In this document: positions 1 through 64,000 of the stretch, piece by piece
Layout: every line of letters starts with the position of its first letter
Position numbering within the stretch: the stretch's first letter is position 1
Assembly: GCA_041558415.1 (NCBI GenBank)
Contig: JBFFEY010000009.1
Span: 2,648 to 66,647, forward strand
DNA length: 64,000 nt
DNA from: Burkholderiales bacterium
GTDB taxonomy: Bacteria; Pseudomonadota; Gammaproteobacteria; Burkholderiales; SG8-39
Direction: 5' to 3'
Position numbers and translations under genes: made by a program
The notes under the pieces: generated by a model
Seen by the model: only the letters and a program-made list of their open reading frames with translations
Databases searched by the model: none
Told to the model about the DNA's origin: nothing

Positions 1-1897
1 CTTCGGTCATTTCGCGCTTCGCGCGGCGCGCCTTGGCCTCGCCGGTCGACATCTGCTTGTTGATGTCCTTCAGCTCCTTCACCGAGATACCGATTTTCTG
101 CTGCACCCCCTGGACGCGGCCGAGCAGCTCGAGGATGTCGGGCTCGACGCGCTTGAGCATCTCGCTCCACGGATGCTCGGCGTTGATGTCGGCCGTCAGC
201 CAGCGCTTGGAGCCCTCGGTGCCGGCGAAGATCTTGATGAAGTGCTGGCGCGGCATCTGCGCCTTGTCGACGCAGATGCTGAGGATCTCGCGCTCGTTCT
301 GACGGATGTCGTCCACCAGACTGCGCACGCCATCGCAGAGCCGCTCGACCGTGCGCGCCGTGAAGCGGATCGCCATCAGCTCGTTGGTGACCTGGTCACG
401 CAGGCGCAGGTATTCCTTGTCCTTCGAGCCCTTGTTCTCGAGCACCCGCTTCTGGCGCTCGAACAGGCGCCGGATGCGCGCGAACTTCTCGAGCGCCTCG
501 GTGCGCAGCTTCATCAGGCTGGCACGCTGCGCGGCGCCCTCGTCGTCCTCGTCCTCGTCGCCCTCGTCTTCCGATACCGAGCTGTCTTCGTCCTCGGAAT
601 CGCTCTCGGCGCGCTTCGGATCGAAATCGTCCTTCGCATTCGGGTCGACCAGCCCGTCGACCACCTCGTCGATCCGCATCTCGTCCTTCTCGACCTTCTC
701 GGCGAGTTCGATCACTTCGCGAATCGTCGTCGGGCAGGCGCTGATCGCCTGAATCATGTGGCGCAGGCCTTCCTCGATGCGCTTGGCGATCTCGATCTCG
801 CCTTCGCGCGTCAGCAGCTCGACAGAGCCCATTTCGCGCATGTACAGGCGCACCGGGTCCGTGGTGCGGCCGAACTCGGAGTCGACGGTCGACAGCGCTG
901 CCTCGGCCTGCTCCTCGACGTCCTCGTCGGGGCTCGCCACCGGCGCCGCCTCGTTTACGAGCAGCGATTCCTGGTCCGGGGCCTGGTCGTAGACCTGGAT
1001 CCCCATGTCGCCGAAAGTCGAGATGATCGCCTCGATCTGCTCGGCGTCGACCAGGTCATCCGGCAGGTGATCGTTGATCTCGGAATAGGTCAGGAAGCCG
1101 CGCTCCTTGCCGAGCACGATGAGCACCTTCAGCCGGGTGCGCCGCGTCTCGGCGTCCTCTTTGGGCAGCTGCGCGATCGACGCCAGCCATTCCTCGCGGC
1201 GCGACTTGCGCCCGCCGCGGCCGCGGCCCTTGCCCTTGCCTGCCTTGAGGCCCTCGTTGACCTGCGCCTCGAGCAGTTCGAGCGCCTGCTTGGCGTTCTT
1301 GATGCTCGCTTTCTTGGCCGCCTTCTCCGCCGCCGCCTTGGCCTTCTCGGCGGCCTTGGCGAGCGCCTTCAGCTGCGCTTCCTTCTGCTTGGCTGCCTTC
1401 GCCTTGGCGCGCTCCTTCTCCTTCAGCGCCTTGGCCTTGGCCGCCTCCTTGAGCTTCAGCGCGCGCGCCTTGGCCTTCGCCGCCGCGCGTGCCTTGGTTT
1501 CCTTGAGCTTGAGCGCCGCGCGTGCCTTGGCTTCCTTGAGCTTGAGCGCCGCAGCCTTGGCCTTGGCCGCCGCTTTGAGCTTGGCTTGTTGCGCGCGCTG
1601 CGCCTTCGCCTTGGCCGCCGCCTTGAGCTTTGCCGCGCGCGCCTTGGCGGCAACGGCCTTGGCCCTGAGCTTGGCCTGCTTGAGCTTTTGCGCCTTCGCC
1701 TTGGCCGCTGCCTTGAGCTTCGCCTGCTTGAGTTTCTGCGCCTTGGCTTTCTGCGCTGCCGCCTTGGCTTTCGCTGCCGATTTGCGCGCCGGACGCACTT
1801 TGAGCGTCGCGCGATTTTTCAACGCTTTGATTGCTTTAGATTTTTTCCTTGCCGCCGGGGAGCGTTTGGACTTTGCTTTGGGCTTGACCTTGGCCAT
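1..1897 (-). CDS. rpoD: RNA polymerase sigma-70 factor RpoD, N-terminal ~632 codons (C-terminus lies beyond window start), with ~250-aa Lys/Ala-rich N-terminal extension
   Basis: My own minus-strand translation from ATG (cat at 1895-1897). It is absent from the ORF track because no stop lies in the window. Begins MAKVKPKAKSKRSPAARKK. After the KA-rich part come sigma70 region 1-like segments LKVLIVLGKERGFLTYSEINDHLPDD and DPVRLYMREMGSVELLTREGEIEIAKRIE. Lies downstream of dnaG, as in the rpsU-dnaG-rpoD operon. Confidence 0.9.
   Translation of the reverse strand, partial: MAKVKPKAKSKRSPAARKKSKAIKALKNRATLKVRPARKSAAKAKAAAQKAKAQKLKQAKLKAAAKAKAQKLKQAKLRAKAVAAKARAAKLKAAAKAKAQRAQQAKLKAAAKAKAAALKLKEAKARAALKLKETKARAAAKAKARALKLKEAAKAKALKEKERAKAKAAKQKEAQLKALAKAAEKAKAAAEKAAKKASIKNAKQALELLEAQVNEGLKAGKGKGRGRGGRKSRREEWLASIAQLPKEDAETRRTRLKVLIVLGKERGFLTYSEINDHLPDDLVDAEQIEAIISTFGDMGIQVYDQAPDQESLLVNEAAPVASPDEDVEEQAEAALSTVDSEFGRTTDPVRLYMREMGSVELLTREGEIEIAKRIEEGLRHMIQAISACPTTIREVIELAEKVEKDEMRIDEVVDGLVDPNAKDDFDPKRAESDSEDEDSSVSEDEGDEDEDDEGAAQRASLMKLRTEALEKFARIRRLFERQKRVLENKGSKDKEYLRLRDQVTNELMAIRFTARTVERLCDGVRSLVDDIRQNEREILSICVDKAQMPRQHFIKIFAGTEGSKRWLTADINAEHPWSEMLKRVEPDILELLGRVQGVQQKIGISVKELKDINKQMSTGEAKARRAKREMTE
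1481..1546 (-). repeat. Perfectly adjacent 33-bp tandem duplication (32/33 identical) inside the rpoD KA-rich extension
   Basis: cgccgcgcgtgccttggtttccttgagcttgag (1481-1513) is followed directly by cgccgcgcgtgccttggcttccttgagcttgag (1514-1546). In frame, 11 codons each (ALKLKE[A/T]KARA). Confidence 0.85.
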
Positions 1898-1990
1898 TCT
1901 TGCCTCGCGTGACAGCCGGTTTCCGGCGGAATCGCGGATTTCCGGGAAAACCGTGGATTGTATCAATTTTCCAGCGAGTTACCAGAGCCG

Positions 1991-3745
1991 TTAAAGGCGC
2001 TGCGCCTTCAGCTCGGCGAGCTCCTTTGCGCGACGATCGATCTCGAGCATCAGGTCGCGGCTCGCGCCGCCGGCCGCCGCCTCGCGCCGCAGTGCCTCGA
2101 ACTCCTCGTTCTTGCGCTGGATGCGCAGCGCGAGCTGGATCTGACGGAACTGGCGCGCAGAGTCCTCTGCGCTCAGATTCTGCTCGAGCGCGGCGGCCTG
2201 CGCGCGGTACAGCGCCTCGGCATGCGGGCTGTCGCGGAACTGCTCGATGAGCAGCGCCTCGCTCATCTCGCCGCCTTCCGCAGCCCACTGCACGATCGCC
2301 TGCAGCGCCGCGCTCTCCGCCGCGCGCGCATCGAGCAGCGCCGGCTCGAGCTCATCGACGAGATCCGGTTTGACCAGCACGCAGCACAGCAGGTTCCGCT
2401 CCTGGCTCGCGGCGATCGGCGGCGCGCTGCGCCGCACGGCGGGACGGGGGCGCGGCGCATTCGGCTGCGCGAGGCCGAGCAGCTGCTCGGCCTCCTCCTG
2501 CGACACGCGCGCGAGCTCGGCCACCTCCTTGACGAGCTGCAGGCGCAAGCCCGGCGCCTCGGTGCGCTGCAGATGGGGCCGCGCGGCGGCGAGCAGCGCC
2601 GAGCGCCCTTCCGGTGTGGCCAGGTCGGCCTGCGCGCGCAACTCGCCGAGCAGGAAGCTGGATAGCGTCTGCGCCTGGCGCACGGCGCGCTCGAAGGCCT
2701 CGGCGCCGTGCGCGCGGATGGCGCTGTCCGGGTCCTCGCCCTGCGGCAGAAAGAGGAAGCGGATCGGCTTGTGGTCCAGGGCGAGCGGCAGGCTCACCTC
2801 GAGCGCGCGCCAGGCCGCCTTGCGTCCCGCGGCGTCGCCGTCGAAGCAGAACACCAGCTGGTCGGCGAGCCGCAGCAGGCGCGAGACGTGGTGCGGCGTG
2901 GTCGCCGTGCCGAGCGTCGCCACCGCATAGCCGATGCCGTGCTGCGCGAGCGAGATCGCGTCCATGTAGCCTTCGACGACCAGCGCCCGGCCGGCGCTGC
3001 GGATCGCCTCGCGCGCCTGCACCAGACCGTAGAGCTCGCGGCCTTTCTCGAACAGCGGCGATTCGGGCGAATTCAGGTACTTCGGCTCGCCCGCACCGAG
3101 CACCCGTCCGCCGAAGCCGATGACCGTACCGCGGGTCGAGAAGATCGGGAACATGATGCGGTCGCGGAAGCGGTCGTAGCGCTTGCCTTCGTTCTCGATC
3201 ACCAGCCCGGCCTCCACCAGGCCGCGCGCCTCGTACTCCGGGAATGCGGCACGCAGACCCTGCCAGTCGTCCGGCGCGTAGCCGAGGCGGAAGCGCGCGG
3301 CAATCTCGCCGCTCAGACCGCGGCCTTTCAGGTACTCGATGGCGCGGGCGGACTTCTTCAGCTCGCCACGGTAGAAAGCCATCGCCTGCTCGAGCATCGC
3401 GCCGAGGCCGGCTTCGCGCTCCTCGCGCGCGGCCTGCTCGCGCGTGCGCGGACGGGACTCCGGCAACTGCATGCCGACGGAGCCGGCCAGGTCGCGCAGC
3501 GCGTCGATGTAGCCGAGCCCGGCGTAAGCCATGAGAAAGCCGATCGCGTTGCCGTGCGCACCGCAACCGAAACAGTGATAGAACTGCTTGCTCTGGCTGA
3601 CCGTGAACGACGGCGTCTTTTCCGCGTGAAACGGGCACAGCCCGAGGTAGTTCGCCCCGCCCTTCTTCAGCTGGACGTAGCGCGACACGACGTCGACGAT
3701 GTCGACGCGGTTGAGGAGATCTTGCTTGAAGCTGTCGGGGATCAC
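1991..3745 (-). CDS. dnaG: DNA primase
   Basis: 584 aa. Zinc-ribbon CPFHAEKTPSFTV..YHCFGCGAHGN, then a TOPRIM region (VVEGYMDAISL). Confidence 0.95.
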   Translation of the reverse strand: MIPDSFKQDLLNRVDIVDVVSRYVQLKKGGANYLGLCPFHAEKTPSFTVSQSKQFYHCFGCGAHGNAIGFLMAYAGLGYIDALRDLAGSVGMQLPESRPRTREQAAREEREAGLGAMLEQAMAFYRGELKKSARAIEYLKGRGLSGEIAARFRLGYAPDDWQGLRAAFPEYEARGLVEAGLVIENEGKRYDRFRDRIMFPIFSTRGTVIGFGGRVLGAGEPKYLNSPESPLFEKGRELYGLVQAREAIRSAGRALVVEGYMDAISLAQHGIGYAVATLGTATTPHHVSRLLRLADQLVFCFDGDAAGRKAAWRALEVSLPLALDHKPIRFLFLPQGEDPDSAIRAHGAEAFERAVRQAQTLSSFLLGELRAQADLATPEGRSALLAAARPHLQRTEAPGLRLQLVKEVAELARVSQEEAEQLLGLAQPNAPRPRPAVRRSAPPIAASQERNLLCCVLVKPDLVDELEPALLDARAAESAALQAIVQWAAEGGEMSEALLIEQFRDSPHAEALYRAQAAALEQNLSAEDSARQFRQIQLALRIQRKNEEFEALRREAAAGGASRDLMLEIDRRAKELAELKAQRL

Positions 3746-3776
3746 GCGCGGATCCCGCTAGTGTAAGCGGTGGCGG

Positions 3777-4223
3777 CTAGCCGGCGAGCCTGACCTTCAC
3801 CCGCGCCGAGACGGGGCCCATCTCCGCACGGCCGGCAAGACGCGTCTTGAGCACCGCCATGACGCGGCCCATGTCTTTCGGTCCCGCCGCACCGCTCTCC
3901 GCGATCGCCGCCTCGACCGCAGCGTCGATCTCGGCGTCGCCCAGCTGCGCCGGCAGGTAGGCGGTCAGCACGTCGGCCTCGAAGCGTTCCCTGGCGGCGA
4001 GCTCGTCGCGGCCCGCCTTTTCGTACTGCACGATCGACTCGCGGCGCTGCTTGAGCAGCCGCTCGACCGTTGCCAGCACCTGGGCGTCGTCGAGCTCGCT
4101 GCGCTCGTCGACCTCCTTCTGCTTGATCGCCGCCAGCAGCAAACGGATGGCCGACAGGCGCGCCGCGTCCTTGGCGCGCATCGCGGCCTTCATGTCGTCG
4201 GTGATGCGGGTTTTGAGGGTCAT
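3777..4223 (-). CDS. GatB/YqeY domain protein
   Basis: 148 aa from the internal ATG (cat 4221-4223) of the 606-aa read-through ORF: MTLKTRITDDMKAAMRAKDAARLSAIRLLLAAIKQKEVD. Classic position between rpsU and dnaG. Confidence 0.85.
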   Translation of the reverse strand: MTLKTRITDDMKAAMRAKDAARLSAIRLLLAAIKQKEVDERSELDDAQVLATVERLLKQRRESIVQYEKAGRDELAARERFEADVLTAYLPAQLGDAEIDAAVEAAIAESGAAGPKDMGRVMAVLKTRLAGRAEMGPVSARVKVRLAG

Positions 4224-4326
4224 CGTCCGGTGACTCATGCCGCGCGCGGCGGCGCCAGAAACACGAACGCCCCGGCGTCGCTGAGCAGCCGGGGCGTCCC
4301 GAGTGGTTGCGCTGGACCTGTGCCGC

Positions 4327-4539
4327 TCAGTAGAGCTTCTGCGGCAGCATCTGGCTACGCAGGCGCTTGTGGTGCCGCTTGACCGCCGCCGCCAGCTTGC
4401 GCTTGCGCTCCGTGGTCGGCTTCTCGTAGTACTCGCGCGAACGCAGCTCGGTGAGCAGCCCGGTCTTCTCGATTGTGCGCTTGAAACGGCGCAGGGCCAC
4501 TTCGAACGGCTCGTTCTCCTTGACGCGAACGGTGGGCAT
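4327..4539 (-). CDS. rpsU: 30S ribosomal protein S21
   Basis: 70 aa, [29 protein letters not shown]. Confidence 0.95.
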
Positions 4540-4619
4540 CCAGTCTCCAGGTCGCCGAAAAGGGGCGGATTATAGCCGCAACGGCGGCGCCCCCGCCAGC
4601 CCCAGTAGAATCGCCGGCC

Positions 4620-5666
4620 ATGCTGATCCTCGGGCTGGAAACGTCCTGCGACGAGACCGGCGTCGCGCTGTACGACGCTGCGGTGCTGGCGCGCGGCGCG
4701 CCGCCCGCGGACGGTCTTCTGGCGCACGTGGTGCACTCGCAAAGCGACCTGCACGCCGCCTACGACGGGGTGGTGCCAGAGCTCGCTTCGCGCGACCACC
4801 TGCGGCGCATCGTGCCGCTGACCCGCGACGTACTGCTGCGCGCCCGGCGCCGCGTCGCGGACCTCGAGGCCGTGGCCTACACCGAGGGGCCCGGGCTCGC
4901 CGGCGCGCTGCTGGTCGGCGCGGCCTTCGGCCACGCGCTGGCGCTTTCGCGGGGGCTGCCCGCCATCGGCATCCACCACCTCGAAGGTCACCTGCTCTCG
5001 CCGCTGCTCGCGCGTCCGGCGCCGGCGTTTCCCTTCGTCGCCCTGCTGGTCTCCGGCGGGCACACGCAGCTGATGCGCGTCGACGGCGTCGGACGCTATC
5101 AACTGCTCGGCGAGACCCAGGACGATGCCGCAGGCGAGGCATTCGACAAGACCGCGACGCTGCTCGGGCTGGGCTATCCCGGCGGCCCGGCACTCGCCGC
5201 GCTCGCCGACGGGGGCCAGCCGCAGCGTTACGCGCTGCCGCGTCCCATGCTGCACAGCGGCGACCTCGAATTCAGCTTTTCCGGGCTGAAGACCGCGGTG
5301 GCGCTGCTGGTACGCGACACCGCCGAGGCTGCGCGCAGGCCGGCGGTGCGCGCCGACATTGCGCGCGCCTTCCAGGACGCGGTGGTCGACGTGCTGGTGG
5401 CGAAGTGCGCGCAGGCGATGGAAGCGACGGGCCTTTCGCGCCTGGTGGTCGCCGGCGGGGTCGGCGCCAACCGGGCGCTGCGCGCCGCGCTGGACGCGAC
5501 CGGCGCGCAACGCGGTTTCGACGTCTTCTACCCGGCACCCGAACTGTGCACCGACAACGGCGCGATGATCGCCTTCGCCTGCGCGCTGCGCCTGCAAAGC
5601 GGCATGCCGACGCCGACGCGCGCGTTTTCGGTGCGACCGCGTTGGGAACTGGCGGCTACGGCCTAG
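4620..5666 (+). CDS. tsaD: tRNA N6-adenosine threonylcarbamoyltransferase
   Basis: 348 aa, [25 protein letters not shown] metal motif. Divergent from rpsU. Confidence 0.95.
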
Positions 5667-6264
5667 CGCGCTGCCCGATGCGCGGCTCCTCCGCGCGCAC
5701 CAAGCGCCCGATGTTCTCGCGATGACGCCAGACCAGCAGCAGCGTCATGGCGCCGACCGCCGGCGTGACCGGCGCCAGTCCGAACAGGAACCAGGCCCAG
5801 AACACCGCGAACACGGCGGCGATGATCGAGGCGAGCGAGATGATGCGGAAGAAGGCGACGATGATGCCGAAGCTGGCGAGCGTGCCGAGCCCGAGCCAGA
5901 GGTTGAAGGCGAACAGCACGCCGGCCGCAGTCGCCACGCCCTTGCCGCCGCGAAAGCCGTGGTACACGGGATAGAGGTGGCCGAGGAACGCCATCGCGCC
6001 GGCGAGCGGCGCGTCGACGCCGGTCACCGGAGTCTCGCCGGTGACGAGCACGGTGAGGCCCACCGCGGCCGCACCCTTGCCGGCGTCGCCGATCAACGTA
6101 AGCGCGGCAGCCAAGCGGCTGCCCGAGCGCAGCACGTTGGTGGCGCCCGGGTTCTTCGAGCCGTAGCTGCGCGGATCCGGCAGCCGCAAGGCCCTGCTGA
6201 CGACCACGGCGAACGACACCGAGCCGAGCAGGTAGGCCGCGAGCATGATCAGCGCGGTTTGCAT
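5656..6264 (-). CDS. plsY: Glycerol-3-phosphate acyltransferase PlsY
   Basis: 202 aa membrane protein, [35 protein letters not shown]. Confidence 0.9.
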
Positions 6265-6318
6265 GGCAGCGCGATTCTACGCGCCGGCCGGCGCGCTATG
6301 GTGTAATGCCGCCGACCG

Positions 6319-6669
6319 ATGGATCACATCTTCATCCACGATCTGCGGCTCGATGCGCGCATCGGCTTCCACAAGCGCGAGCGCTACGCGACGCAGACAC
6401 TGCAGCTCGATCTCGAGATCGGCATCGCCGATGCCGCGGTGTTCGCGAGCGACCGCGTGGCCGATTGCATCGACTACGACAAGGTGGTCGAGCGCGTGCG
6501 CGCACTGCTCGGCGAGGGGCATTTCAACCTGGTGGAAACCGTCGCCGATCGCATCGCGCGCCTGCTGCTCGACGAGTTCGGCGCGGCCTACGCCCGCGTC
6601 AGCGTGGCCAAGCGGGGCGTGATGAAGGACGCCGGACGGGTCGGCGTGAGCGTCGAGCGCCGACGCTGA
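6319..6669 (+). CDS. folB: Dihydroneopterin aldolase
   Basis: 116 aa, IFIHDLRLDARIGFHKRERYATQTLQLDLEI..DYDKV..LVETVA. Confidence 0.85.
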   Translation: MDHIFIHDLRLDARIGFHKRERYATQTLQLDLEIGIADAAVFASDRVADCIDYDKVVERVRALLGEGHFNLVETVADRIARLLLDEFGAAYARVSVAKRGVMKDAGRVGVSVERRR

Positions 6670-6681
6670 ATCGATCGCCGC

Positions 6682-7170
6682 TCAGCCCTCCAGCGCGACA
6701 TCGACCAGCACCGGCGCGAGCAGGCGCTCCGCCTCTCGGGGATCGAGGCACAGCAGAAAGCCACGGCGCCCGCCGTTGATGTAGATCGCCGGCAGCGCGA
6801 GGATCGAGCGTTCCATGTAGATCGGAATCGCCTTGCGCAGTCCGAAGGGCGAGGTACCGCCGATCTGGTAGCCGGAGTGGCGCTGCGCCACCTCGGGCCT
6901 GCAGGGCACGACGCGCTTGCACGCGGCCTGGCGTGCCAGATTCTTGGTCGACACGCTGCGGTCGCCGTGCATCAGCACGACGAGCGGGGCCGCACGCTCG
7001 TCTTCCATGACCAGCGTCTTCACCACCGCGTGTTCGGGCACGCCGAGCAGCTCGGCGCCGCGTTCCGTGCCGCCGTGCTCGGCGTACTCGAAGAAGTGCT
7101 CGCTGAATGCGACGCCATGCTGGCGCAGGAACTGCGTCGCCGGCGTTTCGCTGTGGCTCGGGCGCTTCAT
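6682..7170 (-). CDS. ybaK: Cys-tRNA(Pro)/Cys-tRNA(Cys) deacylase, YbaK/EbsC family
   Basis: 162 aa from the internal ATG (cat 7168-7170) of a 507-aa read-through ORF: TPATQFLRQHGVAFSEH..VKTLVM..GYQIGGTSPFG. ATGA overlap with the xerD stop. Confidence 0.8.
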   Translation of the reverse strand: MKRPSHSETPATQFLRQHGVAFSEHFFEYAEHGGTERGAELLGVPEHAVVKTLVMEDERAAPLVVLMHGDRSVSTKNLARQAACKRVVPCRPEVAQRHSGYQIGGTSPFGLRKAIPIYMERSILALPAIYINGGRRGFLLCLDPREAERLLAPVLVDVALEG

Positions 7171-8093
7171 CCGCGCGGATGGTGCTTGGCATGCAGCGCC
7201 TTGAGGCGCTCGCGTGCGACGTGCGTGTAGATCTGCGTCGTCGAGATGTCGGCGTGGCCGAGCAGCATCTGCACCACGCGCAGGTCCGCGCCGTGGTTGA
7301 TGAGATGCGTGGCGAAGGCGTGGCGCAGCACGTGCGGCGAAAGCGTCTTGCCCGGAATGGCGCGCGCACCGTAGCGGCGGATGAGGTACCAGACCGCCTG
7401 GCGCGTCATCGGCGTGCCGCGTGCGGTGACGAACAGCGCGGCCGAGCTTACGCGCCTGGCGAGCGACGGCCGCGCTTCGCGCAGGTAGCGTTCGATCCAG
7501 CCCACCGCCTCCTCGCCCAACGGCACCAGCCGCTCCTTCGATCCCTTGCCGAACAGGCGCACCACGCCGGCGTCCAGATTCGCCTCGACCGTCTTCAGCG
7601 CGACGAGCTCGGACACGCGCAAGCCGCAGGCGTAGAGCGTTTCCAGCATCGCCCGGTCGCGCAGCCCGAGCGGGCTGTCCGTGTCGGGCGCAGCGAGCAG
7701 CGCCTCGACGTCGGCCTCGGACAGGCTCTTCGGAAAGCGCGGCGTGCGCTTCGGCGGCTCCAGGCGCAGCGTCGGGTCCTCGCTGATGCGGCGCTCGCGC
7801 AGGCAGTACTGGTAAAAGCGCCGCAGGCTGGAGAGCAGCCGCGCATCGCTCGAACTGCGCGGGGCGCGCTTTCCCGGCGCACGCCGGTGGCGCTCGGCGA
7901 AGAACGCGTGCAGCGCCGCTTCGTCGACCGCGGTCAGCCGGCCGCGCCGCTCGCGTGCCAGCCACAGGCCGAGTTGCTCCAGGTCGCGTCGGTAGGCCTC
8001 GATCGAGTTGTGCGCCAAGCCGTCCTCGAGCCACAGCGCATCGCAGAACGCGTCCAGCAAGCGGCCGTCCTGCGCGTCGATCGCCGCGCTCAT
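7167..8093 (-). CDS. xerD: Site-specific tyrosine recombinase XerD
   Basis: 308 aa, LWLEDGLAHNSIEAYRRDL, catalytic C-terminus HVLRHAFATHLINHGADLRVVQMLLGHADISTTQIYTHV. Confidence 0.9.
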   Translation of the reverse strand: MSAAIDAQDGRLLDAFCDALWLEDGLAHNSIEAYRRDLEQLGLWLARERRGRLTAVDEAALHAFFAERHRRAPGKRAPRSSSDARLLSSLRRFYQYCLRERRISEDPTLRLEPPKRTPRFPKSLSEADVEALLAAPDTDSPLGLRDRAMLETLYACGLRVSELVALKTVEANLDAGVVRLFGKGSKERLVPLGEEAVGWIERYLREARPSLARRVSSAALFVTARGTPMTRQAVWYLIRRYGARAIPGKTLSPHVLRHAFATHLINHGADLRVVQMLLGHADISTTQIYTHVARERLKALHAKHHPRG

Positions 8094-9091
8094 CCCGACG
8101 CGAGTGCCTCGATCTTCTCGAGCAGCGCGTCGGGCACCTCGAGCCCCTCGGCGGCGCGCTGCGCGGCGGCAAAGCGGCGTGCGCCGGGCAGGCGCACCTC
8201 CGCATCGGCGAGCATCGCCGCCACCACCGCTTCGACGCGTTCGAAGTAGCGCGCCTGTCCGGCGAGCGCGCCCGGGTCGATGGCGAGGAAGGCTTGGCCG
8301 ACGCGCGGCCGGTTCCCCTGCTCGGCGAAGAACGAATCCGCCTCGGGTCCGATCGCGGCGCCGGTCAGCGCGGTGCAGATCAGCTCGAACATCAGCGCCA
8401 GCATGGCGCCCTTTACGCCGCCGATCGGGAACATGCTGCCGTGCTCGATCGCCTCCTTCGGATCGGTGGTCGGCTTGCCGTCGCGGTCGAGCGCCCAGCC
8501 CTCGGGAATGCGCTCGCCGCGCTGCGCGGCAAGCATGATCTTGCCGCGGATTACGGTCGTCAGCGCGAGGTCGATCACCAGCGGGTCGGCGCTGGCGCGC
8601 GGGAATATGGCCGCCACTGGATCGGTACCGAACAGCGCCTTGCGCCCGCCCCAGGCGGGAATCGCCGCAGGCGAGTTGGTGAAGGCGAAGCCGACCATGC
8701 CCGCCTGCCCCACCGGCAGCAGGTGGATGCCGAGCACGCCGACGTGGCCGCTGTTGGTGATGCCGGCAAAACCGATGCCGTTGCGCCGCGCGCGCGCGAC
8801 GACCTCGTCGATCGCCCAGGCGCAGGCCTCGTAGGGCAGCGCGTCGCGGTTGTCGATCAGGCAGGCCGCAGCACGCTCGGCGCGCAGGATCGGCGTCGCC
8901 GCACCGTCCGCGCGGCCGTTCTGCAGCATTGCGCAGTAAAACGGCACGCGCGACAGGCCGTGCGTCGGCAGGCCCTGCGCTTCGGCCTGCAGCAGATGCT
9001 GCGTGGCACGCTCGGCCATGCGGGGTCTCGCGCCGGCTCGCTCGAGCGCGCGGCGTGCGAGCTCGAGGAGTTCGGCGGGCGGCTTTTTCAT
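8090..9091 (-). CDS. Ldh_2 family malate/L-lactate/(R)-sulfolactate-type dehydrogenase
   Basis: 333 aa, GLPTHGLSRVPFY..NSGHVGVLG..NSPAAIPAWGG..LFGTDPVA..IRGKI..GWALD..GG.KGAMLALMFE. Substrate not assignable from sequence alone. Confidence 0.8.
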   Translation of the reverse strand: MKKPPAELLELARRALERAGARPRMAERATQHLLQAEAQGLPTHGLSRVPFYCAMLQNGRADGAATPILRAERAAACLIDNRDALPYEACAWAIDEVVARARRNGIGFAGITNSGHVGVLGIHLLPVGQAGMVGFAFTNSPAAIPAWGGRKALFGTDPVAAIFPRASADPLVIDLALTTVIRGKIMLAAQRGERIPEGWALDRDGKPTTDPKEAIEHGSMFPIGGVKGAMLALMFELICTALTGAAIGPEADSFFAEQGNRPRVGQAFLAIDPGALAGQARYFERVEAVVAAMLADAEVRLPGARRFAAAQRAAEGLEVPDALLEKIEALASG

Positions 9092-9180
9092 GCGCGCGAT
9101 TCTACTCGCGCCACCGCGACGGCTCGTTAGCTCGCTAGAATACGGCGCTTGCGGAACGATTCCAGAGAAGAGAGGAGACC

Positions 9181-9855
9181 ATGGGCAAGTTCATCGAGCT
9201 CGTCGCCAGCGACGGGCACCCGCTGTCCGCCTACCGCGCCGACCCCGCCGGCAAACCGCGTGGCGCCGTCGTCGTGATCCAGGAGATCTTCGGCGTCAAC
9301 AGCCACATTCGCGCGGTGGCGGACGGCTATGCCGCGGACGGCTACCTCGCCATCGCGCCGGCGATGTACGACCGGCTGGATGAAAATTTCGAAGTCGGCT
9401 ACACGCCGGACGACGTCGCCAAGGGCCGCGCGCTGAAGGACAAGGCGCAACTCGATGCCGCGCTGCGCGACGCCGAGGCCGCGGTGAAGGAAGCGGCCAA
9501 GGCCGGCAAGGTCGGCATGGTCGGCTACTGCTGGGGCGGCTACATTACCTGGATGGCTGCGTCACGCGTGGCGGGCCTGGCCTGTGCGGCGCCGTACTAC
9601 GGCGGCGGCAGCACGACCGACGAGGCGATCGCCGAAAAGCCGAAGTGCGCGGTCCTGGCGCACTACGGCGAGAAGGACGAGCACATTCCGGTGGACGGCG
9701 TGAAGAAGCTCGCCGCCGCGCACCCGGCGGTCACCGTGCACCTTTATCCGGCGCCGCACGGCTTCAACTGCGACCAGCGCGGCTCCTATGACGCGGCGAG
9801 CGCCAAGCTCGCGCGCGAGCGCACGCTGGCGTTCTTCCGCCAGCACCTCGGCTAA
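9181..9855 (+). CDS. Dienelactone hydrolase family protein (carboxymethylenebutenolidase-like)
   Basis: 224 aa, VVVIQEIFGVNSHIR..GYCWGG..HYGEKDEHIP..APHGF. Confidence 0.85.
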   Translation: MGKFIELVASDGHPLSAYRADPAGKPRGAVVVIQEIFGVNSHIRAVADGYAADGYLAIAPAMYDRLDENFEVGYTPDDVAKGRALKDKAQLDAALRDAEAAVKEAAKAGKVGMVGYCWGGYITWMAASRVAGLACAAPYYGGGSTTDEAIAEKPKCAVLAHYGEKDEHIPVDGVKKLAAAHPAVTVHLYPAPHGFNCDQRGSYDAASAKLARERTLAFFRQHLG

Positions 9856-9859
9856 GCCC

Positions 9860-9880
9860 AGCGTACGCAACGCGTACGCT
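9860..9880. terminator. GC-rich hairpin between convergent genes (possible bidirectional terminator; no U-tract)
   Basis: agcgtacgc-aac-gcgtacgct: 9-bp perfect stem with a 3-nt loop, located between the DLH stop (9855) and the comE-like stop (9899). Confidence 0.3.
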
Positions 9881-9898
9881 GCACGCCCTGCGCGCGGG

Positions 9899-10489
9899 CT
9901 ACTGCAGGTCGGCGGCGGCGCCGAGCAAGGCGCGGCGGAAGCGCGCCTTGAGCAGGCCGCCGTCGCGCGGCGGCAGGATGATCGGCACCTTTTCGGCGCG
10001 CACCTTGACCGTCGCGAAGTTCGGCCCGGGGTGCGCATGAATCGCCGCGCGCAGCGCGTCGAGTTCGTTCGCGGCGCGTACCGTGCGTGCGTCGGCGAAG
10101 CCCGCGGCGCGCGCCATCGCGGCGAGGTCGACGCCGTGCGCGGTGTGCGTTTCCTGCATGCCGGTCTCGCCGTAGCGGCCGTTGTCGATCACGACCACCG
10201 ACAGGTTCGCCGGCCGCTGCACACCGATCGTCGCCAGCGCGCTCAACCCCATGAGCATCTCGCCGTCTCCGGTGATCACCAGCACACGCCGCTGCGGCTG
10301 CGCGAGCGCCAGGCCGAGGCCCATCATCGCCGCCTGGCCCATCGCACCCCACAGCGGGAAGGTCAGGTCATGGTCGCCCGCCGCGGTGCAATCCCAGGCG
10401 GTGGAGCCGAGCCCCGCGACCACCAGCAGCTCGCCGCGCTCGGCGAGCAGCGCGGAAACGACGTCGCGTCGGTGCAGGGTCGCGCTCAT
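9899..10489 (-). CDS. Sulfopyruvate/phosphonopyruvate decarboxylase family, beta (TPP-binding) subunit
   Basis: 196 aa from the internal ATG (cat 10487-10489): GAMGQAAMMGLGLALAQP.RRVLVITGDGEMLMG..VVIDNGRYGETG. ATGA overlap with the alpha-subunit stop. Confidence 0.75.
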   Translation of the reverse strand: MSATLHRRDVVSALLAERGELLVVAGLGSTAWDCTAAGDHDLTFPLWGAMGQAAMMGLGLALAQPQRRVLVITGDGEMLMGLSALATIGVQRPANLSVVVIDNGRYGETGMQETHTAHGVDLAAMARAAGFADARTVRAANELDALRAAIHAHPGPNFATVKVRAEKVPIILPPRDGGLLKARFRRALLGAAADLQ

Positions 10490-11031
10490 TGCGCTGCCTG
10501 TTCCTGGAAGCTCTTGATGCCGATTACGCGCTGCGAGATGAGCACCGCGACCGCGGCATAGCCGTTGAACGCCAGGCGCAGCGCCGCATCGACCGCCGGC
10601 GCAACCGCCTTCGCCTCGAGCGCCGGCTGCACGATCACGCCCATCGCCTCGAGCACCGCGGGCGTGGCCTGTCCCATCGGGATCTGCCAGGGATTGAATT
10701 CGCCGTACTCGCCGCGCATGGTGATGATCATGGGCAGCGGAATGCGGCATTCCTTGATCGTGCCGAGCACGTTGATGACGTTGCCCACGCCGCTCGACTG
10801 CATGAGCAGCACCGCACGCGCCCCGCCGAGCCAGGCGCCGGTCGCGAGGCCGAGGCCCTCCTCCTCGGTGGCGAGCACGACGCTGCGCATCGAGGCATCG
10901 GCATGACACAGCTCGATGAGCCGCTTGTGCCCGGCATCCGGCACGTAGCTGACGATCGAGATGCCGGCCGCCTTCAGCGCGCCGTGCACCTCCAGCGGCC
11001 AGTCGACGCCGGCGGCCTGCGGCGCGTTCAT
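10486..11031 (-). CDS. Sulfopyruvate/phosphonopyruvate decarboxylase family, alpha subunit
   Basis: 181 aa, VSYVPDAGHKRLIELC..ATEEEGLGLATGAWLGG..LLMQSSGVGNVINVL. ATGA overlap with the flavoprotein stop. Confidence 0.75.
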   Translation of the reverse strand: MNAPQAAGVDWPLEVHGALKAAGISIVSYVPDAGHKRLIELCHADASMRSVVLATEEEGLGLATGAWLGGARAVLLMQSSGVGNVINVLGTIKECRIPLPMIITMRGEYGEFNPWQIPMGQATPAVLEAMGVIVQPALEAKAVAPAVDAALRLAFNGYAAVAVLISQRVIGIKSFQEQAAQ

Positions 11032-12791
11032 GCCGCGTCCCTCGCCGCGCCATGCACGGCGTCCCGCAACAGCGTCTCGCCCGGGCGCACGCGCGTGAAG
11101 GCCACCGACTTGTGCGCGATGGCGACCCCGCCATCGACCAGGCGCGCGCTGGTGTAGGCCGAGCGCTCGAGCACCCCCGCCTCGGGGAAATCGGAACGGA
11201 AATGCGCGCCGCGCGAATCCTCGCGCGCACGCGCCGCGGCAGCGATCACGCGGCTCACTTGCGTCAGGCTTTTCAGGTTCATCCAGTCGTGCCAGGAGAG
11301 ATTGAACGCGCGACCGGTGTCCGGCAGCGCGATGCCATCAAGCGCATCGTCGAGCGCCGACAGTTCGCGCTCTGCCGCGGCCAAGCCCGCGGCGTCGCGA
11401 ATGATACCGACACGATCCCACATCACGCCAGACAGTGTTTCGCGCAACACCTCGAGCGCGCCATGACGCCCTGCGCCACCGCCGAACGGCCGCTCGCAGC
11501 GCGCGATAGCAGACTCGATCGCGCTCGGATCAGGGGTGCGCAGGGTGCCTTCGCTGCGCACCCACGCCGCCATCGCATCGCCCGCCACGCCGCCGTACAC
11601 CGTCGAATTGGCCACTCCGTTTCCGCCAAGGCGGTTGGCGCCGTGCACGCCGCCGGAATCCTCGCCCGCGACGAACAGGCCGGCGAGCGCGGTCCTGCAG
11701 TCGGCAGCGAACTCGACGCCGCCCATCATGTAGTGCGCCGTCGGCACCACCTCGACCAGCCCGCCGGCCAGGTCGAAGCCGCAGTCGGCGCAGCGCTCCA
11801 CCATGCCCTTGAAGTCGCGCCGCACGCGCTCGGGGCCGAGGTGCGCCATCGAGATGTACAGACCGCCGTTCGGGGTCACGTGGCCCGCGCGCATTTCCGC
11901 GTACATGGCTCGCGAGACGATGTCGCGCGTCGCGCGCTCGAGCTTCGCGTCGTAATGCTGCATGAAGCGCTCGCGCGCACCGTTCAGCAGGGTGCCGCCG
12001 GCGCCACGCAAACCTTCCTCGAGCACCGTACCGGTCATGCGTGTGTGCGGGCCGGCCAGTAGGCCGGTCGGATGAAACTGCACCATCTCCATGTCGCGCA
12101 GCGCGAGCCCGGCACGCAGCGCCATCGCCAGCCCGTCGCAGCTCTTGTCGCCTGAGGGCGTGTGGTAGCGGTACATCGTCGGCCCGCCGCCGGTGGCGAG
12201 CAGCACCGCCTTGGCGCGCACCAGCAGATACTCGCCGCTGCGCATGTCGATCATCAGCACGCCGGCGAGCGCGTCACCCGCGCTCGCCGGGATGAGCTCG
12301 ACGGCGCGGTGCTCCTCGAGGCGGCGGATCTCGCGCGCCCAGACCTGCTCGGCGAGCCGGTTGATGATCTCGATGCCGGTGAGGTCGCCCTTGTGTACCG
12401 TGCGATCAAACGTCTGCCCGGCGAAGGCTTTCTGGTGGATCGTGCCGTCCGGATTGCGGTCGAAGAAGCAGCCGAGCTCGTTTTCCAGCTCGCGGATGCG
12501 CTCCACCGCGAGGGTCACCAGCTGCCAGGCAAGCTCCTGGTCGGGCAGCCACTTGCCTCCCTCGATGGTGTCCATGAAGTGGCGCTCGATCGAGTCGCCC
12601 GGCGCCAGCGCCACGTTGTAGCCGCCCTGCACCATGCGCGTGCAGCCGCATTTGCCAAGCAGGCCCTTGACCGCGACGGTGATCGCCAGCTCGGGCGCCG
12701 CGCGGTGCGCATGCAGCGCGGCGAATAGCCCGGCGCCGCCCGAACCGAGAATCAGGATGTCGCTGTGAATCTCGCGCAGCGCCCGTTTCAC
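11028..12791 (-). CDS. Fumarate reductase/succinate dehydrogenase-type flavoprotein subunit
   Basis: 587 aa, DILILGSGGAGL, VQFHPTG, EGLRGAGG, HYMMGGV, GANRLGGN, RGAHFRSDFPE. Confidence 0.85.
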   Translation of the reverse strand: MKRALREIHSDILILGSGGAGLFAALHAHRAAPELAITVAVKGLLGKCGCTRMVQGGYNVALAPGDSIERHFMDTIEGGKWLPDQELAWQLVTLAVERIRELENELGCFFDRNPDGTIHQKAFAGQTFDRTVHKGDLTGIEIINRLAEQVWAREIRRLEEHRAVELIPASAGDALAGVLMIDMRSGEYLLVRAKAVLLATGGGPTMYRYHTPSGDKSCDGLAMALRAGLALRDMEMVQFHPTGLLAGPHTRMTGTVLEEGLRGAGGTLLNGARERFMQHYDAKLERATRDIVSRAMYAEMRAGHVTPNGGLYISMAHLGPERVRRDFKGMVERCADCGFDLAGGLVEVVPTAHYMMGGVEFAADCRTALAGLFVAGEDSGGVHGANRLGGNGVANSTVYGGVAGDAMAAWVRSEGTLRTPDPSAIESAIARCERPFGGGAGRHGALEVLRETLSGVMWDRVGIIRDAAGLAAAERELSALDDALDGIALPDTGRAFNLSWHDWMNLKSLTQVSRVIAAAARAREDSRGAHFRSDFPEAGVLERSAYTSARLVDGGVAIAHKSVAFTRVRPGETLLRDAVHGAARDAA

Positions 12792-12826
12792 GCCTTCACG
12801 CCCCCGGTGCTGTTGCGTACGCCCGT

Positions 12827-13435
12827 CTAGCGGACGCCGAGGCTGGCGAGCGCAGCGGCACGGCGCGCCTGGGCAGCGGCGTTCACCGTGTCATAGAGGC
12901 TCGCGCCATGGCTGTCCATGGCGACGAGCAGCGGGCCGAAACCGCGCACGCGGAACTTCCACAGCGATTCCGGGTTGAGGTCGTCGAGATCGACGTCCTC
13001 GATGGCCTCGATCCAGGTCGTCTCCAGCGCCGCGGTGCCACCGATGATCGCGAGATACACGCCACCGAGGTCGCGGAACGCGGCCGACGAGGCCTCGCGC
13101 AAGCCGCCCTTGCCGATGATCATGCGCACGCCGTACTGCTCCATCAGCGGCCGGGTGAAGCGCTCCATGCGATCGCTGGTCGTCGTGCCGATGCACACCG
13201 ATGCGTAACCGCTCGGGTTGGCGGGGCTTTTCTCGACCTTGCGCACATTCGGCGCAGTGTGGATCACCGCGTGCCCATTCAGATCGAAACGCGTCCTGCG
13301 CCCGCGGTCGAACATGTGAATCTGCGTCGCGTCGCGGATGCCGTAAAGCGTTCCGTTCAGCGTCACCGTATCGTTGGCACGCAGGGCGCGGACCTGCGCC
13401 TCGCGCACCGGCATCGTGAAATCGTGGTGCGCCAT
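12827..13435 (-). CDS. Fe-S type hydro-lyase (class I fumarase/tartrate dehydratase family), beta subunit
   Basis: 202 aa, LNGTLYGIRDATQIHM..IHTAPNV..IGTTTSDRME..MIIGKGG..WKFRVRGFGPLLVAMD. Confidence 0.8.
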   Translation of the reverse strand: MAHHDFTMPVREAQVRALRANDTVTLNGTLYGIRDATQIHMFDRGRRTRFDLNGHAVIHTAPNVRKVEKSPANPSGYASVCIGTTTSDRMERFTRPLMEQYGVRMIIGKGGLREASSAAFRDLGGVYLAIIGGTAALETTWIEAIEDVDLDDLNPESLWKFRVRGFGPLLVAMDSHGASLYDTVNAAAQARRAAALASLGVR

Positions 13436-13446
13436 CGCTGCGTGCC

Positions 13447-14019
13447 TCAGGAACCTGCGCCGAGCAGCGCGGCCTTGAGGTCGTCCTGCACCGGGTTCAG
13501 GCCCAGCCAGACGCGCAGCAGCGCGCGGTAGAAGTCCTCGCCGACGATCGGCTGCCCGGACGGCTTTCCATCGATCCGCAGCCGCAGGCCTTCGCCGTGC
13601 GCCCAGTCGATGTCGATCGCCATGCCTTCCTTGGCTTCCTGTACGTCGGCCATGATCCTCGTCAGCTGCGAAATGCGCGGCCCCAAGCGCACCATCTCCG
13701 CGTCGCTGTGGTTCTTGCGCAGACCGTCGATCAGCGCCTGCGTAAACGCCTCGGCGCTGACATCGCGCAGCATGCGGATCGCCACACGCTTCGGTCCTGG
13801 CAGCAGCAGGATCTCTTCGGCCTTGCGTTTGGATTCCGGCAGATACAGGCCGATCGCGTAGAGGTCGAGGAACAGAAGCTTGCGCAGTCCGGCGCCGTTC
13901 AGCACGAGCGTTGAATCGCCGGGTCCGTCGATTTTCTCGGCGAACTTGACGCCTTCGACTTCGGCCGCCTGCGCCAGGCTGATGATCGCAGACAGCAACA
14001 CTGCAGCCAGAACTCTCAT
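13447..14019 (-). CDS. Chalcone isomerase-like family protein with signal peptide
   Basis: MRVLAAVLLSAIISLAQA-AEVEGV, then LVLNGAGLRKLLFLDLYAIGLYLP..FYRALLRVWLG. Start ambiguous: ATG at 14019 or the upstream start at 14037. Confidence 0.65.
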   Translation of the reverse strand: MRVLAAVLLSAIISLAQAAEVEGVKFAEKIDGPGDSTLVLNGAGLRKLLFLDLYAIGLYLPESKRKAEEILLLPGPKRVAIRMLRDVSAEAFTQALIDGLRKNHSDAEMVRLGPRISQLTRIMADVQEAKEGMAIDIDWAHGEGLRLRIDGKPSGQPIVGEDFYRALLRVWLGLNPVQDDLKAALLGAGS

Positions 14020-14020
14020 C

Positions 14021-14896
14021 TCAGTACCCGTACTCAATGCCCTGCGGACCGATGGTCGCCCGTGCGCGGCGCGCCGAGTGACATTGCATGTTGACCGCCA
14101 CCGGATTCATCGTGATGTGCGTCGCCGCCGTTTCGACGTGCACCGCGAACGCGGTCGCATCGCCGCCCAGTCCCTGCGGGCCGACACCCAGCTGGTTCAC
14201 GGCCGGCGCGAGCGCCTGCTCGAGCGCCGCGCCTTCCGGGTCGCCGCAGCGCGTGCCGAGTGGCCGCGTCGCCGCGACCTTGGCGAGATGCACGCAGAGA
14301 TCCGCGGTGCCGCCCACGCCGACGCCGACGATCGTCGGCGGACAGGTCTTGCCACCGGCAGCGAGTACGCAGTCGATGACGAAGGTCTTGATCGCGTCGA
14401 CACCCTCGGCGGGAATCGCCATGCGCAACCAGGAATTGTTCTCCGAGCCGGAGCCCTTCGGCACCATCTCGATCGACAGGCGCTCGGCGTCCTCCGAGAA
14501 ATCGAAGTGGATGACGGGCACGCTGCGGCCGCAGGAGCTGTGCTCGTTCTTGCGCGTCACCGGGTGCACCACGGAAGAGCGCAGCGGATGCTCGCGCGTC
14601 GCCCGCGCACAGCCCTCGCGGATGGCCGCCTTGAGGCCGGCACCGTCCACTTCGACGCCGCGTCCGATGACCACGTTGTAGATGGGGATGCCGGTGTCCT
14701 GGCACAGCAGGTTGTCGGTCTCCTCGGCAACCTTGATGTTGGCGATCATGGTGCCGAGGATGCGCTTTGCGGTGGGGTCGCTTTCCGCGGCGTCTAGCCC
14801 GGCGAAGCCCTGCTTGATGTCCGGCGGCAGCAGCTTGACCGCGCGGATGTAGAGCTGCTTGGCAGCTTCCTCGACTTGCTTGAGATCGACCTTCAT
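14021..14896 (-). CDS. Fe-S type hydro-lyase (class I fumarase/tartrate dehydratase family), alpha subunit
   Basis: 291 aa from the internal ATG (cat 14894-14896): LCQDTGIPIY..EMVPKGSGSENNS..GGKTCPPTIVGVGVGGTAD. Confidence 0.8.
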   Translation of the reverse strand: MKVDLKQVEEAAKQLYIRAVKLLPPDIKQGFAGLDAAESDPTAKRILGTMIANIKVAEETDNLLCQDTGIPIYNVVIGRGVEVDGAGLKAAIREGCARATREHPLRSSVVHPVTRKNEHSSCGRSVPVIHFDFSEDAERLSIEMVPKGSGSENNSWLRMAIPAEGVDAIKTFVIDCVLAAGGKTCPPTIVGVGVGGTADLCVHLAKVAATRPLGTRCGDPEGAALEQALAPAVNQLGVGPQGLGGDATAFAVHVETAATHITMNPVAVNMQCHSARRARATIGPQGIEYGY

Positions 14897-14924
14897 GCGC
14901 TCGATTGTAGTCTGGCGGGGCGCG

Positions 14925-15272
14925 CTACAGGGCGAGGGCGAAGGCGAGGCCCATGGCAAGCGCGAGCGCGGCCGCGGCGGCGGCGAGGCTCTTCTGCCAG
15001 TCGCGCCAGGGCAGGAACTCGAGCGCGAGCAGCCGCAAACCGCCCGCCAGGTGCGCCGCCAGCAGCAAGACGATGCCCCACTCGGCGAACTTGACCGCCG
15101 GCAGCGCCGTCCAGGCGAGGAAACGATCGAACTGCGCCGCACCCTGCAGCGACTGGCTGAGCGCCCAGAAATGCACCGGCAGGAACAGCGCCAGCAGGAT
15201 GCCGGAGACGCGGTGCACGAGGAACGCGCCGTAGGCCGGGTGCTTGCGCGCCCGAGAATCGTTACGCCGCAC
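14925..15272 (-). CDS. Small membrane anchor subunit of the Frd/Sdh-type complex (putative)
   Basis: Hydrophobic, His-containing helices (AFLVHRVSGILLALFLPVHFWAL, FAEWGIVLLLAAHLAGGLRLL). Start set at GTG 15272 by me; start uncertain. Confidence 0.5.
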   Translation of the reverse strand: MRRNDSRARKHPAYGAFLVHRVSGILLALFLPVHFWALSQSLQGAAQFDRFLAWTALPAVKFAEWGIVLLLAAHLAGGLRLLALEFLPWRDWQKSLAAAAAALALAMGLAFALAL

Positions 15273-15609
15273 CGCCGAACACTCCCGCAACTGCGCGCAG
15301 GCCGAGCACGGCCAGCGCGATCGCGAACAGAACCAGAACCACGTCGCGCGAGGCGCCGCGCCAGCCGAGCCACTCGCCGAGCGTGGCGCGCAGCCCGATC
15401 GGCGCGTGCACCGCAGCGGCGACGACGAAGGTGGCGTAGAACACCAGGCCCGGAACGTTGCCGCGCGTGCGGCCAAGGATCTCCGCCGCCGACAGACCGC
15501 CCTGCACCGCAGCGATGATCGTCACCAGGTGCACCAGCACGCAGAACGCGAGCACGGCGGCGCTGGCGCGCTGCGCCAGCCAGAGAATCGTTTCGCCGCG
15601 CGCCTTCAC
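15262..15609 (-). CDS. Small membrane anchor subunit of the Frd/Sdh-type complex (putative)
   Basis: ILWLAQRASAAVLAFCVLVHLVTII plus two further helices. GTG start at 15609 overlaps the Fe-S subunit stop (GTGA). Confidence 0.5.
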   Translation of the reverse strand: MKARGETILWLAQRASAAVLAFCVLVHLVTIIAAVQGGLSAAEILGRTRGNVPGLVFYATFVVAAAVHAPIGLRATLGEWLGWRGASRDVVLVLFAIALAVLGLRAVAGVFGGAA

Positions 15610-16319
15610 AGCGTGCCCTTCAGCAGCGCGCGCGCCAGCCTGCGCTTGAGGCCGGCAATGCCCGCCGTCGGCGAGATCTTCTGCGGGCAGCGCTCGCTGC
15701 AACCCATCTGGCTGTGGCAGGCGTGGCAGCCCGCGTCGCCGCCGACCGCACGCAGCCGCTCCGACTGCGCCGTGTCGCGTGCGTCACAGGCGAGCGTCCA
15801 GGCACGGTTCAGCGCCGCGGGGCCCAGATAGTCCGGGTTCCAGGCCACCAGGTCGCAGGAGGCGTAGCACACGCCGCAGCCGATACATTCGATGCCCGCG
15901 TCGGCCTGCCGCCGTACGGCGTCCTCGGGCGAGATGCGCGCGAAGTCCTCGTGGCGCGTCCGGCTGCCGCTGAACTGGCCGCGCGCGCGCGCCCACTTGT
16001 CGAAGAACGGCGCCATGTCGGTGACCAGGTCGCGAATCACCGGCAGGTGGCCGAGCGGCGCGACCTCAAGCGCACCGTCGTCGGCCACCGCGTCGACATG
16101 CGTGCGGCAGGTCCAGCGTGCCACGCCGTTCACCGTCATCGCGCAGGAGCCGCACATGCCGACGCGGCAGGCGAAGCGGTAGGCGAGCGACGCGTCGATA
16201 TGGCGCTGGATGTGGGTGATGACGTCGAGCACCGTCTGGCTCGCGTGGCGCGGCACCTCGAAGCTCTGGAAGGCGCCTTGCTCGGCGCCGCGCCAGACAC
16301 TCACGCGCAGGGTCTGCAT
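15606..16319 (-). CDS. Fumarate reductase/succinate dehydrogenase-type iron-sulfur subunit
   Basis: 237 aa from the internal ATG (cat 16317-16319) of a 676-aa read-through ORF. Cluster motifs CRVGMCGSCAM, CIGCGVCYASC, CHACHSQMGCSERCP. GGAG RBS follows the upstream TGA. Confidence 0.85.
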   Translation of the reverse strand: MQTLRVSVWRGAEQGAFQSFEVPRHASQTVLDVITHIQRHIDASLAYRFACRVGMCGSCAMTVNGVARWTCRTHVDAVADDGALEVAPLGHLPVIRDLVTDMAPFFDKWARARGQFSGSRTRHEDFARISPEDAVRRQADAGIECIGCGVCYASCDLVAWNPDYLGPAALNRAWTLACDARDTAQSERLRAVGGDAGCHACHSQMGCSERCPQKISPTAGIAGLKRRLARALLKGTL

Positions 16320-16333
16320 GTCTCGCCGTCTCC

Positions 16334-18007
16334 TCAATGCGCACCACCCGGCGGCGTGCCGGTGCGCGACAGCCTCGGCGCCGCGAGCGGCGCAATTTCG
16401 ACGTTTACGCAGGCTGGCTTGCCTGCGGCCAGCGCACGCTCGAGCGCCGCGCCGACCTCCGCCGCGCGGGTGACATGCTCGCCATGCCCGCCGAGCGCCG
16501 CCACCGCCAGATCGTAACGCGTCGGCTGCATCTCGCAGCCGACGGCGCGCGCCGGGCCGTAGCTGCGCAGCTGGATGAGATGTTCCGCGTTCCAGCGCGC
16601 GTCGTTGCCGAGGACGGCGACGAACGGCGCGCCGCAGCGCACCGCGGTTTCGAATTCGGCGAGATAGAAGCCGGCCGAGCCGTCGCCGAGGGTGGCGATC
16701 ACGGGCGCACCGGGATGCGCCAGGCTGGCGGCAATGGCGTACGGAATCGAGCCGCCGATGCCGCCGGCCGGGCCGTTGGTGATGCGCGTGGCGGCGCTGG
16801 CGCAGGCCTGCGCCCACTGCCCGAATTCGCCGCCATCGCAGACCAGCACCGCGTCCGGCCGCGCGGCGAGCGCCTGCTGCACGGCGCGTGCGACCGCCAG
16901 CGGATGCACGGCGCCCTCCGCCGACGGCGCCTGCGCCCACTCGGCCGGTCGCGCAGCCAGCGCCGCGTCGACCTGCTGCTTCCACCCCGCCTGCGCGGCG
17001 ACGGGCGAAAAGCCGCGCCGCGCAGCCGAGATCAATGCCTCGGCCGCGGAGAATGCATCGGCTTGCACCGCGTTCAGCAGGCGCGCGGCGTCGCCGATGG
17101 CGACCGCACTGCGGCGCAGCGCCTCGGCCTCGGGATCGACGTGAATGAAGCGGCAGTGCGCGCTGAACGCAGGCGGCTGGCCGAAACGCAGCGTGAAATC
17201 GAGCTTGCGCCCCAGCAACAGCACGAGGTCCGCCTCGGCCAGAAGATCGGGCAGCGCACCGAGCGAAGGATCGGCGATGCCACGCGGGCTTTCGCTGTGC
17301 ACGACGGGAATCCCGGTCGCGGCGCAGAGCGCTTCGCGCAGCCGCTGGCCGCGTCCCGCCGCCATCGCCGGCGCGGCGACGATGAGCGGACGCGCCGCGC
17401 GCGCCAGCGCATCGAGAATCGCGCGCGCGGCTTCGTCGGCAAGCGGTTGCCCAAGCGCGTCGAACGCTGTCGCATGGGGCGGGGCGACCGCGGCGGCATC
17501 GAGCGTCGCCTCGAGCAGGTCGTACGGCAGGCTGACGTGCACCGGTCCAGGCCGCCCGGATTTGGCGATGCGGAAGGCGCGTGCGACGTCCTCGCCCAGC
17601 GTCGCGGCCTGTTCGGCCGTCCACGCCGCCTTGCACAGCGGTGCCGCCACCTCGGCCTGGCGCAGCTCCTGGAACGCATCACGGCCCAGCTGGCCGAGCG
17701 GCGCATGGCCGGAGAGCAGCACCAGCGGTGCTTCGGCGCCAAGCGCGTTGTACAGCGCACCGACGCCGTTGGCATGGCCGGGTCCGGCAGTGAGCAGCGC
17801 CACGCCCGGTTCGCCCGTCAAGCGTCCCCAGGCGTCGGCCATGTGCACCGCGGCGCCCTCGTGACGCGTGTGCACAATGCCGAGCCGCGCGTCGACGGCG
17901 GCGTCGTACAGCACCATCACCTGGTTGCCCGAGAGCGAGAACAGCCGCTCGGCGCCGCCGCGCGCCAGGGCGCGCGCGACGAGATCCGCGCCGCGCAGCG
18001 TCGCCAT
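16334..18007 (-). CDS. Thiamine-diphosphate enzyme of the acetolactate synthase / oxalyl-CoA decarboxylase / Xsc superfamily
   Basis: 557 aa, HEGAAVHMADAWGRLTG.PGVALLTAGPGHANG, GRPGPVHVSLPYD, GDGSAGFYLAEFETAVR. Substrate not assignable. Confidence 0.85.
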   Translation of the reverse strand: MATLRGADLVARALARGGAERLFSLSGNQVMVLYDAAVDARLGIVHTRHEGAAVHMADAWGRLTGEPGVALLTAGPGHANGVGALYNALGAEAPLVLLSGHAPLGQLGRDAFQELRQAEVAAPLCKAAWTAEQAATLGEDVARAFRIAKSGRPGPVHVSLPYDLLEATLDAAAVAPPHATAFDALGQPLADEAARAILDALARAARPLIVAAPAMAAGRGQRLREALCAATGIPVVHSESPRGIADPSLGALPDLLAEADLVLLLGRKLDFTLRFGQPPAFSAHCRFIHVDPEAEALRRSAVAIGDAARLLNAVQADAFSAAEALISAARRGFSPVAAQAGWKQQVDAALAARPAEWAQAPSAEGAVHPLAVARAVQQALAARPDAVLVCDGGEFGQWAQACASAATRITNGPAGGIGGSIPYAIAASLAHPGAPVIATLGDGSAGFYLAEFETAVRCGAPFVAVLGNDARWNAEHLIQLRSYGPARAVGCEMQPTRYDLAVAALGGHGEHVTRAAEVGAALERALAAGKPACVNVEIAPLAAPRLSRTGTPPGGAH

Positions 18008-18025
18008 GTCTCCGCGCCGCTCGGC

Positions 18026-19201
18026 TTACGCCGACTCGTACAGCCGCGTCAGCACGAACTCGCGGTGGCCGAGCGCCTCGGCCGCGGTGAGCCGGCCGTT
18101 GGCCGTGCGCAGCATGCACGCGAGCAGCGCATCACCGGCCTGGTCGGGCGAGAGCTCCTTTCTCAGCAGCCCCGAGACGTCGACGTCGATGTGCTCGCCC
18201 ATGGTGCGCACCGTGCGCGGGTTGGCGCACAGCTTGATCACCGGCAGGATCGGGTTGCCGATCACGTTGCCCTGCCCGGTCGGAAAGAAGTGCACCGCAA
18301 AGCCCGCCGCCGCGCACAGCGTCACCATCTCGGCGGCCGCCGAAGAGGAATCCATGAACCACAGCCCCGGCCCGGTGGGCTCCTCGGCCTTGTCGAGCAC
18401 GCCGTCGACCGCGCACTTGCGCCCGATCTTCTGGATGTTGCCGAGCGCCTTTTCCTCGATGGTGGTGAGCCCGCCGGCGATGTTGCCCTTGGTCGGCTGC
18501 GATTCCGACAGATCGCTCGTCTTGTGCCGGTCGATCACCGCCTGGTAGCGGTCGAACATGAACTGGAACTTCTTGCGCACCGCGTCGTTCTTGCAGCGCG
18601 CCGCCACCAGGTGCTCGCCGCCGGTGAGCTCGGTGGTCTCGCCGAAACACAGCGTCACGCCCTCGCCGTAGAGCTTGTCGAAGGCGTTGCCCACCGTCGG
18701 GTTGGCGCCGCAGCCCGAGGTGGTGTCCGATTCGCCGCACTTGGTCGAGACCCACAGCTCCTTCAACGGGCGCTCTTCGCGGCGCAGCTCGCCCGCGGCC
18801 TGCACGAATGCCTTCGCCGCGCGCGAGGCGCGCTGGATCGTGTCCAGATCACCGTGCAGCTCGATGCCGAAGCCCGCCACCGGCTTGCCCGTCTTGGCGA
18901 TGCCCTCGACCACCTTCTGCGTCCAGCCCTCCTCGATGCCGATCACCACCACCGCCGCCACGTTCGGGTTGCAGCCCGTGCCGATCAGCGTGCGAAAGTG
19001 CAGATCGAGATCGGCACCGAACTGCAGCCGGCCGTAGGGATGCGGCAGCGCCAGCGTGCCCTTGATGTTGTTCGCCACCGCCTCGGCGGCCGCGTTCGAG
19101 ATGTCGTCGACCGGCAGGATGATGACGTGGTTGCGCACGCCCACCCGGCCGTTCTCGCGCCGGTAGCCCCAGAAACTGGCCTTCGAAAGATCCATTGCCA
19201 T
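18026..19201 (-). CDS. UxaA-family dehydratase large subunit (altronate dehydratase / sulfolactate sulfo-lyase SuyB-like)
   Basis: 391 aa, [54 protein letters not shown]. Confidence 0.8.
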
Positions 19202-19213
19202 GCCCCCCCCGGC

Positions 19214-19495
19214 CTACCAGCGCTTGGTCTTGACGTTGTGCACGTGCAGGTGCTCGCCCTGCTTGATCGGCGCCACCACCTTGCCAATGTCCACGCCGTA
19301 CTTGATCACCGTGTCGCCCGGCTCGTAGTCCCTGAGCGCCACCTTGTGGCCGATCGGCACGTCGCTCCTGGCCTGCACCTCGAGGTCCTTGTCGTCTTCC
19401 ATGATCCAGCCGACCAGCTTCTGGCCCGCCTTCACCCCCTCGACGACCACCACCCCCACGCCGTCGCCCTCCTCGTGCACCACAAAATGGATCAT
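19214..19495 (-). CDS. SAF-domain small subunit of split UxaA-family dehydratase (SuyA-like)
   Basis: 93 aa from the internal ATG (cat 19493-19495): DVPIGHKVALRDYEPGDTVIKYGVDIGKVVAPIKQGEHLHVHNV. Confidence 0.7.
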   Translation of the reverse strand: MIHFVVHEEGDGVGVVVVEGVKAGQKLVGWIMEDDKDLEVQARSDVPIGHKVALRDYEPGDTVIKYGVDIGKVVAPIKQGEHLHVHNVKTKRW

Positions 19496-19741
19496 CGCTC
19501 GCCCCGGCCTGCTTCCCGCTGTTCGAAGGGGCGCTATTATCCACCGCGGCGAGCCCGCGCGCGGCATTCGCCGCGCACGGTTTCGCTGCGTCGACCGTTA
19601 AGGCCTGCATGCCGACGCCACGCGAGTTCCTGCTGGCACTGGCTGCCGCCTCGCCGCTCGGCCTGCGCGCGACGCGCGCGCGTTTCGTCGTCGAGGACGG
19701 CACGCCGGGGGCGCGAAAGGCCTGAGCCGCAGCGCCCGCCC

Positions 19742-20851
19742 TCAGCCCTGCGCGCGCAGCCTGGCGAGCGCCGAGCCGTCGTCGATCGCCGTGCGCGCCA
19801 CCTCGGCCGCCTCGCGCAGCGAGCGGGATTTGCCGAGGTGCCACAACACGAGCGCCGCGCCGTACACCAGCGCGTCGCGCGTCGGCCCCCTCTCCCCGGC
19901 GAGCGCATCCAGTCCCGCCTGCGCGGCGACCTTCGCCACCGCATTCGCATCGATTTTCGCCTGCGCGCCTTCGCCCTCGCCGGCGAGCGCCGGCGGAATC
20001 TGCGGTGCCCGCAGCGTCTGCTCGATGCCGAGCTCCGCCGGCCGGAACTCCACCGCGAACGGCTCGCCGCGGCCGACGCTGCGGAACACCTTGCCCCCCT
20101 GCGCCAGCGCGGGCACGACGCCGCCTTCCACCCCGCGCACCAGCAGCGCCGTGTCGTAACCCGCTTCCCGCGCAAGCAGCGCATAGACGCGCGGATAGGG
20201 CTTGTGCACGTAGCCGGTCACCAGGTGCGTCTTCCTGCGCCCCACCAGCGGCTGCGCCAGCACCTCGACGGTCGTGATCACCGGCCGCTTGACGATCAGC
20301 GTGCGCAGATCGGTAAGCGCGTTCAGCTTCGGGCAGAACACCGACTGGTCGAGATACGCCCAGCCCGCGCGCGGATCGCCCAGTCGCGCCGCCGCCTCCT
20401 CCGGCGTGGCGTCGACCTTGAGGCCCGCGGCGTGCAGCACCTGACGGTGCGTCACGCCGTATTTCGGCCCCATGCGCTCGACGCCGTGCGAGAACGCCGG
20501 CACGCCGCAGGCGGCGAGCAGCGCCGGCGTGAACGGCGCAGCGGGCAGGTTGCGGTTCATGCCGTCGTAGGGATCGGCGAGGTCGACGACCTCGTCCACC
20601 GGGGCGGTGACGCGCCGCGTCGCCTCGCGCACCGCGTCGAGCACGCCGCAGTTCTCCTCGTCGGTCTCGCGCTTCATGCGCAGCGCGATGAGGAAGATGC
20701 CGGCCTGCACCGGATCCACCGCGCCGTCGAGCACCGCGCGCATGCCGGCGCAGGCCTCCTCGCGCGAGATGTCCTTGGAGAGTTCCGGCCCGGTGGCGAT
20801 GCGCCCGATGATCGAGCGCATCAGCGCCCGCGCCTGCACGGCCTCGCTCAC
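19742..20851 (-). CDS. Anthranilate phosphoribosyltransferase-like (glycosyl transferase family 3, TrpD2/YbiB-like)
   Basis: 369 aa, GTG start. QAGIFLIALRMKRET..DPYDG..HGVERMGPKYGVT..VTGYVHKPY..VRGVEGG. Confidence 0.75.
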   Translation of the reverse strand: MSEAVQARALMRSIIGRIATGPELSKDISREEACAGMRAVLDGAVDPVQAGIFLIALRMKRETDEENCGVLDAVREATRRVTAPVDEVVDLADPYDGMNRNLPAAPFTPALLAACGVPAFSHGVERMGPKYGVTHRQVLHAAGLKVDATPEEAAARLGDPRAGWAYLDQSVFCPKLNALTDLRTLIVKRPVITTVEVLAQPLVGRRKTHLVTGYVHKPYPRVYALLAREAGYDTALLVRGVEGGVVPALAQGGKVFRSVGRGEPFAVEFRPAELGIEQTLRAPQIPPALAGEGEGAQAKIDANAVAKVAAQAGLDALAGERGPTRDALVYGAALVLWHLGKSRSLREAAEVARTAIDDGSALARLRAQG

Positions 20852-21177
20852 GCCTGCGTCCCCTCCGGGCAGGCGACGAGCAACCGCCCGCCCTCGACGC
20901 GCACGGCATAGCTGCGCAGGTTCTCCTCTGCCGGCTCCTCGAGCGCCGCGCCGGTGCGCAGGTCGAAGCGGCTGCCGTGCAGGGGGCAGCGCACCAGCGC
21001 GCCCTTCAGCACGCCGGAGGACAGCGAGGCGTCCTCGTGCGTGCAGCGGTCGTCGGTCGCGTAGTAGCGGCCCTCGACGTTGGCGATGAGCACGCGCCGT
21101 GCGCCGATCTCGACACAGCGCATGGTTCCGGCGCGCAGCGCATCCGCCGGCCCGGCATCGAAGAATTTTTCCGCCAT
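20848..21177 (-). CDS. Rieske [2Fe-2S] ferredoxin
   Basis: 109 aa from ATG (cat 21175-21177). CTHEDASL..CPLHGSRF Rieske motifs. Stop overlaps the trpD2-like GTG start (GTGA). Confidence 0.8.
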   Translation of the reverse strand: MAEKFFDAGPADALRAGTMRCVEIGARRVLIANVEGRYYATDDRCTHEDASLSSGVLKGALVRCPLHGSRFDLRTGAALEEPAEENLRSYAVRVEGGRLLVACPEGTQA

Positions 21178-21277
21178 TCCCTGCTCGCTACGTGGCTGCG
21201 CCCGTCTGCGACGCCTCAAACCGCTTCGGCCGCTCGCAGGGGCGCAGGCCTATGATAGATTGAAACGCGGAAGGCGC

Positions 21278-22705
21278 ATGCCTCGGCTCCTGACACTGTC
21301 CCGCGCGGCGCGCCTGGTCGGCGTGCGGCGCGGCGCGCTGCAAAGCAAAATCCGGAGCGGCGAACTGGCCGCCTTCGAGGGCAGGGTGTCGGCCGAGGAC
21401 CTGCTGCGCGTCTACCCGCAGGCCGGGCTGGAGGACAATGCCGGGCTGGAGCGGTTCGACGCGATCAAGGACGCGGCCTTCACGCGACGCATGCGCGAGC
21501 GGCTGCTGCCTAGCGCACAGGTGCTCGTGGCGCGCCTCGCCGAGCTGAGCCGTGAGCGCGCCGAGGCGCAGGCCGCGCTCGAGCACTACCGCGCGATCGT
21601 GCTCGAACTGCAGGAAAAACTCGGCGCGACGCGCGACGCCGGAGCGGTGCTCGCCTGGCTCAGGCAGCGCCTCGAGCCCGCAGGGCAGGGCGAGCCGCCG
21701 CTGCTCGCGCAGGAGAGCTTGTTGAGAGTGGTCACGGCGCACGTACAGGTCCGGCCGAGCGGCCGGGAGTTCTTCGTCGACGGCAACGACAGCCTGCTGG
21801 AGGCCGCGCTGCGCGCCGGCCTGTCGCTCGACTACGGCTGCAGCATCGGCAGCTGCGGCAAATGCAAGGCGCGCGTCGTCTCCGGTCAGGTGCACCGCAC
21901 GCAGCACTCCGACTACGCCCTCAGCGCGGCGGAGAAGAACGCGAATGTCGTGCTCATGTGCTGCCACACAGCGCTCAGCGACCTTGTCATCGAGGCGCGC
22001 GAGGCGCACGGCGCAGAAGACATGCCGCTGCAAAGCATCGATGCGCGCGTCAAGTCGGTCGGCGCGATCGCTGACGACATGCGGCTGCTGCATCTGCAGA
22101 CGCCGCGCAGCAACCGGCTGCGCTTCCTCGCCGGACAGTCGGTGAGGCTTACGCTGCCCGACGGCAGCAGCGCCTCTCACCCGGTCGCGAGCTGCCCCTG
22201 CGACGAGCGCAACCTGCAGTTCCACATTCCGCATGACGCGGCCGACGGCTTCGCGGCGCAGGTGTTCGGCGGGCTGAAGCACGTCGAGGCGGTGCACATC
22301 GACGGTCCTCGCGGGACCTTCGTGCTCGACGAGGAATCGCCGCGACCGCTGGTGTTCGTCGCACGCGACACCGGCTTTGCGCCGGCCAAGAGTCTCATCG
22401 AGCACGCAATGGCGCTCGATAGCGCCGAGTCGCTCGTGTTGTACTGGATCGCGTCGGCCGGCCGCCACCACTATCTCGACAACCTGTGCCGCGCCTGGAG
22501 CGACGCGCTGGACGACTTCCGCTACGTGCCGCTCGTCGGCGAGGACGCGGGCGCGCTCGCGCGCATCGCACAGGACCACCCCAGGCTCGACGGGCACGAC
22601 GTCTATGTCTCGGGGCCGCCGGACTGGGCGCAGGCGTTCGGCACGCAGCTCGTCGAGCGCGGACTGCCACGCGCCCAGCTCTTCGTCGAAGCGCGCGACG
22701 GCTGA
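21278..22705 (+). CDS. Fusion protein: N-terminal HTH-like/coiled-coil region + plant-type [2Fe-2S] ferredoxin + FNR-like reductase module
   Basis: 475 aa from ATG 21278 (GGAAGG RBS). LTLSRAARLVGVRRGALQSKIRSGEL; CSIGSCGKC...MCC; FNR-like C-terminal half with divergent ARDTGFAP in place of GGTGxAP. Confidence 0.75.
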   Translation: MPRLLTLSRAARLVGVRRGALQSKIRSGELAAFEGRVSAEDLLRVYPQAGLEDNAGLERFDAIKDAAFTRRMRERLLPSAQVLVARLAELSRERAEAQAALEHYRAIVLELQEKLGATRDAGAVLAWLRQRLEPAGQGEPPLLAQESLLRVVTAHVQVRPSGREFFVDGNDSLLEAALRAGLSLDYGCSIGSCGKCKARVVSGQVHRTQHSDYALSAAEKNANVVLMCCHTALSDLVIEAREAHGAEDMPLQSIDARVKSVGAIADDMRLLHLQTPRSNRLRFLAGQSVRLTLPDGSSASHPVASCPCDERNLQFHIPHDAADGFAAQVFGGLKHVEAVHIDGPRGTFVLDEESPRPLVFVARDTGFAPAKSLIEHAMALDSAESLVLYWIASAGRHHYLDNLCRAWSDALDDFRYVPLVGEDAGALARIAQDHPRLDGHDVYVSGPPDWAQAFGTQLVERGLPRAQLFVEARDG

Positions 22706-22713
22706 GCGCCGCC

Positions 22714-23400
22714 TCAGCCGTCGCTCGCCCGGCCGCTGCTGCGCCGGCGCCGGCCCATGCCGTGCTCGACCGCCGCGACCGCGGCCTCGACGCGCGAGCG
22801 CAGGCCGAGCTTGCGCAGGATCGACTTGACGTGCAGCTTGACGGTGCCGGGTGTGATGTCGAGCGCCTGCGCGATCATCTTGTTGCTGTAGCCGCCGGCA
22901 ACATACTCGAGGATCTCCAGCTCGCGCGGCGTGAGTTCGCCGAAGGGCGTCGTCGCACGCGGCGGCTGTGACTGCGGCGCGCCGGCATCCTCGCCGATCA
23001 GGCGCGCGAGCGCGCCGACCAGGTCGCGCGCCACCGTCTTCTCGCCCCCCAGCGCTGCCCGCAGCGCAGGTGCCAGCTCCTCCGGATCGATGTCCTTGAG
23101 CAGGTAGCCACGCGCGCCGGCACGCAGCGCCTCGCCGAGGTCGCTTTCCTCGCGGCTCATGGTGAGCATGACCACCGGGGTCTCGACGCCGCCGGCACGC
23201 AGCTGGCGCAGCGTCTCGATGCCGCTCATGCCCGGCATGCGCACGTCGAGCAGGATCACGTCGGCCTGCAGCTCGCGCGCGCGGCGCAGTCCCTCTTCGC
23301 CCGAACCGACCGAGGCGACGACCTGCACGCCGCGGCTGCGCAGCAGCTCCTCGATGCCCTTGCGCACCAGCGCGTGGTCATCGATCAGGATGACGCGCAT
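22714..23400 (-). CDS. NarL/FixJ-family response regulator (REC + LuxR HTH)
   Basis: 228 aa from MRVILIDDH (cat 23398-23400). DVILLDVRMPGMSG; LTPRELEILEYVAGGYSNKMIAQALDITPGTVKLHVKSILRKLG. Confidence 0.9.
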   Translation of the reverse strand: MRVILIDDHALVRKGIEELLRSRGVQVVASVGSGEEGLRRARELQADVILLDVRMPGMSGIETLRQLRAGGVETPVVMLTMSREESDLGEALRAGARGYLLKDIDPEELAPALRAALGGEKTVARDLVGALARLIGEDAGAPQSQPPRATTPFGELTPRELEILEYVAGGYSNKMIAQALDITPGTVKLHVKSILRKLGLRSRVEAAVAAVEHGMGRRRRSSGRASDG

Positions 23401-23401
23401 C

Positions 23402-24652
23402 TCAGGTGGCCGCGCCGCCGGGCGTGGCCGGTGGCGCATTGAAGATGATCACGATGCGCGTCCCCTCGCCAGGCTCGCTTTCGATCACGAACTGGCCCGG
23501 CAGCTTCGCCGTGCGCTCGCGCATGATCTCCAGGCCGGCGTGCCCGCCGCCTCGCGGCTCGTGCTCGACCATGCCGAGGCCATCGTCCTCGATCAGCACG
23601 GTGTAAAGATCGCCCTCGTTGGCGAGCATGACGCGCACATTCTGCGCGCCGCTATGCCGGCGGATGTTGGCGAGCGCCTCCTGAATGATGTAGTAAAGCT
23701 GGATCTCCTGCGCCGCGGCGAGCGGGAGCGTCGCGCAGTCGTTCTGGAAGAAGACCGCGATGCCCGATTCGCGGCCGAAGCGCTCGAGCAGTTTCGCCAC
23801 CGAGTCGGCGAGCCCGGCGCCCTCGATCTTCAGGCGGTAATCGGTGAGCAGGCTGCGCAGGTCCTTGTTCGCCTGCGCCATGGCGCGCTGCAGCGCCTTG
23901 ACCTCGTACTGCGCGGCGCCGATGTCCCTGCGCGCGAGCGCCTCGCCGAGGATCTTGAGCTGCAGCCGCATGCCGATCAGCGACTGCGCGAGCGAATCGT
24001 GCAGGTCGTTGCCGATCAGGTTGCGCTCCTCCATCACCGCGAGGCGTCGCGCCTCGCCCTCCAGGCGCGCCTTTTCGAAGGCGAGCCCGAGGTGCCGCGC
24101 GACGCTGATCAGCAGATCCTGCATGTCCTCGCCCATCGCCGCGAGCGGCCGGTCGAGAAACAGGTTGTACACGCCGAGCACGCGCCCCTGGTACTGCACC
24201 GGCACGACGACGAACTCTTCGCATTCGGGCTCGAGCATGGCGCAGCCGACGACCTTCGCGCAGGATGCGCTGCCGCGCTGGATGCGCAGGCCGCCTTCGC
24301 GCGAGACCTGACCGCAGGCGCAGCGTTCGAGCGGCATCAGGCGGTCGCGCTCGGCGACTTCGGAGGTCAGCCCACGGCTCGCCAGCAGCCGCGTGTTGCC
24401 GTCGGACGTGGTGACGCGCACGCTCGCGGCACGCGCGTCGACCAACTCGATGAAGGTATCGAGGAACCCCTCCAGCTGCTGCTCGAGGCTGCCCGGCTGG
24501 CTCAGGCTCGAAGCCACCGCGTAGAGCACGTCGAGCGACTGGGTCTTGCGCGCGAGACGGACCGAGGGCGGCGCCGCGCGGGCGTGCGGAACAGGGGGCT
24601 CGGGCACGCTGCGATCCTCGTGTCTGCGGACGGGTCTGGCTCGACGGGACAT
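23402..24652 (-). CDS. Soluble GAF-domain sensor histidine kinase (HisKA_3/NarX type)
   Basis: 416 aa with no TM helix. GAF region containing CACGQ and SASCAKVVGCAMLEPEC; H-box NDLHDSLAQSL; HATPase IIQEALANIRRH..DDGLG. Confidence 0.85.
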   Translation of the reverse strand: MSRRARPVRRHEDRSVPEPPVPHARAAPPSVRLARKTQSLDVLYAVASSLSQPGSLEQQLEGFLDTFIELVDARAASVRVTTSDGNTRLLASRGLTSEVAERDRLMPLERCACGQVSREGGLRIQRGSASCAKVVGCAMLEPECEEFVVVPVQYQGRVLGVYNLFLDRPLAAMGEDMQDLLISVARHLGLAFEKARLEGEARRLAVMEERNLIGNDLHDSLAQSLIGMRLQLKILGEALARRDIGAAQYEVKALQRAMAQANKDLRSLLTDYRLKIEGAGLADSVAKLLERFGRESGIAVFFQNDCATLPLAAAQEIQLYYIIQEALANIRRHSGAQNVRVMLANEGDLYTVLIEDDGLGMVEHEPRGGGHAGLEIMRERTAKLPGQFVIESEPGEGTRIVIIFNAPPATPGGAAT

Positions 24653-24690
24653 CGAGCCTAATCGCTCGCCGTAGCGGCGTCCAGTGGTCC

Positions 24691-25008
24691 TCAGCGCGGC
24701 TTGGCGGGCGTCTTGTGCGACGGATCGTTCGGGTTGATGACGATGAAGCGCCGCTCGCCCGGGTTGAGCTCGACGTAATCGAGCGTCGCGCCGCTCAGCA
24801 GCTCGGCGCAGCCGGGCGAGATCAGGATCGAGATGTCGCCGGCGGCGACCACCAGGTCGTCGTCGGCCTTGACGTCGAAGCCCATGCCGTACTCGACCGT
24901 GCCCTGGGCGTCGAGCCGCGCGGCGATGCGCAGGCCCGCGCCCTCCTGCCCCGTCTGGCGGGCCGAGACACGGATCTGCTCGGCCGCTTCGGCGGTAACG
25001 ATGATCAT
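24691..25008 (-). CDS. dsrR: IscA/HesB-like protein DsrR
   Basis: 105 aa. HesB-family fold signature (LRIAARLDAQGTVEYGMGFD, LDYVELNPGERRFIVINPN) without the IscA Cys triad. Last gene of the dsr string. Confidence 0.75.
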   Translation of the reverse strand: MIIVTAEAAEQIRVSARQTGQEGAGLRIAARLDAQGTVEYGMGFDVKADDDLVVAAGDISILISPGCAELLSGATLDYVELNPGERRFIVINPNDPSHKTPAKPR

Positions 25009-25030
25009 GGCTGCTCCTTTCGTGCCTCGC

Positions 25031-25375
25031 TCAGCCGGTGCTCCAGGCGCGCGGCTTGCGCATGCCGGCGATGCGGCAGGCCTGCTTCACGTAACCGTAG
25101 GGAAAGAGGCGAAACAGCTCGTTGCGCCCCTCGCTGTTCTCGCCGCGCCAGGCAGCCAGGTGCTTGATCACGTGGCGCGCATCCGGGGCGATGCGTCGCA
25201 CCGCGTACCACTCGCGCACGAAGCGGATCACCGCCCAGTGCGCCTCAGTCAGCACGATGCCCTCCTCGCACGCGAGCGCCTCGGCGAGCGCCTCGCTCCA
25301 GTCGGCAGGATCGATGAGGTAGCCCTGGTCGTCCAGCTCGACGGGCGGGTCCTCGCGCAGGCGCTGCCGCTCCAC
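25031..25375 (-). CDS. DsrC/TusE-family paralog lacking the penultimate Cys
   Basis: 114 aa from GTG (cac 25373-25375, GAGG 8 nt upstream). VELDDQGYLIDPADWSE..LTEAHWAVIRFVREWY..FPYGYVKQACRIAGMRKPRAWSTG. Confidence 0.7.
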   Translation of the reverse strand: MERQRLREDPPVELDDQGYLIDPADWSEALAEALACEEGIVLTEAHWAVIRFVREWYAVRRIAPDARHVIKHLAAWRGENSEGRNELFRLFPYGYVKQACRIAGMRKPRAWSTG

Positions 25376-25385
25376 GCTGGACGCC

Positions 25386-26798
25386 TCAGGCGGCGGCGCC
25401 GGCGAGGCAGGCGCGCTGCGCGGCGCAGCGGCGCGCGAACTCGACGAAGCGACCGGTCCAGCGATGCGCCGCAACGTCGCGCAAATGCGCGTACGAGGCG
25501 ACGAGGTTGCGGTGCACGAGGCCGTCGTGCCGGCCGTCGATGCCGTGGCCGCGCTCGACGGCGTAGGCAAAGCGCGCGCCGGGCGCGAGGTTCTCCACGC
25601 TCGAGTAGTGAAACTCGTGCGCGCGAATGAGCGCCGCTTCGCCGGCCGCCCGCGCCGGCCATGGCCCGAGCCCGGTCTCGCGCAAGTGCACGTAGCCGCG
25701 GCCCACCGGCCGCTCGTGCACCACGATGTCGGCCTCGATCGCCCCCGCCATCGCGGCGCTGCGGCCCTTCCATTCGATGCGCCGCGCGAGGTACATCAGC
25801 CCGCCGCACTCGGCGTAGGCCGGCAGGCCGGACTCGATCGCCTCGCGCACGGCGGCGCGCATCGACGCATTGGCGGCGAGCGCGTCCATGTGGGTTTCCG
25901 GAAAGCCACCGCCGAGGAACAGCGCATCGAGCGGCGGCAGGCGCGCATCGCGCAATGCGTCGAAGAAGACGAGCTCGGCGCCCGCGGCGTGCAGCGCCTC
26001 GAGGTCGCCCGGGTAGTAGAAGCCGAACGCGGCGTCGCGCGCGATGCCGATGCGTACGCGCGGCCCCGCGGCGGCGGATGCCCCCGGCGCGGCGGCCGGC
26101 GCCTGCGGCCATGCCGGCGCCTCGCCCGCGACCTGGCGCAGACGCTCGAGATCGACCTGTGCGGCAACGCGCGTGGCGATTTCGTCGATGCGTGCCTGCG
26201 CGGCCGTCGATTCGTTCTCCGGCACCAGCCCCAGGTGCCGCTCGTCGATCGCCATGCGCACGTCGTGCTGCACCGCGCCCAGCACCGGCACGTCGGTGTA
26301 GTGCTCGATCACCGCACGCAGCTTTGCCTCGTGGCGCGCGCCGCCGAGCTGGTTGAGAATCACGCCGGCGATGCGGATCGCCCGATCGAACGCCTGGAAG
26401 CCGAGAATCAGCGGCGCGATGCCGCGCGTCATGCCACGCGCGTCGATCACCAGCACCACCGGTGCGCCCAGCAGGGCGGCAAGCGCGGCGTTGCTGTTGC
26501 TGCCGTGCAGATCGAGCCCGTCGTACAGCCCCTTGTTGCCCTCGATCAGCCCGAGCGTGGCACCGCGCATGCGCGCGGCGAACTCTGCGCGGAGCTCGTC
26601 GGCGCCGCAGAGGTACGGATCGAGCGTGTAGCAGGCACGCCCGGCAGCGCGCCCGAGCCACAGCGGGTCGATGTAGTCGGGCCCCTTCTTGAACGGCTGC
26701 ACCGCCTCGCCGCGCGCCGCGAGCGCCGCGGCCAGGCCGATGCAGAGCGTGGTCTTGCCCGAGGACTTGTGCGCCGCCGAGACGAAGAGGCGATTCAC
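25386..26798 (-). CDS. dsrN: Cobyrinic acid a,c-diamide synthase-family amidase DsrN
   Basis: 470 aa from GTG 26798 (GTGA overlap with the dsrP stop). VSAAHKSSGKTTLCIGLAAAL..FKKGPDYIDP..ECGGLMYL. Confidence 0.85.
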   Translation of the reverse strand: MNRLFVSAAHKSSGKTTLCIGLAAALAARGEAVQPFKKGPDYIDPLWLGRAAGRACYTLDPYLCGADELRAEFAARMRGATLGLIEGNKGLYDGLDLHGSNSNAALAALLGAPVVLVIDARGMTRGIAPLILGFQAFDRAIRIAGVILNQLGGARHEAKLRAVIEHYTDVPVLGAVQHDVRMAIDERHLGLVPENESTAAQARIDEIATRVAAQVDLERLRQVAGEAPAWPQAPAAAPGASAAAGPRVRIGIARDAAFGFYYPGDLEALHAAGAELVFFDALRDARLPPLDALFLGGGFPETHMDALAANASMRAAVREAIESGLPAYAECGGLMYLARRIEWKGRSAAMAGAIEADIVVHERPVGRGYVHLRETGLGPWPARAAGEAALIRAHEFHYSSVENLAPGARFAYAVERGHGIDGRHDGLVHRNLVASYAHLRDVAAHRWTGRFVEFARRCAAQRACLAGAAA

Positions 26799-28006
26799 GC
26801 GCTGGCCTGCCGCGGCGCGTGGTCGGCAAGGCTCGCCGGCAGGAACGGCAGCACCCGCAGGCCGACGACGGTAATCGCGAGCGCGAGCGCCACGCCGCCC
26901 ACGCCGAGCGCGACCTCGGGCAGACTCGGCGCATAGGCAGCGACCACGCCGTCGAAGGCGGCGCTGCGCACGTCCTTGCCCGGGAACATCTGCTGCGGCC
27001 AGGCCTGCCCGCCGATGATGAGCACGTAGAGCTGCGCCAGGCCGCCCGCGATCACCGCCGCGCAGGCGAGCGGCAGCGCAGCCGCGCGCTGCCGCAACCG
27101 CGGTGCGAAGACCAGCAGCAGCGGCAGCAGCCCGCCGATCGCCACCTGCCCGCCCCAGAAAAGCAGCGTGTAGACGCCGCCGTCCAGCAGCAGGAAGCGC
27201 TCGAGCGCGTGCTGGCGCGCGAGGTAGAGGGCGGTCAGGTGATGCACGGCAACGAAGTACAGGACGGCCGCGACGAACACCCCGAGCAGGCTGCCGAGGC
27301 GTGCGCGCAGCGCCTCGCCGAGCGCGCGGCCGCTCCAGCGGCAGGCAGCGATCAGCACCAGCACGAACGCCGCCGTGCCGAAAGCGAACGACATGGCGAT
27401 GAACAGCGGCGCAAGCAGTGCGCTGTTGTAGGGCTCGCGCGCGACGAGGAAGCCGAAGATCGAACCCGTACCGGTGGTGAGCACGAGACGCCAGACGAAG
27501 GCGAGCAGACCGGCGCGGCTGCTGTAGACGTTCATGCGGCGCTCGAACATCAGCCACAGGTAGAGCGCGACCACCGCGAAGAAGCCGGTGTAGAGCCAGA
27601 TGTTCCAGGCGAAGATCGACTTGAAGTTGTAGTGCGTCATCGCCACGATCAGCCGGTCGGGCCGACCGAGATCGAGCACCAGCACGGCGAGCCCGCCGGC
27701 CAGCAGCGCCACCGCGAGCAACCCGGAGAGCCGCGCCAGGGGCTTGTACAGCTCGCGGCCGAACACCGAGGCGATCGAGGCCACGTTTAGCGCACCCGAG
27801 GCGGCGACGATGAGGAACACCGCGAACACGTGGGGCGTGCCCCAGACGACGCGGTTGGTCATGCCGGTGATGGCGTGGCCGTGGTGCTCCATCATCCAGG
27901 CTGCGCCGAGGCCGGCCGCGACCAGCGCCGCCAGCGTGCCGAGCAGCGCGAGCGTGCCGGCGTCGCGGCCCTCGATCGCGCGATACTGGACGTTCGCCAC
28001 GTTCAT
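26795..28006 (-). CDS. dsrP: NrfD/PsrC-like integral membrane subunit DsrP
   Basis: 403 aa polytopic membrane protein in the dsrMKJOP context. Confidence 0.9.
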   Translation of the reverse strand: MNVANVQYRAIEGRDAGTLALLGTLAALVAAGLGAAWMMEHHGHAITGMTNRVVWGTPHVFAVFLIVAASGALNVASIASVFGRELYKPLARLSGLLAVALLAGGLAVLVLDLGRPDRLIVAMTHYNFKSIFAWNIWLYTGFFAVVALYLWLMFERRMNVYSSRAGLLAFVWRLVLTTGTGSIFGFLVAREPYNSALLAPLFIAMSFAFGTAAFVLVLIAACRWSGRALGEALRARLGSLLGVFVAAVLYFVAVHHLTALYLARQHALERFLLLDGGVYTLLFWGGQVAIGGLLPLLLVFAPRLRQRAAALPLACAAVIAGGLAQLYVLIIGGQAWPQQMFPGKDVRSAAFDGVVAAYAPSLPEVALGVGGVALALAITVVGLRVLPFLPASLADHAPRQASA

Positions 28007-28016
28007 CGCCTCCGCG

Positions 28017-28742
28017 TCACAGGCCCCGGTAGCGCACGCCGGTGTCGAGCGCGAGGTCGGCGCGCAGCTGCGACGAGGCCGCGCGCGCGAGCGCGCGGCG
28101 CAGCGCGCCCGAGGCGTCCTCGAGGTCGCCGAACAGCATCGCCTTGCCGCCGTCGCGGCCGCAGGCCTCGACGCAGGCCGGCGTCTCGTCCCGGTCGACG
28201 CGATGCACGCACAGCGTGCACGACTCGACCGTGCCCTTGCCGCGCGGCACGTCGGGTTTCTGCCCGCTCACCGCCTCGTGGATGAACGAGCGCGCGCCGA
28301 ACGGGCAGGCCATGACGCAGTAGCGGCAGCCGATGCAGGTGTGCTTGTCGACCAGCACGATGCCGTCGGCGCGCTTGAACGAGGCGCCGGTCGGGCAGAC
28401 GTCGACGCAGGGCGGGTGCGCACAGTGCTGGCACATGAGCGGCAGCGTCTGCACGAACCCGCTGTGCCGGTCGCGCAGCTCGACCTTGCGGATCCAGTGC
28501 GCGTCGATTTCGGGGCGGCCGCTGCCGCGCACGCCGTTTTCCTCGTGGCAGGCGCTAACGCAGGCGTCGCAGTCCGAGCACTTCGTGACGTCGATCAGCA
28601 GGCCCCAGCGCCTGAGCGCCGAGGCGGTTTCCTGCGGCGAGCGCGCGCGCGCGAGCTCGACCAGGCTCAGCCCGGGCGCGATCGACAACGCGGCCGCGGC
28701 GGCCGCGCCCCAGCCGAGCACCCGCCGCCGTTCCGGATTCAT
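28017..28742 (-). CDS. dsrO: Periplasmic 4Fe-4S ferredoxin-like subunit DsrO
   Basis: 241 aa from MNPERRRVLGWGAAAAAAL (Tat signal). CSDCDACVSAC, CQHCAHPPCVDVCP, CIGCRYCVMACP. ATGA overlap with the dsrJ stop. Confidence 0.9.
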   Translation of the reverse strand: MNPERRRVLGWGAAAAAALSIAPGLSLVELARARSPQETASALRRWGLLIDVTKCSDCDACVSACHEENGVRGSGRPEIDAHWIRKVELRDRHSGFVQTLPLMCQHCAHPPCVDVCPTGASFKRADGIVLVDKHTCIGCRYCVMACPFGARSFIHEAVSGQKPDVPRGKGTVESCTLCVHRVDRDETPACVEACGRDGGKAMLFGDLEDASGALRRALARAASSQLRADLALDTGVRYRGL

Positions 28743-29116
28743 CGCGCGCTCCCGCGCGCGGCCGGCTGCCGCAGCGGCGTATGGCACTCGAAGCAGTCGA
28801 TCTTCACTGCCGCGTAGGCATGACAGCTCGCGCAGAAGCCTTTCTCGCCGAGCACGCTGCCGGAGTCGCGGCCGGCGTGGCACTCGACGCACTGCTTCAG
28901 GCTGAAGCGCGGATCGCGGAAGCCCTCGCGCATGGTGCGGTCGCGCTGATGCAGCAGGTACTTCATGTGATTGCGCCGCATCTCGTCGGTCGGCGCGACG
29001 CAGGCCTCGCCCTGCGCCGCCGCCACCCCGGGCGCGGCTGCGCGCCGCTCGCCGGCGACCGCGGCGGCGACCGCCAGCGCGGCGACGAGCACTGCGGTTA
29101 CGATGCGCGCGCTCAT
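28739..29116 (-). CDS. dsrJ: Triheme cytochrome c DsrJ
   Basis: 125 aa, signal peptide, three CxxCH motifs (CVECH, CASCH, CFECH). Confidence 0.9.
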   Translation of the reverse strand: MSARIVTAVLVAALAVAAAVAGERRAAAPGVAAAQGEACVAPTDEMRRNHMKYLLHQRDRTMREGFRDPRFSLKQCVECHAGRDSGSVLGEKGFCASCHAYAAVKIDCFECHTPLRQPAARGSAR

Positions 29117-29129
29117 CCGGCCCGGCCGT

Positions 29130-31133
29130 TCAGTGGTCGCCCATGCCCATCTTGATGTAGCCGGTCGGGCAGACGTCGGCGCAGATGTGGCAGCCGATGC
29201 ACAGGTCGTAGTCGGTGTAGACGTAGCGACCCATGGTCGCTTCCGACTTCGGCGTGCGCTTGACCGCGGTCTGCGGGCAGTAGATCACGCAGTTGTCGCA
29301 CTCGAAGCACATGCCGCAACTCATGCAGCGCTTGGCTTCGGCGACCGCCTGCTGGTCGCTCAGGCCGACCATGCGCTCCTCGAAGTGGCCCAGCACCTCC
29401 TCGGCATTCGGGCCGACCTCGCTGCGTTTGATGCGCTCCTGATACGGGAAGTGGCCGAGGAACAGCTCGCCCGACAGGCATACCTCGGCAGCACTGCGGT
29501 CCTCGTAGTTGTGTATGGCGTAGCCGCCGACCGCCTTGCCGGCGAGCGAGGTGCCGCGCAGCCCCTGGTCGATCGGGCGCGGCCCGTTCGCCTCCGAAGC
29601 CTCGAACTTCGCAGGCTCGAGCTGCGCCTCGCGCAGCTTGTCGAGCAGGTTGAAGTGATGCACGTCGACCTTCGGCCGCTTTGCCGGCTCCTGCTTCGCG
29701 AGGTAGCGGTCGATGGTGTCCGCGGCAATCGAACCCTGGCCAATCACCGTGGTGAGCAGGTGCGGCCGGATGATGTCGCCGCAGGCGAACAGGCCGGGGC
29801 GGTTGGGCACCTGGTAGAAACGGTCCGCGGCGATCAGCCCCTTGCCGTTGTCCAGTTCCTCCATGCCGGCAAGGTCGCCCGCCTGGCCGATCGCCGAGAC
29901 GATGAGGTCGGCCTCGAGGTCCATCTCGGTGCCCGGCTTCTCGACCGGCTTGCCCTTGATCCACTCGACCTGGACCAGGCGCAGCGCCACCGCGCGCCCG
30001 CTCTTCTCGTCGAGGAGCACCTTGGTGGGCAGCAGGTTGGGTAGAATTTTCACGCCCTCGCGCTGCGCATCCTCGATTTCGTGCTTGGCCGCGTTCATCT
30101 CCTCGAGCGGCTGCATCGAGGTGAGCGTCACGTCGGCGCCCTGGCGCGCCGCGAGCGTCGAGACGTCGTGCGCGGTATGGCCCATGACGACGAACTCCGG
30201 CCGCTCGGTCTCCTTCACGTTCTCGACATAGCCGAGCCGCCGCGCCACCGAGACCACGTCGACCGACGTGTCGCCGCCGCCGACCACCACCACGCGGCCG
30301 GCGACCGTCTTCAGGCGGCCCTGGTTGTAGGCCTCCAGGAAGGCGACGCCGCTGATGCAGTTCGGCGCGTCCGCACCGGGGACCGGCAAGGCCCGCCCGG
30401 CCTTGCAGCCGATGGCGATGAGCACCGCGTCGTACTGCGCTTCCAGGTCCTTGAGCGCGACGTCGCGCCCGACGCGCGTGCCCGGCTTCACCTCGACGCC
30501 CATCGCGATGATGCGGTTGATCTCGCCATCGAGATGCGTGCGCGGCAGCCGGTAGCCCGGCACGCCGTACTTCGCCATGCCACCGAGCTCGGCGTGGTCA
30601 TCGAACACGGTGACCGCGTGCCCTTTGCGACGCAGCTGATAGGCGGCCGAGAGCCCGGCCGGCCCGCCGCCGATGACCGCCACCCGCTTGCCGGTGTCGG
30701 GACCCGCCTCGAAGGCGTAGCCCTGGGCGAGCGCGTAGTCGCCGATGTACTGCTCGACCGCGTTGATGCCGACGGTGTCCTCGACCTTGTTGCGGTTGCA
30801 GCCGGTCTGGCAGGGTGCGGGGCACACGCGCCCCATCATCGACGGGAAGGGGTTGGCGTCGGTGGAGCGGCGGAAGGCGTACTCCTGCATCACCGTGCCC
30901 TTGGGCGGCTTCTCGACGCCGCGCACGATGTTGAGCCAGCCGCGGATGTCCTCGCCCGAGGGGCAGCTCGCCTGGCAGGGCGGCGTCTTGTGCACGTAGG
31001 TCGGGCACTTGTCGGTCTCGTCGCCCGCGAAGATCCGCTCTTGGTAGGAGCGCCACTGGCTGTCCCCGTCCTTGAAGCGACGGAAGGTGTGTCCGGTTTT
31101 CGCCTCGGACTTGGCGGGGGGTGAGGATGACAT
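29130..31133 (-). CDS. dsrL: NAD(P)H:acceptor oxidoreductase DsrL (GltD-like flavoprotein with ferredoxin domains)
   Basis: 667 aa, CQASCP, VAVIGGGPAGLSAAYQL, C-terminal CMSCGMCFECDNC..CIGCHICADVCP. Confidence 0.9.
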   Translation of the reverse strand: MSSSPPAKSEAKTGHTFRRFKDGDSQWRSYQERIFAGDETDKCPTYVHKTPPCQASCPSGEDIRGWLNIVRGVEKPPKGTVMQEYAFRRSTDANPFPSMMGRVCPAPCQTGCNRNKVEDTVGINAVEQYIGDYALAQGYAFEAGPDTGKRVAVIGGGPAGLSAAYQLRRKGHAVTVFDDHAELGGMAKYGVPGYRLPRTHLDGEINRIIAMGVEVKPGTRVGRDVALKDLEAQYDAVLIAIGCKAGRALPVPGADAPNCISGVAFLEAYNQGRLKTVAGRVVVVGGGDTSVDVVSVARRLGYVENVKETERPEFVVMGHTAHDVSTLAARQGADVTLTSMQPLEEMNAAKHEIEDAQREGVKILPNLLPTKVLLDEKSGRAVALRLVQVEWIKGKPVEKPGTEMDLEADLIVSAIGQAGDLAGMEELDNGKGLIAADRFYQVPNRPGLFACGDIIRPHLLTTVIGQGSIAADTIDRYLAKQEPAKRPKVDVHHFNLLDKLREAQLEPAKFEASEANGPRPIDQGLRGTSLAGKAVGGYAIHNYEDRSAAEVCLSGELFLGHFPYQERIKRSEVGPNAEEVLGHFEERMVGLSDQQAVAEAKRCMSCGMCFECDNCVIYCPQTAVKRTPKSEATMGRYVYTDYDLCIGCHICADVCPTGYIKMGMGDH

Positions 31134-31154
31134 GCCTGGCTCCGTGATTTCCGA

Positions 31155-32648
31155 TCAGTTCTTTGGCCCGAGCACGATCGCGTTGCTGACCAGACCGTGC
31201 ACGCTGCCGATCATGTCCATCGGGTGCTTGTAGTAGGGCAAAACCTTGGTGAACTGGCTCTTGCAGATGGCGCAGATGGCGGCGAGGTAGTTCACGCCGT
31301 CCTCGTCGACCACGCTCTGCAATGCCTGCATGCGCGGCAGCGCACCTTTCACGCGCAATTCGACCAGGTCGTCCGTGAGCAGCCCGCCGCCGCCGCCGCA
31401 GCAAAACGTGGTCTCGCCGATGGTCTCGGGCGGCATGTCGACGAACTTGTTGACGCAGGCGCGGATCACCTCGCGCGGGATGGTGAACTGCCCGCCCGGC
31501 ACGCCGCCCATGCGCGAGCCGCGCGCGACGTTGCAGGAATCATGGAAGGTCACCACCTTGTCGTCGTTCGCGCTCTTGTCGAGCGTGATCGCGCCGCGCT
31601 GAATCAGGTCCCAGGTCACTTCGCAGATGTGCTGCGGCGCCGGATAACGCGGGTCGAGGAAGTCGAACGGTCCGATCAGTGTGTTCCAGAAGCTGTAGGC
31701 GACGCGCCAGGCGTGCCCGCATTCGCCCACCACGATGCGCTTGACGCCCAGCTCGAGCGCGGCCTCGCGGATGCGCGCAGCGACCCGGTGCAGGTTGTCG
31801 TGGCTGCCGATGAAGAGCGAGAAGTTCGCCGCCTCCGAGGCATGCGACGAGAGCGTCCAGGAGATGCCGGCGGCGTGGAAGACCTTGGCGTAGCCGATCA
31901 GGCCGTCGATGTGCGGCTCGGCGAAGAAGTCGGCGCTCGGCGTGATCAGCAGCACCTCGGCGCCCTTCTCGTCGAGCGGGAAGCGCACGTCGACGCCGGT
32001 GTCCTCCTTGACGTCCTCTTCCAGCCCCTCGAGCGTGTCGCGCAGCGCGGGCTCCGGCAGGCCGAGGTTGTTGCCGATCTTGTGCACCTTGCCGATGATC
32101 TCGTTGGAGTACTTCTGGCCGAGCCCGACCACGTCCATGATCTCGCGCGCCGCCATCGAGATCTCCGCGGTGTCGATGCCGTAGGGGCAGAACACCGAGC
32201 AGCGTCGGCACTGCGAGCACTGGTGGTAGTAGGCGTACCACTCGTCGAGCACGTCCTTGGTCATGTCGCGTGCGCCAACGAGCTTGGGGAAGTACTTTCC
32301 GGCCAGGGTGTAGTAGCGACGGTAGACCGAGCGCAGCAGGTCCTGGCGCGCGACCGGCATGTTCTTCGGGTCGCCCGTGCCCAGGTAGTAGTGGCATTTG
32401 TCGGTGCAGGCGCCGCACTTCACGCAGGCGTCGAGGAACACGCGCAGCGCGCGCGATTCCGAGACCAGCTCGCCCAGCTTGGTCACCGCGACCTTTTCCC
32501 AGTCGGGCACCAGCGCGCCCGGAAAGCCGATGCCCTGCTGGTGCTCGGCCTTGGCGACGAAGGGCTTCGAATGCGCCATCGTGCCCTCGCGTACGAGGGG
32601 AATGACGGGATACTCGCCGATGGCCGGCGTCTCGAATTTCTCGGCCAT
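31155..32648 (-). CDS. dsrK: HdrD-like iron-sulfur subunit DsrK
   Basis: 497 aa from MAEKFETPAIG (cat 32646-32648). CVKCGACTDKC, CSQCRRCSVFCP, CCG domains (FHDSC, FCCGGGGG). Confidence 0.9.
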   Translation of the reverse strand: MAEKFETPAIGEYPVIPLVREGTMAHSKPFVAKAEHQQGIGFPGALVPDWEKVAVTKLGELVSESRALRVFLDACVKCGACTDKCHYYLGTGDPKNMPVARQDLLRSVYRRYYTLAGKYFPKLVGARDMTKDVLDEWYAYYHQCSQCRRCSVFCPYGIDTAEISMAAREIMDVVGLGQKYSNEIIGKVHKIGNNLGLPEPALRDTLEGLEEDVKEDTGVDVRFPLDEKGAEVLLITPSADFFAEPHIDGLIGYAKVFHAAGISWTLSSHASEAANFSLFIGSHDNLHRVAARIREAALELGVKRIVVGECGHAWRVAYSFWNTLIGPFDFLDPRYPAPQHICEVTWDLIQRGAITLDKSANDDKVVTFHDSCNVARGSRMGGVPGGQFTIPREVIRACVNKFVDMPPETIGETTFCCGGGGGLLTDDLVELRVKGALPRMQALQSVVDEDGVNYLAAICAICKSQFTKVLPYYKHPMDMIGSVHGLVSNAIVLGPKN

Positions 32649-33397
32649 CAGCGGGTCCGCGCGGCGTCGGGCTGTGCCAGGCGCGCCGACCAGCCGGCCG
32701 TATGGCGCGTCTCGCGCGCGTCGTCCGCCTGGTTCAGGCTCGGGCTGAAGAACACGCCCGGCGCGTGCAGCAGCTTCGAGATTGGAAACACGATCATCAG
32801 CAACGCGACCAGCGCGAGGTGCACCAGCAGCAGCGGATCGCTCGGAATCGGCTCCCAGGAAAACGTCATGAGGCCGATGAAGAAGGCCTTCAATGCCGCG
32901 ATGTCCGTATGCGCGACGTACTTCATGGCGAGGCCGCTCGCCGCAATCGCGGCGAGCAGGGCGAGCATCAGGTGGTCCGACGGCGCGCTGACGTAGCGCA
33001 CCCGGTCGACGAGCACGCGCCGCGCCCAGAGGCCGGCCAGACCGGCGGCAAGCGCGAAGGCCGCGTACAGGCCGAAGGGCTGCACCCACTCGACCCAGAA
33101 CCACACCGGCTCGGTGAAGTAGCGCAGGTGCCGCGCCAGCACCAGCGCCAGCGCGACATGAAACATCCAGCCGAAGAGCCAGATCCACTTGTTCGAGCGG
33201 AACAGGCTCCTGAAGAGCGTCACCTCCAGCAGCATGCGCAGCACGACGCCGCCGCGCGTGGTCGGCGCGGGCGGAATCGGGATCTTCAGCGGCTGCGGCG
33301 TGCGCGCGTAGCGCAGGCAGCGCGCCGCCACGCCGACGACGAGGATGGCCGTGGCGGCGTAGAACAGCAGCGCGTAGAAAATGCTCAGCGCGGACAA
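32648..33397 (-). CDS. dsrM: NarI-like diheme cytochrome b membrane subunit DsrM
   Basis: 249 aa, five predicted TM helices with conserved His residues. Confidence 0.9.
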   Translation of the reverse strand: MSALSIFYALLFYAATAILVVGVAARCLRYARTPQPLKIPIPPAPTTRGGVVLRMLLEVTLFRSLFRSNKWIWLFGWMFHVALALVLARHLRYFTEPVWFWVEWVQPFGLYAAFALAAGLAGLWARRVLVDRVRYVSAPSDHLMLALLAAIAASGLAMKYVAHTDIAALKAFFIGLMTFSWEPIPSDPLLLVHLALVALLMIVFPISKLLHAPGVFFSPSLNQADDARETRHTAGWSARLAQPDAARTR

Positions 33398-33428
33398 GGG
33401 TCCGCTCCGGCCGCTGGCGCAGCGCCGA

Positions 33429-33761
33429 TCAGACGCAACCGGTGGGCTTGGGCAGGCCCGCGTACTTGCAGGCCTGCTTTGCCGGCCCGTAGGGATACAG
33501 CTCGTACAGGTACTTGCTGTTGCCCTTGTCAGGTCCGAGTTTCTTGCCGATCGCCTTGGTCAGCACGCGAACCGCCGGCGCGATCTGGTATTCGTCGTAG
33601 TACTCGCGCAGGAAGTTGATGACCTCCCAGTGGGCGTCGGTCAGATCGCAGTTGTCGATGCGCGCCATTTCCTTGGCCACGTCCTCCGACCAGTCGCCGC
33701 GATCTGCGAGATAGCCCTCCTCGTCGGTTTCCAGCGTCTTGCCGTTCACTTCGATGCTCAT
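33429..33761 (-). CDS. dsrC: DsrC, canonical form with both C-terminal-arm cysteines
   Basis: 110 aa ending PAKQACKYAGLPKPTGCV (Cys at -11 and at the penultimate position). Confidence 0.95.
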   Translation of the reverse strand: MSIEVNGKTLETDEEGYLADRGDWSEDVAKEMARIDNCDLTDAHWEVINFLREYYDEYQIAPAVRVLTKAIGKKLGPDKGNSKYLYELYPYGPAKQACKYAGLPKPTGCV

Positions 33762-33780
33762 GTCGTGTCTCTCCTTTAAG

Positions 33781-34080
33781 TCAAAGCCATGACTGCACGG
33801 CGTTGTGCTCGACCACCAGATCCACGAAGCCGCCGTAGTCCACGAGCCGAACGCCGTCCATCACCCGGTTCTGCATGCCGCGCGCCTCGACATCGGCCTT
33901 GAGAGCGTAGACCGAGACCCGCTGCATCGCATCCTGCAACTGCTGCGCCAGCGCCGTGTCGCGCGCCGCGGCGTACACGCCGTCCTCGATCAGCAGCACC
34001 GCACTGCCCGGCCGCGCGTAGCGCAGGCAGCTGGCGAGCACGTTGTGCTCGAACGGGGATTTATTGACCGTATGCAGCAT
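33781..34080 (-). CDS. dsrH: Sulfurtransferase complex subunit DsrH
   Basis: 99 aa, MLHTVNKSPF..LASCLRY. Confidence 0.9.
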   Translation of the reverse strand: MLHTVNKSPFEHNVLASCLRYARPGSAVLLIEDGVYAAARDTALAQQLQDAMQRVSVYALKADVEARGMQNRVMDGVRLVDYGGFVDLVVEHNAVQSWL

Positions 34081-34089
34081 GCCTGCACC

Positions 34090-34473
34090 TCAGAAGCTCA
34101 GTACGACGTCCTGGTTTTCCATGATCTCGGCCATGCGCTCGGCGCTGACCAGCTGCACCGGCACCATGAGATCGGCCTCGCTGAGCCCGCGCGCGCGCAG
34201 CGCATCCTCGTCGACGTAGAGCTTGTTCACGTCGTAGTCGTCGAGCGCGCGGAAGGCTGGCGAGAAATTCTTCACTGCCAGTGCCTTGGTGTCCTGCCCT
34301 TTGACGAGCTGGTAGACGCCGTCGCCGACGAAGGCGAGGCTCACGTCCTGCTCGAACGCGGCGCCGATCAGCACCACTTCGAGCGACTCGTGCGCGTAGA
34401 TCGTCCCGTGCGGCGCCTTTCGGTTCACGTAGAGGAAGCGCTTGACCTCGCTGCCTGCGTGTTCTTCGGACAT
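34090..34473 (-). CDS. dsrF: Sulfurtransferase complex subunit DsrF
   Basis: 127 aa, FLYVNRKAPHGTIYAHESLEVVL. Confidence 0.9.
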   Translation of the reverse strand: MSEEHAGSEVKRFLYVNRKAPHGTIYAHESLEVVLIGAAFEQDVSLAFVGDGVYQLVKGQDTKALAVKNFSPAFRALDDYDVNKLYVDEDALRARGLSEADLMVPVQLVSAERMAEIMENQDVVLSF

Positions 34474-34492
34474 CGTTCTTTCCCCGTTGCGC

Positions 34493-34885
34493 TCAGTCGC
34501 CGAACACCACGAGGCGATCGGACTGGATGCCGGCCTCGATCAGCTGTCCGAGCCCCGAGATGCGGAAGCCCGGCGCGATGTTGTCGGCATCCTTGCCGTG
34601 GCGCTTGGCTTCCCCCGGATCCATCACGCCGCGGCGCTGCGCCGCGGCGATGCACACGACCAGGTCGAGCGCGTGCTTCTCCGCCAGCTCGCTCCAGCGC
34701 TTGACGATGTTGCGGTCGTCCTGCGGCGGCACCGTCAGGCGCGTGCCGTTGTTGACGCCGTCGTGATAGAAGAACACGCGGAAGATCTCGTGCCCCTTGT
34801 CGAGCGCCGCCTTGACGAAGTGGTAGGCCGTGTCCGAGGCCTGGTGCGTGTAGGGCCCCTCGTTCACCAAGATGCCGAGCTTCAT
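34493..34885 (-). CDS. dsrE: Sulfurtransferase complex subunit DsrE
   Basis: 130 aa, MKLGILVNEGPYTHQAS..LVVCIAAAQRRG (active-site Cys). Confidence 0.9.
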   Translation of the reverse strand: MKLGILVNEGPYTHQASDTAYHFVKAALDKGHEIFRVFFYHDGVNNGTRLTVPPQDDRNIVKRWSELAEKHALDLVVCIAAAQRRGVMDPGEAKRHGKDADNIAPGFRISGLGQLIEAGIQSDRLVVFGD

Positions 34886-34898
34886 CGCCGCGCGAGCC

Positions 34899-35993
34899 TC
34901 AGAAGCGGATGTGCGTCGACGCGTTTAGGCTGTTGCGCGCGCCGCGCCAGTTGTCGATATGGAACTTGGTGAACGGCAGCCCGGTCATCTCGAAGAAGCG
35001 CGGCCAGCCGATGCGCTCCACCCAGTCGCCGACGCGCTCCCAGTCGCGCGCGTCCTTCTTGTAGGTGTAGAGGATCTTCTTCACCACCTCGGCGACCTCG
35101 GGCCATCGCGGCGGATTGTTCGGCAGGCCCGCCGCCACCAGCTTCTGGAACATCGGCTTGGAGCGTGCATTCGAGTTCTTGCCGCCCACCCAGATCGCGA
35201 GCTTGGAGTGCTCGGGATCGTTGATCTGCATCGGCGGGCAGGGCGGGTAGCAGGCGCCGCAGCAGATGCACTTCTTCTCGTCGACCTCGAGCGAAGGCTT
35301 GCCGTTCACCATCGCCGGGCGGATCGCCGCCACCGGGCAGCGCGCCACCACCGAGGGCCGCTCGCACACGTTCGCCACCAGGTCGTGGTTGATCTTCGGC
35401 GGCTTGGTGTGCTGCACGTTGATCGCGATGTCGCCCTGGCCGCCGCAGTTGATCTGGCAGCACGATGTCGTGATGTGCACGCGGTTGGGCATTTCCTCCT
35501 TGATGAACTCCTCGTAGAGCTCGTCCATCAGGGACTTCACCACGCCCGAGGCGTCGGTGCCGGGAATGTCGCAGTGCAGCCAGCCCTGCGTGTGCGAGAT
35601 CATGGTCACCGAGTTGCCAGTGCCGCCGACCGGATAGCCCGCGTCGTTGAACGCCTGAATGAGCGGCTCGACCTTGTCCCAGCTCGACACCATGACCTCG
35701 AGGTTCGAGCGGATGGTGAAGCGCACGTAGCCCTCGCCGTACTTGTCGACGATGTCGCACAGCAGGTTGATCTCGTAGGGCCCGAGCTGGCGCTGCGTGC
35801 CGACGCGCACGGTCCAGATCTCGTCGCCCGAGTAGGCGACGTGGTGCAGCACGCCCGGCCGCGGCCGGTCGTGGTACTTCCAGTTGCCGAAATTCTTCAA
35901 CATGAGCGGGTGCATGTACTGCATGCCGTCCGGGCAGCCGCTCTCGATCGGCGGACGCATCTGCTTCTTTTCCGCCGCCTGTGCCTGTGCCAT
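34899..35993 (-). CDS. dsrB: Reverse-type dissimilatory sulfite reductase beta subunit
   Basis: 364 aa, siroheme/FeS motifs TTSCCQINCGGQGD, CICCGACYPPCP. Confidence 0.95.
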   Translation of the reverse strand: MAQAQAAEKKQMRPPIESGCPDGMQYMHPLMLKNFGNWKYHDRPRPGVLHHVAYSGDEIWTVRVGTQRQLGPYEINLLCDIVDKYGEGYVRFTIRSNLEVMVSSWDKVEPLIQAFNDAGYPVGGTGNSVTMISHTQGWLHCDIPGTDASGVVKSLMDELYEEFIKEEMPNRVHITTSCCQINCGGQGDIAINVQHTKPPKINHDLVANVCERPSVVARCPVAAIRPAMVNGKPSLEVDEKKCICCGACYPPCPPMQINDPEHSKLAIWVGGKNSNARSKPMFQKLVAAGLPNNPPRWPEVAEVVKKILYTYKKDARDWERVGDWVERIGWPRFFEMTGLPFTKFHIDNWRGARNSLNASTHIRF

Positions 35994-36057
35994 CGCCTGC
36001 TCCTCCGTCTACGCCGCAGCCCGCCTCAGGCGGCCTGCTGGCCTTGCGCGGCGCGCC

Positions 36058-37356
36058 TCATGCCGCCTTGTCCTGGTGACGCTCGACCCACTTCTGCGCC
36101 TCCTTGTCCCAGTCATCGAGCCGCACGTACGAGCTGGTGCGCGGATGGGTGATCATGTTCGGGTCGACCTCGATGCCGATGCCCTCGAGGAAGGCGGCGA
36201 GCCCGATGCGCTCGATCATCTCGCCGCAGCGCTCGTGTTCGAGACCGTTCTCGGCCCAGAAGTCGATCACCGTGGCGGAAAGCTCGCGCAGCTTTTCGAA
36301 GTCCTCGTCGCCCTCCAGCTTCATGAACGGCACGATGACCGTGCCCATGGTGTCGCCGATCTTGAGCGTGCGCTTGCCGCCGATCAGCACCGTGACGCCC
36401 TTGTCGTCGCCAGGCTTGAGCGCCTTGGTCATGACGTTGATGCAGTGCATGCAGCGCACGCAGCTCTTGTTGTCGACGTCCAGCGTGTCATCGTCGTTCA
36501 GCGAGAGCGCCTGGGTCGGGCAGCGTGCGATCACGTTGTCGATGGTGTACTTGCGGCTGTGGCTGTCGATGTAGGCCTTGACCTCCTTCTGGTCGACCTT
36601 CATGTCGTCGCGCCAGGTGCCGATCACCGCGAAGTCCGCGCGCTGGATCGAGTTCATGCAGTCGTTCGGACAGCCCGAGACCTTGAACTTGAACTTGTAG
36701 GGCAGCGCCGGCCGGTGCATGTCGTCGATGAAGTTGTTGACCAGCGTGCGGTGGATGCGGTGCTCGTTGGTGCAGGACTGCTCGCAGCGCGCCGCACCGA
36801 CGCAGGACATCGCGGTGCGCACGCAGGGACCTGCACCGCCGAGGTCGAAACCGTACTCGTTGATCTCGTCGAAGAAGTGCTGCGTGTTCTCGGTGCTGGC
36901 ACCGATGAACATGATGTTGCCGGTCTGGCCGTGGAAGGCGATCAGCCCCGAGCCCCACTTGCTCCAGGAGTTCGACAGCTGGCGCAGCATCTTCGTCGTG
37001 TAGTGGTTGCCCGCCGGCGGCTGCACGCGCAGCGTGTGGAATTCCTTCGACTCCGGGAACAGGCTCGCGACTTCGGAAAAGCGCGGAATGATGCCGCCGC
37101 CGTAGCCGAACACCGAAACCGTGCCGCCCTTCCAGTAGCCGAGCCGCGTCTTGTACGAGTGCTCGAGCTGGCCGAGCAGGTCGACCATCATGTTGTTCTC
37201 GTGCGCGAGGCGCTTGAGGCCCGTGACGAAGCTCGGCCACGGCCCGCTCTCGAGCTGATCGAGCATGGGCGTGGCATGAAACGGCTTGCTGGACTTCTTC
37301 TCTTTCGGCAGGTAGCTGCTGTGCCGGGTCGGGTCCTTCGGCGGCGTCTGCGGCAT
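36058..37356 (-). CDS. dsrA: Reverse-type dissimilatory sulfite reductase alpha subunit
   Basis: 432 aa from ATG 37356 (GAGGAGG 5 nt upstream; the ORF track start at 37422 is probably too long). GPWPSFVTG, CVGAARCEQSC, VSGCPNDC, CVRCMHCINV. Confidence 0.93.
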   Translation of the reverse strand: MPQTPPKDPTRHSSYLPKEKKSSKPFHATPMLDQLESGPWPSFVTGLKRLAHENNMMVDLLGQLEHSYKTRLGYWKGGTVSVFGYGGGIIPRFSEVASLFPESKEFHTLRVQPPAGNHYTTKMLRQLSNSWSKWGSGLIAFHGQTGNIMFIGASTENTQHFFDEINEYGFDLGGAGPCVRTAMSCVGAARCEQSCTNEHRIHRTLVNNFIDDMHRPALPYKFKFKVSGCPNDCMNSIQRADFAVIGTWRDDMKVDQKEVKAYIDSHSRKYTIDNVIARCPTQALSLNDDDTLDVDNKSCVRCMHCINVMTKALKPGDDKGVTVLIGGKRTLKIGDTMGTVIVPFMKLEGDEDFEKLRELSATVIDFWAENGLEHERCGEMIERIGLAAFLEGIGIEVDPNMITHPRTSSYVRLDDWDKEAQKWVERHQDKAA

Positions 37357-37453
37357 GGGTGCCTCCTCGACGATGTGCGCGACGGTGAAGCTGGAGTTTA
37401 GCCACGCACCGCGCACGGGCATCAGTGATCTTATGGGGTAGCTCGCGAACCGC

Positions 37454-37481
37454 CGCGCCTATCCCTTTGGAGATAGGCGCG
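37454..37481. promoter_or_regulatory. GC-rich stem-loop/inverted repeat in the dsrA / TauD-like divergent intergenic region
   Basis: cgcgcctatc-cctttgga-gataggcgcg: 10-bp perfect stem with an 8-nt loop, about 100-125 nt upstream of the dsrA ATG. Confidence 0.4.
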
Positions 37482-37548
37482 CCGGGAAGATCCTGAATTC
37501 TGTCTTTCGTTCAGAGGGTTGCGCCCCTCCAATCACTGTTGTCGGGTC

Positions 37549-37564
37549 CTGATGGCACCATCAG
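37549..37564. promoter_or_regulatory. 16-bp palindrome, candidate transcription-factor operator
   Basis: CTGATGG-CA-CCATCAG (7-2-7, perfect), about 85 nt upstream of the TauD-like GTG and about 195 nt upstream of the dsrA ATG. Confidence 0.4.
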
Positions 37565-37646
37565 TTCGTCGCACCGCAACATTCCGCGCGCGCCCGCGAT
37601 GCGGTAGTTTCGGACGCCCAGAATCGATAGCTGATCGCCGCGGCAC

Positions 37647-38558
37647 GTGGATCGCGCCAACCCCGCACTGCAGAAGCGTTCCGAAGACCCGTTCTCGCTC
37701 GACGCGCCGCAGGCCTATGCGCGCTGGCGGGCGGGCAAGCTCGCGCGCGCGCCGCACAGCGCCGCGGCGCTGCTGGTCGAAGTGCGCGACCCGCGCCGGC
37801 TGAGTGGCGCCGAGACCCAGGCAATCCTCGAGCGCTGCACGCACGCCAACATGGCGGTCTACGCGAGCCCGCTCGCCGGTGTCGAGGACCGCGACCTGCC
37901 GCGACAGCTCGGCACGCAGCTCGGCCTCGCCGCGCCGCGGGCCAACCTGCTCTCCGAGGAGGATGCGCTGAGCGTGCTCGAGGCGAACCCCGCCAAGGCC
38001 GCGCGCGGCTACATCCCCTACTCGAACCGCCGTCTGCTGTGGCATACCGACGGCTACTACAACGCGCCGAGCGCGCGCATCCGCGCCTTCATCCTGCACT
38101 GCCTGCGACCAGCGCAGAGCGGTGGCGCGAACCGCCTGCTCGATCCGGAGCTCGCCTACATCGCGCTGCGCGACGCCGACCCGGCCTACATCGCCGCGCT
38201 CTCGGCGCCGGACGCGATGACGATCCCGGCCAACGTCGTCGACGGCGTCGAGATCCGCCCCGCCTGCAGCGGGCCGGTGTTCTCGGTGATCGGCGGCGCG
38301 CTGCACATGCGCTACACCTCGCGCACGCGCAGCATCGAATGGCGTGACGACGCGACGACGCGCGCCGCGCTGCAGTGCCTCGAGGCGCTGCTCGCGCGCG
38401 ACGCGCCGCCCGTGCTCGCGCTGCGCCTGGAAGCGGGCATGGGCATCGTCTGCAACAACGTGCTGCACGAGCGCAGCGCCTTCAGCGATGCGCCGGGCGC
38501 CGGCCGGCGCGTGTATCGTGCGCGCTATTGCGCGCGCGTCGGCGAGCACATGGCATGA
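37647..38558 (+). CDS. TauD/TfdA-family Fe(II)/2-oxoglutarate dioxygenase
   Basis: 303 aa, GTG start. WHTDGYY (HxD), NNVLHERS (distal His), RVYRARY. Protein-like composition, whereas the antisense 338-aa ORF is Arg/Ala junk. Confidence 0.75.
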   Translation: MDRANPALQKRSEDPFSLDAPQAYARWRAGKLARAPHSAAALLVEVRDPRRLSGAETQAILERCTHANMAVYASPLAGVEDRDLPRQLGTQLGLAAPRANLLSEEDALSVLEANPAKAARGYIPYSNRRLLWHTDGYYNAPSARIRAFILHCLRPAQSGGANRLLDPELAYIALRDADPAYIAALSAPDAMTIPANVVDGVEIRPACSGPVFSVIGGALHMRYTSRTRSIEWRDDATTRAALQCLEALLARDAPPVLALRLEAGMGIVCNNVLHERSAFSDAPGAGRRVYRARYCARVGEHMA

Positions 38559-39277
38559 AGCACATCCCGCTCAAGTTCATCCGCGAGGACCCCTCGGTCG
38601 GCAACGCCGATGACGCCTCGGACGCCAGGGAAGCGACCGGCCTGCTGAAGCGGCTGGTCGAGGACCTCAGCGAGCGGCTCGCCGCACTATCGCCCGGCGC
38701 CGACCCGCTGCGCCGCGCCGATCTGCTGCTGCAGCTGGGCCGCGCCCAGGTGCGCCTGGAGGACCACGCCGCGGCCTGGGCCGCCGCGCGCGAGGCGTTC
38801 GATCTGTACATGGCCGCGCAGGCGCGCGAAGGCGCGGCGCAGGCCTGCGACGTCATGTTTCTCGCCGAGCAGCCGCAGTCGCTCGCCGCGCTCGGGCAGG
38901 GCATCTGGATCGCGGTGACCTACCCGATCGACCCGGAACTGTCGGTCGCGCTGCTGCAGCACGTCGTCGACGAGACGCCACCGGACGCCGACGGCGCCGC
39001 CGTGGCTGCGATCACCGCCTGCTACCTCGTCGACCTGCGCGCGCGCGAGCCGCAGCGCGAGCACCTGCTCATCTACACGAACCAGCTGCTCGCCACGGTC
39101 GCCCGCCGGCATAGTGGCGTGCAGGGACAGGAAGATTTCGACCGCTGGATCGAAGCGCTCGAGCTGAACGACCCGGCGCTGTTCCTGCCGCGCCTGCGCA
39201 ACGTGGTCGACGTACTGGTGCAGGACGACTGGTGGTTCGACCGCGACGCGCTGCAAGCCGCGTTGCCGACGGGATGA
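38555..39277 (+). CDS. Hypothetical acidic alpha-helical protein
   Basis: 240 aa from ATG 38555 (ATGA overlap with the TauD-like stop): MKHIPLKFIREDPSVGN... No motif I recognise. Coupled on both sides. Confidence 0.6.
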   Translation: MKHIPLKFIREDPSVGNADDASDAREATGLLKRLVEDLSERLAALSPGADPLRRADLLLQLGRAQVRLEDHAAAWAAAREAFDLYMAAQAREGAAQACDVMFLAEQPQSLAALGQGIWIAVTYPIDPELSVALLQHVVDETPPDADGAAVAAITACYLVDLRAREPQREHLLIYTNQLLATVARRHSGVQGQEDFDRWIEALELNDPALFLPRLRNVVDVLVQDDWWFDRDALQAALPTG

Positions 39278-39981
39278 GCGCGGCGCTCGCGCAACGCATG
39301 GACGATCCCGCGACGACTCCGGCAGGCGACGTCGTCGACGCGGTGTTCGGGATCGACTGTGCGTGCCTACCGGTCGATCATGCTTGGGCGCTGTCGCAGG
39401 CGATCCAGGCGGTTCTGCCCTGGTTCGTCGACGAGCCGCGCGCCGGCCTGCACACGGTGCACGGTGCGGCCTCGGGCGCGGGCTGGCAGCGACCCGAGGG
39501 CGAGCACGCGCAGCTGCAGCTTTCCCGGCGCACGAAGCTCGTGCTGCGGCTCCCCGTGCATCGCATGGCGGACGCGTCGGCGCTCAGCGGCCGGACGCTC
39601 GATGTCGCGGGCTCTGCGATGCGCGTCGGGCGGCTGTCCGCACGCCCGCTCCTGCGCATCGCGTCGCTCTTCTCGCGCAGCGTGATCTTCGAAGGCGCCG
39701 CCGACGAAACGGCGTTCGTCGCCGCCGCGACCGAGGCACTGCGCGCCCTCGACGTGGAGGCCTCCACGATGCTCTGCGGGCGCGACGTGACGCTCAGCAC
39801 GCCGCAGGGCAGCTACCGCACGCGCAGCCTGATGCTGACCGTCGCGACGCCCGCGCAGTCGCTCGCGCTCCAGCGCGAGGGCCTCGGCGGATCGCGCAAG
39901 CTCGGCTGCGGCGTCTTCATCCCCCACAAGGACGTAGGCGACCTGCGCACTGAGGCGCGCACGCGCGAAGACTGGGACTAG
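39274..39981 (+). CDS. Cas6/Cmx6-like protein (orphan; no CRISPR array or other cas genes in window)
   Basis: 235 aa from ATG 39274 (ATGA overlap). The C-terminal GLGGSRKLGCG fits the Cas6 glycine-rich loop GhGxxxxxGhG. The N-terminal CLPVDHAWALSQAIQAVLPW..GLHTVHG resembles the Cmx6 branch as I recall it. Confidence 0.55.
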   Translation: MSAALAQRMDDPATTPAGDVVDAVFGIDCACLPVDHAWALSQAIQAVLPWFVDEPRAGLHTVHGAASGAGWQRPEGEHAQLQLSRRTKLVLRLPVHRMADASALSGRTLDVAGSAMRVGRLSARPLLRIASLFSRSVIFEGAADETAFVAAATEALRALDVEASTMLCGRDVTLSTPQGSYRTRSLMLTVATPAQSLALQREGLGGSRKLGCGVFIPHKDVGDLRTEARTREDWD

Positions 39982-40373
39982 CCTTGGCCTTCCGGCGCAC
40001 CCTGCCAGAGCATGTCGTAGCCGAGCTCTTGGGTCTCGGCGCACATCTTCGCCACCGCCTCGAACTTGTTGGAGAACGTGGCGTCGGCGTGCGAGCGCTC
40101 GTGCGCCTCGAAGGAGTGCCAGTAGGTGACGATGACATAGTGCTCGTCGGCGCTCTTCGAGGCGTTGAGCGAGCCTTCCTCGGAGACGAAGCCGGAGAAC
40201 TTGAACACCTGGCCGGCGATGAAGCCGCCCTTGTCGCCGCCGTAGGTCTCCTTGACGACGTTGCACATCTCGCCGACGGCGAGCTCGATGTCCTCGAACG
40301 TCACGCCCGGCTTGAGCTTGACGGTGTTGAACAGCATCTTCGCGCCGAAGGGCAGCGTGATCGGATCGAACAT
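39978..40373 (-). CDS. Hypothetical protein, possibly ABM/Dabb-like alpha+beta barrel
   Basis: 131 aa, protein-like composition. HYVIVTYWHSFEAHERSH is reminiscent of ABM-domain proteins (weak). Confidence 0.55.
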   Translation of the reverse strand: MFDPITLPFGAKMLFNTVKLKPGVTFEDIELAVGEMCNVVKETYGGDKGGFIAGQVFKFSGFVSEEGSLNASKSADEHYVIVTYWHSFEAHERSHADATFSNKFEAVAKMCAETQELGYDMLWQGAPEGQG

Positions 40374-40448
40374 GAGGTTGGCTCCTTGCGATGACTTAAG
40401 GGCAGTGCCTATTAGATACGATTTTCTTTTCCGAGTTTAGAGGCGACC

Positions 40449-40790
40449 ATGAATTACGAAGTGAACGGCAAAGTGCTGGAAACCACCGAGAACGGCTTTC
40501 TCGTTTCGCAGGACGACTGGGACCGGGACGTCGCTGAAGTGATCGCGGCGACTGAAGGCCTTACCCTCACCCAGGATCACTGGGACGTGATCGACTACCT
40601 GCGCGAGGCGTTTTTCGAGCATAACGGCGAGCAGCCGAACAACCGCGCGATCCTCAAGGCCATGCAGGAGAAGTGGGCCGGCCGCAAAGTCGACAACAAG
40701 ACGCTGTTCGACCTCTTTCCGGGCAATCCCTCGAAGCAGGCCGGCATGATCGCCGGGCTGCCCGAGAGCATGCGCAAGGGCGGGTACTGA
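40449..40790 (+). CDS. DsrC/TusE-family paralog with no cysteine in the C-terminal arm
   Basis: 113 aa, MNYEVNGKVLETTENGFLVSQDDWDRDVAEVIA..LTQDHWDVIDYLREAF..FPGNPSKQAGMIAGLPESMRKGGY. Confidence 0.75.
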   Translation: MNYEVNGKVLETTENGFLVSQDDWDRDVAEVIAATEGLTLTQDHWDVIDYLREAFFEHNGEQPNNRAILKAMQEKWAGRKVDNKTLFDLFPGNPSKQAGMIAGLPESMRKGGY

Positions 40791-40874
40791 GGGAGCCGAT
40801 TCGAGCGAGACGCCGGTATTGGCACTCCGGTCGTGCCGCGCCGCGAGTAAGAATTGGTGACAGAATGGGCCGCC

Positions 40875-41129
40875 ATGACCGCGCCCGACTCGACCCTGAT
40901 GACCAAGTACGGCTTCCGCATCCGCACCCGCGGCGGAACGCCAGTCGATAACCTCGCGGTGCAGGCGCGCGACCAGGCTGAGGCCGAGCGCAAGATCAAC
41001 CAGATCTACCCGAGCTGCGAGATTCTCGAGTGCCGGCAAATCCAGTCGGCGATCGGCGACGACGCGCTCAATCTCGATAGCATCATCTCGCTCATCGCGC
41101 GACAGCCGGACGAGAAATCCGACGGCTAG
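40875..41129 (+). CDS. Small hypothetical protein
   Basis: ORF 40854-41129. Candidate starts are TTG 40854, ATG 40875 and ATG 40899. MTKYGFRIRTRGGTPVDNLAVQARDQAEAERKINQIYPSCEILECRQI. The 3' end overlaps the parA stop by 4 nt. Confidence 0.4.
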   Translation: MTAPDSTLMTKYGFRIRTRGGTPVDNLAVQARDQAEAERKINQIYPSCEILECRQIQSAIGDDALNLDSIISLIARQPDEKSDG

Positions 41130-41902
41130 ACGGGTCGCGCTTCGACGAAGCCGGTCTGCACCAGCTCGTCCACCAGCGCGTCGTAGTTCTGCGCGCCCTT
41201 GCTTTCCGGGGCATGCGCGAACACGTCCTTGCGCACCGCCGGGCTCTCGGCGAGCGCCACGTTCTCCGGGATGCGCGTACGGCAGATCTCGTCGCCATAA
41301 CGCTCGAGCAATGCCTCGTGGATCTGGTGCGATAGCTTGCGCCGGGTGTCGAATCGCGTGACTACGTAGCGGCGCACGACCCGCTTCTTGAGCACGTGCT
41401 CGAGCGCCTTGAGGGTCTTCTCGCTCTGCTGCACGCCCTTGATTGCCAGGAAGTCGGCCGACACCGGGATCAGCACGCGGTCAGCGGCGAAGATCGCCGA
41501 CAGCGACAGCACGCCGAGCATCGGGCAGCAGTCGATGACGATTGGCCGTCCGGTGTTTAGGTTTTCCCGCACAATGCCGTGATTCAGTCGGTTCAGCACG
41601 TTCACCCCTTTGCCGAACTGCGTGTCCACCTTCGACAGCTCGACATGTGCCGGAATCACCAGCCAGCCGCCGGTCGAGGCCCGGATAAGCTGGGTAAGCG
41701 GCTTGGACTGGTGGAAGAAGCCGAACACCGATTCCTCCGAGCGCTCGACGGTGGCGCCGCAGACGTAGGACAAATGGGCCTGGGGATCGAGGTCAATCGA
41801 CAGCGGGTTGTAGCCGCGCCGGGAGAGCGCCGCCGTGAGGTTGAGCGAGGTGGTCGTCTTCCCCACCCCGCCCTTCTGGTTGAAGATCGCGATCTTCACC
41901 AT
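41126..41902 (-). CDS. ParA/Soj-family ATPase (orphan; no parB next to it)
   Basis: 258 aa, deviant Walker A NQKGGVGKTTTSLNL, IDLDPQ, VIDCCP. Confidence 0.9.
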   Translation of the reverse strand: MVKIAIFNQKGGVGKTTTSLNLTAALSRRGYNPLSIDLDPQAHLSYVCGATVERSEESVFGFFHQSKPLTQLIRASTGGWLVIPAHVELSKVDTQFGKGVNVLNRLNHGIVRENLNTGRPIVIDCCPMLGVLSLSAIFAADRVLIPVSADFLAIKGVQQSEKTLKALEHVLKKRVVRRYVVTRFDTRRKLSHQIHEALLERYGDEICRTRIPENVALAESPAVRKDVFAHAPESKGAQNYDALVDELVQTGFVEARPV

Positions 41903-42641
41903 GCCGAACGTCCCCCCCCCGGCCGGACCATCGCGGTCCGGTGCCCCAAGGAAATCGTCGAATCAGGGGCTTGCCAACATAATTAATGTACCGCTAAACG
42001 CGCTCGGATCACTCCCGGGGAGTGCATCGAAAAGGCTAAATTTTTATATTGCCCGTCAGCGCCGTTCGGGGCGCGTGCGGCGGCCGGCGAATACTCGCCG
42101 ACGGCACATTCGACGGTCTCTTTTGCGCCGCTTCAAGCCAGCCTTGGCCGTCACCGACCGGCCAGGAGCGGACGGCCGCGCTCGGCTGCGCCCACCCGGC
42201 TGCCACTGGGAGAAAGCCTCGCATGCGCTTCTGATCGCTCGGCCGGTACGCGGGTGATACCTAGGCGCCGCGCCATTTTTAGGTTGGGCCCGCTGGCCGC
42301 GCCCGATCGGCGTCCGAAAGGCTCGTGCGCTTCGGTTCCGTATCGTGCTTCAACGCTTGCGCTTGCAATCGTGTTGACCGCCAAACCGCCATGTCATCCG
42401 GTCACCGCCGGCATTGGTCCGCGGAACAGTGGCCCGCGCTTGTCGCCGCATGGAGGCCGATCGCCCGGCGATAGGAATTCGCACCCCACAGGCTTTTTCA
42501 GGCGCCACCTGGACTGAGCCTCGGGCGCGGGCACTTGCCGGCCGTGCCCGCCGCGGCCGGCACGACGCCGCCCGAACATTGTCAGTTTGCGACTACCGCA
42601 GCTACCCTGGCAGCGGGCCGTATAGGCCTGCGTCGGTATGT

Positions 42642-43112
42642 TCACGGTGCTGTCATCGTGCTGACGTGAGCAGCGACAATACGCCAGCCCCCGGGAAACC
42701 TAACCCAGGTTTGCATCGTCCGGCCGATCCGGCCACCGCCCGGGACATTGCGCATGGCGACGGTTGCGAAGTCTCTGCCGTAGGTGGTGACAATCACCGA
42801 CTCCCGAACAAGCGACGGCGGCGCGGTGACCGAGGCCCTGTAAGCACGGATCTGCTCAATGCCATACAGATTCTCGGCATTCCCGAAGCGGACTGACGTC
42901 GGACTGTCGAGGAAAAACCGGTTGAGAGACGCGACGTCGTTCGTCAGCAGGGCCCGGTTGTAATCAGCTACCAGCGCTTCGATTTCGCCAACCACTTGCG
43001 GGTCGTTCAACAGATATTCGCTCTGTGCGTGGCTGGTCGCCGTGATGGCAACCGCGCAGAGCGCAGCGCCAAGCAGACCCGAAAACCGATGTTGTGCAGT
43101 CCATTTTTTCAT
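42642..43112 (-). CDS. AtzH-like/DUF3225 SnoaL-fold protein with signal peptide
   Basis: 156 aa, signal MKKW..AITATSHA-QS. LNDPQVVGEIEALVADYNRALLTNDV..VRFGNAENLYG..GRTMQTWVRFPGGWRIVAAHVS. Confidence 0.7.
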   Translation of the reverse strand: MKKWTAQHRFSGLLGAALCAVAITATSHAQSEYLLNDPQVVGEIEALVADYNRALLTNDVASLNRFFLDSPTSVRFGNAENLYGIEQIRAYRASVTAPPSLVRESVIVTTYGRDFATVAMRNVPGGGRIGRTMQTWVRFPGGWRIVAAHVSTMTAP

Positions 43113-43468
43113 GTGTCAGACCCGAAAGATAGACGCTGTGCCGGCCTGCAGTGTACTTGCAAAAGAGTATGCAGCGATGCTGCCGGGTAAACTTCATGCG
43201 CGTATAGGAAATTCAAATCCCCTGTTTCGAGCGAGCATCGTTCGCCGAGCCCACGCTCGCGGCGCTCCGGCACTTGAATCGGAACGTGTGCGAGTTCCGG
43301 GCCACGGACCGCCCCTGCTGCGTCCCCCGAATCTCCAAACTTTATTTACCATAAGGCCCCATGCGCGCCGGCCTTGCAGCCGCGGCCACGACCGACCATC
43401 GCCCCAAGCACCGTTCACCGAGCCGAAACACGCCCCAACCACGCGCAATTCGCGGCATGAGGGCGAAG

Positions 43469-43717
43469 GGATTTCTTATCCGTCCCGAGCTCGCGTCGCG
43501 CAGCAGCGCCGACCATATCCAGACGGCGATCTCGCTCGCGCGCGATGCGCCGAGGCGGGAATTGATCTGCAGCCGCCTGCTCGCGCGCCCGGCGAGCGCT
43601 CCGCTGTTCGACACCGCGCGCACCGTGCGTGCCCTCGAGCGCGCCTATGATCGGATGTGGTCGATCCGCCAGGCCGGCGAAGTGCCGCGCGCATTCAACG
43701 TCGACGACGCCGGCTGA
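43469..43717 (+). pseudogene. C-terminal remnant of a SPINDLY/OGT-type TPR glycosyltransferase
   Basis: The tail of ORF 43361-43717 reads ..SSADHIQTAISLARDAPRRELICSRLLARPASAPLFDTARTVRALERAYDRMWSIRQAGEVPRAFNV. This is the typical last ~70 aa of that family, with no catalytic or TPR body upstream. Confidence 0.45.
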
Positions 43718-43746
43718 TCGGTCCGCGCGCCGCGCAGCTCAGACCC

Positions 43747-45498
43747 TCAAGTCGTCAGACCGGCCGCGATCATGCAGTCGCGGCAGTGGATCAAGTCGGC
43801 CTCGTTCTGGTAATGCGCGGTCGCCATGACCGCCTCCAGGTCGAGCGCCGGGTCGCGCTTGCGCGCCTCGCTCATGTGCTGCGCCGCCGTCGCGGCATCA
43901 CCGAGCTTCGCGTAACAGGCTGCCAGCATCAGGTGATGCATGACGTCGAGCGGGCTGATGTGGCGCACGGACTGGATCGCCTCGTCATAGCGGTGCGCGG
44001 CGAACTGAGCGCGGCCGAGGTGAGACCAGAAGCGGTCCGGGTGGAACGGGTTCAGGCGCATCGCCTTGCGGATCCACTCGATGCCTTCCTCGGGCTTGCC
44101 GAGCCAGGTCAGCAGCTCGCCGTGCTGCACCACGATCAGGTCGTCGTTCGGGTTCAGGCTGAGCGCACGCTCCTGGTGGTAGATCGCCTTGTCGTGCTGG
44201 TTCTGCACGATGTGCACCGCGGCATAGATGCGGTGCACGTCGCTGTCGTTGTCGTCCAGCGCGAGCGCGGCGTCGAGCTCGCGCACGATGACGTCCTCCG
44301 TCGCCTTGCGGTCGGCGCACCAGCCGTAGCCCCACTGCTGCCCGAGGATGCAGGCCTTCCAGGCATGCGCATGCCCGTACTTCGGATCGAGCTCGATCGC
44401 GCGCTCGGCCAGCTGCAGCGCCGCGGCGTTCTCGTCGCGCTGCGAGCGATGATGGCGGACCTTGGCCGCGAGCAGGCACTCGTAGGCCGCCATGTTGTGC
44501 GTCTGCTTGCGCTCGGCGCGATCGCGCGCCGCCGCCTCGACCCGCCCGGGGAGCGTCGCGACGATCGCGCGCGTCACCTCGTCCTGTATGTCGAAGATGT
44601 CCTCGAGCTGCCGGTCGTAGCGCTCGGCCCAGACGTGGTGGTCCGATTCGCCGTCGATCAGCTGCACCGTGATGCGCACGCGGCTGCCCGCCTTGCGCAC
44701 GCTGCCTTCGACCACGTACTGCACGCCGACCTCGCGCGCCACCTTCTTCACGTCGACCGCCTGGCCCTTCAGCTTGAACGCGGTGTTGCGCGAGATGACG
44801 AACAGCTCCCTGAAGCGCGACAGCTCGGTGAGGATGTCCTCGGTGAGCCCGTCGACGAAGAACTCCTGCTCGGGGTCGCCGCTCATGTTGGTGAACGGCA
44901 GCACGATGATCGAGGGCTTCACCTGCTGCGCCGGCGCGGCGGCGCCTTCGCGCGCCGCGCCGGTGCCGAGCCGCAGGCGATAACAGCGCACCGGAGTCGC
45001 GATGTTCTTCAGCTCGACTTCGCCTGCGTCCTCGAAAACGAGATCGAGCTTGCGCCGCACCTCATCGTGCACCTTCGCCGAAACGCACACGCCGCCGCCC
45101 TCGGCGAGCGCCTCAAGCCGTGCGGCGACGTTCACGCCGTCCCCGTACAGCCGCCCGTCCTCGACGATCACGTCGCCGAGGTTGATCCCCATGCGGAACT
45201 GCATGCGCCGGTTCTCGGGCAGCCGGCCGTTGCGCCGCGCGAGCTCGGCCTGGATGTCGGCCGCCGCCTGCACCGCGTCGACCGCGCTGCCGAACTCGGC
45301 GAGCACGTTGTCGCCCGGCATGTCGACGATCCGCCCGCGATGGTCGGCGACCGAGCTCGAAATGAACGCCCGGTACTCGGCGAGCGTGCGCACAGTCGCC
45401 ACCTCGTCCTCGCCCATCAGGCGGCTGTAGCCGGCGACGTCGGCGCTCAGGAACGCGCCGAGCCGGCGTTGCATCGAAGAATCAGGGGCCTGCGCCAC
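43747..45498 (-). CDS. Class III adenylate/guanylate cyclase with TolB-N-like and TPR C-terminal region
   Basis: 583 aa, LSADVAGYSRLMG..GDNVLAEFGSAVDAV..MGINLGDV..GDGVNVAARLE, then IVLPFTNMSGDPEQEFFVDGLTEDI, then TPR-like repeats. Confidence 0.85.
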   Translation of the reverse strand: MAQAPDSSMQRRLGAFLSADVAGYSRLMGEDEVATVRTLAEYRAFISSSVADHRGRIVDMPGDNVLAEFGSAVDAVQAAADIQAELARRNGRLPENRRMQFRMGINLGDVIVEDGRLYGDGVNVAARLEALAEGGGVCVSAKVHDEVRRKLDLVFEDAGEVELKNIATPVRCYRLRLGTGAAREGAAAPAQQVKPSIIVLPFTNMSGDPEQEFFVDGLTEDILTELSRFRELFVISRNTAFKLKGQAVDVKKVAREVGVQYVVEGSVRKAGSRVRITVQLIDGESDHHVWAERYDRQLEDIFDIQDEVTRAIVATLPGRVEAAARDRAERKQTHNMAAYECLLAAKVRHHRSQRDENAAALQLAERAIELDPKYGHAHAWKACILGQQWGYGWCADRKATEDVIVRELDAALALDDNDSDVHRIYAAVHIVQNQHDKAIYHQERALSLNPNDDLIVVQHGELLTWLGKPEEGIEWIRKAMRLNPFHPDRFWSHLGRAQFAAHRYDEAIQSVRHISPLDVMHHLMLAACYAKLGDAATAAQHMSEARKRDPALDLEAVMATAHYQNEADLIHCRDCMIAAGLTT

Positions 45499-45594
45499 GC
45501 GGGATATCTTACTTCGGATCGCCCGATAAATCCGGGCGCGCGCGCTCGATGACGCTCGGGCGCCCTGCGCCGCTTGCGCTTGGCGCCGCGGGAA

Positions 45595-45726
45595 CTACCT
45601 GCGCTCGGCCGGCTTGGGCACGTTCGGGCAGCTGATCATGCAGATCACTGCGTCGCGCAGCTCGGCATCGGTCAGCCCGACCGTGCCGCCGCGCGGCGGC
45701 ATGCCGCCGTGACCATTGATGACCAC
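45595..45726 (-). pseudogene. C-terminal remnant of a class I (c5-like) cytochrome c
   Basis: My translation: VVINGHGGMPPRGGTVGLTDAELRDAVICMISCPNVPKPAERR*. It has the Met-ligand GGMPP segment but no CxxCH, and the upstream part is occupied by the S24-like gene in another frame. Confidence 0.4.
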
Positions 45727-45749
45727 GCGGCCCCTTGCGCGCCGGGCTT

Positions 45750-46064
45750 TCAGGCGTAGTGCTTGCGCTGTGCGCGGCGTCGGCCCGCGCGCTGCACCAC
45801 GCCGCCGCGAATGGTGTAGGGCGGGACGAGCTCGAAGCCGCCGTACTTCGGATTGAGCGGCTCGAGATATCGGCGCTCGCCGTCCACCACGAGGCGGCGG
45901 AAGAAGATGTCGCCGGCATACTCGACGATCACGTACGAGCCGTGCTTCGCGACGTGGCCGGGGTCGACGATGACGATGCAGCCATCGGGGAACTCCGGCT
46001 CCATGCTGTCGCCGAGCACGCGCAAGGCGTAGGGCTCGAGCTCGCTGCAGGCGCTCTCAGTCAT
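45750..46064 (-). CDS. S24 (LexA/UmuD-like) peptidase-domain protein without DNA-binding domain
   Basis: 104 aa, LRVLGDSMEPEFPDGCIVIVD..GSYVIVEYAGDIFFRRLVVDG..LEPLNP. Confidence 0.75.
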   Translation of the reverse strand: MTESACSELEPYALRVLGDSMEPEFPDGCIVIVDPGHVAKHGSYVIVEYAGDIFFRRLVVDGERRYLEPLNPKYGGFELVPPYTIRGGVVQRAGRRRAQRKHYA

Positions 46065-46323
46065 CCTGTTTCCCGGGCTTGCGCACCAGCTTTATGGCCT
46101 GCTTTGCGCCCGCCGGCTCGTCGGCGTAGCGCGGGCGCGCGCTCGGGTCGCGGCCCGCGGCTTGCGCAAGCTCGCGCTCGCGCGCGCTGATCAGCGCCAG
46201 GCACTGACGCAGGTCCTCGATGGTCGCGTCCGAGAGCGGGTGGCGCATGCCATGCGGCGTCGCGGTATCGCGGATGACGCCGGCGAGGGTGTGCTTCACC
46301 GCCTGCAGGATCCGCTCTTCCAT
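46057..46323 (-). CDS. Small hypothetical protein upstream of S24-like gene
   Basis: 88 aa from ATG 46323 (alternative GTG at 46356). MEERILQAVKHTLAGVIRDTATPHGMRHPLSDATIEDLRQCLALISARERELA. 8-nt overlap with the S24 start. Confidence 0.5.
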   Translation of the reverse strand: MEERILQAVKHTLAGVIRDTATPHGMRHPLSDATIEDLRQCLALISARERELAQAAGRDPSARPRYADEPAGAKQAIKLVRKPGKQDD

Positions 46324-46340
46324 CGAAAGCTCGGTCTCGC

Positions 46341-47015
46341 TCACAGCTCCGACCACATGCGGATCAGGTTCGAATAGGCGGCGTTCACCTGCGCGGTCTC
46401 CTCGGCATCGGGCGCGGTACGCAGCAGCTTCTCGCGCGCGAGATTGAGGCCGTAGAGTAGCGCACGCCGCGCCGGATCGCGCACCACGCTCTGCACCCAG
46501 GTCACCGCCACGAGGCGCTCGCCGCGCGTCACCGGGCTGACGCGATGGATCGTGCCCGCCGGGTAGAGCACGGCGTCGCCCGCCGGGCGCTTCACGGCCT
46601 GCTCGCCCGATGCGCCGCGGATCACCAGCTCGCCGCCGTCGTAATCCTCGGGCGCGCTGAGAAAAACCGTCACCGCGACGTCCGACCGATACAGTACGCC
46701 GCCCGTGCCCATGATCGCATCGTCGAGGTGCTCGCCGTATTCCATGCCCGGCGCGTAGCGGACGTACAGCGGCGTCGCGGCGTGCAGCGGCAGCGCGCCG
46801 CCGCGATACACCGGGTGGTGCGCGAGTTTTCCCATCACCATCTCGTCGAGGCGCTCGAGCGCGCCGGCACTGCGCTCGGCTTCGAGGTTGTGCTTGACGC
46901 GCCGCGCGGCGGCGCCCGCCGAGGCCTTGCCGTCGACGAAGCGCACCCCCTCGAGCCAGCTGCGCGCGAGCGCGAGCTCGTCAGGTTTGAGGACGCCGGG
47001 AACGATGAGCAGCAT
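46341..47015 (-). CDS. PKHD-type Fe(II)/2OG hydroxylase (YbiX/PiuC-like)
   Basis: 224 aa, MLLIVPGVLKPDEL..GEHLDDA (HxD)..DYDGGELVI..LYPAGTIHRVSPVTRGERLVAVTWVQS. Confidence 0.85.
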   Translation of the reverse strand: MLLIVPGVLKPDELALARSWLEGVRFVDGKASAGAAARRVKHNLEAERSAGALERLDEMVMGKLAHHPVYRGGALPLHAATPLYVRYAPGMEYGEHLDDAIMGTGGVLYRSDVAVTVFLSAPEDYDGGELVIRGASGEQAVKRPAGDAVLYPAGTIHRVSPVTRGERLVAVTWVQSVVRDPARRALLYGLNLAREKLLRTAPDAEETAQVNAAYSNLIRMWSEL

Positions 47016-47021
47016 GCGGGC

Positions 47022-47615
47022 TCAGGCGAAACAGACCCAGGTGGTGGCGATGTATTTCACGCCGCGCTCGAGCGTCGCGCCGCGGTGCGGGTGGGTCCAG
47101 AACGGCGGGAACAGCGCGAGCTTGCCCTCGCGCGGCCGGATCGAGACGCCCTGCAGCGGGAACTCGGTCTCCCCGCCCGGGCCCTCGACGTCGTTCAGGT
47201 ACCAGATCGCCACCAGCTGGCGGTCGCTGAACGCACCCGGCCCCGAGTCGACGTGCCAGTGGTAGTACTCGCCCGGGCGCGTGCGCTGCAGGTTGTAGCC
47301 GATGTCCTTGAAGCGGTTGGCGGCGAAGAATGGGAACTCGCCCGCCAGGAGCTGGTGCGCCGCGGAAAGCTGCTGCGCGAGGATGCGGTCGATGTCGGCC
47401 CAGTCCTCGCGCCCGCTGATGCGCAGGTCGGTCGAGCGTTTGACCTCGGGCGCCGTTTCGGCGGCCTGCCCGATACGGCCGGCGACCTGCTGCCCGGGGT
47501 TCGCCTCGAAGCGGCGGATCATCTCGCGGCACACGTCGCCCGGCAGCGCGCGCTCGGCTTCCCAGACGAAGCTGAGCGGCTTGAGCTCGCGGAGTGGCGC
47601 GCCGGCGATGATCAC
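47022..47615 (-). CDS. 2OG-Fe(II) oxygenase, prolyl 4-hydroxylase-like
   Basis: 197 aa, YYHWHVDSG (HxD)..VAIWYLNDVEGPGGETEF..LALFPPFWTHPHRG. Confidence 0.75.
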   Translation of the reverse strand: MIIAGAPLRELKPLSFVWEAERALPGDVCREMIRRFEANPGQQVAGRIGQAAETAPEVKRSTDLRISGREDWADIDRILAQQLSAAHQLLAGEFPFFAANRFKDIGYNLQRTRPGEYYHWHVDSGPGAFSDRQLVAIWYLNDVEGPGGETEFPLQGVSIRPREGKLALFPPFWTHPHRGATLERGVKYIATTWVCFA

Positions 47616-47618
47616 GGC

Positions 47619-48020
47619 TCAGGCGAACAGCAGCTCGGTGTTCTGCATCTCGCCGGCCGCGTCGACGTCCACGCCCACCACACCCGGCATGCGCGCCGCG
47701 ATGTACGAAGCCATCAGCATCGCGGTGGCTTCGTTGCCCTGCGTGAGGCTGGTGAGCAGCTTGTCGGCCGCGATCTGGCAGCGCTGCAGCCGGTCCGGCA
47801 TGGACACGAAACTGCGGCTCATCTGCCAGCCGCGGTCCATGTCGCGGTCGAGGCGCGCGTGGAACTCGTCCGCCTCGCGCATCAGCGCCTCCGGCACGTT
47901 CACCGCGTAGGTCTGGTCGCCGACGATCACCTTGAAGCGCATATCTCTTTCGGCCAGATTGAAAGTTGCCCCCACTTCAATACCATAGTCCGGTTCGATC
48001 AGAGGAGCCAAAGTGGCCAT
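47619..48020 (-). CDS. Hypothetical protein
   Basis: 133 aa, protein-like composition. Stop lies 3 nt before the next gene start. No recognisable motif. Confidence 0.55.
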   Translation of the reverse strand: MATLAPLIEPDYGIEVGATFNLAERDMRFKVIVGDQTYAVNVPEALMREADEFHARLDRDMDRGWQMSRSFVSMPDRLQRCQIAADKLLTSLTQGNEATAMLMASYIAARMPGVVGVDVDAAGEMQNTELLFA

Positions 48021-48219
48021 GAACCCAATCTATTACCAGACCATCGACCGCATGCAGAAGCAGGGGGTCGACCCCGAGTACGTGAACGGCTGGGCGGGCG
48101 GCTTCCTGCGCAACCCGAAGCGCGAAGAGCAGCGCGTGAACGAAGCCTACGAGACCGGCTACGCGCACGGCCTTGAGGCGAAGACGGACGGCTTCGACGC
48201 CTGGGTGAAGAAGTCCTAG
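48013..48219 (+). CDS. Small hypothetical protein
   Basis: 68 aa, MAMNPIYYQTIDRMQKQGVDPEYVNGWAGGFLRNPKREEQRVNEAYETGYAHG. Non-junk composition. Divergent from the 47619-48020 gene, overlapping its start. Confidence 0.4.
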   Translation: MAMNPIYYQTIDRMQKQGVDPEYVNGWAGGFLRNPKREEQRVNEAYETGYAHGLEAKTDGFDAWVKKS

Positions 48220-48647
48220 GCCGTGCCCTCGCCGCGCGCGGCGCGCGCGCGCCAGCGCGCAGCCTCGGCCGCGTCCTGCGCCACGCCGACCCCCTTCTCG
48301 TACATCATCGCCAGCGTCTCCTGCGAGCCGGCGAGCCCCTGGTCGGCGGCGCGCCGGAACCAGCGCGCCGCCTCCGCCGGGTCGGCCTTGGTGCATTCGC
48401 CCTGGAAATACATGAACCCCAGCCCGTGCTCGGCGAGCGCGAAGCCCTGCTCGGCCGCGGCGCGCATCCACTTCACCGCGCTGGCGCAGTTCTTCACCAT
48501 GCCGAGACCGACCTGCGCCATGATCGCGACCCGGTACTGCGCCTGCGGCTCGCCTTTCTCCGCGAGCGGCAGCAGCAGCTGCATGGCGCGCGCGAATTCC
48601 TTTGCCTCGAAGGCGGCGATGCCGCTGGCGAGATCGATGTCCTGCAT
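48216..48647 (-). CDS. Sel1-repeat (SLR/TPR-like) protein
   Basis: 143 aa, repeats of the AxxWxxxAAxQGxxxAQxxLGxMY type (AVKWMRAAAEQGFALAEHGLGFMY, AARWFRRAADQGLAGSQETLAMMY). Confidence 0.8.
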   Translation of the reverse strand: MQDIDLASGIAAFEAKEFARAMQLLLPLAEKGEPQAQYRVAIMAQVGLGMVKNCASAVKWMRAAAEQGFALAEHGLGFMYFQGECTKADPAEAARWFRRAADQGLAGSQETLAMMYEKGVGVAQDAAEAARWRARAARGEGTA

Positions 48648-48722
48648 GAACGCTCCGTGCGGGCCTGACGCGCCCGATGCGGCAGACTATCATCTGCGCA
48701 TCAGGCAGAGCGAGTGCGACAC

Positions 48723-49316
48723 ATGGCGATCATCAGCAGCCGCCCCACGGTAGGGCTCCTCAAGACGCGCTGGCGCATGAAGGGCGCACGCTCGCTCGCC
48801 GAGCGCGCGGGCGTCGTCGGCGCAAACGTGTGGAAGGTGTCGATGGAGCTGTTCCGGCACATGGAGAAGGAGGGCTTTCGCTTCGGCAGCGACCGCCTGG
48901 TGGCCGACGTGCTGACCGAGTTCATTGCCTTCATGCTGCAGCTCGTCGACCGCGCGGTTTACGCCAGGCTGAGCGACGCGGACCGCGCGGCGCTGGTGGG
49001 CGAGGCGTCGCGCCATCTCGCCGCGACCATGGAAAACAACCTGCTCGACCTGCTCGGCCCGGGCGAGCATCGTGCCGCGTTCATCGCCACGCTGAACGCG
49101 CGCTTCGAGGACTACGCGTGCTTCGAGTACGCCGGCGACGCGCCCGGCTATGACTGCCTGCGCTTTTTCGCCGGCAAGGTCGCCGAGGCGATGGCGCCCG
49201 GCGACAACAAGTGGGTGGTGGAGCAGGTCATCGACATCGAGGCGCCCGAGATGGTGCGCCTCGCCCACAAACTCGTCGAACAGGTGGCGCCGGCCGCCGA
49301 CGGAGCGTCTTCCTGA
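48723..49316 (+). CDS. Hypothetical protein
   Basis: 197 aa from ATG 48723 (GTG 48714 also possible). Protein-like composition, no motif recognised. Upstream of the tandem-TusA gene. Confidence 0.55.
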   Translation: MAIISSRPTVGLLKTRWRMKGARSLAERAGVVGANVWKVSMELFRHMEKEGFRFGSDRLVADVLTEFIAFMLQLVDRAVYARLSDADRAALVGEASRHLAATMENNLLDLLGPGEHRAAFIATLNARFEDYACFEYAGDAPGYDCLRFFAGKVAEAMAPGDNKWVVEQVIDIEAPEMVRLAHKLVEQVAPAADGASS

Positions 49317-49432
49317 AGCGGCGCCGGCGCGCGCGCGTCCGCCGGGCGCGAAACGCTGCGCCCGATTGCGCATCACTGCGCGCGCGCGTATAACTTCAAG
49401 CCCGTCCCGCAGGCCGCACGAGCGTCGCCGTC

Positions 49433-49939
49433 ATGCCGAAAACCCCGCCACGCAAGCCGGCTTCGCGCCTCAAGGCCGAGGTCACGCTCGACATGAAGGG
49501 CATGGCCTGCCCGGGTCCGCTGCTCGGTGCGCGCCGCGTGCTCGACGAGTTGCTCGCCGGCCAGGTCATGCTGCTGATTTCCGACTGCCCGGGCACCAAG
49601 GACGACCTGCGCGCCTGGACCCGCTACGCCGACGTCAAGATCGCCAGGACCGAGAAGCGCGCCGCGGGCGCGACCGCGTACTACCTGCGCAAGACCGAGG
49701 CCGGCCGCGTGTCGGCCAACGCGGTGCTCGACATGCGCGGCGCGAGCTGCCCCGGGCCGGTCATCGAGGCGAAGAAGCTGCTCCGCGGCATGCAGAAGGG
49801 CGAGGTGCTCGAGCTCATCAGCGACTGCCCGGGCATCCGCGCGGACGTGCGCAGCTGGGTCAAGGCGACCTCGCTCCAGCTGGCGCAGGCCTGGGAGAGC
49901 GCGCCGGGCGAGTACCGCTTCCACATCCGCCGGCGCTGA
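49433..49939 (+). CDS. Tandem TusA/SirA-domain sulfur carrier protein
   Basis: 168 aa with two TusA repeats, each with the CPxP active-site motif (LDMKGMACPGP, LDMRGASCPGP) and a second conserved ISDCPG. Confidence 0.8.
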   Translation: MPKTPPRKPASRLKAEVTLDMKGMACPGPLLGARRVLDELLAGQVMLLISDCPGTKDDLRAWTRYADVKIARTEKRAAGATAYYLRKTEAGRVSANAVLDMRGASCPGPVIEAKKLLRGMQKGEVLELISDCPGIRADVRSWVKATSLQLAQAWESAPGEYRFHIRRR

Positions 49940-49968
49940 CGCCCGAGCGAAGACCGACACCCCGCGCC

Positions 49969-50334
49969 ATGACCTCGCTCATCGACGAACTCAGCGGCCA
50001 CGGCGCCGCCGCGCCCGACCCGCGTTTCCCGCACGCGCCGGAAGGCTGGACGCCCGCGCACGCCGAGCAGCGCGCGCGTGAAGAAGGCCTCGCGCTCAGC
50101 GAGGCACACTGGCAGGCGCTGCACGCGCTGCAGGAATACTTCTTCCGCCACGGCCGCGATGCGGTGCGCCTGCGCGAGCTGCACGACGCCCTGGACGAGA
50201 CCTTCCATCGCAGCGGCGGCCTGAAGCACCTCTACCAGCTGTTTCCGGGCGGGCCGGTGGCGCAGGGCTGCCGCCTCGCCGGGCTCGAGGCACCGGCGGG
50301 CGCCACCGACCGCGGCTTCGGCAGCGTCGCCTAG
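49969..50334 (+). CDS. DsrC/TusE-family paralog lacking the penultimate Cys
   Basis: 121 aa from ATG 49969 inside a 394-aa read-through ORF. LSEAHWQALHALQEYFFRHG..LFPGGPVAQGCRLAGLEAPAGATDRGFGSVA. Confidence 0.7.
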   Translation: MTSLIDELSGHGAAAPDPRFPHAPEGWTPAHAEQRAREEGLALSEAHWQALHALQEYFFRHGRDAVRLRELHDALDETFHRSGGLKHLYQLFPGGPVAQGCRLAGLEAPAGATDRGFGSVA

Positions 50335-50341
50335 TCGCGCG

Positions 50342-50695
50342 CTAGCGGCAGCGCAGATTCGCCGTCGGATTCTCGATCGGCTTCGAACAGTCCTGCTCGT
50401 GGACGACGCGGTCGGCGGCCAGCTCGGGCACGACGTCGCGCCGCAGGAAACCGCGGTTCTCGTTCCAGTCGTCCTGCTGGTAACCGTGGAAGACGAAACC
50501 GAGGATGGCGATGCCGGCCAGCGCAGCCGCCGCCGAGCTGCTCGCCGCCGAGACGTTGACGTAGCCGGAGTAGCGGCTGGTGCCGGGCGGCGGCACGCTG
50601 CTGACGGCGCGCGCGCCGGCGCTGATGTGCGTGTACGACTGCGCCGCGCAGCCGCTCAGCGCGGCGACGAGCAACACGGGAGCGAGCGCGCGCAT
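50342..50695 (-). CDS. Putative lipoprotein
   Basis: 117 aa, lipobox LVAALSGC. Confidence 0.6.
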   Translation of the reverse strand: MRALAPVLLVAALSGCAAQSYTHISAGARAVSSVPPPGTSRYSGYVNVSAASSSAAAALAGIAILGFVFHGYQQDDWNENRGFLRRDVVPELAADRVVHEQDCSKPIENPTANLRCR

Positions 50696-50704
50696 GCGGC
50701 CATT

Positions 50705-51658
50705 CTACGCCGCGCTGCAGGCGCGGCGCAGGCGGTCGTTGACCGCGGCCCACGCCGGCGTGTCGGGCGGCGACTCGACGAGGATCGCGTCGCATCCGGC
50801 GGCGTCGAGCTCGCGCAGCGTGGCGTAGAGCGCCTGCGCGTAAGCCTGCGGCTCACGCGGCAGGCGGCGCCAGGTTCGCGCGCGTGCGTCCGGGCGCGAG
50901 AAGGCGAGCACCGCGAGGCGGCCGCCGGCCTGCTCGATCGCCGAATCGAGCGCGTGCGGCGCAACCAGGCGCGCCGGCGTGCGCGGCGCGTAGTGCCGCT
51001 CGAGACCGCCGGAGTGACGTGGCGCCGGCCCCGCCACCGCCTTGTCCTGGACGGTTGCGCCGATCGCCTGCTCGAGCGCCGCGCGACCGATCGCGCCGGG
51101 CCGCAACACGACCGGCGGCTCGCCCGAGAGATCGACGATCGTCGATTCAATGCCGATTTCGCTCGCGCCGCCTTCCAGCACGCAGTCGACGTCGTCACCG
51201 AGATCGGCACGCACGTGCGCCGCGGTGGTCGGCGAGACGCGTCCGAAGCGGTTCGCCGACGGCGCCGCCACGCCGCCGCCGAACGCCTGCAGCAGCGCCT
51301 GCGCCAGCGGATGCCCGGGCACACGCAGCCCCACGCTGTCCTGCCCGCCGGTGACGAAATCGGCCGCCTTCGCCGAGCGCTTCAGGATGAGCGTCAGCGG
51401 CCCGGGCCAGAATCGGGCGGCGAGCGTTCGCGCCGCCGCAGGAATGTCGCGCGCCCAGGCGAAGGCCTGCTCGGCGCTGGCGAAGTGCACGATCACCGGA
51501 TGGTCCACGGGCCGGCGCTTGACGGCATACAGCCGCGCGATCGCCGCGGCGTTCGAGGCATCAGCGCCGAGGCCGTACACGGTCTCAGTGGGGAAAGCGA
51601 CCAGCCCGCCGCGCCTGAGGATTTCGGCGGCGCGCCCGATCGCCGCCGCATCAGCCAT
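50705..51658 (-). CDS. tsaC: L-threonylcarbamoyladenylate synthase, long Sua5/YwlC form
   Basis: 317 aa from ATG (cat 51656-51658): GGLVAFPTETVYGLGADA..KRRPVDHPVIVH..SANRFGRVSPT. Confidence 0.85.
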   Translation of the reverse strand: MADAAAIGRAAEILRRGGLVAFPTETVYGLGADASNAAAIARLYAVKRRPVDHPVIVHFASAEQAFAWARDIPAAARTLAARFWPGPLTLILKRSAKAADFVTGGQDSVGLRVPGHPLAQALLQAFGGGVAAPSANRFGRVSPTTAAHVRADLGDDVDCVLEGGASEIGIESTIVDLSGEPPVVLRPGAIGRAALEQAIGATVQDKAVAGPAPRHSGGLERHYAPRTPARLVAPHALDSAIEQAGGRLAVLAFSRPDARARTWRRLPREPQAYAQALYATLRELDAAGCDAILVESPPDTPAWAAVNDRLRRACSAA

Positions 51659-52805
51659 CGCCGATGCCGAGGCGCGCGCGCAGCGCGAGCGCCGCCTCGA
51701 GGGCACGCTCGATCTGCGCGTCGAGCACCGTGATGTGCGCCATCTTGCGTCCCGGCCGAGCCGAACGCTTGCCGTAGAGGTGCAGCTTCGCCCGCGGCTC
51801 GGCAAGCACCTCCGCCCAAGGCGGTTCACCCGCCCGCCAGGCGTCGCCCAGGACATTCACCATCACCGCGGGCGAGAGCAGACGAACGTCGCCGAGCGGC
51901 AGCCCGCACAGAGCGCGCAGCTGCTGCGCGTATTGGCTGGTGACGCAAGCCTCCATCGTGTAGTGGCCGCTGTTATGCGGCCGCGGCGCGATCTCGTTCA
52001 CCAGCAGCCGGCCCTCGGCGATGAAGAACTCGACCGCGAGCACGCCGACGTAGCCGAGCACGGCGGCAAGCCGCGCCGCCATGGCCTGCGCCTCGCGCGC
52101 GAGCGTCGCATCGACGCGCGCCGGCGCAATGGAAACGTCGAGAATGCCGTGCCGATGCCGGTTCTCGGCAACGCTGAACGCCGCGGTGGCACCGTCGTCG
52201 CCGCGCGCCACGACGACCGAAACCTCGCAGTCGAGCCGCAGCATGCGCTCGAGCACGCAGGGCGCGCGATCGAAGGCCGCCCAGGCCCGGCGCGCCGCCT
52301 CGGGCGAGGCGACGCGCGCCTGGCCCTTGCCGTCGTAGCCGAAGCGCGCACGCTTGAGCACGCCTGGATAAAGATCGGCGCGCTCCAGGTCCGTTTCACG
52401 CGTCACGGCAGCGTAGGGCCCCACCGGGAAGCCAGCCTGATCGAGCGCCGCCTTCTCCCGGATGCGGTCCTGGGAGACTGCGACGCAGCTCGCGCTGGGC
52501 GCGACGCGACAGGCGCGCGCCAGGTAGGCCATGCTCTCGGCAGGAACGTTTTCGAATTCGGTGGTGATCGCCGCGCAGTCGGCGGCCAGCCGATCGAGCG
52601 CCGCGCGATCGTCATAGGCGGCGGCGATGTGCCGGTCGGCGAGGCCGCCGGCGGGGCTTTCAGGATCCGGGTCGAGCACCGTCACGCGATAGCCCATCTG
52701 GCGCGCGGCGATGACGAAAAATCGGCCGAGCTGGCCGCCGCCCAGCACGCCGAGCGTGGCCGACGGAAGGATCGGCAGCGTCGCGCGCGCGCCCTCAGGG
52801 GGCAT
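51651..52805 (-). CDS. purK: N5-carboxyaminoimidazole ribonucleotide synthase
   Basis: 384 aa from ATG (cat 52803-52805): [34 protein letters not shown]. Confidence 0.9.
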
Positions 52806-53337
52806 CGGCAAGCCGCATCTTTGCGACGAGGCGACGCAGCTTGCCGCGATAGCGCTCGAGCCGCGCGGACAAGCGCCGGTCGCCCGCCGCGAGCAACGCC
52901 ACGGCGAACAGTCCGGCATTCGCCGCGCCGCTCTGGCCGATGGCGAAGGTCGCAACTGGCACGCCCTTCGGCATCTGCACGATCGACAGCAGCGAATCCT
53001 GTCCCGCGAGATGCTTGCTCGGCACCGGCACGCCGAGCACGGGCACCGTGGTCTTCGAGGCGAGCATGCCGGGCAGGTGCGCGGCGCCACCGGCGCCGGC
53101 GATGATCGCGCGCAAGCCCCGCGCACGCGCGCGCTTCGCGTAACCGAACATCGCGTCGGGCGTACGGTGCGCGGACACCACCTTCGCCTCGTACGGCACG
53201 CCGAACTCGGCGAGCACGCTACAGGCCTCGCGCATCACCTCCCAGTCCGATTTGGAACCCATCACCACGCCGACCAGCGGCTTTGCCACCGCCCTGCGGG
53301 CTACGGATTTCTTCTGCTTCGATCGTGCGGCACTCAT
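52795..53337 (-). CDS. purE: N5-carboxyaminoimidazole ribonucleotide mutase
   Basis: 180 aa from ATG (cat 53335-53337): [37 protein letters not shown]. Confidence 0.9.
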
Positions 53338-54227
53338 GACAGTCGCTCTCCTGCCAGCCGGAACAGAGCTTCGCGATATTTTTCCGCGGTGCGCGCGATG
53401 ACCTCGGGCGGCAGTCGCGGCGCGGGCGGGGTCTTGTCCCAATCCAGTGTCTCGAGATAGTCGCGCACGTACTGCTTGTCGTACGACGGCGGCGAGATGC
53501 CCTCGCGGTAAGCGTCCGCCGGCCAGAAGCGCGACGAGTCCGCGGTGAGCGCCTCGTCGATCAGCACGATCGCGCCCCGCTCATCGAGGCCGAATTCGAA
53601 CTTGGTGTCGGCGATGATGATGCCGCGCGTCGCCGCATAGTCCGCCGCCTCGCGGTAGAGGCGGATGCTGACGTCGCGCAGCTGCGCGGCGAGGTCCTTG
53701 CCGATCAGGTTCTCGGCCTGCGCGAAGGAGATGTTCTCGTCATGACCTTCCTGCGCCTTGGTCGCCGGCGTGAAGATCGGCGCCGGCAGCTTCGCCGCCT
53801 GCTGCAGGCCCGCCGGCAGCGTGATGCCGCATACCGCACCGCTATTCTGGTAATCCTTCCAGCCCGAGCCGGCGAGGTAACCGCGCACCACGGCCTCGAT
53901 TGGCAGCGGCTTGAGCCGACGCACCACCACCGCGCGGCCGCGTACCTGCGCCTTCTCCGCGGCGCCCCGCACCACCGACTCGGGATCGACCCCGGTAAGG
54001 TGATTCGCCACCACGTGTGCGAGCCGCGCGAACCAGAAGCTCGACATTCGCGTCAGCACGCGACCCTTGTCGGGAATCGGATCGGACAGCACGACATCGA
54101 AGGCCGACAGCCGATCGCTCGCCACGATCAGCATCCGATCGGCGCCGACCGCGTAAAGATCACGCACCTTTCCGCGACCGATGCGCGGCAGGCTCTCCAG
54201 CGTCGAGTCGAACAGCGCGCCGCTCAC
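53334..54227 (-). CDS. purC: Phosphoribosylaminoimidazole-succinocarboxamide synthase
   Basis: 297 aa from GTG (cac 54225-54227): [41 protein letters not shown]. Confidence 0.85.
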
Positions 54228-54310
54228 CGCGCCACGCCGTACCGAGCGCAGGCCTGCCGCTCCACGCGGCCGCCCCAGAAAGAGCGCGAGGCCGGGCCCG
54301 CCGCCCGCAT

Positions 54311-55333
54311 TCAGGCCGCCCGCTTCTCCAGCTCGGGCTTCCACTTGCCCTGCGCGGCGAGCCCGTTCATGTGCGCGCGGTGATAGAACGCGCGCTGCGC
54401 GGCGTCCTTGTTCCCCGCCTGCCCTTGCCAGGTCTTCAGCGCCGGGTTCTGCAACGCGCGCGAATAGGAGAAGGTGAGCGGCCAGGGCAGCCCCGGCGTC
54501 GCGGCCATCGCGTTCAGGTGCGCGGTCGCGTCAAGGTCGGACTGGCCGCCCGAGAGGAACACCACGCCGGGCTGCGCCGCAGGCACGGTGCGCTTGAGCA
54601 CCCGCACCGTGCGCTCCGCGACCTCCTGCACGCCGGCCTGGCGCGGGCAGTCCTTGCCCGAGACGACCATGCTCGCCTTGAGGATCGTGTACTCGGGGGC
54701 AACGTTGTAGGCCGCGAGCGCGGCGTAGGTCGCGCGCAGCGTGGCCTCGGTCACCTCCTCGCAGCGCGCCACCGTGTGATTGCCGTCGAGCAGCACCTCG
54801 GGCTCGATGATCGGCACGATCGAGGCCGCCTGACAGGCCGCCGCGTAGCGCGCCAGCGCATGCGCGTTGGCGTACAGGCAGCTGTGCGAAGGAATGCCCT
54901 CGCCGATAGTGATCACCGCGCGCCACTTGGCGAAGCGCGCGCCGAGCTTGAAGTACTCCTCGAGACGCTTCGACAGGCCGTCGAGCCCCTCGGTCACCTT
55001 CTCGCCGGCGGCGAGCGGGATGTCGACCGTGCCCTTGTCCACCTTGATGCCGGGGATGACGCCCTTGGCGGCGAGGAAATCCGCGAACGGCGTACCGTCG
55101 TCGGCCTTCTGGCGGATCGTCTCGTCGAACAGGATGACGCCGGAGAGGAACTTCTCGACGCCCGGGGTGGCGAACAGCAGGCCGCGGTAGCTGCGGCGAT
55201 TCTCCTCGGTGCAGGCGACGCCGACCGACTGGAAGCGCTTCTCGCAGGTGCCGGCGGACTCGTCGGCGGCCAGGATGCCCCGGCCCCTGGCGACCATGGC
55301 GGCCGCCGTCTTCGCAAGCAATGCCTTGTCCAT
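54311..55333 (-). CDS. fba: Fructose-bisphosphate aldolase, class I
   Basis: 340 aa from ATG (cat 55331-55333): [41 protein letters not shown]. Confidence 0.9.
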
Positions 55334-55651
55334 AGGGTCCTCGGTGTTTGCGGTAACGGATGCGGCGAAGCGGTTCGCCCGCGATTCGCCTCGCTTCGAA
55401 AGAGGCAGCGCTCGAATTTTACGCGCTGCGCCGCGGGCCCGGAACTCGCCGGCGCCGGCGCCGGTCAACAGGCAGGCGTACTTGTGGGACAATCGCGCCC
55501 GCCGTGCGCCCCCGGTACTCGTCACCACGACCGGTCGGGCGAATCCCGATGCTTGCGACGCCGACGGTCGGCGCGTGGGCTGAATTTTGCGGGGCCGATC
55601 GCCACCTGGGGCGACGCTTCGGCGCCGGCCGCGCGTGATGGTTGTAATGTC

Positions 55652-56602
55652 ATGATACGAATCGAAAATCTCGTGAAGACCTTCGGTGCAAAACGCGCCG
55701 TCGACGGCGTGTCTTTCGCCGTCGAACGCGGCGAGGTGCTCGGCTTTCTCGGCCCGAACGGCGCCGGCAAGTCGACCACCATGCGCATGGTCACCGGCTT
55801 CATTCCGCCGACCGAAGGCAGCGTACGGGTGGGCGGTCACGACGTCGTCGAAGCGCCGCTCGCAGCGAAGCGGCTGATCGGCTACCTGCCGGAAGCGGCG
55901 CCTTCCTACCCCGACATGACGGTGGAGGGTTTCCTGTCGTTCGCCGCAGACATGCGCGGCCTCGCCGGCGACGCAAAAAAGCGCGCCATCGGCAAGGTGG
56001 TCGAGCGCTGCTTCCTCGCATCGGTCGTTCATCAGTCGATCGATACCCTGTCGAAGGGCTACCGCCACCGCACCTGTCTCGCGCAGGCGCTGATCCACGA
56101 TCCCGAAGTGCTCATCCTTGACGAGCCCACCGACGGCCTCGACCCCAACCAGAAGCACGAAGTACGCAACCTGATCCGCGAGCTCGGCGCAGCGAAGGCG
56201 ATCGTGTTCTCGACGCACATCCTCGAGGAAGTGGATGCCGCCTGTACGCGCGCCATCATCATCGATCGCGGCAAGATCGTCGCCAATGGCACGCCTGCCG
56301 AGCTGCGCGCACTGTCGGCATTCGCCGGCGCCGTCACGCTGCACGCGAGCGGCACGCAGCCCGAGGCGATGGCCGCCAAGCTCGCCGCGCTGGAGGGCGT
56401 CGCGCGCGTCGAGGCGGTGGACGGCATGCTGCGCGCCTACCCGCAGGAAAAGTCCGCCGGCGGCGCACTGGTGCGCGCGGTCGTCGAGCTCGCCGAGCGC
56501 GAAGGCTGGCGACTCGACCAGCTGCGTACCGAGGAAGGCCAGCTCGACGAGGTCTTCCGGCGCATCACGCTGCCGGACACGGTCAAGGAGCACCGCCCAT
56601 GA
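55652..56602 (+). CDS. ABC transporter ATP-binding protein (GldA-type)
   Basis: 316 aa from ATG 55652: GFLGPNGAGKSTT, LSKGYRHR, LILDEPTDGLD. Confidence 0.9.
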   Translation: MIRIENLVKTFGAKRAVDGVSFAVERGEVLGFLGPNGAGKSTTMRMVTGFIPPTEGSVRVGGHDVVEAPLAAKRLIGYLPEAAPSYPDMTVEGFLSFAADMRGLAGDAKKRAIGKVVERCFLASVVHQSIDTLSKGYRHRTCLAQALIHDPEVLILDEPTDGLDPNQKHEVRNLIRELGAAKAIVFSTHILEEVDAACTRAIIIDRGKIVANGTPAELRALSAFAGAVTLHASGTQPEAMAAKLAALEGVARVEAVDGMLRAYPQEKSAGGALVRAVVELAEREGWRLDQLRTEEGQLDEVFRRITLPDTVKEHRP

Positions 56603-57342
56603 GCGCCTGGCCGTTGATCTCGACCATCGCCCGGCGCGAGCTGGCGAGCTACTTCGCCTCGCCGGTGGCCTACGTCTTTCTCGTCATCTTCCTGCTGCTG
56701 ACCGGCTTCTTCACGTTCACCGCCGGCGCATTCTTCGAGCGCGGCGAGGCAAGCCTGGCCTCGTTCTTCATGTGGCATCCCTGGCTGTACCTGGTGCTGG
56801 TGCCGGCCGTCGGCATGCGCCTGTGGTCCGAGGAGCGGCGCGCAGGCACGCTGGAGCTGCTGTTCACGCTACCGATCGCGCCGTGGCAGGCGATCCTCGG
56901 CAAGTTCCTCGCCTCCTGGCTGTTTCTCGCCATCGCGCTCGGCCTCACGTTCCCGGTCGTCCTCACGGTGAACGTACTCGGCGAGCCCGACAACGGCCAG
57001 ATCTTCGCCGGCTACTTCGGCAGCCTGCTGATGGCGGGCGCCTACCTGGCGGTCACCTGCATGACCTCGGCGATGACACGCAATCAGGTGGTGGCGTTCA
57101 TCGTTTCGGTGGTGATCCTGCTGTTCCTCATTCTCGCCGGATTCACGCCGGTGACCGACCTGCTGGTGCGCTGGGCGAGCCCGGCTTTCGTCGACACGGT
57201 CGCGGCCTTTTCCGTGATGACGCACTTCGACGCCTTTCAGCGCGGCCTCATCGACTCGCGCGACCTGCTGTTTTTCCTTTCGGTCATCGGCTTCGCGCTG
57301 TTCGCGACCAGCGTGATCCTGCGCAACCACCGGGCGGGCTGA
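56599..57342 (+). CDS. ABC-2 type permease (GldF-type)
   Basis: 247 aa, six predicted TM helices, ERRAGTLELLFTLP. ATGA overlap with the ATPase gene. Confidence 0.85.
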   Translation: MSAWPLISTIARRELASYFASPVAYVFLVIFLLLTGFFTFTAGAFFERGEASLASFFMWHPWLYLVLVPAVGMRLWSEERRAGTLELLFTLPIAPWQAILGKFLASWLFLAIALGLTFPVVLTVNVLGEPDNGQIFAGYFGSLLMAGAYLAVTCMTSAMTRNQVVAFIVSVVILLFLILAGFTPVTDLLVRWASPAFVDTVAAFSVMTHFDAFQRGLIDSRDLLFFLSVIGFALFATSVILRNHRAG

Positions 57343-57346
57343 CGCC

Positions 57347-59224
57347 ATGACGAACCGCAACACTGTACTGTTTTCCGCCGTCGGCCTGATCGTCCTGCTG
57401 CTGGCGCTGATCGCGTTCAACTACCTCGCCTCGACGGTGGCGCTGCGCGCCGACCTCACCGCAGGCAAGCTCTACACGCTTTCCGAGGGCACACGCCGCA
57501 TCCTCGGGCGCCTCGACACGCCGGTGAAGCTGAGGCTCTACGTTTCGCAGGGCGAGGCGATGCCGGTGCCGATGCGCAGCTTTTCCAAGCGCGTCGAGGA
57601 CATGGTCGACGAGTTCCGCAGCGCGGCCGAGGGCAAGCTGATCGTCGAGCGCTACAACCCGAAACCGGATTCCGACGAGGAAGACGCCGCGCAGCTCGAC
57701 GGCGTCGAGCCGCAGCAGCTCGCCAGCGGCGACGTCTTCTACCTCGGCATTGCCGTGACGCAGATCGATCGCAAGCAGGCGATCCCGAGCGTCAGCCCGC
57801 GCCGCGAGCGGCTGCTCGAATACGATCTGGCGCGCGCCATCGCGCGCGTCGGCAGCGCCTCGCGGCCGAAAGTCGGTGTCATGGCCGGGCCGCCGGTGCT
57901 TGGCGCGAGCTTCAACCCGATGACGCGCCAGCCTGCGGAGCCCTGGGTGCTGGCCGCCGAACTCAAGCGCGACTTCGACGTCGCGCAGATCCCGCTCGGC
58001 GTCGCCGAGATCCCGAAGGACATCGACGTATTGCTGCTGATTCACCCGCGCAACATCCAGCCCCAGGCCGAGTACGCCCTCGACCAGTTCATCCTGCGCG
58101 GCGGTAAGCTGATCGCCTTCGTCGACCCCTATGCCTATTTCGATGCGCAGCCCGGCATCCCCGGCATGCCGCCGATCGGCACCAGCTCGAGCCTGCCGAC
58201 GCTGTTCAAGGCCTGGGGTGTCACGCTGCCGGACAACAAGCTGGTCGCCGACATGGAATACCGCTCCGGTGCGGGCCAGCGCGAGACGCCGACCGTGCTG
58301 ACCCTCAACCGCACCGCGTTCAACCGCGACGACGTCGTCACCAGCCAGATCGAATCGGTGCTCTATCCCTGGGGCGGCGCCTTCGAGGTCAAGCCAGCGG
58401 AGGGCCTCAAGGTCCAGCCCCTGATCCGGAGCTCGGGCAATTCAATGCTGGTCGACAGCGCCAAAGCGACGACGTCCGGCGACGAGGCCTTCAAGGGCTT
58501 CCTGCCCGACGGCCAGGCAAAGCTGCTCGCCCTCCGCTTGAGCGGCGTGTTCAAGAGCGCCTTTGCCGACGGCCCGCCGCCGGCACCGGAGGCCAAGGAC
58601 AAGAAGCCGGCGCCGGCCGTCGTGGGGCCGCACCGCGCGAAAGCCGACAAGGAGAACGCGGTGCTGCTCGTGGCCGACATGGACCTGCTCGCCGACCCGG
58701 CCGCGGTGGACGTACAGGAGCTCTTTGGCCAGAAGATCATCGTGCCGTCGAACGGCAATCTCGCCCTCGCGCTCGGCATGGTCGAGCAGTTCGCCTCGGG
58801 CGACGAGCTGATCTCGCTGCGCAGCCGTGCCGCGGCGTTCCGCCCGCTCACCGTGGTGCGCGCGCTGGAGGCGGAAGCCGCCAAGCAGTACTTCGGCAAG
58901 ATCAGCGCGCTCGAGCAGGATCTGCAGAAGACCAGCGAGAAGCTGCAGGCACTGCAGGGCGCGAAGGGCTCCGGCTCCGGCCAGATCCTCACCGCGGAGC
59001 AGCAGACGGAACTGGAGCGCTTCCGCAAGAGCGTCGCGCAGACGCGCAAGGAGCTGAAGGCGGTGCGCAAGAACCTGCGCAAGGACTCCGAGGCGCTCGC
59101 CTTCTGGACCAAGGTGTTGAACATCGCCGTGCCGCCGCTCGCGCTCGCCTGCATCGGGCTCGGCGTCGCACTGCTGCGCCGGCGCCGCGCGCAGCGCAGC
59201 CTCGCCGCCGGAGGCGCGCAATGA
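57347..59224 (+). CDS. GldG-type ABC transporter auxiliary protein
   Basis: 625 aa, N- and C-terminal TM anchors, LYTLSEGT..LRLYVS..FVDPYA pattern typical of the GldG family. Confidence 0.8.
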   Translation: MTNRNTVLFSAVGLIVLLLALIAFNYLASTVALRADLTAGKLYTLSEGTRRILGRLDTPVKLRLYVSQGEAMPVPMRSFSKRVEDMVDEFRSAAEGKLIVERYNPKPDSDEEDAAQLDGVEPQQLASGDVFYLGIAVTQIDRKQAIPSVSPRRERLLEYDLARAIARVGSASRPKVGVMAGPPVLGASFNPMTRQPAEPWVLAAELKRDFDVAQIPLGVAEIPKDIDVLLLIHPRNIQPQAEYALDQFILRGGKLIAFVDPYAYFDAQPGIPGMPPIGTSSSLPTLFKAWGVTLPDNKLVADMEYRSGAGQRETPTVLTLNRTAFNRDDVVTSQIESVLYPWGGAFEVKPAEGLKVQPLIRSSGNSMLVDSAKATTSGDEAFKGFLPDGQAKLLALRLSGVFKSAFADGPPPAPEAKDKKPAPAVVGPHRAKADKENAVLLVADMDLLADPAAVDVQELFGQKIIVPSNGNLALALGMVEQFASGDELISLRSRAAAFRPLTVVRALEAEAAKQYFGKISALEQDLQKTSEKLQALQGAKGSGSGQILTAEQQTELERFRKSVAQTRKELKAVRKNLRKDSEALAFWTKVLNIAVPPLALACIGLGVALLRRRRAQRSLAAGGAQ

Positions 59225-60348
59225 GCGGCCGCGGGCTCGCGATCCTGATCGTTTTGCTGCTGCTGCTGGGCGGTGGCGCGCTGCTGATGGTCCAGCAGCA
59301 GCGCGGCCAGGAAGCCGCGAACGTCGCGGCGCTCGGCCAGCCGGTGCTGAAGGATCTCAAGGCCGCCGAGGTCGCCGCGATCCGCATCGAGGCGCCCGAG
59401 GCAAGCCTGTCGATTTCGCGCAGCGGCGATCGCTGGACGATCGCGGAGCGCAAGAATTTTCCCGCCGACCTCGAAAAAGTGCGCAGTTTCGTGCTGAAGG
59501 CGATCGAGCTGAAGGTCGGGCAGAGCGAGCCGATCGGTGCCGCCGACCGCAGGCGCCTGGCGCTACAGGAGAGCGGCGAAGGCGCGGGCACGCAGCTGAC
59601 CTTTGCGTCGGCCGACGGCAAGCCGCTCGCGCGCCTGATCGTCGGCAAGAAGTACTTCAAGCAGCAGCCGGACGATGCCGAGCAGGCGCCGGCCGACGGC
59701 CGCTTCGTGCTGCGTCCCGAGGACCCGAAGACGGTAATCATCGTTTCCGACCCGCTCGAGCCGGCGTCGCCGCAAAGCGCGCGCTGGGTGGAGCGCAGCG
59801 GCCTTGCCGCAGAGGGCGTCAAGACACTGCAGGCGCAGCTCGCCGACGGCGAGCGCTGGAAGATTCAGCGCACCGACGAGGACGCCGAATGGTCGCTCGA
59901 CGGCGAGATCCCCGCCGGCCAGCAGCTCGCGGTAACCAAGGCGAACGCCGCGTCGTACTCGATGAGCCTGCTGGAAATCGCCGACGTCGCGCCGCCGGAC
60001 ATCACGCCGGCCGAGACCGGGCTCGACAAGCCGAGCATCGTCACCGCATCGACCTTCGACGGCCTGACCTACGCGCTGAAGATCGGCAAGGAGGTCGATG
60101 GCAAGCGCTACCTCGCGATCACGATCGAAGGCGAGCCGGCGAAGACGCGCTCGCCGAAGACCGGCGAAAGCGAGGCCGACAAGGCGAAGCACGACAAGGC
60201 ATTCACCGAGCGGCTGGCCAAGCTCGAGCAACGCCTGGCGCGCGAAAAAGCACTCGCCGCGCAGGTGCTGCTGATCGACAAGATCAAGCTCGAGGACGTG
60301 CTGCAGAAGCGCGCGATCTTCCTCGAGAAGAAGGAAGACAAAAAGTAA
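59221..60348 (+). CDS. DUF4340-like protein following GldG-type gene
   Basis: 375 aa, N-terminal TM segment, ATGA overlap with the upstream gene. Family call rests on context and general resemblance only. Confidence 0.6.
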   Translation: MSGRGLAILIVLLLLLGGGALLMVQQQRGQEAANVAALGQPVLKDLKAAEVAAIRIEAPEASLSISRSGDRWTIAERKNFPADLEKVRSFVLKAIELKVGQSEPIGAADRRRLALQESGEGAGTQLTFASADGKPLARLIVGKKYFKQQPDDAEQAPADGRFVLRPEDPKTVIIVSDPLEPASPQSARWVERSGLAAEGVKTLQAQLADGERWKIQRTDEDAEWSLDGEIPAGQQLAVTKANAASYSMSLLEIADVAPPDITPAETGLDKPSIVTASTFDGLTYALKIGKEVDGKRYLAITIEGEPAKTRSPKTGESEADKAKHDKAFTERLAKLEQRLAREKALAAQVLLIDKIKLEDVLQKRAIFLEKKEDKK

Positions 60349-60381
60349 GCGTGACAAAGTCAACACCCGGCTCTCCCGGGG

Positions 60382-60395
60382 TTGACGTACGTCAA
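60382..60395. promoter_or_regulatory. Perfect 14-bp palindrome fitting CRP/FNR/FixK-type box (TTGA-N6-TCAA)
   Basis: TTGACGTACGTCAA, centred about 75 nt upstream of the radical SAM gene ATG (60464). Confidence 0.35.
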
Positions 60396-60463
60396 AAGCG
60401 ATCATGAATTAACACGGCGTTCGGCGATGGACGTCGCACAATGGCGGCCATCGGAGGTTCCGC

Positions 60464-61420
60464 ATGGCACAGATCACCGACCGCATCGACAACGTCACCC
60501 GCATCCCGGCGGACTTTCTCAAGGCCCGTCTGCAGGCGCCGAAGAGCGTCAAGATCGAAATCTCGCCGCGCTGCAACTACCGCTGCGGATTCTGCGCGCT
60601 GCGTTCGCGCGAAGTGCAGCCCAAGTGGGACATGGATTTCGCGCTGTTCAAGCGCATCACGCGCGAGATGCGCGAGGCCGGCGTCGAGGAAATCGGCGTG
60701 TTCTACCTCGGCGAGTCGTTCATGAATCCGCGCCTGCTGGTCGACTGCATTGCGTATCTCAAGCGCGAGATCGCGATGCCCTACGTGTTTCTCACCTCGA
60801 ACGCGTCGATGGCCTTTCCGGAAGCGGTGGAAGCCTGCATGCAGGCGGGGCTCGACTCGCTCAAGTGGTCGGTGAACGCCTGTGACGAGGCGCAGTTCGA
60901 GGACGTCATGGGGGTCTCGGGAAAGCTGTTCCACCGCGCCCTCGACAACATCGCCGCCGCCTGGGACACGCGCCAGCGCGGTGGCTACGCCACGGGGCTG
61001 TATGCGTCGTCGATCCGCTACGACGGCGCGCAGCAGCAGCGCATGGAGCAGCTGCTAAACGCGCGCGTGCGGCCCTACGTCGACCAGCACTACTGGCTGC
61101 CGCTCTACTCGATGGGGGCCTTCGCCACGCAGCGCGAAGAGGAGCTCGGCTACCGTCCCACCGCCGGCAACCAGGGGCGGCTCGGTGCGCTGCGCGAACC
61201 GCTGCCCTGCTGGTCGGCCTTCACCGAGGGCCACGTCACCGCCGAGGGCAAGCTGTCGGCCTGCTGCTTCGACGCGACCGCGAACTGGACCATGGGCGAT
61301 CTCACCCAGACCCCGTTCATGGATGCCTGGAACTCGGCCGCCTTCGTCGCGCTGCGCGAAGCGCACCTGAAAAAGGACGTGCGCGGCACGGTCTGCGAGT
61401 CCTGCATCGCCTACGGTTGA
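60464..61420 (+). CDS. Radical SAM protein with Cys-rich SPASM/twitch-like C-terminus
   Basis: 318 aa, CNYRCGFC (CxxxCxxC), C-terminal CWSAF..ACCFD..CESC. Confidence 0.85.
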   Translation: MAQITDRIDNVTRIPADFLKARLQAPKSVKIEISPRCNYRCGFCALRSREVQPKWDMDFALFKRITREMREAGVEEIGVFYLGESFMNPRLLVDCIAYLKREIAMPYVFLTSNASMAFPEAVEACMQAGLDSLKWSVNACDEAQFEDVMGVSGKLFHRALDNIAAAWDTRQRGGYATGLYASSIRYDGAQQQRMEQLLNARVRPYVDQHYWLPLYSMGAFATQREEELGYRPTAGNQGRLGALREPLPCWSAFTEGHVTAEGKLSACCFDATANWTMGDLTQTPFMDAWNSAAFVALREAHLKKDVRGTVCESCIAYG

Positions 61421-61544
61421 TCGGCCGGCGCACGGATCGCGCCGCGCTCTTCCCCCGCCCTGCGGGATGCTGCTATAACTGCCTGCAGGCCCCGCCAGCG
61501 GGCCGTCCGGGATTACCCACCTGTCGACCAAGGAGGAGGAGGCC

Positions 61545-63608
61545 GTGGGCAGCCATTCCATCCAACACATCAGGACCATTGCGCTCGTCGGCCAGTCGGG
61601 CTCCGGCAAGACCACGCTGACCGAGGCGCTGCTGGCACAGGCGGGCGCGATTCCCGCGGCCGGCAGCGTCGAGCGCGGATCGACCGTCTGCGATTACACG
61701 CCGCTGGAAAAGGAGCTGCAGCACTCGCTCAAGCTGGCGGTCGCCAGCTTCGACGTGAAGGACGCCGAGGGCGAGACGCGCGTGCATCTGCTCGACACGC
61801 CGGGCTACGTCGATTTCGTCGGTCATTCGATGCCGGCGCTCGCCGCCGTGGAAACGGCGGCCGTCGTGATCAACGCGCAGAACGGCGTCGAGATGATGTC
61901 GAACCGCTTCATGCAATGGGCCGAGCATCGCGGGCTGGATCGCATCATCGTCGTCAACAAGATCGACGCCGAAAACGTTGACCTGCCCGCCCTGCTCGAG
62001 TCGATTCAGGCGCACTTTGGCAAGGAATGCCTGCCGCTCAACCTGCCGGCGGGCGGCGCGAGCCGCGTGTCAGACTGCTTCTTCGCGCCATCGGGCGAGT
62101 CGGATTTTTCCTCGGTGGAGGACGCGCACCGCCAGCTCGTCGACCAGGTGGTTGAGGTGGACGAAGCGCTGATGGCCGAATACCTGGAAAAGGGCGAGGT
62201 CGCCCCGGAGGCCCTGCACGAGCCGCTCGAGCGCGCGCTGCGCGAAGGCCACCTCATCCCGGTGGTGTTCACCTCGGCGAAGAGCGGCGCCGGCGTCAAG
62301 GAGCTGCTCGACGTGATCGTGAAGCTCCTGCCCAACCCGACCGAAGGCAATCCGCCGACCTACATCAACACCCCGGCCGATGGCAGCGCGCCGACCGAGC
62401 TCACCACCCAGCCCGATCCGTCGGCGCACGCGCTGGCGCACGTCTTCAAGATCGAGATCGATCCCTACGTCGGACGGCTTGCCGTGTTCCGCGTGCACCA
62501 GGGGCGCATCGCCTCCGGCTCGCAGCTCTATGTCGGCGAAGGCAAGAAGCCGATCAAGGCGGCGCACCTCTACCGCCTGTGCGGCAAGACGCAGACCGAG
62601 GTCGGCGAGGCGCTGCCCGGGGACATCTGCGCGCTGGCCAAGGTCGACGAGATCGCCTTCGACCACGTGCTGCACGACGCGGCGGAGGATGCCCACATTC
62701 ATGCGCGCCCGCTCGAGCTGCCGAGCGCGGTGTTCGGTCTCGCACTGCAGGCAAAGAAGCGCGGCGACGAGCAGAAAATCTCGGACGTGCTGCACCGCCT
62801 CACCGCCGAGGATCCCTGCCTCAGGATCGAGCACAACGTGCAGGCGAACGAAACCGTGATGCGCGGTCTCGGCGAGCTGCACCTGAAGACCGTGCTCGAC
62901 AAGATGGCGGCGCAGTACAAGCTCGAGCTCGACACCAAGCCGCCCTCGATCCCTTACCGCGAGACCATCGTCGGCAAGGCAGAGGGCCACAACCGACACA
63001 AGAAACAGACCGGCGGCGCGGGCCAGTTCGGCGAGGTCTATCTGCGCGTCGAACCGCTCGCGCGCGGCGCGGGCTTCGAGTTCCTCGACCAGACCAAGGG
63101 CGGGGTGATTCCGAACCAGTTCATTCCGGCGGTCGAGAAAGGCGTGCGCGCGGTGCTCGAATCGGGTTTCGTCGCCGGCTACCCGTTGCAGGACATCCGC
63201 GTCATCGTCTACGACGGCAAGCACCACCCGGTGGACTCGAAGGAAGTGGCCTTCGTTTCCGCGGGCCGCAAGGCGTTCATGGACGCGCTCGGCAAGGCGC
63301 GTGCCATCGTGCTCGAGCCGATCGTCAACGTCGACGTCGTGATTCCCGAGTCGAACATGGGCGACATCGCCGGCGACCTCGCCGGGCGTCGCGGCCACAT
63401 CAAAGGACAGGATGCGCCGCGCCCCGGCACCGTCGAGATCACCGCGCAGGCGCCGCTGTCGGAAATGGAGAACTTCCCGTCGCGGCTCAAGGCGCTCACC
63501 GCCGGCCACGGCGCCTACACCCTGGAGTTCAGCCACTACGAGCCGGCGCCCCCGCCGCTTCAGGCCAAGCTGGTCGAGCAGCACAAGCCAGCGCACGTCG
63601 AAGACTGA
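61545..63608 (+). CDS. Elongation factor G paralog (EF-G2-like GTPase)
   Basis: 687 aa, GTG start after AGGAGGAGGA. GQSGSGKTTL, DTPGYVDF, NKID. All five EF-G domains apparent. Confidence 0.9.
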   Translation: MGSHSIQHIRTIALVGQSGSGKTTLTEALLAQAGAIPAAGSVERGSTVCDYTPLEKELQHSLKLAVASFDVKDAEGETRVHLLDTPGYVDFVGHSMPALAAVETAAVVINAQNGVEMMSNRFMQWAEHRGLDRIIVVNKIDAENVDLPALLESIQAHFGKECLPLNLPAGGASRVSDCFFAPSGESDFSSVEDAHRQLVDQVVEVDEALMAEYLEKGEVAPEALHEPLERALREGHLIPVVFTSAKSGAGVKELLDVIVKLLPNPTEGNPPTYINTPADGSAPTELTTQPDPSAHALAHVFKIEIDPYVGRLAVFRVHQGRIASGSQLYVGEGKKPIKAAHLYRLCGKTQTEVGEALPGDICALAKVDEIAFDHVLHDAAEDAHIHARPLELPSAVFGLALQAKKRGDEQKISDVLHRLTAEDPCLRIEHNVQANETVMRGLGELHLKTVLDKMAAQYKLELDTKPPSIPYRETIVGKAEGHNRHKKQTGGAGQFGEVYLRVEPLARGAGFEFLDQTKGGVIPNQFIPAVEKGVRAVLESGFVAGYPLQDIRVIVYDGKHHPVDSKEVAFVSAGRKAFMDALGKARAIVLEPIVNVDVVIPESNMGDIAGDLAGRRGHIKGQDAPRPGTVEITAQAPLSEMENFPSRLKALTAGHGAYTLEFSHYEPAPPPLQAKLVEQHKPAHVED

Positions 63609-63624
63609 GCGCACGGGCGCCGCG

Positions 63625-64000
63625 ATGAGCGTGGCCGAGACCCCCCTGCCCTACCACGTGCGCATCGGCTCTGGTGCGCCGCCCGTCGTGTTCGTGCACG
63701 GCTTTGCCTGCAGCCACAGCGACTGGCACGCGCAGCTGGTGCACTTCGGCGCGACGCGCACCGCCGTGGCCTGCGACCTGCGCGGCCACGGCTCGACCGC
63801 GGGCAAGCCAGCGGAGTGCTCGATCGAGACCTATGGCGCCGACGTTGCCGAGCTGCTGCGCAGCCTCGACCTGCCGCGCGCCGTGCTGGTGGGGCACAGC
63901 ATGGGCTGCCGCGTCGTGCTGCAGGCCATGCTAGACGCGCCCGGCCGCGTCGCCGGCCTGGTGCTGATCGACGGCAGCCGCATGGGCGAAGGCGATGCCG
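63625..64000 (+). CDS. Alpha/beta hydrolase, 5' part (runs off window end)
   Basis: From ATG 63625: PVVFVHGFACSHSDW..LVGHSMGC nucleophile elbow. Confidence 0.75.
   Translation, partial: MSVAETPLPYHVRIGSGAPPVVFVHGFACSHSDWHAQLVHFGATRTAVACDLRGHGSTAGKPAECSIETYGADVAELLRSLDLPRAVLVGHSMGCRVVLQAMLDAPGRVAGLVLIDGSRMGEGDA

Follow-up and report, generated by a model that had tools for sequence, protein, structure and literature searches.

The window analysed here is a stretch of 64,000 nucleotides of Burkholderiales DNA. ORF calling with codon-position GC recovered in it a string of 14 minus-strand genes, whose Pfam and NCBIfam assignments agree with the labels given in an earlier note; the gene order, domains, gaps and overlaps described there stand, whereas its count of fifteen genes has to be lowered by one. 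A dehydrogenase gene outside the coordinates of that note is included below:

20848-21177, minus strand: Rieske ferredoxin, 109 aa
19742-20851, minus strand: TrpD2/YbiB-like protein, 369 aa
19496..19741, minus strand: intergenic region of 246 nt 5' of suyA, probable promoter region of a 12-gene operon
19214-19495, minus strand: predicted suyA (SAF small subunit), 93 aa; SAF domain
18026-19201, minus strand: predicted suyB (UxaA/GD_AH large subunit), 391 aa; GD_AH_second and GD_AH_C domains
16334-18007, minus strand: single-chain TPP enzyme, 557 aa; three TPP domains
15606-16319, minus strand: SdhB-like Fe-S subunit, 237 aa; Fer2_3 and Fer4 domains
15262-15609, minus strand: SdhD-like membrane anchor, 115 aa; Sdh_cyt domain, best match TIGR02968
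14925-15272, minus strand: SdhC-like cytochrome b556 anchor, 115 aa; Sdh_cyt domain
14021-14896, minus strand: class I [4Fe-4S] hydro-lyase alpha subunit, 291 aa; Fumerase domain
13447-14019, minus strand: secreted chalcone-isomerase-fold protein, 190 aa; Chalcone_3 domain
12827-13435, minus strand: class I hydro-lyase beta subunit, 202 aa; Fumerase_C domain
11028-12791, minus strand: SdhA/FrdA-type flavoprotein, 587 aa; FAD_binding_2 and Succ_DH_flav_C domains
10486-11031, minus strand: comD-like, putative sulfopyruvate decarboxylase alpha subunit, 181 aa; top match TIGR03845
9899-10489, minus strand: comE-like, putative sulfopyruvate decarboxylase beta subunit, 196 aa; TPP_enzyme_C domain, TIGR03846
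8090-9091, minus strand: Ldh_2-family dehydrogenase, ComC-like; Ldh_2 domain

The string has one large gap, the 246-nt region 5' of suyA; the remaining spacers range from -11 to +35 nt. GTGA/ATGA overlaps join the Rieske/TrpD2, SdhB/SdhD, SdhA/ComD and ComD/ComE pairs, with ATGA in the last two cases. The SdhD-like anchor precedes the SdhC-like one, whose start codon is uncertain, a GTG start giving an 11-nt overlap. The gap is the probable promoter region of the 12-gene operon that begins with suyA: a -10-like GATAAT is found some 40 nt ahead of the ATG of suyA, and relatives carry TAGAAT/TAGACT-type elements at the same place, though a consensus promoter scan gave no match.

For comparison we used 55 independent loci, each 15 kb or longer and taken from other species, in which neighbours were counted within 10 kb of the sdh- and fumarase-like genes (the Sdh/Fum module). 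The module was found in at least 80 species, and the order SdhB-SdhD-SdhC-FumA-FumB-SdhA recurs in about 51 of the 55 loci, so that the arrangement is far beyond chance. This core order is ancestral to the whole family; hence the separation of the flavoprotein from its Fe-S and anchor genes, previously regarded as a local oddity, is a family-wide feature. As the co-localisation recurs in dozens of species and on several replicon types, the 12 genes from SAF to ComE are supported as one conserved functional unit, which bears out the earlier view of a single pathway rather than chance adjacency. The Rieske and TrpD2-like genes had been counted into the same string; they accompany the module in a single locus of the 55, in this lineage only, and are a separate upstream unit outside the conserved operon.

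By sequence, the SAF and UxaA-type pair is identified as SuyAB, the predicted (R)-sulfolactate sulfo-lyase. The window suyB is 80.8% identical over its full length to suyB of the Cupriavidus pinatubonensis hpsRNOUPsuyAB cluster (named in PMC11382572) and 65.6% identical to the Paracoccus versutus gene, against only about 40% for other UxaA-family genes, while suyA shares 63% identity with its 93-aa counterpart in the same C. pinatubonensis cluster. That cluster is plasmid-borne, with the order LacI-hpsN-hpsO-MFS-hpsP-suyA-suyB. The 93-aa SAF and 391-aa UxaA-type subunits resemble those of the known SuyAB pathways of C. pinatubonensis and Paracoccus pantotrophus, and relatives show the company of those pathways: GntR regulators, sulfolactate dehydrogenases of two types (Ldh_2 and 2HADH), TTT/ABC uptake systems, TauE or a sulfate exporter, and pyruvate carboxylase. 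In contrast to these pathways, the window suyAB heads an operon that continues with genes for two TPP enzymes, an Sdh-like complex, a secreted CHI-fold protein and an Fe-S hydro-lyase; hpsNOP, transporter and exporter genes are absent from it. suyA is present in 34 of the 55 loci. The earlier note would have counted related clusters lacking the TPP and UxaA-type genes against a single pathway; SuyB lies within 10 kb in 33 of the loci, and the 557-aa TPP gene is present in 21.

The Sdh-like genes encode the four parts known from E. coli SdhCDAB and FrdABCD: a flavoprotein, an Fe-S protein with three clusters, and a pair of small heme-type anchors. The SdhB-like protein (gene present in 52/55 loci) matches TIGR00384 dhsB with 194 bits, above the cutoff of 88, and the SdhC-like anchor, with a His in the motif AAHLAGGLR, matches TIGR02970 with 61.3 bits (cutoff 52.3). 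In the SdhD-like anchor, a His read from the sequence within AAVHAPIG presumably corresponds to the E. coli SdhD heme-ligand motif. The best NCBIfam match of the flavoprotein is the thiol:fumarate reductase TfrA, at 484 bits and thus below the cutoff of 718. In all 75 family flavoproteins examined, Cys replaces FrdA His44, the 8-alpha-N3-histidyl linkage to FAD in complex II, and Glu replaces the active-site Thr244; Gln stands at FrdA Glu49, and His232, Arg287, His355 and Arg390 are all retained. Further departures from complex II are a 6-aa insertion adjoining the hinge, the gene order B-D-C-(hydro-lyase)-A, and an accessory, often plasmid-borne and sulfonate-linked context. We infer that this four-subunit complex is not a succinate dehydrogenase, and propose from the sequence that the flavoprotein is the catalytic subunit of a 3-sulfopropionate dehydrogenase. 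A partial parallel is Salmonella TcuAB, in which a flavoprotein of the same FAD_binding_2 family, with non-covalently bound FAD, desaturates the succinate-like moiety of a non-TCA acid (tricarballylate) and passes electrons via an Fe-S/membrane partner to quinone; that partner, however, is TcuB rather than SdhB/C/D, and neither a linked hydro-lyase nor a sulfonate context accompanies it.

The two-subunit hydro-lyase has the alpha/beta architecture of the class I fumarate hydratase of M. jannaschii (PDB 7XKY) and of L-tartrate dehydratase TtdAB; its three Cys ligands are conserved, as are Asp, His, Thr, Arg and Lys at the catalytic positions. Relative to chain 7xky_A, the alpha subunit keeps the cluster ligands in CQD, CPP and QC..RRA and the catalytic residues. 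It scores 301 bits against the NCBIfam fumarate-hydratase model NF004885, above the cutoff of 276, an observation that counts against a sulfonate substrate. The beta subunit reaches TIGR00723 narrowly (145.9 bits, cutoff 145.15), and falls below the cutoffs of both the fumarase and the TtdB equivalogs; relative to 7xky_B it keeps the RD, TT..RM and GKG motifs but reads GTTTS.RM for GPTTS.RM and has a 6-aa insertion. Unlike those of class I fumarases and TtdAB, the genes lie inside an sdh-like operon, and one clade has a gene for a secreted protein inserted between them. We propose the enzyme as a candidate sulfoacrylate hydratase. For enzymes of the aspartase/fumarase superfamily, sulfoacrylate counts as an accepted analogue of fumarate, and XcbC/XcbD of bacterial coenzyme M biosynthesis provide a precedent for its handling by fumarate-type active sites, although they belong to the class II superfamily, work in the biosynthetic direction and involve no redox step (PMC9457059).

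The intervening Chalcone_3 protein begins with a signal-like segment (MRVLAAVLLSAIISLAQA|AE), and its AF2 model (pLDDT 89.6) has a CHI fold that Foldseek groups with plant CHI/CHIL/FAP at TM 0.65-0.71. The protein is probably a periplasmic ligand binder. Its gene occurs in only 9 of the 55 loci; homologues about 60% identical likewise lie between fumA and fumB, and what had seemed a local oddity is a stable insertion in one subclade.

The remaining enzymes would act around sulfolactate and sulfopyruvate. The ComD-like protein scores 127 bits with TIGR03845 (cutoff 148; phosphonopyruvate decarboxylase lower, at 73 bits) and the ComE-like protein 129.5 bits with TIGR03846 (cutoff 221.5), making sulfopyruvate decarboxylase the best match, below the equivalog cutoffs. 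The Ldh_2 enzyme, for which we propose an (R)-sulfolactate dehydrogenase function, has "L-sulfolactate dehydrogenase" NF040650 as its best NCBIfam match (184.6 bits, cutoff 500); its gene belongs functionally with the cluster, 39 of the 55 loci having a homologue no more than 10 kb from the module, in many cases immediately behind sdhA or inside the suyAB operon. The set recalls ComC/ComDE of coenzyme M biosynthesis, where an Ldh_2-family dehydrogenase likewise goes with a TPP decarboxylase split into alpha and beta chains; as in the bifurcated sulfolactate pathway of Roseovarius nubinhibens, SuyAB and ComDE routes occur side by side. The window set differs in that all three scores stay under equivalog cutoffs and that the 64-kb window contains no Xsc-family enzyme, its only TPP enzyme besides ComDE being the 557-aa protein. 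This TPP enzyme matches PRK05858 and 2-hydroxyacyl-CoA lyase best in NCBIfam, all below cutoff, with Xsc at 151.6 against a cutoff of 676; its best PDB matches are HACL/HACS/Oxc, and it is assigned by similarity to the HACL/Oxc/benzaldehyde-lyase clade. In relatives its gene often adjoins TauE. It co-occurs with ComDE in only one locus, comD-like genes being confined to 7 of 55 loci in the closest clade, and this near-exclusive alternation suggests the TPP enzyme as a candidate for also acting on sulfopyruvate or sulfoacetaldehyde.

Neighbourhoods across the family are rich in sulfite exporters, sulfonate transporters and sulfite dehydrogenases. At least one sulfonate marker lies within 10 kb in 48 of the 55 loci, including TauE (19/55) and SsuA-type ABC components (15/55), and DHPS genes adjoin the module in one locus; tricarboxylate-type TctC binding proteins are the commonest transporter component (33/55). 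In Curvibacter delicatus, the module and TauE adjoin LacI-ABC-HpsN-SDR-ADH-SuyA; plasmid pMRAD01 of M. radiotolerans has the window architecture with TauE, DctA, 2HADH, Ldh and GntR; and in P. versutus pTAV3 the module sits inside an island of about 40 kb with hps, slc-like and suyAB genes. The plasmid location in cultured relatives, frequent in the family, suggests an accessory copy. Cultured carriers of the module include M. radiotolerans JCM 2831, Imbroritus primus LMG 32992, Bordetella petrii, P. versutus and Curvibacter delicatus. A sister form without SuyAB is fused to other sulfur-handling genes, namely a Mo sulfite oxidase (Marivita, Hoeflea, M. nodulans, Pseudomonas MPC6), TauE and sulfate-exporter-family genes, with TTT, DctA or TRAP uptake systems. 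The P. banfieldiae NT-26 module adjoins TRAP, an NAD(P)-binding-domain protein and a succinate-semialdehyde-dehydrogenase homologue, which could make 3-sulfopropionate from 3-hydroxypropanesulfonate or homotaurine, and the malonate-semialdehyde dehydrogenase homologue beside the MPC6 module fits a C3 skeleton. A LysR regulator and dedicated uptake binding proteins accompany the module in relatives; in some clusters the module and the suyAB operon each have an uptake system of their own. The pathway proposed below leaves unexplained the 557-aa TPP enzyme as well as the ComA and sulfatase-family genes that occur in some relatives, which counts against it.

The best explanation of these features appears to be an operon for the dissimilation of C3 organosulfonates, centred on sulfolactate, and of the two alternatives in the earlier note the sulfonate-type C3/C4 acid pathway pointed in the right direction. 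For the specific route from 3-sulfopropionate through sulfoacrylate and (R)-sulfolactate to pyruvate and sulfite we see an even chance. Here the quinone-linked Sdh-like complex would oxidise 3-sulfopropionate to sulfoacrylate, the sulfonate analogue of fumarate; the Fe-S hydro-lyase would add water to it at C2, giving (R)-sulfolactate, which corresponds spatially to L-malate; and SuyAB, judged by homology and context, would release pyruvate and sulfite. In a second branch, Ldh_2 and ComDE would convert sulfolactate via sulfopyruvate to sulfoacetaldehyde. By our own reasoning from CIP priorities, the L-malate analogue is indeed (R)-sulfolactate, the enantiomer that SuyAB uses. A re-tooled function is favoured because the flavoprotein is altered at invariant complex II positions while the anion-binding His and Arg residues are kept. 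Several observations count against the route. No sulfonate-specific residue change was found, both enzymes retaining the full set of canonical dicarboxylate-binding residues, and the Glu that replaces Thr244 would pair oddly with a sulfonate. Since the covalent-FAD histidine is missing in the family, oxidation of a succinate-like C-C bond may be hard for the complex and the reaction direction uncertain; E. coli FrdA His44 mutants reportedly keep fumarate reduction and largely lose succinate oxidation. Transporter and TauE genes are absent from the window operon, and seven of the 55 loci have no sulfonate marker.

That loss of the histidine, together with the TfrA match, would also suit a module running in reverse as a sulfoacrylate (or fumarate) reductase branch, from sulfolactate via sulfoacrylate to 3-sulfopropionate that TauE would export, as an electron sink conceived by analogy with fumarate respiration; export of 3-sulfopropionate has been proposed for TauE-family proteins (PMC11489063). 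ComA (phosphosulfolactate synthase) would supply sulfolactate in a few relatives. We consider this very unlikely: the anchors are of SdhC/SdhD type, Gln at FrdA Glu49 is as in succinate oxidases, and dedicated uptake binding proteins, LysR and the sulfite oxidase fusion of the sister form are typical of catabolic entry. Moreover, the module's hosts are Burkholderiales, Alphaproteobacteria and other groups, the first two consisting mostly of aerobes with ubiquinone as their sole quinone, and ubiquinol donates electrons poorly for this chemistry. The conserved dicarboxylate-binding residues and the equivalog score of the alpha subunit could alternatively indicate a genuine second Sdh and fumarase for C4-dicarboxylate metabolism (a reductive TCA branch, a 2-oxoglutarate decarboxylase bypass, or tartrate) merely lying beside sulfonate genes. 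This we regard as highly improbable, given the plasmid location suggestive of an accessory copy, the systematic linkage across phyla to SuyAB, TauE, sulfite oxidase and sulfonate transporters, the HACL/Oxc/BAL type of the TPP enzyme, and the invariant replacement of His44 and Thr244, both hallmarks of true succinate/fumarate enzymes, which is expected to cripple the turnover of succinate and fumarate. The earlier reductive-TCA reading with its 2-oxoglutarate-decarboxylase bypass is not supported, in view of the SuyAB identity of the UxaA-type pair, the sulfur-gene neighbours and these flavoprotein changes.

The same conserved carboxylate sites in both enzymes would suit a substituted true dicarboxylate, with sulfosuccinate passing via sulfofumarate to 3-sulfomalate, followed by Ldh_2 oxidation and CO2 loss to sulfopyruvate/sulfolactate, or by sulfite loss to oxaloacetate. 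The TctC proteins in 33 loci and the frequent position of Ldh_2 directly after sdhA agree with such a C4 substrate, which is nonetheless unlikely: a SuyB 81% identical to a DHPS-cluster sulfolactate enzyme leads one to expect a C3 intermediate, the semialdehyde-dehydrogenase neighbours in NT-26 and MPC6 suit a C3 skeleton, the extra decarboxylation steps have no dedicated gene, and the literature searched yielded nothing on natural sources of sulfosuccinate or genes for its degradation, though the module occurs in at least 80 species. It is also improbable that the Sdh-like complex is a membrane-bound sulfolactate:quinone oxidoreductase yielding (enol-)sulfopyruvate from (R)-sulfolactate, with ComDE or the TPP enzyme then decarboxylating and the hydro-lyase acting as an enol-keto tautomerase or on another substrate. 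SDH does convert malate into enol-oxaloacetate, and tautomerisation of oxaloacetate is an activity of class I fumarases; 2-hydroxy-acid oxidation is possible with non-covalent FAD, the invariant Glu at Thr244 could serve as base or hydrogen-bond partner for the 2-OH, and sdhA is ATGA-coupled to comD or directly followed by the TPP gene. Yet the universally linked hydro-lyase would be left without a primary role, most loci contain Ldh_2 and 2-hydroxyacid dehydrogenases that could carry out the same oxidation, and clusters in which module and suyAB operon are each served by their own uptake system suggest two different substrates.

The preferred route from 3-sulfopropionate would amount to a sulfo-copy of the succinate-fumarate-malate segment, giving 3-sulfopropionate, and upstream of it homotaurine or 3-hydroxypropanesulfonate, an entry into known sulfolactate pathways. 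Homotaurine is degraded by P. pantotrophus (PMC12421959), while degradation of 3-sulfopropionate 'has not previously been reported' according to PMC11489063, which cites a thesis for an R. nubinhibens route via sulfoacrylate and sulfolactate. If this reading is true, the family would represent copies of Krebs-cycle enzymes re-tooled for the conversion of 3-sulfopropionate to sulfolactate, a step whose genes have so far been undescribed.

The minus-strand gene string at 21177-9899 has exactly the order that had been read from the sequence alone, and the domain labels agree in Pfam and NCBIfam. With ORFs chosen by codon-position GC (the window is about 70% G+C) and starts then set by inspection, the string is real and comprises 14 genes; the count of fifteen in the earlier note was a miscount. 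Spacers range from -11 to +35 nt, the sole exception being a 246-nt gap 3' of the TrpD2-like gene, and GTGA or ATGA overlaps occur at four pairs (Rieske/TrpD2, SdhB/SdhD, SdhA/ComD and ComD/ComE). A further dehydrogenase gene, lying beyond the string, functionally belongs to the set.

Genes flanking the 12-gene operon (suyA from 19495 to comE ending at 9899)
8090-9091, minus strand: Ldh_2-family dehydrogenase, functionally part of the set
19742-20851, minus strand: TrpD2/YbiB-like gene, overlapped by the Rieske gene
20848-21177, minus strand: Rieske ferredoxin, with a GTGA overlap with the TrpD2/YbiB-like gene
21278-22705, plus strand: BenC/MmoC-like ferredoxin reductase, 475 aa, extended N-terminally by about 150 aa

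Between comE and the Ldh_2 gene lies a DLH-family gene on the opposite strand (dienelactone-hydrolase/YghX-like, 9181-9855, plus strand), which is similarly placed across the closest clade (L005, L007, L009, L012, L016, L018, L023, L028 and L091). It was not counted as part of the cluster, being on the opposite strand and conserved in this clade alone. The Ldh_2 (ComC-like) gene itself shares an ATGA (8090-8093) with the start of a xerC-like recombinase gene, and this predicted catabolic dehydrogenase apparently shares a transcript with housekeeping genes. Its ATG is preceded by a TAGAAT element at a distance of only about 10 nt (9092-9110); a promoter and terminator scan of 7900-21500 returned nothing exceeding shuffled sequences. 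No remnant of a GntR gene was found in the 246-nt gap, and tblastn of all cluster-associated families against the window recovered no sulfonate genes beyond the cluster. At the window's edge, positions 1-1990 are lower in G+C and strongly AT-skewed (-0.38) over the 5' part of a minus-strand gene downstream of dnaG; this is presumably rpoD with its acidic region, and the region looks ordinary.

The UxaA-type pair consists of a UxaA/GD_AH large subunit of 391 aa and a SAF small subunit of 93 aa, encoded by adjacent genes with a 12-nt spacer. In tblastn searches of annotated plasmids, the large subunit was 80.8% identical over its full length to a gene of a Cupriavidus pinatubonensis plasmid, and the small subunit 63% identical to the suyA of that organism. 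The context there (LacI, hpsN, hpsO, MFS, Zn-dehydrogenase, a 93-aa and a 391-aa UxaA-family gene) is known in the DHPS literature as the hpsRNOUPsuyAB cluster (PMC11382572). The Paracoccus versutus counterparts are 65.6% (SuyB) and 52% (SuyA) identical, with GntR, an ABC system, a sulfate-exporter-family gene and pyruvate carboxylase as neighbors of suyB, and after these matches other UxaA-family genes descend to about 40% identity. SuyAB is described as the sole heteromeric functional enzyme of its superfamily (PMC6336799). Given this identity to hps-suyAB genes and the shared heteromeric build, the pair is assigned by homology as SuyAB, the (R)-sulfolactate sulfo-lyase. The activity of SuyAB is an Fe2+-dependent elimination of sulfite from (R)-sulfolactate. 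In a relative with a 3.8-Mb long-read assembly (L005, 4356-5528), the suyB position is occupied by a 128-aa GD_AH_C fragment and a 77-aa ORF, reflecting either assembly frameshift errors or a decaying suyB; the TPP gene is absent from this locus.

Recognition of the UxaA pair as SuyAB led us to re-read the ComD/ComE-like pair, which constitutes the split alpha (PYR) and beta (PP) subunits of a TPP enzyme, as a putative sulfopyruvate decarboxylase. Their top NCBIfam matches are TIGR03845 for the ComD-like protein (127.1 vs a cutoff of 147.95) and TIGR03846 for the ComE-like protein (129.5 vs 221.5), and the phosphonopyruvate decarboxylase models score lower than the sulfopyruvate decarboxylase models. 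The Ldh_2-domain protein likewise has as its top match NF040650, "L-sulfolactate dehydrogenase" (184.6 vs a cutoff of 500), and its context at related loci supports this function. Together, Ldh_2 and ComDE look like the known second route from sulfolactate via sulfopyruvate to sulfoacetaldehyde.

The remaining core of the operon is a module of complex II-like and fumarase-like genes. All four complex II subunits were matched in both Pfam and NCBIfam, including a three-cluster Fe-S protein and SdhC/SdhD anchors, with scores exceeding the cutoffs of the dhsB and cytochrome b556 models. We aligned the flavoprotein to E. coli FrdA (PDB: 1kf6) and compared the corresponding states in 75 family members, comprising both forms of the module described below. 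Five of the six substrate-site positions are retained (His232, Glu245, Arg287, His355 and Arg390). In contrast, the histidine that carries the covalent 8-alpha-N3-histidyl FAD (FrdA His44, SdhA His45) is replaced by Cys in the motif GKCGCT in 75/75 members; Thr244 is replaced by a Glu that is likewise invariant in 75/75, with an adjoining 6-aa insertion (..TRMTG) before the hinge; and Glu49 is replaced by Gln, again in 75/75. Thus, the flavoprotein is predicted not to be a standard succinate/fumarate enzyme. The missing covalent-FAD histidine calls for caution about the direction of the reaction: E. coli FrdA variants mutated at His44 still reduce fumarate but are largely unable to oxidize succinate. 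The FAD of TcuA, the flavoprotein of tricarballylate dehydrogenase, is non-covalent.

In the hydro-lyase, the alpha subunit keeps the three [4Fe-4S] Cys ligands and the catalytic residues of the M. jannaschii enzyme (alignment to 7xky_A), and the catalytic Asp, His, Thr, Arg and Lys are conserved across the subunits (alignments to 7xky_A/B and L. major FH). The alpha subunit exceeds the NCBIfam fumarate-hydratase cutoff (301.3 vs 276). The beta subunit is under every equivalog cutoff (126.5 vs 269 for fumarase, 141.2 vs 264 for TtdB); it keeps the Arg, Thr-Thr, Arg and Lys positions and bears an insertion. The Asp of its GTTTSDRM motif was considered as a specificity marker and discarded, being variable (D 25, A 17, S 3, E 1). 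Conservation of the substrate-site and catalytic residues leads us to predict that both the hydro-lyase and the flavoprotein still bind a dianion with the shape of fumarate or succinate.

Four metagenome assemblies share an identical flavoprotein, and its close relatives are very numerous among metagenome-assembled Burkholderiales genomes. A scan with one genome per species yielded at least 596 candidate stretches, of which the best 80 are 69-86% identical; among them are cultured Paraburkholderia, Bordetella petrii, B. sputigena, Imbroritus primus, Massilia niastensis, Parapusillimonas granuli and Curvibacter delicatus. All window proteins were compared with related loci by tblastn, the leftover ORFs were clustered, and occurrences were counted over 55 loci.

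Gene families at 55 related loci of at least 15 kb
SdhB: 52/55
FumA / FumB: 51/55
Ldh_2: 39/55
SuyB: 33/55
TPP enzyme: 21/55
CHI-like protein: 9/55
ComDE: 7/55
Rieske, TrpD2: 1/55 each
TctC binding proteins: 33/55, absent from window
GntR regulators: 22/55, absent from window
TauE/SafE sulfite exporters: 19/55, absent from window
LysR regulators: 15/55, absent from window
SsuA-family ABC transporters: 15/55, absent from window
D-2-hydroxyacid dehydrogenases: 12/55, absent from window
TAXI-TRAP systems: 9/55, absent from window
Sulfatase-family genes: 8/55, absent from window
ComA phosphosulfolactate synthase: 4/55, absent from window

SorA-type sulfite dehydrogenase, TauD, pyruvate carboxylase and DctA also co-occur with the module and are absent from the window. 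Within 10 kb, 48 of the 55 loci have one or more sulfonate markers. The usual order is SdhB-SdhD-SdhC-[0-3 kb]-FumA-FumB-SdhA, and since this is the rule among related loci, the separation of the flavoprotein from SdhB and the anchors, which had appeared unusual, is ancestral and no local rearrangement. Likewise, the gene for the secreted CHI-like protein between fumA and fumB, once taken for a local oddity, is a stable component at that position in one clade; its product has a genuine CHI/FAP-type fold with a family-invariant NGAGLR motif. The Rieske and TrpD2-like genes, on the other hand, fall outside the cluster in which they had been included, each being found at a single locus. The ferredoxin reductase gene diverges from the Rieske gene at a distance of 100 nt, no oxygenase subunit was found near this trio (window 19742-22705), and the trio stands beside the sulfonate operon in this lineage only.

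Among individual loci, the module and TauE of Curvibacter delicatus abut a complete LacI-ABC-HpsN-SDR-ADH-SuyA string. Plasmid pMRAD01 of Methylobacterium radiotolerans JCM 2831 encodes ABC-SBP, SdhB, SdhD, SdhC, FumA, FumB, SdhA-like and TPP proteins in one string, adjoined by TauE and SuyA-SuyB-DctA-2HADH-Ldh-GntR; this is the architecture of the window with added transport and export genes. At four loci (L022, L033, L054, L058) a ComA-type synthase, a second TauE and/or a sulfatase-family gene is lodged inside the Sdh/Fum operon, between sdhC and tctC/fumA, and the sulfatase-family (alkaline-phosphatase superfamily) gene occurs alone at L020, L032, L034, L047, L049 and L053. The ComA-type reaction (PEP + sulfite to phosphosulfolactate) is odd within an apparently catabolic cluster. 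On a Sulfitobacter sp. THAF37 plasmid, an annotated 3-sulfinopropanoyl-CoA desulfinase (L094, 25391-26563) lies about 10 kb from the module; genes for sulfinate and sulfonate C3 acids may be clustered together.

In a sister form of the module, the genes run SdhB-D-C-A-Fum'alpha-Fum'beta. Its flavoprotein shares about 65-70% identity with that of the window, and its hydro-lyase is divergent (35% and 28% identity), with the motif TATASFRF and not TTTS.RM in the beta subunit.

Loci carrying the sister form
L093 (P. versutus), L095 (Pseudomonas MPC6), L096 (NT-26), L099 (M. nodulans), L100 (Marivita), L101 (Hoeflea)
Further loci: L073, L075, L076, L078, L083, L085

This form is common in marine Roseobacteraceae, Hoeflea and Anderseniella, usually lacks SuyAB nearby, and is joined to sulfite-handling genes: 1) a Mo sulfite oxidase directly 3' of the hydro-lyase in Marivita and Hoeflea; 2) a Mo oxidoreductase with cytochrome c, TauE, a sulfate exporter and DctA in M. 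nodulans; 3) sulfite oxidase, TauE and a homologue of CoA-acylating (methyl)malonate-semialdehyde dehydrogenase in Pseudomonas sp. MPC6; 4) TauE, a TRAP system, an NAD(P)-binding-domain protein and a succinate-semialdehyde dehydrogenase homologue in P. banfieldiae NT-26. On pTAV3 of Paracoccus versutus, the module (B-D-C-A-Fum'-Fum') is set in an island of about 40 kb with TauE, LysR, Ldh, a hydroxyacid dehydrogenase, TctCBA, hpsPON, suyAB, a sulfate-exporter-family gene and pyruvate carboxylase. NIPSNAP and YeiH-type genes often lie 3' of the sister form. Based on the sulfonate and sulfite gene neighbors in these annotated, cultured examples, the Sdh/Fum pair itself is a predicted sulfonate-processing unit, plasmid-borne in several bacterial phyla, and its plasmid location suggests an accessory copy. 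The sister form may release sulfite by hydration at the sulfonate-bearing carbon.

The 557-aa TPP enzyme belongs to the HACL/Oxc/benzaldehyde-lyase clade; a role as Xsc was rejected (TIGR03457, 151.6 vs a cutoff of 676.4). Twenty of the 55 loci have it alone, six have ComDE alone, and only the window's own assembly (L001) has both; its gene often adjoins TauE. We suspect that it is directed at sulfopyruvate or sulfoacetaldehyde, possibly with release of sulfite.

These observations bear on the two pathways between which the earlier note had not chosen. Its view that the genes serve one pathway, and its sulfonate alternative, are upheld by SuyAB and the recurrent sulfonate neighbors; its other alternative, a reductive TCA branch, is opposed by the departure of the flavoprotein from standard succinate/fumarate enzymes. 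A reductase role is disfavored by anchors of the SdhC/D type, by the SQR-like Gln, by the uptake systems and LysR regulators linked to the module, and by its fusion to sulfite oxidases. The GabD-like neighbor in NT-26 and the malonate-semialdehyde dehydrogenase neighbor in MPC6 are more consistent with a C3 than with a C4 skeleton. To our knowledge, 3-sulfopropionate is the only succinate-shaped sulfonate that gives sulfolactate on dehydrogenation and hydration, and as the only known compound fitting the shape, the sulfonate and the product, it is our proposed substrate. The Sdh-like complex would convert 3-sulfopropionate to sulfoacrylate, passing electrons to quinone; the hydro-lyase would hydrate sulfoacrylate to (R)-sulfolactate; and SuyAB, on strong homology, would cleave this to pyruvate and sulfite. 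Under the CIP rules, it is the R enantiomer, the substrate of SuyAB, that corresponds spatially to L-malate. In a side branch suggested by best-match homology and context, Ldh_2 would form sulfopyruvate and ComDE sulfoacetaldehyde.

Sulfoacrylate is a proven fumarate analogue for enzymes of the aspartase/fumarase superfamily (PMC9457059). Homotaurine is degraded by Paracoccus pantotrophus (PMC12421959), and GabT/GabD-type enzymes convert it to 3-sulfopropionate (PMC5320631). A 2024 paper describes bacterial degradation of 3-sulfopropionate as previously unreported, and for a route through sulfoacrylate and sulfolactate in Roseovarius nubinhibens it cites only a thesis (PMC11489063); in a homologue search for the module, this organism was not among the best 120 matches to a Sulfitobacter protein, which says nothing either way. 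In Bilophila, the mechanism was still described as unclear in a 2026 review, and our literature search turned up no gene assignments for 3-sulfopropionate degradation, sulfoacrylate hydratase or sulfosuccinate desulfonation. We tentatively propose, at a little under even confidence, a 'sulfo-TCA segment' in which a complex II paralogue with a non-histidyl (non-covalent or possibly cysteinyl) FAD and a class I fumarase paralogue take 3-sulfopropionate via sulfoacrylate to sulfolactate, and whose sister form might release sulfite directly. The cluster is best filed, from its homologies, as a canonical SuyAB/ComC/ComDE sulfolactate toolkit joined to neofunctionalized paralogues of complex II and Fe-S fumarase, which plausibly supply the missing entry route for 3-sulfopropionate.

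Among the major currencies of the sulfur cycle are C3 sulfonates, for example DHPS, sulfolactate, homotaurine and 3-sulfopropionate. Soil Burkholderiales and marine Roseobacteraceae carry the module widely, its genes are common in soil and marine metagenomes, and its carriers include cultured, tractable strains; the cluster hence offers concrete, testable gene candidates for the gap in 3-sulfopropionate degradation. Automated annotation labels its genes 'succinate dehydrogenase', 'fumarate hydratase', 'L-aspartate oxidase' or 'UxaA family hydrolase', and such labels could inflate the apparent TCA-cycle gene content of genome-based metabolic reconstructions. If the proposal is true, aerobic mineralization of 3-sulfopropionate (and homotaurine or 3-hydroxypropanesulfonate) would gain its first assigned genes, the new TPP enzyme and the secreted CHI-fold protein would be further parts, and the module would represent a clear case of neofunctionalized complex II and Fe-S fumarase.

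Follow-up and report, generated by a model that had tools for sequence, protein, structure and literature searches.

Three plus-strand genes, here called g1, g2 and g3, lie divergently from dsrA in the 64-kb stretch of DNA that was analysed (the window). Inspection of the open reading frames (ORFs) placed their limits, and the two ATGA overlaps that join them (38555-38558 and 39274-39277), exactly where an earlier note on this DNA had put them; the motifs quoted there (WHTDGYY, NNVLHERS, RVYRARY, GLGGSRKLGCG and LPVDHAWAL) were all found. The first gene, g1 (37647..38558, 303 aa, GTG start, TGA stop at 38556-38558), codes for a TauD/TfdA-family dioxygenase, g2 (38555..39277, 240 aa, ATG start at 38555) for an acidic all-helical (TPR-like) protein, and g3 (39274..39981, 235 aa counted from the ATG at 39274) for a Cas6/Cmx6-family protein that forms the core of the module. 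The note had taken co-translation of the trio to be almost certain. Both overlaps are present in the window, and the second coupling is plausible but not universal, because close homologs of g3 are mostly 219-222 aa long and in the related locus L002 the g3 start lies 4 nt past the g2 stop, without overlap. A shared divergent control region (37357..37646) serves dsrA and g1. The oxidative-type operon dsrABEFHC (33429..37422, minus strand) diverges from the trio, with dsrMK... continuing leftwards; dsrA itself occupies 36058-37422 on the minus strand and ORF translations placed dsrBEFHCMK after it. The ORFs for DsrA, DsrB, DsrE/F/H and DsrC agreed with the Pfam labels given to their syntenic counterparts in two relatives (L001 and L002), and the window's true DsrC (33429-33761) has a PTGCV C-terminus.

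Beyond g3 lies a gene for a Cys-less DsrC/TusE/RspA-family paralog, named DsrC2 (40449..40790, plus strand). Convergent on g3 is u131 (39978..40373, minus strand, 131 aa), which occurs in some Burkholderiales loci only; it gave no Pfam or NCBIfam match and was recovered by tblastn at 85-92% identity in nine loci among L001-L011, L010 not being one of them. Further downstream, a recurrent accessory cluster (45750..49939) was assigned with Pfam and NCBIfam and was found to hold an S24 peptidase-like gene, u99, a PKHD/YbiX-type 2OG oxygenase, a second 2OG-Fe(II) oxygenase, u133, a Sel1-repeat protein, u200 and a TusA-domain protein. In the window, DsrC2 and this cluster are kept apart by an insertion (ParA, AtzH-like, cyclase-TPR); the same genes come directly behind DsrC2 in L001 and L002, and homologs of the PKHD oxygenase, u133 and u200 were found near the Cas6-like gene in many Gammaproteobacterial loci.

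The placement of g3 in the Cas6/Cmx6 branch, which the earlier note had made from its motifs, was borne out by HMM scores and by the predicted fold. The protein matched PF09559 (Cas6) with an E-value of 5e-57 and 193.4 bits (cutoff 26.7) and passed the cutoff of the NCBIfam model TIGR02807, cas6_cmx6, with 122.5 bits (cutoff 98.85). It was also matched by the Cas6 models of PADLOC, and its family profile led to the Cas6 of a type I-B CAST (8fcj_B) at 3e-26. The AF2 model (pLDDT 88.4) showed beta-alpha-beta-beta-alpha-beta-type elements in a tandem RRM/ferredoxin-like arrangement, the double fold that the note had expected, and the best 37 matches to this model in a Foldseek search of the PDB were all Cas6 or Cas6e structures (best TM 0.73-0.80). 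Across 82 loci the motifs LP.DHA, GW.RP, S.R...LR.P and a glycine-rich loop, G.G..R..GCG.F.P.K, are kept. The loop GLGGSRKLGCG spans residues 203-213 and fits the Cas6 pattern GhGxxxxxGhG, with G203, G205, G211 and G213 invariant or nearly so both in 30 diverse members and in the 82 loci. Residues R86, R92 and K219 are invariant, and a D-H dyad (D35, H36) at the N-terminus of helix 1 is found in at least 90% of the sequences and also in the Gloeobacter Cmx6. With a dN/dS of 0.28-0.41, g3 is under purifying selection. It is a true member of the Cas6 family.

The double RRM/ferredoxin fold and the C-terminal glycine-rich loop are common to g3 and to the Cas6/Cmx6 proteins of type I-MYXAN and type I-B CAST systems (8fcj/8fcu chain B). 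Unlike these, g3 has no CRISPR array, Cascade, cas3 or cas1-2 at its locus and is fixed beside dsrAB instead of belonging to a cas operon, and its clade carries an insertion of about nine residues (SGNGW.RP) and a ...P(H/Q)K end. Identity to g3 is just 21-22% for the CAST Cas6 and 25-26% for annotated Cmx6 proteins on cyanobacterial plasmids. The Cas6 proteins of P. furiosus and Sulfolobus and Cas6e/CasE share the overall fold (Foldseek E 1e-9 to 1e-4), with CasE and g3 also aligning in the G-rich loop, but identity falls to 8-16% and all of them are crRNA processors from cas operons. Charge sets the clade apart as well: with a median pI of 6.8 for 82 loci and of 6.5 for 144 cluster representatives, the proteins linked to dsr are near-neutral, with pI values spread from 4.8 to 10.5 and a poorly conserved net charge, whereas two related Cmx6-type proteins, the CAST Cas6 and the Gloeobacter plasmid protein, have a pI of about 9.2-9.3. 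An RNA role for the near-neutral proteins is therefore no more than plausible. The two cyanobacterial Cmx6 genes came from a plasmid search, and the Gloeobacter one also stands without annotated cas neighbours or an array.

The absence of an array and of any other cas gene in the 64 kb, remarked on in the earlier note, held in every search. TRF detected no CRISPR-like array in the window, Rfam at gathering thresholds gave no match over its whole length, so no CRISPR repeat family, and PADLOC found no Cas model among the 41 window ORFs other than that for g3. Likewise, no CRISPR-like array and no other cas gene were found within 10 kb on either side in 82 related loci. Periodic repeats at locus L029 were considered as a CRISPR and rejected as a plain 55-bp tandem repeat. 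The equivalog sense of TIGR02807, that of a component of a type I cas operon sharing the function of the CRISPR-linked seed proteins, does not hold for g3, which sits in a dsr context instead.

Relatives of the Cas6-like gene were found in at least 594 species genomes, the best 80 of which belong nearly all to sulfur oxidisers. Among Beta- and Gammaproteobacterial sulfur oxidisers, dsrA lies divergently upstream of it in 54 of 62 informative loci, so the association of the trio with dsr that the note had asked about is real; carriers with this arrangement include free-living, symbiotic and phototrophic organisms, and the ortholog in Allochromatium vinosum is Alvin_1248. The note had further spoken of a fixed partnership with an oxygenase and asked whether the three genes are conserved together. 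Co-conservation was found: 46 of the 73 loci with enough upstream sequence have both TauD and g2 beside the Cas6-like gene; in the others one or both are missing (TauD only in 11, g2 only in 7, neither in 9). A fixed partnership with the oxygenase did not stand, since g1 is present in 57 of these loci and missing from 16, Allochromatium and Sedimenticola among them, and g2 is present in 53. The most constant partners are instead DsrC2, which immediately follows the Cas6-like gene in 67 of 78 loci, and a protein of about 60 aa that accompanies the Cas6-like gene in Gammaproteobacteria only. The pairing with DsrC2 in L070 and L075, and that with the ~60-aa protein in Beggiatoaceae loci, is independent of dsrAB adjacency. 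Overall, these comparisons showed that g3 belongs to a large and distinct Cas6 (Cmx6-type) clade that has departed from CRISPR-Cas and is inherited as a component of the oxidative dsr locus in Beta- and Gammaproteobacterial sulfur oxidisers. They also showed that the core of the module consists of the Cas6-like protein and a Cys-less DsrC paralog ending in RKGGY, transcribed divergently from dsrA, to which the TauD-type dioxygenase, the acidic TPR-like protein and, in Gammaproteobacteria, the ~60-aa protein are lineage-specific additions. No paper discussing these genes or an association of the Cas6-like gene with dsr was found in the searchable full-text literature, in keeping with the note's remark that the system seemed not to be described; the sole co-mention of Cas6 and TauD concerned unrelated Ralstonia genes.

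The dioxygenase g1 matched PF02668 (TauD) with an E-value of 4e-17 and 63.4 bits (cutoff 27), and the intact Fe(II)/2OG facial triad that the note had read from its motifs was confirmed: the HxD...H iron ligands and the 2OG-binding Arg lie in the TauD domain, and WHTDGYYN, NNVLH.R and RAR are kept in 62 orthologs. Its closest solved relative is TmpA, a 2-trimethylaminoethylphosphonate hydroxylase (6npb, E 3e-4, HTD and VLH aligned). The facial triad, the C-terminal Arg and the TauD domain are shared with TmpA and the BBOX/TMLH branch, but the N-terminal ~110 residues of g1 have no family match and the protein scores far below the NCBIfam equivalog cutoffs for TmpA, TMLD and BBOX (34.8 against 400 bits for TmpA). 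For g2, profile searches gave no Pfam, NCBIfam or PDB sequence match, which agrees with the note's failure to recognise a family; more than 5000 homologs exist, all unnamed. The AF2 model (pLDDT 76.8) has 11 helices and the best Foldseek matches were generic TPR or helical-repeat proteins, at E>=0.046 only. Because of this and of the empty PDB profile search, g2 is given no specific assignment. A Cas8- or Cas11-like identity was considered and found unsupported, the fold search having returned only generic matches. Orthologs of g2 are acidic (median pI 4.5), and a role as an RNA mimic was similarly unsupported, the pI of the Cas6-like proteins showing no systematic shift with the presence of g2 or TauD.

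DsrC2 matched the models of the DsrC family (PF04358 at 4e-32, TIGR03342), its closest solved relative being A. vinosum DsrC (1yx3, 3e-20), and it has the DsrC fold and the family signature over residues 3-106. Unlike DsrC, which is defined by two cysteines in its C-terminal arm (...C...PTGCV), it has lost both functional cysteines, and in place of the ...KPTGCV arm it has an invariant ...GLPES.RKGGY. Nearly all orthologs are without Cys and all full-length ones (more than 60) end in RKGGY, with a dN/dS of 0.08-0.19. Lacking both cysteines, DsrC2 is therefore unable to carry the trisulfide or persulfide of DsrC. Members of the DsrC family without C-terminal cysteines have been termed RspA (PMC8477390).

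The promoter region shared by dsrA and g1 contains conserved GGGGATAT boxes. In the window, TTTGGAGATA lies at 37466-37475 with a degenerate upstream copy at about 37431-37442, and the AGTTTA at 37395-37400 falls in line with the AGTGTAAT/AGTCTAAT that relatives conserve. In the relatives, WTTGGRGATAK occurs as two direct boxes with a spacing of about 33 bp, at a fixed distance to a -10-like element of dsrA. Over all loci, 23 of 34 strict box matches fall inside the dsrA/g1 intergenic region, and the box is also present before a small ORF adjoining DsrC2, where a -10-like TATAGT follows it at about 21 nt. The box is clear in Burkholderiales, Acidiferrobacterales and a Thiogranum-like group, and a pattern search did not find it in many other loci that keep the Cas6-like gene, such as those of Allochromatium and Sedimenticola. 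In behaviour the conserved boxes resemble DNA operator sites.

The hairpin at 37454-37481, put forward in the earlier note as an RNA target, is a feature of the window that relatives do not conserve, and it lacks covariation. RNAalifold, run on alignments of the region between dsrA and g1 from 12 and later 17 Burkholderiales loci, gave seven weak pairs (-3.3 kcal/mol), none of them compensatory, and nhmmer with the Burkholderiales intergenic block gave no more than weak matches outside that order. The dsrA-dsrB spacers of many Gammaproteobacteria have strong GC hairpins without a common sequence; they do not occur where 21 nt separate the two genes, nor in most Burkholderiales that keep the Cas6-like gene. 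Spacers between the Cas6-like gene and DsrC2, and the regions past DsrC2, showed lineage-specific promoter-like or terminator-like elements only, and Rfam at E<=1 on 37250-40900 returned nothing.

In A. vinosum, Alvin_1248 (labelled 'Cas6-related'), Alvin_1249 and Alvin_1250 adjoin dsrA (Alvin_1251). In an elemental-sulfur data set these three genes change jointly, 6- to 18-fold (P<0.01), and in the direction opposite to dsrA-P and sgpB, which of the two is up or down depending on the sign convention of the table (supplement, PMC11267869). Opposite regulation, together with a shared promoter region bearing GGGGATAT boxes, fits a regulatory relationship between the module and dsr. Grimm et al. 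(2010) reportedly observed in A. vinosum that dsr expression is controlled post-transcriptionally and that DsrC binds DNA.

Because a CRISPR-free Cas6 relative stands beside dsrAB here and in more than 50 other sulfur oxidisers, the protein has probably taken on a task in sulfur metabolism. Our best guess at this task is an accessory of the Dsr system that works in regulation or on RNA. We propose, with a probability of roughly 40%, that it keeps RNA recognition, and possibly cutting, and acts on a cellular transcript, most plausibly of the dsr regulon. The Cas6-like protein would then regulate expression post-transcriptionally or serve as a processing factor, the DsrC-like and TPR proteins could serve as its partners or adaptors, and the dioxygenase may provide an O2/2OG/Fe-dependent input or act as a modifier. 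Family and fold, the retained Cas6 hallmarks, purifying selection, synteny with dsr, the expression data and the operator-like boxes were counted in favour. Against it were counted the lack of a conserved or covarying dsrA/g1 hairpin and of an Rfam match, the patchiness of the dsrA-dsrB hairpins, the resemblance of the boxes to DNA operators, the near-neutral charge of the Cas6-like proteins, and partners (dioxygenase, TPR-like, DsrC-like) that are atypical for RNA processing. Alternatively, the RNA function may have been lost and the fold may now act in sulfur trafficking or Dsr maturation, whether as a scaffold that binds proteins, as a chaperone or as an enzyme subunit, possibly handling the RKGGY tail of the DsrC paralog, with the TPR-like protein binding a tail or peptide and the TauD- and PKHD-type oxygenases hydroxylating a protein or small molecule. 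The poorly conserved charge, partners of protein-interaction or enzyme types, three recurrent 2OG oxygenases in the neighbourhood, the failure of the intergenic, dsrA-dsrB and Rfam searches to find an RNA target, and the invariant C-terminal arm of DsrC2, which implies recognition by some enzyme, all suit such a role. We nevertheless consider it the less likely of the two: retention of the G-rich loop, the invariant Arg and Lys residues and the D-H dyad would be unexpected were RNA binding irrelevant, several lineages can dispense with TauD and g2, and a non-RNA role is not known to us for any Cas6/RAMP protein.

Other assignments of the module were judged less favourably. The Cas6 fold might recognise a tRNA or small RNA that the dioxygenase hydroxylates, making the pair an RNA- or nucleotide-modifying enzyme in which the DsrC/TusE-like protein echoes the TusE-MnmA-tRNA pathway. 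E. coli TusE works in tRNA thiolation and DsrC2 belongs to its family; TauD shares an operon with the Cas6-like gene, is translationally coupled in the window, and adjoins the Cas6-like gene directly in 11 loci that lack g2. This is unlikely, however, given the loci that have no TauD, the lack in DsrC2 of a cysteine for sulfur relay and, to our knowledge, the lack of any TauD-clade enzyme acting on nucleic acids. Alternatively, the Cas6-like protein or the whole module could bind the GGGGATAT boxes as a DNA-binding factor, activating or repressing transcription of dsrA and the divergent operon, as the fixed distance of the direct boxes from the dsrA -10-like element, the copy before the TATAGT of the small ORF beside DsrC2, the enrichment of the box between dsrA and g1 and the anti-correlated expression of trio and dsr would all allow. 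This too seems improbable: many loci keep the Cas6-like gene but have no box found by pattern, binding of double-stranded DNA by Cas6 proteins is not known to us, and DsrC2 (with an HTH-like fold) or an unlinked regulator would be an equally good candidate. Least credible by far is that the gene is an ordinary cas6, displaced from a CRISPR-Cas locus at another place in the genome and still serving it. The protein does pass the NCBIfam equivalog cutoff and is so annotated in public records, and A. vinosum has CRISPR repeats elsewhere in its genome; set against this are a position beside dsrA that is fixed over two proteobacterial classes, surroundings free of other cas genes and arrays to 10 kb on either side in 82 loci, clade features of its own (the GW.RP insertion, PHK ending and neutral charge), and co-regulation with two neighbours on a change of sulfur substrate in A. 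vinosum.

The RNA-level reading that we prefer can be extended to a Cas6 clade exapted from CRISPR immunity into energy metabolism, whose RNA recognition, and perhaps cutting, would set expression of the dsr regulon, with the TauD-type dioxygenase coupling this control to O2, 2-oxoglutarate or iron, and with a part as sulfur-status sensor or adaptor for the Cys-less DsrC paralog. We regard this fuller scheme as speculative and, taken as a whole, doubtful; if true, it would give a Cas6-family protein its first physiological role independent of CRISPR and add a new regulatory layer to sulfur oxidation. Cas components in non-defence roles are rare, and the known cases, transposon-associated Cascades and type IV systems, continue to rely on CRISPR RNA; in the present case, hundreds of species stably inherit a Cas6-family protein without any CRISPR context. 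The public label 'type I-MYXAN CRISPR-associated protein Cas6/Cmx6' is probably a systematic functional mis-annotation. Regulation of the oxidative Dsr pathway and its accessory factors are poorly understood, and the module is present as Alvin_1248-1250 in the genetically tractable model A. vinosum, where its expression shifts strongly and opposite to dsr; the question is therefore open to knockout testing. The locus offers further leads in the Cys-less DsrC paralog with its RKGGY tail, the ~60-aa partner and the GGGGATAT promoter boxes.

The three plus-strand ORFs were found exactly where the earlier note had placed them, at positions 37647-38558 (g1, with a GTG start), 38555-39277 (g2) and 39274-39981 (g3) of the window, with an ATGA stop/start overlap at both the g1/g2 and g2/g3 junctions. 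These genes code for a TauD-family dioxygenase, an acidic helical protein and a Cas6/Cmx6-like protein, respectively. The dsrA gene (36058-37422) lies on the strand opposite to the trio and is followed by dsrBEFHCMK; since DsrEFH are present, the operon was assigned to the oxidative type. The G+C content of the window is 69%.

The proposal that g3 belongs to the Cas6/Cmx6 family was borne out by both profile-HMM and fold comparisons, and we consider g3 to be a real Cas6-family protein. It matched PF09559 at 5e-57 and TIGR02807 (cas6_cmx6) with 122.5 bits, above the cutoff of 98.85. A profile of 30 diverse members of the g3 family found 8fcj_B, a Cas6 encoded by a type I-B CRISPR-associated transposon (CAST), at 3e-26, and all 37 best Foldseek matches to the AF2 model of g3 (pLDDT 88.4, pTM 0.84) were Cas6 structures, the best with TM values of 0.73-0.80. 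The glycine-rich loop is intact, the 30 diverse members all carry R86, R92 and K219, and a D-H dyad directly preceding helix 1 is kept in at least 90% of sequences. No CRISPR-like array was detected in the window by TRF, no Rfam match was obtained there at gathering thresholds, and PADLOC, applied to 41 ORFs chosen by codon bias from the entire window, matched no Cas model beyond g3; the claim that the 64 kb carry neither an array nor other cas genes was thereby upheld.

Relatives of g3 were present in at least 594 genomes when each species was represented by one genome. The best 80 of these relatives came almost throughout from sulfur oxidisers, among them Burkholderiales MAGs, Sulfuricaulis, Acidiferrobacterales, Thiogranum, Thiohalobacter, Sedimenticola, symbionts of Solemya and Lamellibrachia, Allochromatium warmingii, Thiothrix and Beggiatoaceae. 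The loci of these 80 most similar relatives, together with two long metagenome contigs, were compared by tblastn using the proteins of the window as queries. A divergent dsrA was located upstream in 54 of the 62 loci whose upstream sequence extends for 4.5 kb or more, showing that the genes do track dsr; the remaining eight belonged to Beggiatoaceae (five), Arenicellales (two) and Thiothrix (one). None of the 82 loci contained a CRISPR-like array. A periodic repeat in one of them (L029) was rejected as a candidate, being a plain 55-bp tandem repeat. The dN/dS ratios were 0.41-0.54 for g1, 0.23-0.30 for g2, 0.28-0.41 for g3 and 0.08-0.19 for DsrC2, a cysteine-less DsrC paralog encoded next to g3, and all four genes are under purifying selection. 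Overall, these data show a CRISPR-independent Cas6/Cmx6 clade that has become a fixed part of oxidative dsr loci in sulfur-oxidising Beta- and Gammaproteobacteria and is co-inherited with DsrC2 and a variable set of partners.

The dsr-linked clade is marked by an insertion of about 9 residues (SGNGW.RP) and by a characteristic C-terminal ending, ...GCGLF.P(H/Q)K. Its median pI is 6.8 across the 82 loci and 6.5 across 144 cluster representatives, just 15% of which exceed 8.5, whereas the CAST Cas6 and a Cmx6-type protein from a Gloeobacter plasmid have pI values of 9.2-9.3. This gap to two related Cmx6-type proteins weighs against g3 acting as a conventional Cas6. The Gloeobacter protein (G. 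morelensis plasmid pGMOR1, NZ_CP063846.1 79927-80718; pI 9.3) is annotated as type I-MYXAN Cas6/Cmx6 and had no annotated cas neighbour or repeat array within 10 kb on either side, its neighbours being hypothetical proteins, two PAPS-reductase-family genes, a cupin and DNA methyltransferases; it may represent another non-canonical setting for this family.

The Fe(II)/2OG dioxygenase motifs attributed to g1 were confirmed, as the protein matched the TauD/TfdA family (PF02668 at 4e-17) and the motifs WHTDGYYN, NNVLH.R and RAR are kept across 62 orthologs. Its nearest named relatives are TmpA and the trimethyllysine and gamma-butyrobetaine dioxygenases, with scores far under the curated cutoffs; TmpA is also the closest solved structure (E 3e-4), and its HTD and VLH align with those of g1. 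For g2, the note's failure to recognise any family was matched by the absence of sequence relatives in Pfam, NCBIfam and PDB. Its unnamed homologs number in the thousands. The family is strongly acidic (median pI 4.5). The AF2 model of g2 is an 11-helix repeat (pLDDT 76.8) whose likeness to TPR proteins is generic at most (best Foldseek E 0.046).

The partnership with the oxygenase had been thought to be fixed. Of the 73 loci whose upstream sequence sufficed, 46 indeed had the full trio, but TauD was absent from 16: g2 and Cas6 occurred together in 7, including Allochromatium, Sedimenticola and symbionts, and Cas6 had neither partner in 9. The remaining 11 loci carried TauD and Cas6. DsrC2 and a protein of about 60 amino acids are more constant partners of Cas6 than TauD or g2. 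The DsrC2 gene (40449-40790 in the window, plus strand; DsrC/TusE/RspA family) lies immediately 3′ of Cas6 in 67 of 78 loci. Its product lacks any cysteine, both DsrC cysteines having been lost, and ends in ...GLPES.RKGGY, a tail that is invariant in more than 60 orthologs and corresponds to ...KPTGCV in DsrC. Such conservation is that of a catalytic motif. The tail could serve one of the neighbouring 2OG oxygenases as substrate or recognition arm; that it might be trimmed to a Gly-Gly end, by analogy with ubiquitin-like sulfur carriers, is pure speculation.

The ~60-aa protein (consensus ML.LSE.L.Q...FE.L...GE.FFRIDVKPPYPDTP.NWEDRLE.AF) has no Pfam family. Its gene is located immediately 5′ of Cas6, or of g2 where present, in 59 gammaproteobacterial loci (for example 8988-9176 of the A. 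warmingii locus L065, 2933-3106 of L029 and 9772-9954 of L050), and is found even in Beggiatoaceae loci that are otherwise “solo”, with the rest of the module not nearby. The corresponding HMM gave no match in the window or in 20 loci of the Burkholderiales/Betaproteobacteria type (L001-L017, L022, L034 and L043).

The hairpin at 37454-37481, put forward as a possible RNA target, was not conserved: RNAalifold gave seven weak pairs and no compensatory ones for the dsrA/g1 region of 17 Burkholderiales sequences. The conserved elements of this control region are two direct WTTGGRGATAK (GGGGATAT) boxes about 33 bp apart (range 22-35), at 37466-37475 and about 37431-37442 in the window and at 8291-8300 and 8324-8333 in the syntenic contig L002. 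Their spacing from a conserved AGTGTAAT/AGTCTAAT element, which reads on the dsrA strand as a -10-like TTACACT/TTAGACT, is constant, and this layout is common to Burkholderiales and Acidiferrobacterales. Strict matching of the box over 1.34 Mb of locus sequence gave 34 sites, of which 23 fell within the dsrA/g1 intergenic region. A different group of Gammaproteobacteria has a single box, placed about 21 nt 5′ of a TATAGT -10-like element and ahead of a ~67-aa ORF adjoining DsrC2. Judged from sequence, the boxes resemble operator sites on DNA, bound by an activator or a repressor, rather than an RNA site for Cas6, and are likely to be the operator for a regulator of the dsr regulon. The ~67-aa ORF (MSDKQEMIKKMIEMQKKFIAYEH...SEKGSHR; for example L039 5172-5372 and L050 11227-11427) is conserved just 3′ of DsrC2 and followed by a terminator in 18 gammaproteobacterial loci.

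In Gammaproteobacteria the spacer between dsrA and dsrB often holds a strong GC hairpin. These hairpins have no sequence in common and are lacking from most Burkholderiales, where the gap is mostly just 21 nt. These stem-loops reach -40 kcal/mol (for example in L015, L019, L023, L053, L056 and L059, and at 35994-36057 of the window), are followed by a T-run in some loci, and may act as an intra-operon attenuator or mRNA-stability element.

In Allochromatium vinosum, the counterparts of the module adjoin dsrA (Alvin_1251), and Alvin_1250 probably corresponds to the ~60-aa protein. In supplementary Table S2 of PMC11267869, the column taken from the elemental-sulfur transcriptome (Weissgerber et al. 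2013) gives 12.5, 6.3 and 17.7 for Alvin_1248-1250 (P 0.002-0.009), 0.09-0.29 for DsrA to DsrP and 0.049 for SgpB, the sign convention of the column being uncertain. On these tabulated values the three A. vinosum genes act as one unit regulated opposite to dsr and sgp, whichever convention applies. On pyrite, Alvin_1248-1250 were unchanged and dsrAB fell about 20- to 25-fold.

Because the Cas6 hallmarks have been retained under selection, we tentatively favour the binding or processing of RNA within the dsr regulon as the single most likely mechanism, with a probability of roughly 0.4. A serious if somewhat unlikely rival is a role at the level of proteins, either in the trafficking of sulfur or in the maturation of Dsr, in which the RNA function would have been lost; the neutral charge of the Cas6-like protein and the kind of proteins that accompany it argue for this role. 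We doubt that TauD and Cas6 form an RNA-modifying enzyme, and find a DNA-level regulator acting on the GGGGATAT boxes just as improbable. Least credible is that g3 is a stray cas6 still working for a CRISPR locus elsewhere, against which stand both the recurrent divergent dsrA (54/62) and the array-free loci (82/82). The family and its database label were already known, the A. vinosum gene Alvin_1248 being annotated as “Cas6-related”; no paper discussing the Cas6-dsr association or these genes was found in open-access full text, a mention in a subscription journal being possible.

Farther downstream, the recurrent genes code for two 2OG oxygenases, one of them of the PKHD/YbiX type, as well as a protein with Sel1 repeats, one with a TusA domain and several unknowns. 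This dsr-adjacent accessory cluster (45750-49939 in the window, 11486-15937 in L001 and 11476-17778 in L002) also holds an S24 peptidase domain without the N-terminal DNA-binding domain and, in L001 and L002, an additional DsrC-family gene. 2OG-Fe(II) oxygenases are concentrated here beside an often anaerobic sulfur pathway. In the window, unlike in its syntenic counterparts L001 and L002, the accessory set has been displaced by sequence inserted after DsrC2 and before the S24 gene (40854-45498), which contains a 91-aa ORF, a ParA-like ATPase, an AtzH-like/SnoaL-fold protein and an adenylate/guanylate cyclase-TPR protein, and of which about 1.8 kb (41.9-43.7 kb) contains no convincing ORF. One of the 41 scanned ORFs of the window matched a phage-integrase family. 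Lastly, long imperfect palindromes of repeated heptads (for example CAAGATA/CAAGTAG) occur 3′ of DsrC2 in L018, L026, L027, L031, L036, L038 and L067, within the Acidiferrobacterales/“Muproteobacteria” group.
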